This document shows positions 1 through 64,000 of a stretch of 64,000 bases of DNA, one piece after another. Position 1 is the stretch's first letter, and each line of letters starts with the position of its first letter. The translations under genes were made by a program, and so were the position numbers. Below the pieces are notes generated by a model that was not told the DNA's origin, made no database searches, and was given only the letters and a program-made list of their open reading frames with translations. The stretch is from Paraspadella gotoi (Eukaryota; Animalia; Chaetognatha): the NCBI GenBank assembly GCA_051294375.1, contig CM119267.1:1240194-1304193 (forward strand). The letters are read 5' to 3'.

Positions 1-1500
1 GTCTTTGGTACCACCCCCTTGCGATCCCGCCTGACTCTTTCTCCTCTCTTCTCTCGATCGATTTCTCGACATTCTCTTAGGTTTTCTCCTCCTCCTGTTC
101 CTCCTCCTTTCCTCGTCTTCTTCTTCGCTCTTCCCCGTCGACCGCTTGTTCTTCTCTCCTCCCGTTTTGCAGACCAGCGGCCCGCCCGAGTCTCCATCGC
201 AGCTGTCGATGTGTCCGCTCTTGTATCCCGCGCAGAGCATGTTGTCCGTGATTTCGTACTCGAAGGCTCGACGACAGACTCGTTGATCGATGAGCGGGAC
301 TCTCGCCTGATGGAGAATCTCGGCGCCCGTGTAAGCGCTGGCGTGAAGCTTGCCCCACCCAGTCACGAAGCACTCGGTCCCTGGCGGAAGATCCTCGCCG
401 GCTGGCGGGAGACAGGCTGGCTGAGCGAATGGCGTAGCCCTGACGGGACGTTCCAACTTGAGCAGAGCCACGTCGGAGTCGACCGTCTCCAGGTCGAAGT
501 CGGGATGCTGGAATTTGGCTTCAACTCTGACCTCGAACTCGCTTCTTTCATAGAGGGTGTTGTCGTGATCTCCGACCCGGATAAGGATGTTACGAGGACG
601 AAGCTTCTTGCGTCGGACGCAGTGGGCGGCGGTGACGACCCATTGGGGGTGGATGAGAGTCCCGCCGCAAGAGATTTCCCGCCATCTGTTCATCACCGAC
701 ACCTGCCAGGGCCAACTCCCTCGTCGTGACACCTTCCCGCCGATAATGCGGAGGCGTCGAGGGTTGAAGGAAGGTTTGGTGCCGCACTCGAAGTCGCCAA
801 AGTCGAGAAAGGTCGAGTTGGAGCCTTTCGAGGATTTCTCTGCGTCCTCAGGTGTATCTTTCTTTTTCTCCTCCTCTATCTCCTCTTCCTCTCCATAAAT
901 AATCTTCGTCTCATAAGATCCGCTGTTTCTCTTCCTCTCTCCGCATCTCGTTCCTTCGGGAAAGCATTCTCTCTCTTCCTGAATTCGTCTCCTTTCGCAG
1001 AGAAGTTGGAACTGGCACTCCTTGACGCGCCGTTGACGGCAAGAGCGTGAGCATCGCGACCATTGCGACCAGTTTGAGAAAACGAGGTCCTCCATGTCGG
1101 CGTCGGGGTTCTCCCTCCGCGTGTTGGACAAGTCTGTGAGCAGGCGTTTGATAAAAGTCTGATGCCGAGCTCGCCTAGATCGACAGGTGTTCGGACAAGC
1201 GCGTTTCTCGACCACGACGTTTTCTCCACAGGCGGAGGGCATCAGGCAATCGCGCCGGCGCCTTTGAACGCACCTGGCGGAACAGCGGGACCAATGGGTC
1301 CAGGGGGAGAAGAGGCGCTCTTTTGAGGGGGCGGTGTCGACAGACGCCGAATCGTCGACGCCGACGAGAGGGGCGGCGTTCGATGGCGCCGGAGACGAAA
1401 TCGACGCCGCCGCGAAAGACGAAATGATAGAAAGAAAGAGGAAGAAAACGACGCCGCTTGAGACGGCGCCGTCTCGAGTGATACGGGCGTCGGAACTCAT
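1..1500 (-). CDS. Secreted trypsin-like (S1A) serine protease with two N-terminal TSP1 domains; 3' end runs off the window
   Basis: Manual translation from ATG at 1500 gives 500 stop-free codons to the window edge. Hydrophobic leader ([16 protein letters not shown]); two TSP1-like motifs ([44 protein letters not shown]); activation site R|IIGG at 747; SWPWQVS, CGGTLI, catalytic TAAHC, DVALLKL and [10 protein letters not shown] (Ser codon 189-187); Asp189 present (trypsin-type S1 pocket). Confidence 0.93.
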
Positions 1501-2805
1501 TTTGGAATTACGAATCATCACGAAATAAAGTTTTTTTTAATTTTTTTATTTTTTTTTTACAATTTCTAAAATGTCCTTTTTTTTCTTGTCTCTTCGCGGT
1601 TTTGTTTCGTTTGAATCTCCCGTTGATTTCGGGTTTTTTCTTTTATTCTTTTTTTTTTCGATTAAAGTTTTTTTTTTCAATGGAGAAAAAAGTTTGATAG
1701 ATCGTTGGCGGTGTGAAAAGATTTGAGTGAGAGAGAGAGAGAGAGTAGGGTAGCCTGGGAAGTTTGATCTTTAAGGTTGGAATTAAAACTCGGATTGAAT
1801 TCTCGGTCGAATCTCGGATCAAACGCAAATTTGAGATTTTTTTTTTGTTGTTGTCCGAAGGATGAAGTTTTTTTTTTCGGGGGTGGGGTTCGTACGCGAC
1901 CTCGCTCGATCTTTTGGGTACGCAACAGATCTGTTTAGTTCGAACCAGATGGAGATGGAGACGGATGAATTGACGGAGACAGAGACACGAATTATCCGCG
2001 TGGTTGACGATGAAGAGAAATCGATATCCTCAGATTTTTTTTTCTGAGTTCGATCTCTCCTTCGTCTTTTTTATATCCAGAGAGAGAGAGAGAGATGAAG
2101 GGGGGCGGTGGGTCTCGATCGCGGAACTAGCGTGAGAATCGATGCTCGAAATTCCGGGGGAGAAGGAAGAGGAAGAGGAAGTGTTGTGTTCGGAAATGAA
2201 AAAAAAAGAGAATGTAAAAGATAAAATAGATGAATGAAATAGATTGTTTCAGGAAAAGTCACAGAATAATCTTCAGATAATAAACTAATAAACTTGAAAA
2301 TAAAGGGAAATAAAGATAATAATAACTTTGAAAGGGAGACGCAAGGAATTTTAAAAAAAAGAAGAAGAAAGGACCGGACCTAAACATGAATTAAAGAAAG
2401 AGAAAGAAAGATCGAGAGAGAAAGATCTAGAAATTCCTCAACTGTGAATCATCCTTTCGATTTAGAATGAATAAAAAAAAGTTTAAATTTAAATTTTTAT
2501 TTCAGATTTTTTTTTTTGGGGGGGGAGCGATATAAACTTTAGATGAAACATCGGACGATCGAGTTTGAAAATCGATCTCAGGATTGAGAAATATTCGTCA
2601 ACAACGAAAACACTATCGACCATTTGGTTTCATTTGATTTATCCCGTTTTTGGCATTTTTTCCCCCGTTGCCTAGCGACAGAAAGGAAGATAGTCCAACA
2701 TCTATAAATTTGTAAATATTTTTGATTTGAATCGTTTTTGACAATCGTCCGGCAGCTGGATTCTATTAATCCCTTTTTTTCGATAGTTCTCCGATTTTCC
2801 GAAAT

Positions 2806-2807
<2 letters not shown>

Positions 2808-2898
<91 letters not shown>
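2808..2898. repeat. (CT)n microsatellite, representative of dozens of GA/CT tracts in the window
   Basis: Perfect dinucleotide run. Similar runs at 4131-4185, 13274-13380, 16218-16320, 49922-49975, 50226-50297, 50713-50783. Confidence 0.95.
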
Positions 2899-2903
<5 letters not shown>

Positions 2904-4128
2904 AAGAGCCGCTCCCTCTCCGTCGATGACAAACAACATCTTGAATCACTTCGGAAACCGGAAGCGAGAGAGCGAGCGAGCGAGACAGGGACAACAGAGA
3001 GAGAGTGAACGACAGGGTCAATGAATCGAGACGGTCCGCCCACTCCCCCCCTCCGTCCTCCCTCCCGCTGAGTAGGTGGAGCGGAGGAGAAGATTAAAGT
3101 GTGGAGAGGCGAGGGAGGAGGAGGAAGAGGAGGAAGAAGGCTTGAGGACAGGGAGTCGCAGGGGGCGGCGTCACCCGTCCGGCCGCCAAAAGCCGATCCG
3201 ACCTTCGACCTTCGAACCGACAACTTCCGGCGTCGGAACAATGGACGAATCTTTTTCCCATTTACCTTTCGATCGATCGATCGATGTCGTCGTCGTCGTC
3301 GTCGTCGATAATGGGGGATTGATTCTCTCCCGATTCGAATCGGAAATCGCTCCTTCTTTTCTCCCTTTGTTTACTCCTTTTGTCTTTTGTTTTTTTGTTT
3401 TTTTTCGGGGGGGGGGGAGGGGAGCCAGTGGCGGCAAATTGGCATCGGAAGTAAATCCTTCGTTGTTTAGTTGTTTTTCTGACCGAAAGGAGGAAGAAAT
3501 GCGAGGAGAGAGCGAGGTAGCGAGAGGAGAAGGAAGTACCAAAGTTTTTTTTAGTTTTTTGACGTTTTTAACTTTTAACGTTAATGGGATGACTTGTGAA
3601 GTGCGATTCTTCTTAGTTAATTGTTAAAAACTGCAAGAATGAAAGACGAGGAATAAACAATTCAGTCTGGCGAATCCTAAATTCGCCTCCCGTACATATT
3701 TGCTCGTCTCTGGTTACTGAAGGTCCTAAGCCCTGAGGACCAGCTGTTGGGAGATGCCTCACACCCTGGACACTACACATGTACACATGTGTGATGAGGT
3801 GCCATAGTAGTCTTCAGCCCAATCAGCACCTTATCTATCGAAAGACCGACCGACCCGTGTTATTGCATTAATGACCTAGACTGATTCGCTGATGGACTTA
3901 ATAATTTACCGACTGGCTGACCTTATCATGTTACTTGAGTAATTGAAAGACTGATTGATGTGAAAATGATTGGCTGACAATAGTGATTGACTGATTGCTT
4001 GACAATTCTAACGAAACAAAATACTTTCTGTGAAGTTCTCATCTTTCCTTCTCGCCTCTCACCCCCTCCTCCTCCTCCTTTCACCGACCAACAAAGAATC
4101 ACATTCATAATTTTAACAAAAAACGATT

Positions 4129-4187
<59 letters not shown>

Positions 4188-4455
4188 ATTTTAATTGGTC
4201 TATTTAAATTTCAACTTTAAACTTTAGGAGATTTCCCAAGAAACACTAGTTAACATGATGAATGAATTATAATGAATACTATCTTTTGATAGCGAATTGG
4301 CATTGCTTAGTGAAATCTATAAAATATGATTTAAATTTTAATCCAATCTCCCACACAGGGGATTCTGTAGATTTGGACAGCTCGACAAATTGTCCGATTT
4401 CTTAGTCACCCAGGATTTCCTGATTTTTGGATTCGATCTTCAAACAGTATATAAC

Positions 4456-5163
4456 AGGCTTCATATTATCAAATGTGGTACCCATTTTTTGTGACCAGAA
4501 CACGTTCCGAGAAAACTACTGAATAGAATTTAATGAAATTTTGCATGCGGAGTACCAGTAGTGATACAAATGGAACTATCGAGGCGAATTTTTACATTCC
4601 ACCCCTAAGCTGAGATAAGTGGCCCTGAGGGGGCAGCCCCTGAGGGCAAAAAATGGACAAAAATTGTTTTCAAATTTTATTTTTTTTTGTTTTGAACAGT
4701 TGCACAGACGTTTACTCTTTCACAAAAACGTATTTATTACCTCAAAAATATTCATTTACCTTAATTTTTAGCTTCATTAACATCAGCAGTTAAAGTCAGA
4801 TTTGGAATAATTTGGGAAAATTGGAAGTAAAACGATGAACCATGCATCTTCAACCATGCTTAATTATTGCAAATTTATAAATTTTAGTTCTAAAATGTTT
4901 TTTTCTTATGTTTAAAACCTCAATGCACCTGATGCTACTAAAAAATTTGAAAAAAAAATTTAGCATTTTTTGGCCCCCCAGGGGTCCACCCCCAGGGTCC
5001 TGTATCTCTTGTCAGGGGTTGAATATCAAAATTCGCCTCGATAGTTCCATTTATATAGTCATTAGCACTCTAAATGTAAAATTTCATTAAATTCGATTGG
5101 GTAGTTTGGTGGGAACAGGTTCTGGTCACAAAAAAGGGTACTACATTTTACAATATGAAGCCT
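4456..5163. mobile_element. Non-autonomous foldback/MITE-like element with ~200-bp imperfect terminal inverted repeats
   Basis: Left arm AGGCTTCATATTATCAAATGTGGTACCCATTTTTTGTGACCAGAAC...AATGGAACTATCGAGGCGAATTTT matches the reverse complement of the right arm (AAAATTCGCCTCGATAGTTCCATT...GTTCTGGTCACAAAAAAGGGTACTACATTTTACAATATGAAGCCT). No ORF and no clear TSD. Confidence 0.8.
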
Positions 5164-5530
5164 TCTGTAAATGAAAATTTCTGTCAATCTGTGCTTCGAG
5201 CGTCGCAACCAGGATTGTATTGGAGAAGGAAGAGTCGACGACATCTTCAAAGGCGTCTCCGAGGGAGACTGGAATCGGTCGCAGATTGCGGAAATGACAT
5301 CCACGTTCAAATCCAAGTTGACCCCTCCAATGAAAAAGAACCAAAGTTTTAGAATCAATGTTAATTAATGTTAATGTTGATCTTTAATCTGAAATCGAAA
5401 AAAAAAATGGTAAGCAAAGATATAAAATTAATTAATTTATTTAATTTTAATTACCAGTGATACTTTAAATCCTTAAAAATCTATAATTTTCTCTTCGATC
5501 GAATTGAATGACATAAGTTGAATTTTAAAA

Positions 5531-5733
5531 TCCCATTGGCTCAGAGGGGGAACGCAACATCCTGAGCGCTGCGTTCCATCCAGTCTTAACGAATTCCCTC
5601 TGCGTTTGCAAAGCGAGACCCTCCTAGGGTAACCACGCCACTGACTGGAGGTGTCACTGAGGGTCGGAAGCCCCCAAAGCCAACAGTTAGATTCTCCATC
5701 CCGATGGGCATCACTGGCAACCCGGCTGTTGCC
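5531..5733 (-). repeat. GC-rich structured dispersed repeat (SINE/retroelement-UTR-like), copy 1
   Basis: Reverse complement begins GGCAACAGCCGGGTTGCC...GGCTTTGGGGGCTTCCGACCCTCAGTGAC...CCCTCTGAGCCAATGG and aligns by eye with 17349-17600 and 61634-61880. Confidence 0.85.
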
Positions 5734-7030
5734 CTAAGGCAACCTTTTTGGCCCCTCGAAATGTCGGTAAAATGACAAAAATATGAATTCAATTGAAAAT
5801 GTCTGAAAAACACGCGAGGCCGTTTTGCTTTCAACTTCCGCCACCAGAGTTCGAATTGTTGATATTGAGTGGATAGACATTAGACAATTTTGATCAAATG
5901 ATCTCCTAAGTTGAAAACTCGCTTTGATGAGTAAAAACTAGTAAAACCTAGCTTTGATGATAATTAAAAAAATATTTTATACAAAGTTTTAAATCATCCT
6001 AATCAGAATAAAATATTTTTGTAAAAGCTTTTTAAAATTCAAAATATTTAAAAAAAAATTAAAAACACTTAAAATTTTTATTAAATTTCAAATTTTTAGG
6101 CAATAAACGAGAGACTGAGCCAAAAATAAACTTAATACTAAACATCAACTGCGACTGAAAGAGAAAAAAAGAGAAGTTGAAAGATTTCAAAGCCAGAAAA
6201 GTGATGCGACAATTTGAGGGTCTTTGCAAAAGTTCAGATTATGAAAGGAAAAAAAAGGGTTGAATGAGGAGAAAAGAAGGAGAAAGGGAGTGCGCTATTT
6301 AACGAGAGCGCCCTGTTTCTGTTCCTAATCCCTCTACTTAATTTTAACCTAAATAATTAATCTTAATCTTTTATTAAACCCTAATTCCAAGCTATAACCT
6401 GATATCTAACATCAGTCAGGGGCAAGGTAGCTTATTTATTAAATGAATGGATAATTTTTAAAATTATTTTATATTGGTTGTACCAATTTCTTTCAGTTCT
6501 AATATTTATTAGTAAATTTATCTATTTTTCTTCGTTTTTTATCTTTCTTAAGTTTTATTGTATAATGTATAAGTAAAGTTTTATGTCATCATCGTGATTA
6601 AACTTCATGTGAAAATTCAATTGAATCTCAGCCGTGAAGCAACAACGAATTCTTTCACTTTTATTTTATCTTTTTTTTTTTTAAAAAGTTTAAAAAGTTG
6701 TAGCGACAGTAAACGACCGGTTGAACGAAAATCTCTTTAAAGAAAATAATTTATTTACAAAACCGAATAAAAATAGGATTGAGACATAAACATTAATTGA
6801 AAAAAAAAACACCATATTTTATAATTATATTTTATATTTTATATTCAATGATTTAAAAATTTCATTACGCCAACTCATTGCGTTTTGCTTTTTTAAAACG
6901 ACCCTACTCTATTTTGATATTTATCTCAACCTTGAAACTTTTTGTATTTGACAGTTTTTTTTAATGGTTCCCCTTTCTTCCAACTGATTTTTCTCTCTCT
7001 CTCTCTCAAAATAAAAAAAAAAAATAAATC

Positions 7031-17172
<10,142 letters not shown>

Positions 17173-17348
17173 AAATTGGAAGCGATTTGTGATATTTGTT
17201 ATAAACGATAATGATTCTAACTGATTATTAAATAATTATATTAGAAAATATTTAATAAGTTTATTTTCGTTAGAATAAAATTGCGAAATCAATGGACAAA
17301 ATTTTCGTGGGTCGAAAATCTTTGGAATCTGTAAAAACTACGGTTTAT

Positions 17349-17600
17349 GGCAACAGCCGGGTTGCCTGTGATGCCCATTGGGATGGGGCATCTCACTGTT
17401 GGCTTTGGGGGCTTCCGACCCTCAGTGACGCGTCCAGTCACTGGCGCGGTTACCCTAGGACGGTCTCGCTTTGCCAACGCAGAGGGAAGTCATTTGGACT
17501 GTGGATGGAACACTACGCCTGGGATGGTGTGTTCCCCCTCTGAGCCAATGGATTTGGCTGAAGGATGGTGGACGTGAGGCGGTGTGAATATACCGCCACA
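17349..17600 (+). repeat. GC-rich structured dispersed repeat, copy 2
   Basis: Homologous to 5531-5733 (-) and 61634-61880 (+). Several self-complementary stems; ends in a GGCGGT...ACCGCC hairpin. Confidence 0.85.
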
Positions 17601-19951
17601 TGTTCTTATTTAATAAAAGTTATTGGTTTCTTATTGTTGTCTCCTTTATTATCTTGGATGATGTCGTCGTCGTCGTCGGCGTCGACGTCGACGTCGTCGT
17701 CGTCGTCTGGGTTTTTTTCTGTGCTCAGCTGTTTTAAAGATTTCCTTCTGTTTAAAAACGAAGGCGGAATTTAAGGAAAGGGGGGAGTGAGGGGGGGGGG
17801 AGCAAAGATAGGGACTTAAAATACCACCCTGCCGAACACCAGAAACAATAGAGAAATAGTCTGAAAAGACGTCAGAGCATCTACATCTGAGTGAACAGTT
17901 TGTGTGAACGCTGTGAACAGTCTATATTAAAAACCCGTTGAATCTTTCACTGGTGAAAATCAGGGGTTGAGAGAAAAGATTTTAGGGATGGAAACTAAGA
18001 AAATTCACCAGCAGAAAGAAGTGAATAAAAAATGATTAATGAGAAAAGATGTGACGAAGAAAATGGAAGAGGAAGAAGACGAGGAGGAGGAAGAAGAAGG
18101 GGACGAGGAAGAGGAAGAATGGGACGAGGAAGAGGACGAGGAAGAAGAAGAGGAAGAAGACGAGGAAGAGGACGAAGAAGAGGACGAGGAGGAGGAAGAA
18201 TAGAGGAAGAGGACCAGGAAGAGGACGATGAGGAGGAAGAAGAAAGTGACGAGGAAGAGGAAGAGGAAGAAGAGGAGGAGGAAGAAGACTAGGATGAAAA
18301 CAGCTGGTCGCGCAAAATCCATGAGGCAGAAAATTAACCATATAAATTCGATTAAAATATAAAAAAAAATTTCAGCTTCGAAAGGAAATTAATAGACGAT
18401 TAGGTTATATTAAGTATTTTTTAAAAAAAGGAAGGAGGTGGAGAGAATAAAGAGAGAAGGTAATGTTTAAATAGGTTTAGCTTCGAGGGAAAATAACATT
18501 TCATCCTTTTATGACAGCGCCTTATTTTCCATAACAGTCTCATTTCAGCCTAAATTCAGCTTTTAAGTTTTCAAGTTTAAAAATTAGGTTAAGGGGCGCT
18601 TTCAGAAAATAGTGTGAAAAAAAATACTGAAAATAAAATAAAAAAAAAAGTAAAAGAGAAAAAAAACTGCAGAAAAGAAAAGATTAAAAAAAGGAAGACA
18701 AGGGGTCATTAGTCTATTTTTGGAAACTGAAAGAAGACTTAAAAGCGAAAAAAAGCAAAGAAAAAAGCAAATAACGCCCCCCCCAAAAAAAAGCATAGTA
18801 GAGGAAAAAAAAAGAGTTAAGACTCAACAATGTTCTTGTCGTTTTCATTTGTCATCATGCATCCGAAAATAATTCTCTCACTCAGTGAATTTCAAAAAGA
18901 GCCAATTTTTAAAATGACAGAGAAAATGGGAAAAAGCCTTCACCATCGAGCGATCTCGAAAAAAAAAATCATTTTAAGTGTTTTTAATATTCACTTATTA
19001 TTTATGTATTAGTATTTCAATTTTACATTTACTTATTTATTTATATGATACGTTAATATATTTTTAAGGAAATGCTTGCTTACAACGTTTAACGTATACA
19101 AAATTGTATACTATACATATATCTCTACTAATATATAATATATATTATATAATATATAATATAATGCATATATCTCTACTAATATATAATATATAATTTA
19201 TAATATAATACATTTGTCTCTACTAATTTGGATTGACTTCTGAATAACTTAATTAAATCCATGATAAAAGATTTAGGCTGAGAGTTACTACGAACTGCAA
19301 AATAAATCTCTTCTCTGGAAATGAGATCCAAAAATAAATATCTTTTCGAAAAATAAATCTCGACGCCCTCTCGCGGGAAAAAGGGGAAGACCTTGGTTTC
19401 GCCCCCTGGAGAGAAATTCCGTCGCGAACTGAATGAGAATGGAATTGAGTCTGACGACTGAGAGAGACAGGGAGATAGAGAGAGATAGGCAGAGAGAGAT
19501 GCGGTGAGAGAGAGAGAGAGAGTCAGATAAAGAGAGAGAGAGAGAGAGTGAGAGATAGGCAGAGAGATAGGCAGAGAGAGATGCAGAAAGAGAGACAGAG
19601 TGAGATAAAGAGATAGAGAGGCAGAGAGAGAGGCAGAGAGAGAAAGAAAGATAGAGAGAGTGAGATAAAGAGAGAGAGAGATAGGCAGAGAGAGAGGCAG
19701 AGAGAGAGACAGAGGGAGAGAAAGAGAGAGAGAGGCAGAGAGAGAGAGAGAGTGAGAGAAAAAAAGAGAGGCAGAGAGAGAGTGAGATAAAGAGAGAGAA
19801 ATAGTTTCCAATCACGGATTCAAAAAAGCGTGAAATATTTTCGTGAGAGAAGTTCGCGTTTATTCACTGCGAAAAAGTAATCTCGTATACTAATTAGAAC
19901 AGGAAACAAATATATATTAGAAACTAATTATTTTAAAGTATTTTAATCATA

Positions 19952-20204
19952 TTTTTTTTAGTTGCGCCGGAAAAACTCTATGGACGGTCTGTCGGTCTGT
20001 CGGTCCGTCGGTCCGTCCCACTTCCGTTAACAATGCTTATAATTCGCCTATAATCGGTTGCTCATTTGTTAAGACAGATAAAACCTCTATCTATCATCTA
20101 TGTGACTGCTAGCGCCGCCTTCAGGAAATCATAAAACTATAAAGAATAAAAGACAAGCTAAAAAAGTCACTCCGGCGCAACACACATCTGAATTTCCATT
20201 CTTG
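19952..20204 (+). mobile_element. HINE/DINE-like element, family 2
   Basis: Begins TTTTAGTTGCGCCGGA, has a (GTCG/GTCC) microsatellite and a 3' inverted copy TCCGGCGCAAC near the CTTG end. Related copies on the - strand at ~7940-8066, ~47875-47956 and ~54140-54660. Confidence 0.6.
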
Positions 20205-21092
20205 CTTTTCTAATAGGTGGTATATATATAATATAAATATATATATATCTATGCGATTTTACTCGAATACAACAAGGTTGATTCAGTACAATCATCATCA
20301 ACAAACAAACATAGACTAAGTCTGAGCAAACTAAAAACAAAATAAAATAGAGAGAGAAAAAAACCAGTTAATTAAATAAAATTAATTAATTAAAAAATTG
20401 TTCTTATGTTGTAAAAAACGGAACAAGTTTCTGAAGAACATATATATATGCTTGTTTAGTAAACAATGCTTACCCTCTGTGCTTGCTTTACTTTTTCCTT
20501 GTTCTCCTTTTCCCCCTTCCTCTCACTCTCTCTCCCTCTCTCTCTGTCTCTCTCTCTCACTAAATCCTCTAGCTGTGAATTGTTTACTTCAATCGATGTC
20601 TATCATTGTCGTCGTCGTCGTCGTCTTCTCAACCAAATTCTCACTTCCAATACAACAACAACAACAACAACAACAACGACGACGATGTGGGGAGTTGACA
20701 ACCTCGTCACCAGAAAACGCGGTCGGGGTCGGATTGGAGACTCCGCAGCGAGCAATACAAAGAGTGCTGCAGTGGGCGCCGTAGTGGGCGCCGTAGTGGG
20801 CGCTGCAGTGGGCGCTGTAAAAAAAAAAGTTTCTATTTTTTAGCAAAGAAATGTGTTTTTTTTCTTTGAAAGATGTGACCTCGAAACTTTTTGGGGCTTG
20901 TGAAGAGCTCGTGCCACATTCGCCGCCAGTGGCAGTTATATACTACGCCAATATATGCCGAGTTACATTTAGATACCGAAGGCGCAATCTCTTGACGGCG
21001 CCATCTTCAGACGGCGCCATGTCTAGACAGCGCCCACAAATGTGACGCCTATCAACGGCGACGGCGACGGCCCCTTGACTGAGAACGACCGA

Positions 21093-23913
21093 TGACGACG
21101 ACGATTAGACGACGTTGACGACGACGATGAAGACGTTGACGACGACGATGATGACGTTGACGACGACGATGAAGACGTTGACGACGACGATGAAGACGTT
21201 GACGACGACGATGATGACGTTGACGACGACGACGATGACGTTGACGACGACGATGATGACGTTGACGACGACGATGATGACGTGACGACGACGATGAATG
21301 ACGTTGACGACGACGATGATGACGTTGACGACGACGATGAATGACGTTGACGACGACGATGATGACGTTGACGACGACGATGATGACGTTGACGACGACG
21401 ATGATGACGTTGACGACGACGATGAATGACGTTGACGACGACGATGATGACGTTGACGACGACGACGATGACGTTGACGACGACGACGATGACGTTGACG
21501 ACGACGATGATGACGTTGACGACGACGATGATGACGTTGACGACGACGATGATGACGTTGACGACGACGATGATGACGTTGACGACGACGATGAAGACGT
21601 TGACGACGACGATGATGACGTTGACGACGACGATGAAGACGTTGACGACGACCGATGATGACGTTGACGACGACGATGATGACGTGACGACGACGATGAA
21701 GACGTTGACGACGACGATGATGACGTTGACGACGACGATGAGACGTTGACGACGACGATGATGACGTTGACGACGACGATGATGACGTTGACGACGACGA
21801 CGATGACGTTGACGACGACGATTGATGACGTTGACGACGACGATGATGACGTTGACGACGACGCATGATGACGTTGACGACGACGATGATGACGTTGACG
21901 ACGACGATGCATGACGTTGACGACGACGACGATGACGTTGACGACGACGACGATGACGTTGACGACGACGATGATGACGTTGACGACGACGATGATGACG
22001 TTGACGGACGACGATGAAGACGTTTGACGACGACGATGATGACGTTGACGACGACGATGATGACGTTGACGACGACGATGATGACGTGACGACGACGACG
22101 ATGACGTTGACGACGACGAAATGAAGACGTTGACGACGACGACGATGATCGTTGACGACGACGATGATGACGTTTGACGACAGACGAATTGATGACGTTG
22201 ACGACGACGATGGATGACGTTGACGACGACGATGAAGACGTTGACGACGACGATGAGTACGTTGACGACGACGATGAGTGACGTTGACGGACGACGACGA
22301 TGAGACGTTGACGACGACGATGATGACGTTGACGACGACGATGAAGACGTTGACGACGACCGATGATGACGTTGACGACGACGCATGATGACGTTGACGA
22401 CGACGACGATGAACGTTTGACGACGACGATGATGACGTTGACGACGACGATGATGGACGTTGACGGACGACGTGATGACGTTGACGACGACGACGATGAC
22501 GTTGACGACGACGATGATGACGTTGACGACGGACGATGATGACGTTGACGACGACGATGATGACGTTGACGACGACGCGATGATGACGTTGACGACGACG
22601 ATGAAGACGTTGACGACGACGATGATGACGCTTGACGACGACGATGATGACGTTGACGACGACGATGATGACGTTGAGACGACGACGATTGGACGAGACT
22701 GTGACGACGACGATGATGACGTGACGACGACGACGATGACGTTGACGACGCGATTGATGACGTTGACGACGACGATGATGACGTTGACGACGACGATGAT
22801 GACGTTGACGACGACGCAGATGACGTTGACGACGACGATGAAGACGTTGACGACGACGATGAAAGACGTTGACGACGACGATGATGACGTTGACGACGAG
22901 TGACGACGACGACGATGATGACGTTGACGACGACGATGATGACGTTGACGACGACGATGAAGACGTTGACGACGACGATGAGACGTTGACGACGACGATG
23001 ATGACGTTGACGACGACCGATGATGACGTTGACGACGACGATGATGACGTTGACGACGACGATGATGACGTTGACGACGACGATGATGACGCTTGACGAC
23101 GACGACTGATGAGACGTTGACGACGACGATGATGACGTTGACGACGACGATGATGACCGTTGACGACGACGATGATGACGTTGACGACGACGACGATGAC
23201 GTTGACGACGACGATGAAGACGTTGACGACGACGACGGATGATGTTGACGACGACGATTGATGACGTTGACGACGACGATGATGACGTGACGAGCGACGA
23301 TGATGACGTTGACGACGACGTGATGAAGACGTTGACGACGACGATGATGACGTTGACGACGACGATGATGACGTATGACGACGATGTGAAGACGTGTGAC
23401 GACGACGATGATGACGTTGACGACGACGATGAAACGACGACGTTGACGACGAGCGATGATGACGTGACGACGACGATGATGACGTTGACGACGACGACGA
23501 TGACGTTGACGACGACGATGATGACGTTGACGACGACGATTCGTACTCGACGTTGACGACGACGCATGATGACGTTGGACGACGACGACGATGGACGTTG
23601 ACGACGACGCATGATGACGTTGACGACGACGATTGGATGGACGTTGACGACGACGATGATGACGTTTGACGACGACGATGATGACGTTGACGACGACGAT
23701 GAAGACGTTGACGACGACGATGAGACGTTGACGACGACGTGATGATGACGTTGACGACGACGATGATGACGTGGACGACGACGATGATGAGACCTGTTGA
23801 CGACGACGATGATGACATTGACGACGACGATGAAGACGTTGACGACGACGCGCATGAACGACACGTTGACGACGACGATGATGACGTTGACGACGACGAC
23901 TGATGACGTTGAC
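21093..23913. repeat. 2.8-kb tandem array of a 21-bp unit GACGTTGACGACGACGATGAT (~130 copies); possibly a coding low-complexity exon
   Basis: Seen directly. Recurrent variants GAT>GAA and GAT>GAC, plus many scattered 1-bp indels. It accounts for the three ~1000-aa minus-strand ORFs in the track. Confidence 0.95.
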
Positions 23914-23985
23914 GGCGCCCCCGATGTGCCGAGCGTCTTTTGGCCCGGGCTGAGAATTTACGGATGGGACGAAGAGATTGATGTC

Positions 23986-24024
<39 letters not shown>

Positions 24025-24833
24025 GAGAGAGAGAGAGAGTAAGAGAAGAGAGAGAGAGCAGAGAGAGAGAGAGAGAGAGCACCGGACAGAGGGGATGGAG
24101 AGATGAGAGGGATGGGAGTAAAAATACAGAAAACGATCGCGGGAAAATAAAAAGACACAAAAAAAAAGAAAATGTAACGCACAAAAAAACACACAGACAG
24201 ACAAATAGACTAGACAGAAACCAGAAAGCCATAAATGATAGTCAAAACTACATCACTAATAAAAACACGGGAAAAAAAAAATAAAGACAAATTCAAAACA
24301 AATTAAGTACAGTAATGATATACCGCAGTAAAAACAGAGTCAAAAAATAGTAGACAACAACACAAATGACGCAATAACAGAAACAGCAGAAAAAGAAACA
24401 AAAGTAAAACCGAAAAAAAAAACCAGAAAAAAAAAAAAAAAATAACAAAAAATAAAAAAATAACATAATCGAATACCCTAATAAATATACGTGAAAAAGA
24501 TAACGAAAAATAAAGACAAACCCGCATATAGCCGGCCCCTAAGCGACCGCAACAAAAAATCAGTTAAACTCTGATAACCGAGTAAAAAAAAAAACAGAGA
24601 GATGAGAGAGAGAGAGAGAGAGAGAGACGAGAGAGAGAGCAGAGAGAATAGACGAGAGAGAAAATCTTTTGGTCGACGCGCAGCAAATGGAATCTGTGGC
24701 GGAGTAAAAGAAGCCGCCGGTTCGGATTTAGTCGTCAGAGCAGCATGCGGCGCGGGCAGGGAACGCAACCTCGTGGCGTTGGGAAAACTGAGCGGGACAT
24801 GATGAGAAGGGAGAGCAGAAAAAGAGAGAGATG

Positions 24834-24873
<40 letters not shown>

Positions 24874-24946
24874 GAAGAGAGAGAGTGAGAGAGCAGAGAG
24901 CGGCAGGGAGAGGAGAAGAGGGAGGGAAATAGGAAAAGAGGAGAGA

Positions 24947-24984
<38 letters not shown>

Positions 24985-25243
24985 TGATTCACAGTGATTC
25001 ACACGGTCTAATTGAATCGTTCGGTTCAAACAAATTAGTTCGACGCTTAGAAGAAAGATTAATTAGATTCGTTCTTTGGTAGTCGAGAATATTGCGAATA
25101 TTTTATTTATTGGTTATAAGTTAAAACCGTTCATTTACAAATCCATTAAATAGCAATAATATTAACATATTGTATTGTTGTATTTATGTACATCCCGCTA
25201 TTAGTAACGATGGAAGTCAGATTTTCTTTCGGTCGCAATCTCT

Positions 25244-28200
25244 TCACAACTTCTTGCACTTGCATTCGTTTTTCAGCAGATGGTCGACCGGGCTGAGCCC
25301 CAACCCGTCCGTCTTAGTCGGCGAGGCTCCTTTTGCCAAAAGGAGGAAGAAGAATTCGAGACAGGCATTCTCGGCCGCCTCGTGGAGAGGAGTCCAGTCG
25401 TCCGGGCCGGGTTCGTCTAGCAAGGCCCCGTGGTCTGTAGATCCGGAGGACGAACATATTAGGGAGAAAATGGGAAACCAGGATGAGCGAGGGAGAATAA
25501 AAATTCTCTCTCTCTCTCTCTCACCTATCAAACTCATTGCAACCTCAATGTGTCCCCTCTTTGCAGCAAAGTGCAACGGACGATAACCCTCGTCATTTAC
25601 AACTTCAGGATTTGCTCCATGATCCAGTAGAAAATCAGAGACGTCGGCGTGACCGTACCTAGAATCAAAAATTTAAAATTTGATGCTCTTTTGTCGAACT
25701 TAATTCTTATTCTCTCGCGATCGCAGCGCACCAAGAGGCGAAGTGGAGAGGTGTCCATCCGTCGTCTCCCCAAGCCTCGATGTCGCCGCCTTCAATGACG
25801 AGCATTTCCAAGATTTGAATTCGGTCCCAGAGGGCGGCTTCGTGGAGGGCAGTCCATCCCATGGTGCTTCTAGAAAGAGGCAAAGGCAATGAAGTGACCA
25901 AGGGGATAAGAGGTCGCCATGCGCCCTTAACGATGTGGACAGTGTGTCGAGGAGTGTGTTATTACGTCGCTACCTTCAGAGAAAACAATTCTCAAATCTG
26001 AGGTATAATAAAATTCAATTTAGAGAAACTTTATCTGCGTAGCTTAAGGGAAAGAACGCAACCGAAGCTTAAGCTTAGAGATATAACAGTTTATAAAAAA
26101 GCTCTTTGCTTTTAAGCTAAACAAACGCTCTCGGGCAAAATTTTAGATATTTTAGTGTCACGAAACTTTTTTATGAAGATAAAAGGGAAATGATGACGAA
26201 GAAAATACCGAAAATATCTGTAGGAATTTGTTTTAAAATATAACGATAACTGTGGATAGGGAAGGTACCATTGGGATCTAATGGTCATGAGCTGACGGTA
26301 TTACTCAATGAGCCACTGAGTCATTGCTTATAGGCGGGGCTCAACTTATAGAAATACCCGACTACATTTAATCTCGTAAGAGCAACGACTTTTTTAAAAA
26401 AAAATCCAAATCGAGTTACTTTGTAAGAAGTTAAGGCCACATTTCAATGGGTTTTACCGGTTTCACCATCCCGTCTTATCAGTTGGTCCCAAGTTCAATC
26501 CCAGGTTCAATCCCAGGTTCAATCCCAGATTTAATCCCACGGAATCTCATCGAAACTGGACAAGTTAAATCCCGACACGGACATGAAGTGGACACTGATG
26601 GTCAGTAGCGTATCGTAGGTGATCTTCGCCACGCTAACCGCATGTTCTTTTTTCTTAACTGCCACAAAGAAACTCTATTAGAATGCCTATTAACAGAAGC
26701 ATGCCATGTCCTTACGATAAACATTCTTCAAATTAAATAGTATTAACTTGAGGTTCGGATCCGCTCCATTTTCCAGCAGAATTTCCACAACGTCCACGTG
26801 ACCTTTTTCCGTCGCGATATGAAGAGGCGCTCGACCGAGAAAATTTCCTTGTGCGTTAACGGAGTGGGGATCTTGGGCAAGGAGACGGCGTACCTTGGAG
26901 GGAGAGGGAGAGGGAGAGGCAGGGGGGAGAGGGAGAGAGAGAATAGACAGAAAGGGAGAGAATATTAGAGAAGAGAGAAAAGAGAGGCAGGGAGAGAGAA
27001 AAGAGAATAGACGGAAAAGGGGAAAGAGAGAGAATAATTGAGAGGAAATAAGAGAGAGAGAGAGAGAGAGAATAGACAGAAAGATAGAGAATAATGGAGA
27101 GGAGATAAGAGAGAGAGAGAGTGAGAGAGAGAATAAACTAAAAGAAAGAAAGTCAATATGAGAAGAAAGAGAGAGAGAAAGTAAAGAGACAAAGACAGTC
27201 AGAGATATATATATATAGAGAGAGAGTTTTTAAAGCGTTCTTAGAAGAACGACCTGCTTAATCGAAAACTCTTTCAGGCGACGCAACTAATTGCAACGGA
27301 TGTCGGATTTTTTTTTTGGGGGGGCGGGTGACGGTAATTAGCATTTTTGGCCGGTAGAGGGAAAAAAATGAGGCGAGTTAATGGAAAGTTAATGGAGCAT
27401 TGAAGGAAAAGCCGGAAAAAATGCTAAAATATTAATTATTGTCGGGAGAAAAAGGAGAGAATCTAACAAGTTTGAGCAAACAATGTCGGATCTGCCCACG
27501 ATCATTAGCGGTAATTAATTAATTAATACAAACTATATATACTAAAATAATAATTTAATTAATAAATTAATTAATTTGATCCAAAATGTTTGTTTTTGGG
27601 TCTTTTCGTCCCTGACCACGACAAAAGCAACGCCGATGATGATGGCGACGACGACAATAATGCCAATAACGATTGACTCGTTTGATTGATTGATTAATTG
27701 ATTGATTAAATAATTAATTAATTTATAAATAAATTGATTGATTGAATAATTGATTAATGGATAACTATATAAATTATTTGCTTGAATAATTGATTAATTA
27801 ATTAATTATTTGATTAATTAATTGATTAATTATTTGATTCATTAATACATCTTATCTTGCATTTACATTTAATATATAAAGAAAAAGAAGCATAATCAAT
27901 TAGTGAAACAGGTTTTTTTGTTTTTTCTATTTAAACTCATTTCCACACAGATGATTTCATCGAAACTTGATTTCAAGCTTAATCACACACTTTACTACCC
28001 ACATACAAGATTTCATTCAAATCCATCCATCCAATCACGAGCAATTGGAGTTTTTTGCTAAGGTGGGACAGACGGATGGACAGACGGACATAGTTTTTTT
28101 GCATAATTTATCATAATTCGATGTTCTGACATGATATAAGTGAATGCCCGACAAGATTGAGGGGGCGACCGACAGACCGACAAAGTGAATTATGAGTCGA

Positions 28201-28248
28201 GATCTGCTGATAAGCAGATCCGACTGAAAAGGTGAAAAAAACTAAATG

Positions 28249-28293
<45 letters not shown>

Positions 28294-29231
28294 CAAATCA
28301 TAAAAAAGACCCAAACACAACTAAATAGAATAAAAACATTTTTTTTTAAAAATCTGTAAAAACAGCTGCGCTGGTAGTGAAGAATAAAGAGGGATTAACT
28401 ATAAGGTAAGGAAGAAGTTGTGAGGTGATGTTATAAGTTATCAGTGATAAGAAGAAAATTGAGTAATTTTTATAAATTATTATTATAAAGGGCAGGTAAA
28501 GAGAATCAATAAAGTGGTATGATAATTTTATAAACTATTTTAATTGCATAAAATGATAGAATGATTAATGGGTAAATTTATCAGTTATCTTATTTACCTA
28601 CGTACTTATATATCAGGCTAAGATTAATAAAATTAATTTACTTATTACCAACAGTTTTAAGAACAGCAAACTTGAACATTGAACTACTATAACTAAAACT
28701 TATTCTTTTCTCTGTTTTTATGTCAACCAAAACAAAAAAACCTTTTTTTTTCGTTGTCGGCTCGAGTTACCGACATGAAATCTTCTCTCTTTACCGACAA
28801 AAGTGATTCCACTTTCCTTTAAGGAAATGATGGACATTAATCACGTGCAAACTTTAAATTTATTAGAAAACTTGTAGTCAAAAATATATCGCTCTCTCTC
28901 TCTCTCTCAGTCTTTCTCTATTCCCCTCTTCCTCTATACTCTTTCGCTTTATCTCTTTTTGTTCAGATTATCTTTGCATGTGAGAGCTAAATTCTCGACT
29001 TTCTGCTAATTTTAATCTCATTTGCATATTTAAATCCGAACCTTGTCTCTGCGAGGCTATTTTGGTCGCGACGCTAGCATCAAGGATTTAATTTTTATTC
29101 CCTTAACTCACCTCAGCGACTTTCCCTCTTGCGGCGGCGGAGAGAAGCGGATTTTTGGCGTCGAAAAAAGCGACGGCGAGGACGCAGGCGGTCGCCATGA
29201 CGACGACGAACAACAAGGGGCGTGGCGACAT
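25244..29231 (-). CDS. Ankyrin-repeat protein (5-6 repeats) with N-terminal hydrophobic signal/anchor, 5 exons, 242 aa
   Basis: Exons 29231-29112, 26893-26748, 25869-25732, 25658-25525, 25434-25244; all GT-AG with phases 0,2,2,1. Repeats [101 protein letters not shown]. A second in-frame ATG lies at 29198. Confidence 0.9.
27465..28230 (-). mobile_element. HINE/DINE-like element family 1, copy in ankyrin intron 1
   Basis: Same termini as 31122-32208 in opposite orientation; internal (ATTG)n satellite. Confidence 0.65.
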
Positions 29232-29553
29232 CGTAGGAAGGTTCTCTTAGCGGCGGGGGGGGGTATGTTTTTTCTTTTTTTTGTTTCTTTTGTTATAATA
29301 ATTATTTCGTTGGACGATTAATTGACTTTTTTCGGTTAATTTTGTTGTTTTGGTTATATTTGTGTTTTTGTTTATATTTTGTTGTTTTTGTTTAATATTG
29401 GTTGTTTTTGTTTATATTTTGGTTTTTTTGTTTATTTTGTTGTTTTTCATTTTTCTAAATTTTTAATGACGTAATACATATTCAGGTTGAAAATTTTCGG
29501 TTCACAAAATACTGAAACGTGACGTAGATAAAAAAAAAAAGAAGTTTTGATGT

Positions 29554-29681
29554 GACTTATGACATCGAAAAGGAATTCGTGACAGGACTTTTGACATCAA
29601 AAATAAATTCGTGACATGACTAATGACATCGAAAAGGAATTCGTGACATGACTTATGACATCGAAAAGGAATTCGTGACAT
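29554..29681. repeat. 32-bp tandem repeat, 4 copies
   Basis: Unit GACTTATGACATCGAAAAGGAATTCGTGACAT. Confidence 0.85.
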
Positions 29682-29700
29682 GTGGCGAGACGAAAAATGG

Positions 29701-30304
29701 GGCTCTCTTTTCCAAAAGGGCCACTTTCTGTTCCTTAATCACAAAACTTAATTTTTATTGTAATACTTAAGTTAATATTTAACCATAACCCCAAACCTTA
29801 ATAATTAATCTTATCCTAAAACTTAATCCCTAACTCTAATCCTTAACGCTAATTCTTCACTCTAATCCTTAATGCTAATCCCTATCTCTAATCCTTAATG
29901 CTAATTCCTAACTTTAATCCTTAATGCTAATCCCTAACTTTAATCTTTAACGCTAATCCCTAACTAATCCTTAACGCTAATCCCTAACTCTAATCCTTAA
30001 TGCTAATACCTAACTCTAATCCTTAATGTAATCTCTAACTCTAATCTCTAACTCTAATCCTTAACACTAATCCTTAACTATAATCCTTAACACTAATCCC
30101 TAACTATAAACCTTAACACTAATCCCTAACTAATCCTTAACGCTAATCCCTAACTAGAATCCTTAACGCTAATCCCTAACTCTAATCCTTTACGCTAATC
30201 CCTAACTCTAATCCTTAACGATAATCCCTAACCTTAACTTATCTTAATCTTTAAATCCTAAACCGAATTTAAGATGAATTGGGTCTCTTTGTAAAAATAA
30301 AGCC
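29701..30304. mobile_element. MITE with 9-bp target-site duplication (Mutator-like) carrying an internal telomere-like ~24-bp satellite
   Basis: Flanked by GAAAAATGG at 29692-29700 and 30305-30313. Imperfect TIRs GGCTCTCTTTTCCAAAAGGGCC and GGGTCTCTTTGTAAAAATAAAGCC. Interior is roughly (CTAATCCCTAACTCTAATCCTTAACG)n. Confidence 0.75.
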
Positions 30305-31121
30305 GAAAAATGGTATCACGCAGAAAAAAAAGATAAAAGAATTGTGAATGAGGAGAAGTGAGATCTGGTTTTCGTCGACGACGAAAACCGTAATTCACAA
30401 AAACTAAATACATTTAGGATTTGAATAAATCAATAATCTATTTGACAGAAAAATGGATTTATGATATTTATGAGATAAGAGAAAAATATTTCACTAAAAT
30501 TGGAAGATTTGAAGACAAATTCTTTTTTTTTTTTGTTTTTCCCAAAAAAAAGTTTTTGAGAAAGAAAAGATTTGTGTGACTAAATCGCAAATTTTATCAA
30601 TTCATTGTAATATATTTGAAATGTCATATTTCATAACTTGCTTCTATGAGTTGTTAACATAATATTTCAGCTAAAGATTTGTTTTTTTAACTGTTTAAAT
30701 TCAGTGTTTTTGTTAACGTTGTTATATCATCATCGTCGTCGTCGTCATCGTCATCTTTCAATTTCCGATAATTAGTTTTCCATTCGTCTTCGTTTTTACT
30801 TCTCTTCCTCCTCCTCCTCCTCTTCCTCCTCCTCTTTCTCCTCCTCCTCCTTTCTCCTACGCATTATTCGATATCGTGCAAAAACTTATACAGATTCCGT
30901 ATCATATTAGTTTATCTCTTTATCTGTTTTCATAATATCTTTCTTTCTCTCTTTCTCTTTTCTTCTTTATTTATTTCTCTCTTTCTTTCTTTTTTATCTT
31001 TTTTCTTTCCTTTTTTTTTATATATAAAGATAATTCAATATAGCTAGAATTTTTCCACATTATTTTAGTCCATAGATTGTTCTGATCTGTTGTCGGTCTC
31101 TTGATGTTCACCAATTTCAAG

Positions 31122-32208
31122 TTTTTAGTCGGATCTGCTTATCAGCAGATCCCGACTCTATAATTCACTTTTGTCGTCCGTCGGTCCGCCCCCCCAATAT
31201 TGTCGGGCACAACACTTATATCATGCTAAGAACATCGAATTATGATAAATTATGCAAAAAAAGAAGCCCGTCCGTCCATCCATCTGTCTGTCTGTTCGTC
31301 CGTCCGTCTGTCCGTACCACTTAGTAAAAAACACCAATTACTCGTGATTGGATGGATAGATTTGAATAAAATTTGTGTGTGGGTAGGGAAGTGAGTGATT
31401 GAGCTGGATATGAAGTTTCGATGGAATCATCCCAGTGGAAATGTGTTTAATTGGAAAAAACAAAAAAAATATATTTCACTATTTGAACACCAATTACTCA
31501 TAAGTGGATGGGGCGATTGACATTCAATTTATATTTGGGTAGAAAAGTGTGTGATTAAACTGAAATCAAGTTTCGATGGAAATCGTTTGAGTGGAAATGA
31601 GTTTAAATGGAAAAAACAAAGAACCTGTTTCACTAATTGATTATGCTTCTTTTTCTTTTTATTTTAAATGTAAATGCAAAGATGTATAATTAATAAAATA
31701 ATTAATCAGTTAATTAATCAATTAGTCAATTAATTAATAAATAATTAATTAATCGGTCAATTAATCAATCAATTTATCAATCAATCAATTTATATAATTA
31801 TCATTAATTAATTATTCAATCAATCAATTTATTTATAAATTAATTATTTATTAATCAATCAATCGAATCATCAACAATCAAATCAATCAATCAATCAGTC
31901 AATCAATCATTCAATCAGTCAATCAATCAATCATCAATCAATCAATCAATCAAAGTCCAATTGTTATGGCATTATTTTGTTGTCGCCATCATCGTCGTCG
32001 TTGCCTTTGTCGTGGTGAGTGACGAAAAGACCTAAAAAACAACATTTCGGATCAAATTAATTAATTTATTAATCAAATTATTATTTTAGTTTATATAGTT
32101 TTGTAATAACTAATTAATTAACCGCAATCAATTAATTAATAATAATTAAATTAATGATTACCGCTAATTATCGTGGGTAGATCCGAACATTGTTTGCTCA
32201 AACTTGTT
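31122..32208 (+). mobile_element. HINE/DINE-like element family 1
   Basis: 5' TTTTTAGTCGGATCTGCTTATCAGCAGATCC, (GTCC/GTCT)n, (AATC)n interior, 3' GTAGATCCGA...GTTTGCTCAAACTTGTT. Confidence 0.65.
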
Positions 32209-32565
32209 TTTCAAGCAAATTTATTTGGACTTTTGTTTATTACTACTATTTACTACATTTTTCCAAATTTTGCCTATGTTTGGAAGCAAAAGCGAGAGAG
32301 AGAGAGAGGGGAGAGAGAGAGAGAGAGCAGATAGAGAGAGAATGAGAGAGAGGGAGTGAGCGTTAGAGACCATAATTCCATGAAAATGCAAGGAAATTCC
32401 TAGAAAATTCCCATCAGGAATAGAGAGGCTAGAAAGTGAGCGGAGAGATAAAGATAGAGAGAGAGAGAGAGAGGAGGGAGAGAGACGAGAGACGAGAGAA
32501 GGAGACGAGAGAGAGAGAGAGAGAGAGAGAAGAGAGAGTAGGAGAGGGATAGAGAGAGGCAGGAG

Positions 32566-32599
<34 letters not shown>

Positions 32600-32698
32600 T
32601 AGAGGAGAGAGAGAGAGAGAAAGAGAGAAGAGAGAGAACGTGTGAGCCGTCAGTAATAGTACAGGGAGTGGAAATTGCATTTTTTGAGTGATTTTTCT

Positions 32699-32830
32699 TA
32701 CCTTGGCCTTTCATCACCTTGGCCTTTCATGACCCAACCTTCTTGGCCTTTTCCTCACCTTGGCTATTTATCACCTTGACCTTCATCACCTTGGCCTGTC
32801 ATCACCTTAGCCCGATGTCACCTTGGGCTT
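32699..32830. repeat. ~16-bp tandem repeat (CACCTTGGCCTTTCAT)n
   Basis: About 8 degenerate units seen directly. Confidence 0.8.
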
Positions 32831-34361
32831 TCTTTAATATCATTTGACCCTTCCATTTTTTAAAATCTATCTTGACCTAAAACCTTAAACGTGATGATTT
32901 CAAAATCTGGCGCCACAATTTGATGGATTAGAAGAAAAAGAGATTTTTGAGGTCACGAATGTCATTCTCAATCTTGAGTGGAATAGAAATCGAGGGATTT
33001 TTAGTTGCGTCTCGAATTCTCTCTCTCTCACTCCTTCCCTCTTTCTCTCTCTTTCTTTCTTCTCTCTCTCTCTCTCTCTCTCCTCGCTCTCTCTCTCGTC
33101 TCTGCTCTCTCTCTCTTCTCTCTCTCTTTCTTCCTTTCTCTATTTAAGTAATATTCAGATTCCTTTGTCATCTGGCATTTATCACGAATATGAAAGTAAT
33201 GTAAATAATACATTAAATTTTCATGGTATAAACTTTGCGGCTCCAATGAAGTCACTTAATTTGTGGATCAACTTTGATTTATTCACTAAACTGGAGAATA
33301 ATGTGATTAGTTGATTCAGTGTTTCTTCTCCCGAATGTCCACAAATTTGAAGGCGGATCACGGGTTACGTGTGAACTCAGGGATGTGAACAGATGACAGA
33401 CGTCATTCAAAATGTCACGTCTCACACTGACGACGACGACGAAGAAGACGACGACGACGATGAAGACACGACGACGACGACTGAACGACGAAGAAGACCG
33501 ACGACGAAGAAGATGTCTATGGATAATGGAAGACGACGCCGCTAATTAGTACACATCGTGCCAAAAAACCCCCCACTTTATAACTTCATAAAAAATATTT
33601 GTAAAAATAATATTAAAAAAAAAATTTAAAAAAAAATCAATGTGTATTAATTTTATTTACTGTAGGTTCAAGTGGTTTAATCATATTTTTTAAACTTCAA
33701 TGTTCCAAAACCAGAAGGGAAAATCAAATTTCATTAAAAAACTTCGGAATTATTAACATGTCTAATTCTATCATTCATCACATTTTTCAATTACCTTTGA
33801 AATTAATATTTAAGGATCTGGGTCAATTCAGTTGTCTTGCCTATCCCTCCGGATGGCTAAAATATATATTTTTTTAATCCATTCTAAATAAAAAATATCA
33901 AAAGAAAGTAGATTAGTTTTAAAGCAATTAGATTTTTTCATATTCAGCTTTGAGGTGGAGTACTTCCATTTAAAAAAACACTGCTCCTAAAACAAATGGA
34001 CCCGATTTTTTAAAAAAACATCTTTTATAAAGTTTAATTTATTTTTATAATTTTTTAAAAATCTCATCTCTCTTTTCCTCCCTTTCTCCCTCTTTTCCTC
34101 CTCAATCTCTCCTCTCCTCTCTCCTCTCCTCCCTTATTCCCCTTTTTCTCTCCTCTCTCTCTCCTCCCCTTCTCTCCTCCCTTTTCCATCTCCTCCCTTT
34201 CCTCACCTTTTCCCTCCTCTCTCTCTGCTCCTCTCCTTCCCTCCTCTCCTCTCCTCCCTCTTTCCCTCTTTCCTCGACACTCTCCTCGAGATCAATTTCT
34301 TTCCCATTCCTTTTTTGGAGTCACAAACTTGAAAACGAATGTCGTCCAGAAATGGTGACCT

Positions 34362-34392
<31 letters not shown>

Positions 34393-34548
34393 TCATCCAA
34401 ACTGTTGACCTTCAGCAACGATGAATGGGAAGCTAAAAGTTGTTGTTCATGTTGTTATGTTCTTTTTCTTAATCGTTTTTTTTTCATTTTATTTTTGCTT
34501 ATTCTGATTTCAATACTTATATAAAAGTCACGATTAATGTCACGATCA

Positions 34549-34868
34549 CTATTCTTTCCCGGTGGCGTAAAAGTCGCGCAGTCATCTACAGGCTTCCAAC
34601 AAAGGCGTCCTGTCCTTACCCCTGACTGCCAGCGTCCATACCACGACCGATGCACGACCCTTTTTGACTCGCGTCTCCAAAGGTCAATTCACAATTCAAA
34701 TTTAAGTAATGACAAACATATTTTCTTCTGAATTTCGCATCTCAAAATATTGCATCAACTTCACTATTATTAGTCTGTTACCCTTTGACTGATCACCCTC
34801 ATGGTTCCATTAGGATTTTACCCACGTGACTGCGCGATTTTCCCTTTTACGCCACCGGGAAAGAATAG
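34549..34868. mobile_element. ~320-bp MITE with perfect 24-bp terminal inverted repeats
   Basis: CTATTCTTTCCCGGTGGCGTAAAA ... TTTTACGCCACCGGGAAAGAATAG; the outer TA may be the TSD. Confidence 0.8.
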
Positions 34869-34944
34869 AAGAATGAAATTTGTTTAATCATTTGTTGTGT
34901 TTAAAATNNNNNNNNNNNNNNNNNNNNNNNNNACGCCAGAGAGA

Positions 34945-36354
34945 GATAAGATTTGAAGACAAAATTCTTTTTTTTTTGTTTTTCCCAAAAAAAAGTTTTT
35001 GAGAAAGAAAAGATTTGTGTGACTAAATCGCAAATTTTATCAATTCATTGTATATATTTTGAAATGTCATATTTCATAACTTGCTTCTATTTGTTTAACA
35101 TAATATTTCAGCTAAAGATTTGTTTTTTTAACTGTTTAAATTCAGTGTTTTTGTTAACGTTGTTATATCATCATCGTCGTCGTCGTCATCGTCATCTTTC
35201 CAATTTCCGATAATTAGTTTTCCATTCGTTTCTCCGTTTTTATCTTCTCTCTCCTCTCCCTCTCTTCCTCCTCCTCTTTCTCCTCCTCCTCTTCCTCCTA
35301 CGCATTATTCGATATCGTGCAAAAACTTATACAGATTCCGTATCATATTAGTTTTATCTCTTTATCTGTTTTCATAATATCTTTCTTTCTCTCTTTCTCT
35401 TTTCTTCTTTATTTATTTCTCTCTTCTTTCTTTTTTATCTTTTTCTTTCCTTTTTTTTTATATATAAAGATTACAATATAGCTAGAATTTTTCCCACATT
35501 ATTTTTAGTCCATAGATTGTTCTGATCTGTTGTCGGTCTCTTTGATGTTACACAATTTCAAGTTTTTAGTCGGATCTGCTTATCAGCAGATCCCGACTCT
35601 ATAATTCACTTTGTCGTCCGTCGGTCCGCCCCCCTCAATATTGTCGGGCACACACTTATATCATGTCAGAACATCGAATTATGATAAATTATGCAAAAAA
35701 AAGAAGCCCGTCCGTCCATCCATCTGTCTGTCTGTTCGTCCGTCCGTCTGTCCGTACCACCCTTAGTAAAAACCACCATTACTCGTGATGGATGGATAGA
35801 TTTGAATAAATTTTGTGTGTGGGTAGGGAAGTGAGTGATTGAGCTGGATATGAAGTTTCGATGGAATCATCCCAGTGGAAATGTGTTTAATTGGAAAAAA
35901 CAAAAAAAATATATTTCAGCTATTTGAACACCAATTACTCATGAGTGGATGGGGCGATTGACATTCAATTTTATATTGGGTAGAAAAGTGTGTGATTAAA
36001 CTGGAAATCAAGTTTCGATGGAATCGTTTGAGTGGAAATGAGTTTAAATGGAAAAAACAAAGAACCTGTTTCACTAATTGATTATGCTTCTTTTTCTTTT
36101 ATTTTAAATGTAAATGCAAGATGTATAATTAATAAAATAATTAATCAGTTAATTAATCAATTAGTCAATTAATTAATAAATAATTAATTAATCGGTCAAT
36201 TAATCAATCAATTATTCAATCAATCAATTTATATAATTATCCATTAATTATTATTCAATCAATCAATTTATTTATAAATTAATTATTTATTTAATCAATC
36301 AATCGAATCATCATCAATCAATCAATCATCAACATCAATCAATCATTCAATCAG

Positions 36355-36390
<36 letters not shown>

Positions 36391-36948
36391 GTCAATTGTT
36401 ATGGCATTATTTGTTGTCGCCATCATCGTCGTCGTTGCCTTTGTCGTGGTGAGTGACGAAAAGACCTAAAACAAACATTTCGGATCAAATTAATTAATTT
36501 ATATTAATCAAATTATTATTTTAGTTTAAATAGTTTTGTAATAACTAATTAATTACCGCTAATCAATTATTAATTAATAATTAATTAATGATTACCGCTA
36601 ATTATCGTGGGTAGATCCGACATTGTTTGCTCAAACTTGTTTTTCCAAGCAAATTTATTTTGGACTTTTGTTTATTACTACTATTTACTACATTTTTCAA
36701 ATTTTGCCTATGTTTTGGAAGCAAAAGCGAGAGAGAGAGAGAGGGAGAGAGAGAGAGAGAGACAGATAGAGAGAGAATGAGAGAGAGGGAGTGAGCGTTG
36801 AGCGACCATAATTCCATGAAAATGCAAGAAATTCCTAGAATTCCCATCAGGATATGAGAGGGCTGAGAAAGTGAGCGAGAGAGATAAAGAAGAGAGAGAG
36901 AGAGAGAGAGAGCGGAGTGACGAGAGAGACGAGAGAAGCGAGAGAGAG

Positions 36949-36979
<31 letters not shown>

Positions 36980-39900
36980 GAGGGATAGAGAGAGAGCAGA
37001 GGAGAGGAGAGAGAGAGAGAGAGGGAGAGAGAGAGGGAGAGAAGAGAGAGAAAGAGAGAGAGAGAGAACGTGTGAGCCGTCAGTAATAGTACAGGGAGTG
37101 GAAATTGCATTTTTTGAGTGATTTTTCTTACCTTGGCCTTTTCATAACACCTTGGCCTTTTTCATTGCCCATTCTGGCCTTTTCCTCACATTGGCTATTT
37201 ATCACCTTGACCTTTCATCACCTTGGCCTGTCATCACCTTAGCCCGATGTCACCTTGGGCTTTCTTTAATATCATTTGACTCCATTTTTTTAAAAATCTA
37301 TCTTGACCTAAAACCTTAAACGTGATTTGATTTCAAATTCTGGCGCCACAATTTGATTGGATTAGAGAAAAAGAGATTTTTGAGGTCACGAATGTCATTC
37401 TCAAATCTTGAGTGGAATAGAAATCGAGGGATTTTTAGTTGCGTCTCGAATTCTCTCTCTCTCACTCCTTCCCTCTTTCTCTCTCAAAGAGAGAGATGAG
37501 GAGAGGAGAGAGAGAGAGAGAGAGAGAGAGACAGTGATTCACCAACAGTGATTCACAACGGTCTAATTGAATCGTTCGGTTCAAACAAATTAGTTCGAGA
37601 ACGCTTAGAAGACAAGATTAATTAAGATTCGTTCTTGGTATCGAGAAATTGGCGAATATTTTATTTATTGGTTATAAGTAAAACGTTCATACAAATCCAT
37701 TTAAATAGCAATAATATTAACTATATGTATTGGTTGATTTATGTACATCCCGCTATAGTAAACGAGAAGTCAGATTTCTTTCGTCGCAATCTCTTCACAA
37801 CTCGTTGCACTTGCATTCGTTTTCAGCAGAATGGTTCCGACCGGCTGAGCCCCAACCCGTCCGTCTTAGGTCGGCGAGGGCTCCTTTGCCAAAAGGAGAA
37901 GAAGAATTCGAGACAGAGCATTCTCGGCCGCCTCGTGGAGAGGAGTCCAGTCGTCCGGGCCGGGTTCGTCTAGCAAAGGCCCCGGTCTGTAGATACGGAG
38001 GAACAGAACATATTAGGAGAAAAATGGGAAACCAGGAATGAGCGAGGGAAGAATAAAAATTTCTCTCTCTCTATCTCACACTATCAACTCATTGCAACTC
38101 AATGTGTCCCCTCTTTGCAGCAAAGTGCAACGGACGATAAACCAGTCGTCATTTACAACTCAGGATTTGCTCCATGATCCAGTAGAAAATCAAGACGTCC
38201 GGTGACCGTACTAGAAATCAAAAATTTAAAAAATTTGATGAATCTTTTTGTCGAACTTAAATTCTTATCTCTTCGCGATCGCAGCGCACCAAGAGGCGAA
38301 AGTGGAGAGGTGTCCCATAGCCGCGTCTCCCAAAAGCCTCGTGTCCGCCGCCTTCAATGACGAGCATTTCCAAGATTTGAATTCGGTCCCAGAGGGCGGC
38401 TTCGTGAGGCATCCCATCCCATGGTGCCTCTAGAAAGAGGCAAAAGGCAATGAAGTGACCAAGGGGAATAAGAAGGTCGCCATGCGCCCTTAAGATGGGA
38501 CAGTGTGTCGAGGAGTGTGTTATTACGTCAAGCTACCTCAGAGAAAACAATTCTCCAAATCTGAAGGTATATAAAATCAATTTAGAGAACTTTATCTGCC
38601 GTAGCTAGCTTAGAGATAAACAGTTTATAAAAAGCTCTTTGCTTTAAACTAAACCAAACGCCCTCGGGCAAAATTTTAGATATTTTTGTGTCACGAAAAC
38701 TTTTTATGAAGAATAAAAGGGAAATGATGACGAAGAAAATACCGAAATATCTGTAGGAACTGTTTAAAAATAAACGATAACTGTGGATAGGGAAGTACCA
38801 TTGGATCTAAAAATGGTCATGACCTGACCGGTAATACTCAATGAGCCACTGAAGTCATTGCTTAGTAGGCGGGGCATAACTTATAGAAATACCCGACTAC
38901 ATTTAATCTCGTAAAGAGCAACGACTTTTTAAAAAAAAAAATCCAAATCGAGTTACTTTGTAAGAAGTTAAGGCACATTTCAATGGTTTTACCGGTTTCA
39001 AACCAATCCCGTCTTATCAGTTGGTCCCAAGTTCAATCCCAGGTTTCAATCCCAGGTTCAATCCAGATTTAATCCCACGGATATCCCAAAATCGGAAACT
39101 GACAAGTTAAATCGCCGACACGGACATGAAGTGGAACACTTGATGGCAGTAGCGGTATCGTAGTTGATCTTCCCACGCTAACCGCATGTTTCTTTTTTCT
39201 TAACTGCCACACAAGAAACTCTATTAGAAATGCCTAATTAACAGAGCATGCCATGTCCTTACGATAAACATTCTTCAAAATTAAATCAGTATTAACTGAG
39301 TTCGGATCCGCCTCCATTTTCCAGCAGAATTTCCACAATCGTCCACGTGACCTTTTTTCGTCGCGTATGAAGGAGGCGCTCGACCCGAGAAAATTTCCTG
39401 TGCGTTAAGGAGTGGGGATCTTGGCAAGAGAACGCGTAACCTTGGAGGGAGAGGGAGAGGGAGAGGCAGGGGGGAGAGGGAGAGAGAGAATAGACAGAAA
39501 GGGAGAGAATATTAGCAAGAAGAGAGAAAAGAGAGGCAGGGAAGAGAGAAAAGAGAAATAGACGGAAAGGGGAAAAGAGAGAGATAATTGAGAGGAAATA
39601 AGAGAGAGAGAAAGAGAGAGAGAATAGACCATGAAAGATAGAGAATAATGGAGAGGAATAAGAGAGAGAGAGAGTGAAGAGAGAATAAACTAAAAGAAAG
39701 AAAGGCAATATGAGAAGAAGAGAGAAGAGAAAGTAAAGAGACAAAGACAGTCAGCAGATATATATATATAGAGAGAGAGTTTTTTTAAGCCTCCTTAAAG
39801 AACGACTCTTAATCGAAAAACTCTTTCAGTGGCGACGCAACTAAATTGCAACGGAAAAATTTGTTCCCCCGGATTTTTTTTTGGGGGGGCGGGTGACGGA

Positions 39901-42900
39901 TAATTGCAATTTTTGCCGGTAGAGGAAAAAAATGAGGCCGAGTTAATGGAAGTTAATGGAGCAATTGATAGAAAAGCCGGAAAATAATGCTAAAAATATT
40001 AATTATTTGTCGGGAGAAAAAGGAGAGAAATCTAAACAAGTTTGAGCAAACATGTGGATCTGCCAGAAGTCATTAGCGGTTAAATTAATTAATTAATACA
40101 ACTATATATACTAAAATATAATTAATTAATATTAATTAATTTGATCCAAATGTTTGTTTTTGGGTCCTTTTCGTCCTGACACGACAGAAAGCTAACGCCG
40201 ATGATGAATGGCGAACGACGACAATAATGCCAATAACGATTGACTCGTTTGATTGATTGATTAATTGATTGATTAAATAATTCTTAATTTATATAAATTA
40301 GATTGATTGAATAATTGATTAAATGATAACTAAATAATATTGCATTGAATAATTGATTAGATTAATTAATTATTTGATTAATTAATTTGATAATCTATTT
40401 GATTCATTAATACATCTTATCATTGCATTTACATTTAATATTATAAAGAAAAGAAGCAATAATCAATTAGTGAAAACAGGTTTTTTTTTTTTTCCATTTA
40501 AACCTCAATTTCCACACAGATGATTTCAATCGAAACTTGATTCAAAGCTTAATCACAACACTTTACTACCCACATACAGATTCATCAAATCCATACCCAA
40601 TCGCAATCAACAAGCAATTTGGAGTTTTTTTTGCTAAGGTGGGGACAGGACGGATGGAAACAGACGGACATAGTTTTTTGCATAATTTATCATAATTCGA
40701 TGTCTGACATGAATATAAGTGAATGCCCGACAAGATTGAGGGGCGACCGACAGACCGACACGAGTGAATTATGAGTCGAGATCTGCTGATGAAGCGATCC
40801 GACTTGAAAAGGTGAAAAAAACTAAATGAATAATAATAATAATAATAATAAAATAATAATAAATAATAAAACAAATCATAAAAGACCCAAACACAACTAA
40901 ATAGAATAAAACATTTTTTTAAAAATCTGTAAAAAAACAGCTGCGCTGGTTAAGTGAAGAAATAAAGAGGGATTAACTATAGGTAAGGAAAGAATGTGGT
41001 AGGTGATGTTATAAGTATATCAGTGATAAGAAGAAAATTGAGTAATTTTTATAAATTATATTATAATGGGCCAGGTAAAGAGAATCAATAAAGTGGTATG
41101 ATAATTTTATAAACTATTTAAATTGCATAAAAATGATAGAAAATGATTAATGGGTAAATTTATAGTTATCTCTTATTTAACCTACGTACTTATATAATCA
41201 AGGCTAAGATTAATAAAATTAAATTTTACCTTAATTTACCAACAGTTTTAAGAACAGCAGAACTTGAACATTGAATACTATAACTAAAACTTATCTTTCT
41301 CTTGTTTTTATGTCAACATAACCAAAAAAAAACCAAAAAAAAAACCTTTTTTTCGGTGTTGTCGGCTCGAAGTTACCGGACATGAAATCTTCTCTCTTTA
41401 CCGACAAGTGATTCCACTTTCCTTTAAAGGGAAATGATGGACATTAATCACGTGCATAACTTAAATTTATGAAACCTGTAGAAAACTTGTAGTCAAAAAT
41501 ATACGCTCTCTCTCTCTCTCTTCAGTCTTCTCTATTCCCCCTTCCTCTATACTCTTTCGCTTTATCTCTTTTTTGTTCAAGATTATCTTTGCATGTGAGA
41601 GCTAAATTCTCGAACTTTCTGACAATTTTAATCTCATTGCATATTTTAAATCCGAACCTTGTCTCTGCGAGGCTATTTTGGGTCGCGACGCTAGCATCAA
41701 GGAATAATTTTTATTCCCCTTAACTCACCTCAGCGACTTTCCCTCTTGCGGCGGCGGAGAGAAGCGGGATTGTTTGGCGGTCGAAAAAAGCGACGGGCGA
41801 AGGACGCAAGCGGGTCGCCCATGACGACGACGAACAACAAGGGGTGGCGAACATCGTAGGAAGGTTCTCTTAGCGGCGTGGGGGGGGTATGTTTTTTCTT
41901 TTTTTTGTTTCTTTTGTTAGCTAATAATTATTTCGTTGGAACGATTAATTGACTTTTTTACGGTTATATTTTGTTGTTTTGGGTTATATTTGTTGTTTTT
42001 GTTTATATTTTGGTTGTTTTTGTTTATATTGGTTGTTTTTGTTTATATTTTGGTTGTTTTTGTTTATTTTGTTGTTATTTCATTTTTCTAAATTTTTAAT
42101 GACGTAATACATATTCAAGTTGAAAATTTTCGGTTCAACAAAAAATACTGAAACGTGAAACGTAGATAAAAAAAAAAAGAAAGTTTTGATGTGCTTGACA
42201 TCGAAAGGAATTCGTGACAGGACCTTTTGACATCAAAAATTAAATTCGTGACATGACTAATGAACATCGAAAAGGAATCGTGACATGACTTATGACATCG
42301 AAAAGGAAATTCGTGACATGGCGAGAACGAAAAATGGGGCTCTCTTTTCTCAAAGGCCACTTTCTGTTCCTATCACCAAAACTTAATTTTTATTGTAATA
42401 CTTAAGTAATATTTAACCATAACCCCAAACCTTAATAATTAATCTTATCCTAAACTTAATCCCTAACTCTAATCGCTTTAACGCTAACATTCTTCACTCT
42501 TATATCCTAATGCTAATCCCTATCTCTTAGATCCTTAATGCTAATTCCTACTTTAATCCTTAATGCTAATCCCTAACTTTAATCTTAACGCTAATCCCTA
42601 ACTAATCCTTAACGCTAAATTCCCTAACTCTAATCCTTAATGCCTAATACCTAACTCTAATCCTAATGTACTCTAAACTCTAATCCTCTAACTCTAATCC
42701 TTAAACACTAATCCTTAACTATAATCCTTACAGAACTAATCCCTAACTAATAACCTTAACACTAATCCCTAACTAATCCTTAAAACGCTAATCCCAACTA
42801 GAAATCCTAACTGCTAACCAATAATCTAATCTTTACGCTAATCCCTAACTCTAAATCCTTAACGATAATCCCTAACCTTAACTATCTTAATCTTTAAAAT

Positions 42901-45900
42901 CTAAACCCGAATTTTAAGATGAATTGGGTCCTCTTGTAAAAATAAAGCCGATGGTATCACGCAGAAAAAAAGATAAAAAGATTGTGAATGAGAGAAGTGA
43001 GATCTGGTTTTTCGTCGAAACGGACGAAAAACCGTAATTCAACAAAAACTAAATAAATTTAGGATTTGAATAAATCAATAATCTAATTTGACAGAAAAAA
43101 TGGATTTATGATATTATGAGATAAGAGAAAAATATTTCACTAAAATGAAGATTTGAAACAAATCTCTTTTTTTTTTTGTTTTTCCCCAAAAAAAAAGTTT
43201 TTGAGAAAGAAAAGATTTGTGTGACTAAATCGCAAAAATTTTATCATTCATTGTAATATATTTGAAATGTCATATTTTCATAACTTGCTTCTATAGTGTT
43301 AACAATAATATTTCAGCTAAAGATTTGTTTTTTTTAACTGTTTAAATTCAGTGTTTTTGTTAACGCTTGTTATAGTAATCAATCGTCGTCGTCGTCATGT
43401 CCATCTTTCAATTTCCGATAATTTAGTTTTCCATTCCGTCTTCGTTTTACCTTCTATCCCTCCTCCTCCTCCCTCTTCCTCCCTCTTTCTCCTCCTCCCT
43501 CCTTTCTCCTACGCAATTATTCGATATCGTGCAAACTTAATACCAGATTCCGTACAAATTAAGTTTATACTCTTTAATCTGTTTTCATAATATCTTTCTT
43601 TCTCTCTTTCCTCTTTCTTCTTTATTTATTTCTCCTCTTCTTCTTTTTTTATTCTTTTCTTTCACTTTTTTTTTATATATAAAGAAATTCAATATAGCTA
43701 GAATTTTTCGCACATTATTTTTTAGTCCATAGATTGTTCTGAATCTGTTGTCGGTTCTTGATGTTCACCAATTTCAAGTTTTAGTCCGGATCCTGCTTAT
43801 CAGCAGATCCCGACTCTATAATTCACTTTTGTCGTCCGTCGTCCGCCCCCCCAATATTGTCGGGGCACAGACACTTATATCAATGCTAAGAACATCGAAT
43901 TTATGATTAAATTATGCAAAAAAAGAAGCCCGTCCGTCCATGCCATCCTGTCATGTCTGTCGTCGTTCCGTCCTGTCCGTACCAACTTAGTAAAAAACAC
44001 CCAATTACTCGTGATTGATGGATAGATTTGAAATAAAAAATTTGGTGTGGGTAGGAGAAGTGAGTGATTGAGCTGGATATGAAGTTCGACTGGAATCATC
44101 CCAGTGGAATGTGTTAATTGAAAAAACAAAAAAATATATTTCACTATTTGAACACCAATTACTCATAAGTGGATGGGGCGATTGACATTCAATTTATATT
44201 TGGGTAGAAAAGTGTGTGATTAAACTGAAATCAAGTTTCGATGGAAATCGTTTGAGTGGAAATGAGTTTAAATGGAAAAAAAACAAAGAAACCTGTTTCA
44301 CTAATTGATTATGCTTCTTTTTCTTTTTATTTAAATGTAAATGCAAAGATGTAATTAATTAATAAAATAATTAATCAGTTAATTAATCAATTAGATCAAT
44401 TAATTATAAATAATTAATTAATCGGTCAATAATCAATCAATTTATCAATCAATCAATTTATAATAATTAAGTCCATTATTAATTATTCAATCAATCAATT
44501 TTATTTATAAATTAATTATTTTTAATCAATCAATTCGAATCATCAACAATCATTCAATCAAATCCAATCAATCAGTCAATCAATCATTCAATCAGTCAAT
44601 CAATCAATCATCAATCAATCAAATCAATCAAAGTCCAATTGTTATGGCATTATTTTGTTGTCCCATCATCGTCCGTCGTTGCCTTGTCGTGTGAGTGACG
44701 AAAAGACCTAAAAAACAACATTTCGATCAAATTAATTAATTTATTAATACAAATTATTATTTAGTTTATATAGTGTAATAAACTAATTAATTAACCGCAA
44801 TCAATTAATTAATAATTAATTAAATTAATTGATTCCGCTAATTATCGTGGGTAGATCCGAACATTGTTTGCTCAAACTTGTTTTTCAAGCAAATTAATTT
44901 GGCTTTGGTTTATTAACTACTATACTACATTTTTCCCAAATTTTTGCCTATGTTTGGAAGCAAAAGCGAGAGAGAGAGAGAGGGGGGAAGAGAGAAGAGA
45001 GAGAGCAGATAGAGAGAGAAATGAGAGAGAGGGAGTGAGCGTTAAGAGACCATAATTCCAATGAAATGCAAGAAATCCTAGAAAAATTCCCATCAAGGAA
45101 TAGAGAGGCTAAAAGTGAGCGGGCGCAGATGATAAATGATTGGAGAGAGTAGAGTAGAGGAGAGGGACGGGAGTAGAGACGTAGAGACGCAGTAGAGAGG
45201 GAGACGAGAAGAGAGTAGAGTAGACCGAGAGACGAAGTAGAGAGTAGGAGAGGTGATATGCACGACCAGAGGCAGTGGAGGGACGAGAAGATGTAGAGAT
45301 TGCAGAGAGCCCTTTAACCCGGCCAACCGGAGGAGGAGAGTAAAGAAGGAAAGAAGAGTAGAGAGAGAAAGAGAGAAGAGAGAGAAACGTGTGAGCCGTC
45401 AGTAATGAGTACAGGGAGTGGAAATTGCATTTTTTTGAGTGATTTTCTTACCTTGGCTTTCATCACCTTGGCCTTTCATGCCCAACCTTCTTGGCCTTTT
45501 CCTCACACTTGGCTATTTATCACCTTGACCTTCATCACCTTGGCCTGTCATCACCTTAAGCCCGATGTCCCTTGGCTTTCTTAATATCATTGACCCTTCC
45601 ATTTTTTAAAATCTATCTTGACCTAAAACCTTAAACGTGATGATTTCAAAATTCTGGCGCCACATATTTGATGGATAGAAGAAAAAAAGAGATTTGAGGT
45701 CACGAATGTCATCTCAATCTTGAGTGGAATAGAAATCGAAGGGGATTTTTAGTTGCGCTCGAATTCTCTCTCTCTCACTCCTTCCCTCTTTCTCTCTCTT
45801 TCTTCTTCCTCTCTCCTCTTCTCCCTCCTCTCTCTCTCTCTCTCATCCTCTCTCTTCTCTCTCTCTTTTTCNNNNNNNNNNNNNNNNNNNNNNNNNTTCT

Positions 45901-47734
45901 CTTTCTCTATTTAAGTAATATCTCAGATTCCTTTGTCATCTGGCATTTATCACGATATGAAGTAATGTAAATAATACATTAAATTTTCATGGTATAAACT
46001 TTGCGGCTCCAATGAAGTCACTTAATTTGTGGATCAACTTTTGATTTATTCACTAAACTGGAGATAAATGTGATTAGTTGATTCAGTGATTTCTTCTCCC
46101 GAATGTCACAAATTTTGAAGGCGGATCACGGGTTATCTGTGAAGCTCAGGGATGTGAACAGATGAAGACGTCATTTCAAAATGTCACGTCTCACACTGAC
46201 GACGACGACGAAGAAGACGACGACGACGATGAAGACGACGACGACGACGACGACGACGAAGAAGACGACGACGACGAAGATGTCTATGATAATGAAGACG
46301 ACGCCGCTAATAGTACACTCATGTGCCAAAAAAACCCGCCACTTTATAACTTCATAAAAATATTTGTAAAATAATATTAAAAAAAAAATTTAAAAAAAAA
46401 ATCAATGTGTATTAATTTTATTACTGTAGGTCAAGTGGTTTAATCATATTTTTTAAACTTCAATGTTCCAAAACCAGAAGGGAAAATCAAATTTCATTTA
46501 AAAACTTCGGAATTATTAACATGTCTAATGTCTATCATTCATCACATTTTTCAATTACTTTGAAATTAATATTTAAGGATCTGGGTCAATTCAGTTGTCT
46601 TGCCCTATCCCTTCCGGATGGCCTAAAATAATAGTATTTTTTTAATCCATTCTAAATAAAAAATATCAAAAGAAAGTAGATTAGTTTTAAAGCAAGTTAA
46701 GATTTTTCATATTGAGCTTTGGGTGGCAGTACTTCCATTTATAAAAAACACTGCTCCTAAAACAAATGGACCGATTTTTAAAAAAATCCATCTTTTTAAT
46801 AAGTTTAATTTATTTTTATAATTTTTTAAAAAATCTCATACGCTCTTTTTCCTCCCTTTCTGCCCCTCTTTCCTCCTCAATCTCTCCTCCCTCATCTCCT
46901 CTGCCTCCTTATTCCCCCTTTTCTCCTCTCTCTCTCCTCCCCTTCTTTTCCCTTTCCTCTCCTCCGCTATTCCACCATTATTCCTCCTCTCTCTCTCTCC
47001 TCTCCTTTCTCCTCCTCTCTCTCCTCCTCCCGTTCCTCCTCTCCCCATCGTCTTTCCCCATCTTGACCCACTCTCCCTCGAGATCAATTTCTTTCCCATT
47101 CCTTCTTTTGGAGTCACAAACTTGAAAACGAAATGTCGTCCAGCAAATGGTGACTTGCGTCTCGTCGTCGTCGTCGTCGTCGTCGGTCGTCATCATCCAA
47201 ACGTTGACAACTTCAGCAACGATGAAATGGAAGCTAAAGTGTTGTTCATGTTGTTATGTGTCTTTTTCTTCATCGTTGTTTTCTTTCAATTTATTTTTGC
47301 TTATTCTGCTGATTGTCAAATACTATATAAAGTCAACGATTAATGTCACGATCACGTTCTTTTCCCGGTGCGTAAAAGTCGCGCAGTCATCTACACGGCT
47401 CCAACAAAGGCGTCTGTCCTTCTCCCTCGACTGCCACGTCCGATACCACACCATCGCACGACCCTTTTTGACTGCGCTCTCCAGAAGGTCAATTCAGCAA
47501 TATCAATTTAAGTAACATGACAAAACCATAGTTTTCTTCTGAATTTCGCATCTCAAAATATTGCTCAACATTCACTATTAATTAGTCTGTTACCCTTTGA
47601 CTGATCACCCTCAGGTGTCCATTAAGGATTTTTAAACCCACGTGACTTGCGACAGACTTTCCCTTTGTAACGCCAAACCGGGAAAATGAGAAGCAATGAA
47701 AATTTTGTTTAATCATCTCTGTCTGTGTTAAAAT
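34945..47734 (+). repeat. Large near-identical duplicated blocks, probably an assembly artefact
   Basis: 34945-37485 repeats ~30505-33050, and ~37490-47734 repeats ~24950-34907. Differences are mostly 1-bp indels. 25-N gaps lie at 34908-34932, 45872-45896 and 47735-47759. Confidence 0.88.
37795..41854 (-). pseudogene. Frameshifted second copy of the ankyrin-repeat gene (pseudogene or uncorrected duplicate)
   Basis: All five exons are recognisable but contain many indels; lies within the duplicated block. Confidence 0.7.
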
Positions 47735-49268
47735 NNNNNNNNNNNNNNNNNNNNNNNNNTTATTTTTATTAAATTACTTTATATTAAATTAAATTATATT
47801 AAATGTTTTCAAACTAATTAAATAGAAAAAAAATAAGAACCGTTAAGTGATCAGATATTAATTCTCTGTTAAGGCTGTAGACAAATAGACAGACAGACTG
47901 ACCGACCAACAAAAATGTGACTTATGCTGAGTCGCCCTGTACGGCGCAACTAAAAATATAAATGTTTATCGGAGTTGTCGAAGTTTGGTATTAGTTCAGG
48001 TTGAGTTTCACCTTCGAGATTCCAAAGTCCAAAGTTCGAAACTGAGACAAGAAGATAACAAATTCAGTAAACAGGAAAAGTTTTTGTCGTCGTCGTCGTC
48101 GTCGTCGTCGTCTTGCAGATCTTTACTCTCATTATTTCTCTATCAAACAAAATTGTCTGCTCTTCACTGGATTTTCAATTATGCTACGACTTTAATCAAC
48201 ATCAATAAAAACTTCATTTTTGTATAAATCGTTGCTAAATAACTGTGGAATTGCCTACCAAGCAGTTCTTTGAAGTCCAAAAAAAGCAATCTTCTCATCC
48301 TCTGCTCTCCTCTCTCTCTTTCGCTTCTCATCTCTCGTCGTCTCTCATCGTCTCTCTCTCTGCTCTCTGTAACAAAATGAAGACATACGCTGAGTAAAGC
48401 ACCGAAGTAAAAGAACATAATGAGAACACGTAACTGAACCGGAAGTTGTATTTCCGCAAGTATGATTAAACATTAAACGTATTCATGATAATTTAAATAC
48501 GGTTTCAATTTTCATCGTAACAATTTAACTCTAACAGGCATCGAATAATTGGCTCAAGTAGCTTATCGATATCAAAATAATGAACGATAATCTCTTTGCA
48601 TTTTGCATATTTTACATTCTTTCTGCCCTCTCAATCACAAAGTTACTTGAATTTTTGGTTCAGATTTCTAACGACCGACGATAATTAATTTTAATTAAGT
48701 TATTTTCAAAGAGTTTTGAATTCCGTTCGGTTCACAAGTTTTTAACTCTTAAATTCAAAAATCTCGAAATTTTCAAAATTTGTTGTTCTGGCGGAAAAAT
48801 TGGTTTATTAGCGGCGTGAAAAAAAAAAAAGACGCGTATTACAACATGTCTGCAGATTGAGGCGACTTACCATTATTATAATAATTATACATTTAGAGCT
48901 ATAGGTCGAAGACCTGGCGATGTTACCGGAAGTAAAATTATCATCTTTTTACAAGGCTTCTGTCCTTACATTACGTAAATTATATTAGTTAAATTAGCCA
49001 GAAAAGAAAAGGCAGACTGAAGCTCTAATTACTTTAAGAAGTCAATAAAAAGCTCAACAAAAATTTCAGTGATGAACAAAAAGTTTTCATCATCGTCGTC
49101 GTCATCGTCATCGTCGTCGTCATCGTCGTCATCGTTATCAAGGCCAATCGAAAGCCGATAAACAAAGTCTAAAAACGCCAACGCCCGCTGCGCCACAAAC
49201 CGTGCCGCCAACGCCACTAACAACGCCATCTGCGCCATCAACGCCACCTACGTCACAAACCGACGGCG

Positions 49269-49889
49269 ATGACGACGACGACGTCAGGTTGTCCTACAAT
49301 CGATGAGGCGAAACCAGGATTTGGAATCCCTTGTGCCTCATGTCCAGGTGAAAGAAGAGAAGGAAGGATTTATGGCGGGCGGGAAAGATTTAGGAAGAGA
49401 GGGAAAGATTTAGAAAGAGAGGGAAAGATTTAAGAAGAGCGGGAAAGATTTATAGAGAGAGGGAAAGATTTAGTAAGAGAGGGAAAGATTTAGAAAGAGA
49501 TAAAATTATTTATAAAAAGAGGGAAAGATTTATAAAGAGATGGCAAGATTTGGGGAGATTGTGTCAGGAAAAGATTTGTGTGGGGGAGGGAAAAATTTGG
49601 GGAGAGATAAAAATGAGGAAAAGCAGGGGAGAGGGAAGGAAGTTAAGACGAATTTAAGTTCAGTTCAGTAAAGTCAAGTCAAGTCAAGTTAAGTTAAGTC
49701 AAGTTAAGAGGAAAAGTTATGAGTATAAAGAAGGACGATCATCAAATTTTCACCCCGAGTCTGAAATATTTTTAGGTCGTACTTTGTGTCAAAAAGAAAA
49801 ATCGGAATCAGAAATAAAAGACGAGAAGAAAATTGAAATTCGAATGAAATCCATTAAACACAAGATTTTGGTTGCGTCTGGAAAAGGGG
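49269..49889 (+). CDS. NUBP1: NUBP1/Nbp35-like cytosolic Fe-S cluster assembly factor, exons 1-2
   Basis: Exons 49269-49347 and 49776-49889 (GT-AG, phase 1) give MTTTTSGCPTIDEAKPGFGIPCASCPG-RTLCQKEKSESEIKDEKKIEIRMKSIKHKILVASGKG(G). This has the CX13CX2CX5C ferredoxin-like motif of Nbp35 and the start of the deviant Walker A motif. An upstream in-frame TAA lies at 49218. Not in the ORF track. Confidence 0.85.
49381..49600 (+). repeat. 20-bp purine-rich minisatellite (GGGAAAGATTTAGAAAGAGA)n just after the NUBP1 exon 1 donor
   Basis: About 9 units in exact 20-bp register, degenerating distally. Confidence 0.85.
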
Positions 49890-49917
49890 GTAAGTCGAAG
49901 TAAGGGATTAGAGGGTG

Positions 49918-49978
<61 letters not shown>

Positions 49979-50222
49979 GAAGAAAGACAGCAGACCCGCT
50001 CAGTCTATAGTAATTGATAAAAACACTTACTAAATAACTATTATCTCATTTGCATATTGCAGTAACATTTATCTCGGCCGATCCTAGATCCTAAATCCTT
50101 TATTCCACGCGCTCTTTCCTCTTGGCGCCTTTTTCCTTCCACGCGCCTTTCTTTCATCTTTGACTCCTCAGCGCGCCTTTTTCTTAACGGCTCAATGTGA
50201 GGCTGAAGTGGTAGCTGATGTT

Positions 50223-50302
<80 letters not shown>

Positions 50303-50710
50303 AAAAACAGGACGAGGTATCATTAAAACATATGTTTCATACTTGTGAAGACACGTGATAAGAAACGCTGAGCCTCTTTAGAATACTTTACACGTTTATT
50401 TTAATTAATTATTAAGTTAACAGTTAAGTGATTAACTTGTGTAGACACGCGTCATCTTGAGTTCCTACTTCCTCAAAAGTCGATAACAGAAAATCTCGCG
50501 CGACAAACTTTTTTTTTCGATAAAATTATTTATAATAATATTAATAATTGCAAATTCGTTGATGGCTAAACTAATATTATTTTTTTCAGATTTATGTTAA
50601 AGTATTTATCTCTTTATTCCGATATATATCTCTTACTTTTTTTTCTTATCGGATGTAGTATCATCAAGTGAAGTATCCGTTAGCAGTTTAATGGGTTGGA
50701 GGAAGAAGAG

Positions 50711-50789
<79 letters not shown>

Positions 50790-51270
50790 GAGGAGTTGTC
50801 AGTCGATTGGCATTCAATATACTTTATTATCTTCGCCCACATTCGTTTTTTTCTCTCTTTATTTTCCTTTGTTTTGCGTTTTTTCCGTTTTATTTTCCTT
50901 TTTTTATTCTTTCTCTTTCTTGTGTTGCTCCTAAATATTCGCCGCTTCAAGCGACTAGAAATCCCCTGGCGGCCAAATCGAGAACAGATTCGCTCAACGT
51001 TCTAATCAGAAAAACGAAAACAACAAAACAAAAACACTTAAACTGATAAGGGTAGCTTTGTGTGAAATGTTGTTGTTGGTGAATCGACCTTTTTGTGTAC
51101 ATAAAATTATACATCTTTTCCCTATTTTAGACGAGATTCGTTAGGTCACTATGTTAATATAGCCATTTATAGCATGTACAATATAGCGCCGGCATTATGT
51201 AGCAAGTTATTAATGCAATACTTTCTCTCGCAGTCGGTTAATTAACTCCCAAATGCTGGGTTACTATCTC

Positions 51271-51301
<31 letters not shown>

Positions 51302-52503
51302 CTTTTTCTATCTCTCTCACTCTATTCTTTAAATAATCTTTCTTCTCTCATCCTTCCTTCCTTTTCTCCTTCTTTACAATCAAATCAAATCAAAAATTTC
51401 CTTTTCCCCTTTCCCTCTTCTTTTCATTTTCTCTTCCTCCTTTTTCTCTCCTTCCTCTCCCTCTTCTCTTTTCTTATTCTTTCCTTTTCTCCCTCCTCCT
51501 CCTCTTCTCCTTTTCTCTTCTTCCTCTTCCTCTCCTACCTCCTCTTCTTCTCCTTTCTTATTTCTTTCCATTTTCCTCCCATCCTCCTCCTCCTCTTCTC
51601 TCTCTTCCTCCTCTTCTCTTCTTTCCTCCCCCTCTTCTCCTTTCTTTTTCTTTCCTTTCCTCCCGTCCTCCTCCTCTTCTTCTTTCTCTTCCTCTTCTTC
51701 CTCTCCTTCCCCCCTCTTCTCTTTTTATTCTTTCCATTTCCTCCCTTCCCTTCTCCTCCTCTTCTCTCTCTTCCTCCTCTTCCTCTCCTTCTCCCCCGCT
51801 TCTCCTTCTTATTTTTTCCTTTTTCCTCCTCCTTCTCCTTCTCTTCTCCTCTCTCTTCTTCGCCTTCTTCTCTTCCTCCCCCGCTTTCTCTTTCTTTTCT
51901 TTCCTCCCTTCCTTTCTCCTCTTCTCCTTTCTCTTCTCTCCTCTTCCTCTCTTACCTCCTCTTCTTCTCCTTCTTATCTTTCCATTTCCTCCCTTTTCTC
52001 CTCCTCTTCTTCTTTCTCTTCCTCCTCTTCCTCTCTTTCCTCCCCCTCTTCTCCTTTCTTATTCTTTCCTTTCCTACCTTCCTCCTCCTCTTCTCCTTTC
52101 TCTTCTTCCTCTTCCTCTCTCGTTTTCGTTTTTCTTTTCGCGTCGCCGATTTCCTCCCATAATTCCTCCTCCTCCTCTTCTTCCTCTTCCTCCTCCTCCT
52201 CTTCCTTCCCATTAAATAAACCCATACGTTTTTTTCCTTTTTTCTTAATAAAAAAAACAACAAAATTTCAGATTTATTTTTCTTTTCGTCTAAATTAATT
52301 AATCTTCATCTTAAACTTTCACTTAGTCAAATCATTCCTACTTAAATTAATTCATTCCCTCACACGAATTAATTCACCCACCAATTCCACTGAATGGATT
52401 CATTTTTTTCTCACCTCGACTGAATCTATTCATTCTTATTTTCTTTGAAAAAAAAAAAAAAAATTATATAAAAAAATTAAAACCAATTAATTAATTTTTG
52501 ACG

Positions 52504-52534
52504 ATGATTTTCGCCGCCGGCTTTTGTCGTATCT

Positions 52535-52574
<40 letters not shown>

Positions 52575-53316
52575 TCCACAAACCGACGCTCAATCGACGC
52601 CGCCCGACGCCGCCGAAACGACGCCGATGACTTGGTCCGACGCCGCCACGCCGACATCCCTCTGTCGACTCAGCAACGCCAACGGCAACGCCCCCATGAC
52701 GCCGGCAGATTTTCGCTTCAACGCCGCCGGAAGATGCTTTTTCTTTCTCAACGGAACCGGCGTCATTTCCGGTTTGACGTCCGGCGTCGTTTTCGTCTAC
52801 AACCCAGAGGGCGCTTCGATGCTGAGGAAATTGACGCCCGGAAGGTGAGAGAAGATCCAAACGGAGAGACGGACAAAAATAGGGGACGGACGAACAAAGG
52901 AAGAAGCGATGCAGACAGATGGAAAAACAGATTGACAAAGAAGACGGACTGAAAGAAATATAGACAGGATGACAAACAGACGGAAAAACAGAAGTATAAA
53001 AGTAGCATACCGAAAGACAGACATTAATTCCGTAGATCCTTTTCTCTCTCTCTCTCTCCCTCTCTCTCTTCCCCCTCTCTTCTTCCCTCACTCCCTCACT
53101 CCCTCACTCCCCCCCCCTTAGTGACGACGTCTCTCCGGACATCCTCGTCGCCGACCCTTTGACGAAGGAGTTGGAGTCGTCTCGGATAATGAGTCCCGAG
53201 GATCTCAAGATTTGGAGAGAATGCTCAGTCGCGGCCGTCAAGTGTTGCCAATATCAGCAGGTCAGTGGAGGGGAGATGAGAGGAGGAAAGAATGTCTCTC
53301 TCTCTCTTTCTCTTCT

Positions 53317-53356
<40 letters not shown>

Positions 53357-54003
53357 TCTCTTCTCTTCTCTCTCTCTCCCTCTCTCGCCTTTGTTTGCGT
53401 GGATAAATGGATTTCCTTTCACAAAACAAAATTCCCTTTTTTGTGTTGTTTACCTTCTGTTACCATATCAATCGACTTCACATACATTTTTTTCCAGAAT
53501 TTCTGAATATATCCATTGGATATTATCTAACTAAAAGGCATCATGAAAAAAAATTGTCATATCTCTTAGTTTTTCGTATCCATGACGACGAGAACTATCG
53601 ACGACGACATATATCTACAAGTGACTTTAATGATACTTTAACTTACTGTAAAGTCTCATGTGACTGCACTCGGCACAAGTATAAAACATGTGTTAAGTAC
53701 TATATTAAAAAATGATGCAGTATTAATTCAGTTATTTTTTTGCATTCACTTTGAACTGACCAACGGGCGGACGGACCGACTGACCGACCCGAAGTATTTT
53801 TATCTTTTTTTTTCTCATCTTTCGTTTTCTTCCTTTTGTTTTCTTTCTGTTTCGTTTTCATTTTGCTTTCTCTCTGTTTCGTTTTCTTCCTTTTGCTCTT
53901 TTTCTGATTCGTTCCAGAGGGGCGTCTAAATTTTTCCCAGAGCAAATTAACTCCTTAACGATTATGGAAGCAGCTTTCTTCCATATGCTTTAAAACGGTT
54001 CTA

Positions 54004-54036
<33 letters not shown>

Positions 54037-55449
54037 TCTCTCTCTCTCTCTCCCTCTCTCTCGTTTTTTCCAATCTTCTTCTTCAACACCGCAAACGAGA
54101 ACAGAAAACCGATGATTTAAAAAAAAAAAATCTAGATCGGTTCATCCAATGTGTTGCGCCTCAGTGATTTTCTTTCCCACGTATTTCCCTGTGACCACGT
54201 GACTACATGCCTATGATTTATGGTTGATCATTACTCTGCAAAGTTTCATTTCAAACAACCAGACATTACATTACATTGCGTGGTCAGTGGTTGCGTGGTC
54301 ACTGGTCAGTGGTCACGTGACCACATAAGTATAAAACATACATGTATGCATAAGAAGCATATTTGTCTGCCAAGTATTAAATAAAATAACTTTTTAGCCC
54401 ATGTATTTGTGACAAGCACTGCATCAAAAATTCGTTTTTTATTCTTTATAGTTTTAGGATTTCCTATAGGCGGCGCTAACAGTCACTTAGATTTGAGGTT
54501 TTTTTCCTGTCTTAACAAATGAGCAGCCAACTGTAGGCAAGTTATGAGCGTAAGTGGGACAGACCGACGGACAGACATACCGACCGACCGACAGACCGAC
54601 CGAAAAGTGACTTATACTAGTTATAGAGTTGCTCCGCGAGTACTCGCGGCGCAACTAAAAAAAATAAATTATTGATTCGAAAAAAAAATTGCGACATTTT
54701 TCAATGACTAAAGATTAATTTACGGAAAATCGTGCCAAATTATAAAAAATAATTTCTTTATTAAATACAGTACGATTTTTTTAATATTTATATAAAAAAA
54801 TAATTACGCTAAATATGACAACAAAATCCCTAGAATTTTTCTTATATAGCTTGGCGGAATCAAATATTCATTTTACTGCCCCCTTGTCCATTTCTTTATG
54901 CGTCCTTTGAAATCCCTCCGTCCATTAATCCATCCACTCGTGCATTCAGAATCCCATTCATCCATATTCATAGGGGATTCATTGATTCTCTGCTGAGTGA
55001 CTTTAAAAAGACAAAACGGGAAAAAATATCTTTGTTTCTGATGAATTTGAAGCTGGTCATTGTCAGACCATGTAGCATGTTGCGCTTGATCATTGCCTTG
55101 ATCATGTCATGTCATGGAAATGTCGTACTTTGGTCATTTTTAAAAATTTTATTAATTGAGAATTTTATTTTCTTTTGTTTAAACTTACCGTATAAACTTC
55201 CCATAAAAGTGTAAGAAACTTGTTTATACATTTCTCTTGAGAGAGAAAGCTTAAGATAGAGAAAGACAGAGAGAGAGAAAGAAAGAAAGACAGAGGGAGA
55301 GAGATAGAGAAAGAGAAAGCTGATGAGAGAAAGAAAGCCAGAGAAAGAGTCATAAAAAGAGAGAAGGCCAAAGATAGAAAAAGAGAGAGAAAAAGGCAGT
55401 GAGAGACAAAGGAAGAGATAGAGAGAAAGAGAGATAGAGAGAAAGAGAA

Positions 55450-55488
<39 letters not shown>

Positions 55489-56425
55489 AGACTCATCCCG
55501 TCCCTCTCATCCACAGACGATGGCACCGCTTGATGCCTCTCATCTCACTCCACCTTTCTGCCCCGCCACCTGGGATGGATACAAATGCCACGCCCCCACG
55601 CCGGCCGGACACGTCACTTCCTTCCTTTGTCCGGACTATGTAGTGGGCGCGGCATCGCTTAATGTCGGACGAGGGACACACGCCTGCAGTACGGACGGAG
55701 AGTGGTCCCGCCACCCAGACGCGCCTGGTAGTTGGGGGATAGAGAGAGAGAGAGAGTGGGCATGAGAGAGAGAGAGAGAGAGATAGAAAGAGAGTGGGGG
55801 AGGTAGAGGGAGATAGAGAGCCTTAAAATGTTGCCTCATTTAATTAATGTTGAGTTTGGTACCATATCCTGCGGGAAGCGTGAGGGCGAAGGCCGCCTTA
55901 GGGAAGTGGAAAGTTTCCTTCGATGATCATCGAGAAAATATAGGACAGAAGTCTACATCCAATTATCCCCAATTATTCCCTGTTCTTTTTCTTCCTTCAC
56001 AATCATCCTTCTCCTTTCCTCCCTCTCCTTCTCCTTTCCTCCCTCAGACATGACATGTGCGCTTGATCATTGCCTTGATCATGTCATGTCATGGAAATGT
56101 CGTACTTTTGGTCATTTTTTAAAATTTTATTAATTGAGAATTTTATTTTCTTTTGTTTAAACTTACCGTATAAAACTTCCCATAAAAGTGTAAGAAACTT
56201 GTTTATACATTTCTCTTGAGAGAGAAAGCTTAAGATAGAAGAAAGACAGAAGAGAGAAAGAAAGAAAGACAGAGGGAGAGAGATAGAGAAAGAGAAAGCT
56301 GATGAGAGCAAAGAAGCAGAGAAAGAGTCATAAAAAGAGAGAAGGCCAAAGATAGAAAAAGAGAGAGAAAAAGGCAGTGAGAGACAAGGAAGAGAAGAGA
56401 GAAAGAGAGATAGAGAGAAAGAGAA

Positions 56426-56464
<39 letters not shown>

Positions 56465-59400
56465 AGACTCATCCCGTCCCTCTCATCCACAGACGATGGC
56501 ACCGCTTGATGCCTCTCATCTCACTTCCACCTTTCTGCCCCGCCACCTGGGATGGATACAAATGCCACGCCCCCACGCCGGCCGGACACGTCACTTCCTT
56601 CCTTTGTCCGGACTATGTAGTGGGCGCGCATCGCTTAATGTCGACGCAGGACACACGCCTGCAGTACGGACGGAGAGTGGTCCCGCCACCAGACGGCCTG
56701 GTAGTTGGGGGATAGAGAGAGAGAGAGAGTGGGCATGAGAGAGAGAGAGAGAGAGATAGAAAGAGAGTGGGGGAGGTAGAGGGAGATAGAGAGCCTTAAA
56801 ATGTTGCCTCATTTAATTAATGTTGAGTTTGGTACCATATCCTGCGGAAGCGTGAGGGCGAAGGCCGCCTTAGGAAGTGGAAAGTTTCCTTCGATGATCA
56901 TCGAGAAAAATATAGGACAGAAGTTCTACATCCAATTATCCCCAATTATTCCCTGTTCTTTTCTTCCTTCACAATCATCCTTCTCCTTTCCTCCCTCTCC
57001 TTCTCCTTTCCTCCTTCTCCTCCTCCTTCTCCTCCTCTCCTTCTCTTTCCTCCCTCTCCTTCTCCTTTCCTCCTCCTTTCCTCCCTCTCCTCATTCTCCT
57101 TTCCTCCCTCTCCTCCTTCTCCTTTCCTCCCTCCTCCTCCTCCTTCTTTCCTCCCTCTCCTCCTTCTCCTTTCCTCCCTCTTCCTTCTCCTTTCCTCCCT
57201 CTCCTTCTCCTTTCTCCTCCTTTCCTCCCCCTCCTCATTCTCCTTTCCTCCCTCTCCTCCTTCTCCTTTTCCTCCCTCTCCTCCTCCTTCTTTCCTCCCT
57301 CTCCTCCTTCTCCTTTCCTCCCTCATTCCTTTCTCCTTTCCTCTCTCCTCTCCTTTTCTCCGTCCTCCCTCTCCTCCTTTCCTCCCTCTCCNNNNNNNNN
57401 NNNNNNNNNNNNNNNNTCCTTCTCCTTTCCTCCCTCTCCTCCTTCTTTCCTCCCTCTCCTCCTTCTCTTTTCTTCTCTCTCCTCCTTCGAGATATTGCGT
57501 CGTTCGATTTAGTTCTGTTTCAACGTGCAAACTTTGGGCAGTTTCAACACAGCACACGATCGTATCTCGCCACTGATCCCTACGACGGTTTTACTTATGG
57601 GATGAGTTTTTACCAAGCGGCAGGGATTCAGTCGATGTCTTTCTCTCTCTCTCTCTCTCTTTTTTTTTCCTTCACTATCTTTCTTTCTCTTTGTGTGATG
57701 GTTTCTTGATGGGGATTTGTTCTCCAGATCCGCGGCGGGATCGGGCATCATTCCACAATCCCAATCAAAAATCATAGCGGGGATTCCCGGTCGTGGTTAA
57801 AAAATAAACAGTTGTAGGGGAACAGTTTTAGAGTGAAGTAAAAACTGTCCCTTTATTGCCCGTTCATACTGAACGTTTTTGCGCGGCGTAATACTTGCCT
57901 CCTTCCCCTGCATCAGGTCGAGAATGGACCAACTTTGCCACCTGCGTCCCAAAGGAACACTCTGTCTTCTACGCCAACGCATGGGCTTTTTTGGCGTCGG
58001 TTGTGGCGCTCGTCCCAAGTCTGGTCATCTTTTTTAGGTGAGGTGAAACAAAGACTGAAGAGGAAAACATTGTTTATGCAGCATTTAGTTCTTCAATCTC
58101 ATTTACATATTGTTGACTATTTCTCATATACTTGGATACGGATTTTATAAAAGTCTTACCGAACAGAATAAATGAAGTTGTGAAGAGCAAGGGAGTTCAC
58201 ACTACATATTGATACCCATTTTTTCTGTTATATTTAAATTTTAATATACAATTAACTAACTTTAAAATTTGGCGACTTATTCATTTTCCAAGATGGTATT
58301 TTGATATTTTTACTAGTTTTAATAGGGTTTATAATAATTTAGTTTTTTCAAAGAGACAAAGAGACTGTAGTGTAAAAACTTTCGGCTTCTATAAACAATT
58401 GTAAAACAAAAGATTTAAAAACTATAAATACATCGATGACCAAAAAATAATTATCTCATTGAACTTTTCTTTTTATCATTTTTTTTGGTTGACATTGTAT
58501 ATTTTTTTAAAAATCAAAACCAACAATGTTACTAAAATTAATTTTCTGAACAACTACGTTGAATCTAATTCGCCTTTCACACCCTCACATTTCCCCCCCC
58601 CCGCTCTCTTCACAGCTACCGTCAACTTCGTGTTCACCGAATCACTCTTCACAAACATCTATTCCTCTCACTCCTTCTCACCGCCCTCACGTCAATCGCT
58701 TGGGATTTGGGAGTCATCACGAGATCATCGGTCGTCGTCGACAATGGAATCGGATGTCGAATCCTTTACGTCCTCAAACTTTACTTTGTTGGCGCAAATT
58801 ACGCGTGGATGTTGTGCGAGAGCTTCTTTCTTCATCACATATTAGTCACGGCCTTTGCCGAGATTAGGTAAAACTTTGCTCGGACCGCTTATCTGTTATT
58901 AATTGTTTAAAGTAATAGGAAAGTATTTTTCTCCCTCTCAATATTCATCACGACTTTTGCTGTCATTTTATTTTGGAACAAGTTTGAGCAAACGATGCCT
59001 GATCCTCCCACGAGATTAATTAATTAATTGCAAGCTAAATTAATAAATTAGTTAATTAATTAAAAGTGAAACAGCCGGAACCGAGCCGTTGAAAAATTCC
59101 CTTCAGGAGTCTTCGTTGTTATTTTCTGTTTGGATGGGGAGCGCCCTTCGTTCCAACCACAATTTATATTGGGCTAAAGATCGCTTACGCCAATCAATAC
59201 TGTTTCGCTTACAGGTAGCAAGGAAAAGCGTCGTCACGTTGCAATTGTTGCGGCAGATTTAGCATTTTTTTTTTTGGCTGGTGCTGTACTTGAAATGCGC
59301 TTATCTTCTCAGTCGAACGGACGTTTCTGCCTACGACCTCATCTTCGCCCTCCCCAACACAGCATCTCTCCTCCTTAACTTTCTCTTCCTCGTCAACATA

Positions 59401-61318
59401 ATCAGAATTCTTTGTCTAAAACTTCGTCCGGACGGGGAAGTCCCAAGAACGGAGCCGCCGCAGTATGGGAAAGCGATAAGGGCTACGGTAAGGGGAGAGA
59501 GGGAGAGAGAGACAGAGAGAGAGAGAGACGCCGCAGTATGGGAAAGCGATAAGGGCTACGGTAAGGGGGATAAGGGCTACGGTAAGGGGAGAGAGGGAAG
59601 AGAGGAACAGAGAAGAGAGTGAGACGCCGCAGTGTGGGGAAGCGATAAGGGCTACGGTAAGGGGAGAGAGGGAGAGAGAGACAGAGAGAGAGTGAGACGC
59701 CCGCAGTGGGAAAGCCGATAAGGGCTACGGTAAGGGGAGAGAGGGAGAGAGAGAGAGAGAGAGAGAGCGCTGCAGTGTGGGAAGCGATAAGGGCTACGCG
59801 TAAGGGAGAGAGGGAGAGAGAGACAGAGAGAGAGGACGCCGCAGTTGGGGAAAGCGATAAGGGCTACGGTAAAGGGAGAGACGGAGAGAAGACAAGAGAG
59901 AGAGTGAGCGCCGCAGAGTGTGGGAAGCGATAAGGGCTACGGTAAGGGGAGAGAGGGAGAGAGAAAAAGAGAGAGAGAGAGAGACGCCGCCAGTATGGAA
60001 AGCGATAAGGGCTAGGTAAGGGGAGAGAGGGAGAGAGAAAAAAGAAGAGACAAGCCGCTCGCAGTATTGGAAAGCGATAAGGGCTACGTAAGGGAGGAGG
60101 GAGAGAGAAAAAGAAAGAGACAGCCGTCGCAGTATGGGAAAGTGATAGGCTACGGTAAGGAGAGAGAGGAGAGAGAAAAAAGAGAAGAGAGAGAGTCGTC
60201 GCAGTATGGGAAAGTGATAAGGGCTACGGTAAGGAGAGAGAGGGAGAGAGAAAGAGAGAGAGAGAGAGAGCCGTCGCCAGTTATCGGAAAGTGATAAGGG
60301 GCTACGGTTAAAGAGAGAGAGATGATAAGAGAGAGAGAGAGCCGCTGCAGTATGGAAAGTGATTAGGACTACGGTGAGGGGAGAGGGGGAGAGAGAGAGA
60401 GAGAGAGAAACAACAAGAGTATGGGAAAGCAATTAGGGCTACGGTAAAGTGAGAGAGAGAAAAAGAAAGACGGAAAAGAGAGAGAGAGAGAGACAAACAA
60501 AAAGAGAGAGAGCCGCAGTATGGGAAAGCGATAAAGGCTATGGTAAGGAGAAAGAGAGAAGAGAGAGAGACGGAAAGAGAGAAAGAGAGTCCCTTGATTG
60601 GATTGTCGTTCCGTACGTGGTAAGAAGAAAAAGGATAAAGAGAGACTCCCCGTAAGGATAAATAAGCCCACCTTGAAAAATGCGCAAATGTCTGTCTCCC
60701 CCTCTTTTCCTTCAATTTTTCTTCTACCCTCACTCCCTCTCCTGCCTTCTCCCTCTTCCCTTCTCCCTCTCTTATCCAGATGCTCCTCATCCCTCTCTTC
60801 GGCCTTCCCCGCCATTCTCTGGTGGTGTTATTATCGAGCATCCCCAAGTTCCAAAACTTCTCGTCCACGTCCTGGAGGGTCTTCAAGGGGCCTTCGTCGC
60901 CGTCTGCTTCTGTTTCTTCAACGGAGAGTTCCAGAGCCTCTTGGCGACAACTTCGCACCGCTTACGGTTCCGTCATTTCCCGTCCGGCGCCGGAGCGGCG
61001 CTCGTTTGCGGGCGCCCGAATCAACAACAACACACACTCTGGCGCCGACGACTTCTGTTTTTAACGTCAGCGGAAGAGAGTCGCTACGTGCTCGATCGGG
61101 CCGGAGCGGTGTCGGGCGGGTGCGTTCGGGCGGAAGCGGTGTCGGGCATGGCGGGCCGTCGGGAGGACGGCGTCCGCTTGGCGGGGACGGGCAAAGCGCG
61201 CCTATCTTCGTCGGGTCCGCTGAGCCTATTGCCGGCGCAAAGCGGAAAACGGCCCAACCTTCGGTGGCGGGGGAGGCGCTCTGTAGAAGTTAGAGTTAGA
61301 GAAAGAGTCAGGAGATAG
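52504..61318 (+). CDS. Class B (secretin-family) GPCR, calcitonin/PDF-receptor-like
   Basis: Exons 52504-52844, 53122-53260, 55517-~55727 (hormone-binding domain CPATWDGYKC...CPDYV...CSTDGEW), an error-ridden probable TM1 exon ~57490-57601 (LIPTTVLLMG), 58616-58867 (RITLHKHLFLS...NYAWMLCESFFLH), 59107-59214 (FGWGAP), 59313-59487 (LNFLFLVNIIRILCLKLR...YGKAIRAT), 60780-61318 (MLLIPLFG...LQGAFVAVCFCFFNGE). The last exon needs a frameshift correction near 60810-60860. Confidence 0.88.
56046..57010 (+). repeat. ~980-bp tandem duplicate of ~55063-56045, including the GPCR hormone-binding-domain exon (frameshifted copy)
   Basis: Near-identical intron and exon sequence. The second exon copy (~56493-56700) has several 1-bp indels. 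Confidence 0.88.
58141..58212 (+). mobile_element. Tc1/mariner transposase C-terminal remnant
   Basis: Translates FIKVLPNRINEVVKSKGVHTTY*, resembling the Tc1 C-terminal consensus (SMPxRxxxVIxxxGxxTxY). Confidence 0.5.
59457..60550 (+). repeat. Tandem array (~15 units, ~70-75 bp) of GPCR exon 3' end + splice donor + GA tract
   Basis: Unit GCCGCAGTATGGGAAAGCGATAAGGGCTACG|GTAAGGGGAGAGAG...; the first unit is the real exon end (donor at 59488). Confidence 0.93.
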
Positions 61319-61633
61319 AGACGAAAAACTGAGAAGAGATAGAGACACTCAGACAGAGAGAGAGAGTCAGAATCCGAAAAATATGATCTAGACAGTTTTC
61401 GTTTTCAATTTTTAAATTTTTGACAAAACCTTTTGTTAATATTTTGAAAACAAATCAAAAATAGTCTCCGATAGTGTTCGCTCGCGAGGAGAGAACAAGT
61501 CAACATCTTGTTATGGTCGATTGGTCTGTCTGTCTGTCTGTATAAACTTTGATGAATGAAATGTTAAAATTGGGTTAAAACCAATTCTATAAATTCTTAA
61601 AAAATCAAACAACGACGAAAACAAAACCATTAT

Positions 61634-61880
61634 GGCAATAGCCGGGGTTACTTGTGATGCCCAATTGGGGATGGGGCATCTCATCTGAGCTTTGGGGCTT
61701 CCGACCCTCAGAATTGACGCCTCCAGTCATTGGCGCGTTAACTAGGACGGTCTCGCTTTGTCAAAAGCAGAGAGAAGTCGTTACGGACTGTGGGATGGAA
61801 GTCACAACGCTTGGATAGATGGTCCCTCTGATGGATGCTATTCTAGTGATGTTTGCGGTGTGAATTTTATTACCGCCACA
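61634..61880 (+). repeat. GC-rich structured dispersed repeat, copy 3
   Basis: Aligns with 17349-17600, including the terminal GCGGT...ACCGC hairpin; indel-rich. Confidence 0.8.
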
Positions 61881-62961
61881 ACAATTATCCATCTATATCT
61901 TGAAAAGTTCGTCCATCAATATATTTAAAAAATTGTAATAAAAAACTAGATCATCTTTTTAGAATTGACTTCGAATAATAATTAGTAAAAACTTAGTAAA
62001 CATTAAATAATTTTAGATAACAAACATTAATTTCGTGGAACACCTGTTAACCTGTCAATACTACATGGTACAATTGTACATATAGAGAATTAAAGCTCGT
62101 CGTCGTCGTCGTCGTCGTCGTGTGTCGTCTGTTCGTCGTCCTCATTGTCGTCGAATTTTTATGTTTATTTTGTTTTTTTCTTCTACGTTTCATAGATTAA
62201 TCAATTTTTAAAAAAATGTAGCCTTTGCGTTGGGTGGGCTTTAAATATTATATCTATCAGGTCGAAAAAAATAATGTTTAGTTTTTGATTGAATACTGAT
62301 AATCATCTGTCAGCTTCAGTCTTCACTGTTATTTGTGGGCGAATCAAACCACTTCTTTCATTTTTGTTTTTGAATGGTTGTTTTTTAGGAGTCTCAATGT
62401 GACAAAAGCTGTTATTTGTAAACAAGATGTTGATATAAATAAACGTTGACTCAATTAAAAAGAAATATTTTCGTGAAAACTGCTTGGTTTTTCTATCACA
62501 TCGGCGGGTGATCTCTGTTTGAAAAATGTATAAAGTAATCATTCAAGTGTGTAATTGTATGGCTCAGCAAAAATTATTTAGCTTTTTTAAAATAAAAACT
62601 ATTAACTTCAACTGACCAATAGATAGATAGAGAAGAGATATATATATTATACATATATAAATACAATTTTTTTTAATACATATATAATATATATGTCTCT
62701 CTCTAGAGAGAGAAAGAATGAAGAGATGTAGAGAGACAGTAGAGAGGAGACAGAATGGAGAGAGAGAAGAGAAGAGAGAGGAGAGAGTGAGGAGAGAGAG
62801 AGAGACGAGAGAGAGAAGAAGATGCGCGTCTACATGACTTTAGATCATCTCCAACAGATATTCCTGGTTTCTTTTATCCATCTGTCAACCAACCACATAA
62901 CCATCTACTACCTCCCATTTGTGACCATCTGTGTACCTCTCCATGTCTCACTTCTATTCAG

Positions 62962-63100
62962 GCGTGGCAAAGTCGACGTGACGTCCCTTCTCGACCGCCG
63001 GCATTCGCTCGTCGAGGCCTTCAGGGTCGGCCGTCTTGGAATGCGGACATCTGTGGACCAAGTTGTGGGAAGTGTTTGGAGTGGAGGAGGTGGAAAGAAA
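62962..63100 (+). CDS. NUBP1: NUBP1-like exon 3 (indel-damaged)
   Basis: Acceptor CTTCTATTCAG, then GC GTG GCA AAG TCG ACG completes phase-1 exon 2 as SGKG-G-VAKST (canonical GKGGVGKST). Across indels it continues TSLL...FARRG..RVG.L..ADICGPSCGK..FGVEE, matching the NUBP LDxDICGPS motif. The donor position is uncertain. Confidence 0.72.
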
Positions 63101-63233
63101 TGGTATCATGATTACACTAATAGCACAAGTCTGATACTAGCTTTACACAGCATCTACCGTTATATCCAAAGCGATAATCCCGAAGACCTAAAGACAGCTG
63201 GTCTACACNNNNNNNNNNNNNNNNNNNNNNNNN

Positions 63234-64000
63234 GAGAGAGAGACGCTGCAGTATGGGAAAGCGATAAGGGCTATGGTATGGGGAGAGAGGGAGAGAGAGA
63301 CAGAGAGAGAGACGCTGCAAGAAAGAGACGCCGCAGTGTGGGAATGCGATAAGGGCTACGGTAAGGGGAGAGAGGGAGAGAGAGAAGAGAGAGAGACGCC
63401 GCAGTATGGGAAAGCGATAAGGGCTACGGTAAGGGGAGAGAGGGAGAGAGAGACAGAGAGAGAGTGAGACGCCGCAGTAGTGGGAAAGCGATAAGGGCTA
63501 CGGTAAGGGGAGAGAGGGAGAGAGAAAAAGAAAGAGACAGCCGTCGCAGTATGGGAAAGCGATAAGGGCTACGGTAAGGGGAGAGAGGGAGAGAGAAAAG
63601 AGAAGAGACAGCCGCGCAGTATGGGAAAGTGATAAGGGCTACGGTAAGGGAGAGAGAGGGAGAGAGAAAAAGAGAAAGAGAGAGAGTCGTCGCAGTATGG
63701 GAAAGTGATAAGGGCTACGGTAAGGAGAGAGAGGGAGAGAGAAAAGAGAGAGAGAAGAGAGCCGTCGCAGTATGGGAAAGTGATAAGGGCTACGGTAAAG
63801 AGAGAGAGATGATAAGAGAGAGAGAGAGCCGCTGCAGTATGGGAAAGTGATTAGGACTACGGTAGGGGAGAGAGAGGGAGAGAGAGAGAGAGAGAGAGAA
63901 ACAAAGAGTATGGGAAAGCAATTAGGGCTACGGTAAAGTGAGAGAGAGAAAAAGAAAGACGGAAAGAGAGAGAGAGAGAGACAAACAAAAGAGAGAGAAG
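63234..64000 (+). repeat. Second copy of the GPCR donor array after a 25-N gap, likely redundant assembly of the ~59.5-60.5 kb region
   Basis: Unit variants occur in the same order (AAAGCG>AAAGTG, GATTAGGACTAC, GCAATTAGGGC, ACAAACAAAA) as in 59530-60510. Confidence 0.85.

What the first reader, a model, noticed from the sequence alone, without database searches (positions are those of the whole stretch)
49269..63100. A complete class B GPCR gene nested on the same strand inside intron 2 of a NUBP1-like gene
Seen: NUBP1-like exon 2 ends mid P-loop (SGKG-G|gtaagt, 49889). The only phase-compatible continuation found (G-VAKST...ADICGPS) starts at 62962. The whole ~8-exon GPCR (52504-61318, +) lies in between, and there is no N-gap between NUBP1 exon 2 and GPCR exon 1 or between the GPCR last exon and NUBP1 exon 3. 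Established: intron-nested genes are mostly antisense to the host. Inference: the NUBP1 transcript would have to skip about 8 valid exons and the GPCR poly(A) site, which implies strict long-range splice-site pairing, mutually exclusive expression, or chimeric transcripts.
Basis: partly seen in the sequence, partly recalled or inferred. Interest (0 to 1): 0.78.

Follow-up and report, generated by a model that had tools for sequence, protein, structure and literature searches.

The report
Eight-exon receptor inside NUBP1 intron
An eight-exon hormone-receptor gene likely lies on the same strand inside one intron of an iron-sulfur housekeeping gene, and a spliced contig from a likely RNA run joins the host exons across it; such nesting is known in animals, but guests with this many introns are rare.

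Summary
Layout confirmed. NUBP1-like exons 1-2 (49269-49889) and exon 3 (from 62962) flank an eight-exon class B1 GPCR on the same strand. A 1,224-nt contig from a likely RNA run joins exon 2 directly to exon 3, reading SGKGGVGKST, so the skip happens; it rests on one contig. The assembly is poor: five 25-N gaps beside indel-rich duplicates, receptor exon 8 and host exon 3 frameshifted, a probable junk tail at 63093-63208. The receptor-to-exon-3 join is hard to explain as an error; the exon-2-to-receptor join was not checked with reads. Nesting is about 80% likely. Special long-range pairing is probably unnecessary: the guest's seven donor-acceptor pairs are balanced, leaving the host's two sites over; the guest's poly(A) site is the real obstacle. 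Same-strand, intron-bearing guests are known (50 fly hosts; unc-17 in cha-1), but usually have one intron. This scan noted same-strand nesting in other genomes and antisense nesting in this one, not this locus. Unchecked scan notes call the genome an arrow worm, which would allow trans-splicing as a rival route.

The parts
49269..49347 (+). NUBP1-like coding exon 1 (first three Cys of CX13CX2CX5C)
   Evidence: motif described in PMC8007109
49776..49889 (+). NUBP1-like exon 2, ends inside the P-loop, phase 1, donor GTAAGT
   Evidence: its last 13 nt stand in the spliced contig of run X9 and occur once in the window
49890..62961 (+). NUBP1-like intron 2 (13,072 nt as assembled), host intron
   Evidence: spliced junction; length
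49890..52503 (+). left part of the intron: three perfect (GA)n runs of 54-73 nt, a CT-rich array, eight cryptic acceptors; the join is not checked with reads
52504..52844 (+). GPCR exon 1 (start codon, hydrophobic leader that includes a (GTC)13 repeat); TATA-like word at 52465
   Evidence: 5' end not mapped
53122..53260 (+). GPCR exon 2
   Evidence: aligns to P0003/P0004
55517..55727 (+). GPCR exon 3, hormone-receptor domain (PF02793, E 6e-12)
56054..57017 (+). second, frameshifted copy of 55076-56045 including exon 3; likely gap-filling artefact
   Evidence: 97%, 18 gap openings, 7 mismatches; not tested with reads
57392..57416 (.). 25-N gap in a CT-rich array in GPCR intron 3
   Evidence: exons 3 and 4 join in frame across it and align to P0001
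57917..58037 (+). GPCR exon 4 (TM1); acceptor is phase 1, in frame with NUBP1 exon 2
58616..58867 (+). GPCR exon 5 (7tm_2, E 2e-15)
59107..59214 (+). GPCR exon 6 (7tm_2, E 9e-5)
59313..59487 (+). GPCR exon 7 (7tm_2, E 5e-5)
60780..61318 (+). GPCR exon 8 coding part (TM6-7, tail), frameshifted in the assembly; stop position uncertain (61303 or 61318 by frame)
   Evidence: covered by X9 contigs from 60779
61319..61682 (+). likely GPCR 3' UTR, at least this far; AATAAA at 61937, 62438, 62591; poly(A) site not mapped
61630..61885 (+). noisy copy of a high-copy dispersed repeat
62962..63092 (+). start of NUBP1-like exon 3, frameshifted in the assembly; true end not in the window
63093..63208 (.). 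no cover in 4 of 4 runs; DNA contigs go on with other letters; likely junk read tail
63234..64000 (+). re-read of GPCR intron 7 behind a 25-N gap (overfilled-gap pattern)

Best explanation
An eight-exon class B1 receptor gene likely sits on the same strand inside intron 2 of a NUBP1-like gene, whose exon 2 is joined directly to exon 3 in one spliced contig; the receptor likely has its own promoter, and the host likely skips it because the guest's splice sites pair among themselves. Shown: exon order in the assembly, the spliced junction, transcript contigs of both genes in one run. Inferred: (a) polymerase from the NUBP1 promoter reads through the receptor; (b) each of the seven inner donors takes its nearest acceptor, or the whole block leaves in one lariat, so the host donor (the only perfect GTAAGT of nine) and the acceptor at 62962 are left to pair; (c) the receptor's poly(A) site is weak or suppressed on host transcripts, and leaks give truncated or chimeric RNAs, most with early stops; (d) the receptor is expressed in few cells, which limits interference.
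For: Spliced junction in a 1,224-nt X9 contig, with 373 nt upstream where 209 coding nt are needed, and no X9 cover of the intron beside exon 3 while 3 of 3 DNA runs read from intron into exon. No other continuation in the window and no copy of exons 1-2 between receptor and exon 3. The right join lies in a long-read-like extension that starts in the receptor and ends in exactly the exon the transcript needs; the far side of the 63209 gap also reads receptor intron 7. Seven balanced GT-AG introns of 98-2,256 nt. Five of seven host-to-guest joins stop within 69-140 codons. Precedents: PMC3814207, PMC3875643, PMC8527503. If the genome is an arrow worm, signalling genes tend to be outside operons (PMC12460157).
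Against: One contig, 30 letters seen, 13 of them from exon 2; X9 is RNA by guess. No contig spans the stretch; 61838-62098 has no cover in 4 of 4 runs. The left join has four low-complexity blocks and no read check; (GA)n tracts lie on both sides of the guest. No promoter evidence beyond a TATA-like word in 24% GC sequence. Eight cryptic acceptors lie before the receptor and its exon 4 is in frame with the host. Nearest-pair splicing is recalled knowledge, and exon definition would favour inclusion of guest exons. In flies this configuration is selected against in essential hosts (26% versus 42% lethal). AATAAA strand bias in the left part is not significant (2 versus 9, p 0.065).
Confidence: 0.58

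Rival explanations
1. Nesting is real, but the receptor mRNA is made from the host's transcript: either a shared first exon (cha-1/unc-17 type) or a spliced leader added at a free acceptor before the receptor start, so that each pre-mRNA yields NUBP1 or receptor.
For: Free acceptors lie upstream of the receptor ATG, the nearest at 52327. unc-17 is made this way (PMC3875643 passage). Earlier scan notes call this genome an arrow worm; about half of the genes of one arrow worm are trans-spliced (PMC12460157).
Against: The taxon was not confirmed here (no close named relative). Operon gaps in arrow worms are under 250 bp and signalling genes are depleted from operons; here the distance is 2.6 kb. 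Joining exon 2 to any of the eight cryptic acceptors puts a 66-179-codon reading frame with a stop ahead of or over the receptor start. A free upstream donor favours cis- over trans-splicing (recalled).
Confidence: 0.18
2. Assembly artefact: the receptor block, or NUBP1 exons 1-2, was misplaced across (GA)n or CT-rich repeats, and the genes are neighbours or unlinked.
For: The window is badly gap-filled: five 25-N gaps, duplicates of 0.8-10.5 kb at 86-97%. Overfilled gaps often mark scaffolding errors (PMC3504050, PMC9635638 passages). (GA)n on both flanks. No contig bridges either join.
Against: It needs two errors that drop the receptor exactly between two exons that are spliced together, or a read chimera that lands on this exon by chance. 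Short-read contigs match 60657-61764, 62133-62622 and 62837-63092 in order, with likeness falling as in a read extension; the uncovered part begins with a recognisable repeat tail. Exons 1-2 are absent from 61.3-63.0 kb.
Confidence: 0.16
3. The two NUBP1-like pieces are not one cis unit: exon 3 is spliced to exons 1-2 of a near-identical copy (for example hidden in the 57392 gap), or the halves are joined by genic trans-splicing as in mod(mdg4).
For: Only 13 nt of exon 2 were seen in the transcript. Tandem duplicates about 10 kb apart are reported for an arrow worm. Genic trans-splicing exists in flies (PMC4387717, listing only).
Against: The 13 nt match exactly and occur once in the window; phase, order and strand fit plain cis-splicing. 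A copy in the gap would still overlap the receptor on the same strand.
Confidence: 0.08

Closest known systems
Same-strand, intron-containing nested genes of Drosophila melanogaster (Lee and Chang 2013, PMC3814207; passages read)
   Same: Guest wholly inside one host intron, same strand, guest has introns.
   Different: Fly same-strand guests are 72.5% single-exon and the rest have a median of one intron; this guest has seven. Such fly hosts are less often essential, whereas NUBP1 is described as an essential CIA component in human (PMC8007109).
C. elegans cholinergic locus, unc-17 inside cha-1 intron 1 (PMC3875643; one passage read)
   Same: Multi-exon gene on the same strand inside a host intron that the host transcript skips whole.
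   Different: There the genes share a non-coding first exon and one pathway, and three guest exons are skipped; here the intron is inside the host's P-loop codons, eight exons are skipped, the genes are unrelated, and a shared exon is not shown.
Parallel nested intronic genes of the ctenophore Hormiphora californensis (PMC8527503; passages read)
   Same: Many same-orientation nested genes in an animal with spliced leaders; processing left open by the authors.
   Different: Different phylum; exon counts of the parallel guests were not seen (supplements not read).
Mammalian host/nested pairs with premature host polyadenylation (PMC11694760 passages; PMC3192792 abstract)
   Same: Predicts the likely interference: guest activity causes exonization or early poly(A) in the host.
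   Different: No such isoform was seen here; only the right-hand part was examined.

Membership tests
NUBP1/Nbp35 | N-terminal CX13CX2CX5C motif | tested here: met
   regex match at residues 8-31 across exons 1-2; motif from PMC8007109
NUBP1/Nbp35 | P-loop GKGGxGKS/T (form of the motif recalled) | tested here: met
   30-nt loose end of the X9 contig reads SGKGGVGKST (translated by hand)
NUBP1/Nbp35 | C-terminal CPXC motif | not testable with these tools
   lies beyond the window; no genome held
NUBP1/Nbp35 | profile match to the Mrp/NBP35 (ParA/NUBPL) family | tested here: inconclusive
   single exons too short or noisy: Pfam none, PDB none, MrpORP E 0.14 below a chance prfB hit, Atlas ParA clusters at 0.81-0.86 behind unnamed ones
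Class B1 (secretin-type) GPCR | hormone-receptor ectodomain (PF02793) | tested here: met
   exon 3, 46 bits against cutoff 26
Class B1 (secretin-type) GPCR | 7tm_2 domain | tested here: met
   exons 5-7 above cutoff; TM7 region aligns to P0004 in a shifted frame of exon 8
Class B1 (secretin-type) GPCR | intact full-length frame with signal peptide | tested here: inconclusive
   exons 1-7 open; exon 8 broken by indels that short-read contigs do not share; leader hydrophobic by window scan only
Calcitonin/CGRP-type receptor subfamily | orthology by tree or ligand | tested here: inconclusive
   named hits are decapod 'CGRP type 1 receptor-like', 41% over 309 columns; only 98 candidates scored; no tree built
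Nested intronic gene | guest lies wholly within one host intron in the real genome | tested here: inconclusive
   true in the assembly; no read or contig spans either join
Nested intronic gene | host mRNA is spliced across the guest | tested here: met
   one contig, one run
Nested intronic gene | guest is its own transcription unit | not testable with these tools
   X9 contigs cover exon 8 and 3' UTR; contigs cannot show a start
cha-1/unc-17-type compound locus | shared first exon | not tested
   no reads laid on the 5' side
Spliced-leader operon | leader on the downstream mRNA | not tested
   no reads laid on the receptor's 5' end; taxon unconfirmed
Spliced-leader operon | genes under 250 bp apart (criterion of PMC12460157) | tested here: not met
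   2,614 nt from host donor to receptor ATG, and the upstream part has no end of its own

The most novel reading that the evidence does not exclude
An operon inside an intron: in a trans-splicing animal the receptor mRNA is cut out of the NUBP1 pre-mRNA by spliced-leader addition (or by use of the host's first exons, including the in-frame exon 2 to receptor exon 4 join), so one splicing choice decides between an essential iron-sulfur scaffold and a neuropeptide receptor.
Probability: 0.13. Interest if true: 0.72.

Novelty: new member of a known kind. Interest (0 to 1): 0.4.

Why it matters
Selection against mis-splicing is the standing explanation for why same-strand guests are rare and intron-poor. 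A seven-intron guest inside the P-loop intron of a likely essential gene is an outlier on both counts. It gives a compact test of whether nearest-pair (intron-definition) splicing and weak poly(A) use make such nesting harmless in small-intron invertebrates. In practice, gene finders that forbid nesting will split or fuse these two genes.

Tried and rejected
Whole-genome check of single copy and of the sequence beyond 64000: no genome held. Reads on the left join and receptor 5' end: none laid, question open. No run is on record as RNA; X9 is a guess, supported by its spliced contig. The hole at 61838-62098 is not used as evidence either way. Synteny: a metagenome scan gave 8 loci of distant receptors (48-58%), none with a NUBP1-like match (best E 0.8); low sensitivity, uninformative. 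Homologs of NUBP1 exon 2: 0 of 23 candidates; two repeat-driven hits; PDB none. Taxon by homology: best hits of the neighbouring protease are at most 43% identical and spread over phyla. RNA elements that might steer splicing or cut the intron: no Rfam hit at gathering score in the window, 19 weak hits far below it, no tRNA. AATAAA strand bias: not significant. Rejected: a nearer exon 3 in the window; order receptor-then-whole-NUBP1 (exons 1-2 absent from 61.3-63.0 kb); a processed NUBP1 copy as source of the junction (3 of 3 DNA runs read intron into exon 3 and no listed loose end of theirs shows the spliced form, though 48 loose ends were not shown). In print: no paper on this gene pair in the 10 listed of 25 and none on nested genes in arrow worms (one hit, a sponge paper).
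Full report
Observation. The window shows a NUBP1-like exon 1 (49269-49347) and exon 2 (49776-49889). Together they give 64 residues with C-X13-C-X2-C-X5-C at residues 8-31, the N-terminal motif shared by NUBP1 and Nbp35 (PMC8007109, passages). Exon 2 ends in phase 1 inside the P-loop. A six-frame motif scan and tblastn of the window found no continuation other than the piece at 62962. Between them lie eight + strand exons with GT-AG borders. Exon 3 hits the hormone-receptor domain and exons 5-7 hit 7tm_2 above cutoff. The spliced product of exons 1-7 aligns across the predicted junctions with an unnamed relative (P0001, 60% over 214 columns) and with a decapod 'CGRP type 1 receptor-like' protein (41% over 309 columns). 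Family profiles could not confirm the short NUBP1 exons, so that name rests on two motifs.

The splice. Nine public runs hold part of the region; I laid four of them on 60620-63205. Run X9, RNA by guess, has a 1,224-nt contig that maps to 62978-63091 and whose loose 5' letters are the last 13 nt of exon 2 followed by the start of exon 3, reading SGKGGVGKST. Those 13 nt occur once in the window. The contig has 373 nt upstream of the mapped part, against 209 coding nt needed. X9 does not cover the intron next to exon 3, whereas 3 of 3 DNA runs read from the intron into the exon. X9 also has contigs on receptor exon 8 (from 60779, with 29 unaligned letters beyond the exon edge that were not printed) and on the 3' side up to 61682. 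This is one contig from one run, and the match of its 5' part to exon 1 was not seen.

Assembly quality. All five gaps are exactly 25 N, and the window holds indel-rich duplicates of 0.8-10.5 kb at 86-97% beside them. This fits overfilled gaps from long-read gap filling (PMC3504050 and PMC9635638, passages; that such gaps are left at 25 N is recalled, the paper only defines a gap as 25 or more N). Short-read contigs match the window at about 95% over exon 8 and about 90% at 62133-62622 and 62837-63092, mostly by gaps; this explains the frameshifts in receptor exon 8 and host exon 3. At 63092 all contigs stop or go on with about 450 other letters, so 63093-63208 is probably a junk read tail. 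Behind the gap, 63234-63998 repeats receptor intron 7. No contig bridges 61.8-62.1 kb or the microsatellites.

Is the nesting real? The right join is in a noisy extension that runs from the receptor to exon 3. A chance chimera would have to land on the one exon that completes a gene 13 kb upstream; exons 1-2 are not hidden in that stretch; the uncovered part begins with a recognisable repeat tail. I put this join at about 90%. Given it, and cis-splicing, at least the receptor's end lies in the host intron. The left join has no N but passes three (GA)n runs and a CT-rich array and was not checked with reads. Full nesting: about 80%.

Mechanism. The guest brings seven donors and seven acceptors in balanced pairs, with introns of 277, 2256, 2189, 578, 239, 98 and 1292 nt as assembled; its first exon has no known acceptor and its last no donor. 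If each inner donor takes its nearest acceptor (recalled as the usual preference where introns are short), or the block leaves in one lariat, the host donor and the acceptor at 62962 remain. The host donor is the only GTAAGT among nine. Against this: eight cryptic acceptors precede the receptor, and exon 4 is in frame with the host; five of the seven joins to receptor exons stop within 69-140 codons, and the join to exon 8 cannot be judged in noisy sequence. The harder obstacle is the guest's poly(A) site (AATAAA at 61937, 62438, 62591). U1 protects transcripts from proximal intronic sites (PMC5499120, abstract), but the host donor is 12 kb away, so a weak site or cell-restricted use is as likely. 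In mammals guest activity can cause early host polyadenylation and exonization (PMC11694760 passages; PMC3192792 abstract). None of these steps was tested.

Taxon and the rival route. Unchecked notes from this scan call the genome an arrow worm with operons, and record a tubulin gene hosting 14 antisense genes on the same piece. My searches gave no close named relative, so this is a lead. In one arrow worm nearly half of the genes are trans-spliced, operons were defined by gaps under 250 bp, and signalling genes are depleted from them (PMC12460157, passages; PMC2481426, passages). A host-derived receptor mRNA is therefore possible but not favoured.

Comparison. In flies 71.27% of nested genes are on the opposite strand; same-strand guests are 72.53% single-exon, multi-exon ones have a median of one intron, and 50 same-strand hosts have intron-bearing guests, 26% with lethal phenotypes against 42% (PMC3814207, passages; similar in PMC5174743, passages). 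unc-17 has three exons in cha-1 intron 1 (PMC3875643, passage). Parallel nested genes are many in a ctenophore, and nested genes are 12% of genes in a glass sponge (PMC8527503, PMC10282587, passages). Supplements of these papers were not read and may list guests with as many introns. Searches for this pair and for nested genes in arrow worms found nothing relevant. The scan's other same-strand cases are mostly intron-free guests.

Verdict. A probably real, transcribed case of a known arrangement, at the rare end for intron number and host importance, in a poor assembly. New member of a known kind; interest 0.4, higher only if the receptor proves to be cut from the host transcript.

Noticed in passing
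window 24935-47734: About 10.5 kb (24935-34907 versus 37486-47734, 90%) and a 2.6-kb block present three times (30504, 34948, 43148) flank three 25-N gaps with indel-rich differences; the ankyrin-repeat gene near 25.2-26.0 kb (- strand) has a broken copy near 37.8-38.5 kb. Likely gap-filling artefacts, not real duplications.
   Followed up: partly
window 61630-61885 (+), 17345-17560 (+), 5528-5737 (-): High-copy dispersed repeat of about 230 nt (summed contig depth in the tens of thousands) with several hairpins; one copy folds at z -2.3; no Rfam or tRNA hit. One copy lies in the likely receptor 3' UTR.
   Followed up: partly
window 49889 and 57917: NUBP1 exon 2 is in frame with receptor exon 4; such a splice would put the Fe-S motif on a receptor without its ectodomain. 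No evidence that it occurs.
   Followed up: no
window 1-1536 (-): Open frame of at least 512 aa, trypsin-family serine protease (PF00089 relatives, best about 40%), running off the window start.
   Followed up: partly
window 7028-17169 (+): Multi-exon astacin-like metalloprotease (HELGH zinc motif near 10.4 kb) with Cys-rich ShK-like repeats near 16.9-17.2 kb, read from ORF translations only.
   Followed up: no
window 48439 and 48926: Two CCGGAAGT (ETS-type, recalled) words within 900 nt upstream of the NUBP1 start codon, of five in the window; possible housekeeping promoter.
   Followed up: no
window 52535-52574: A perfect (GTC)13 microsatellite encodes the poly-valine core of the receptor's likely signal peptide.
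   Followed up: no
window 59452-60589: Receptor intron 7 is a tandem array of about 70-nt units that begin with copies of the last 25-30 nt of exon 7 and its donor site, so many duplicate donors follow the exon and could lengthen it.
   Followed up: no
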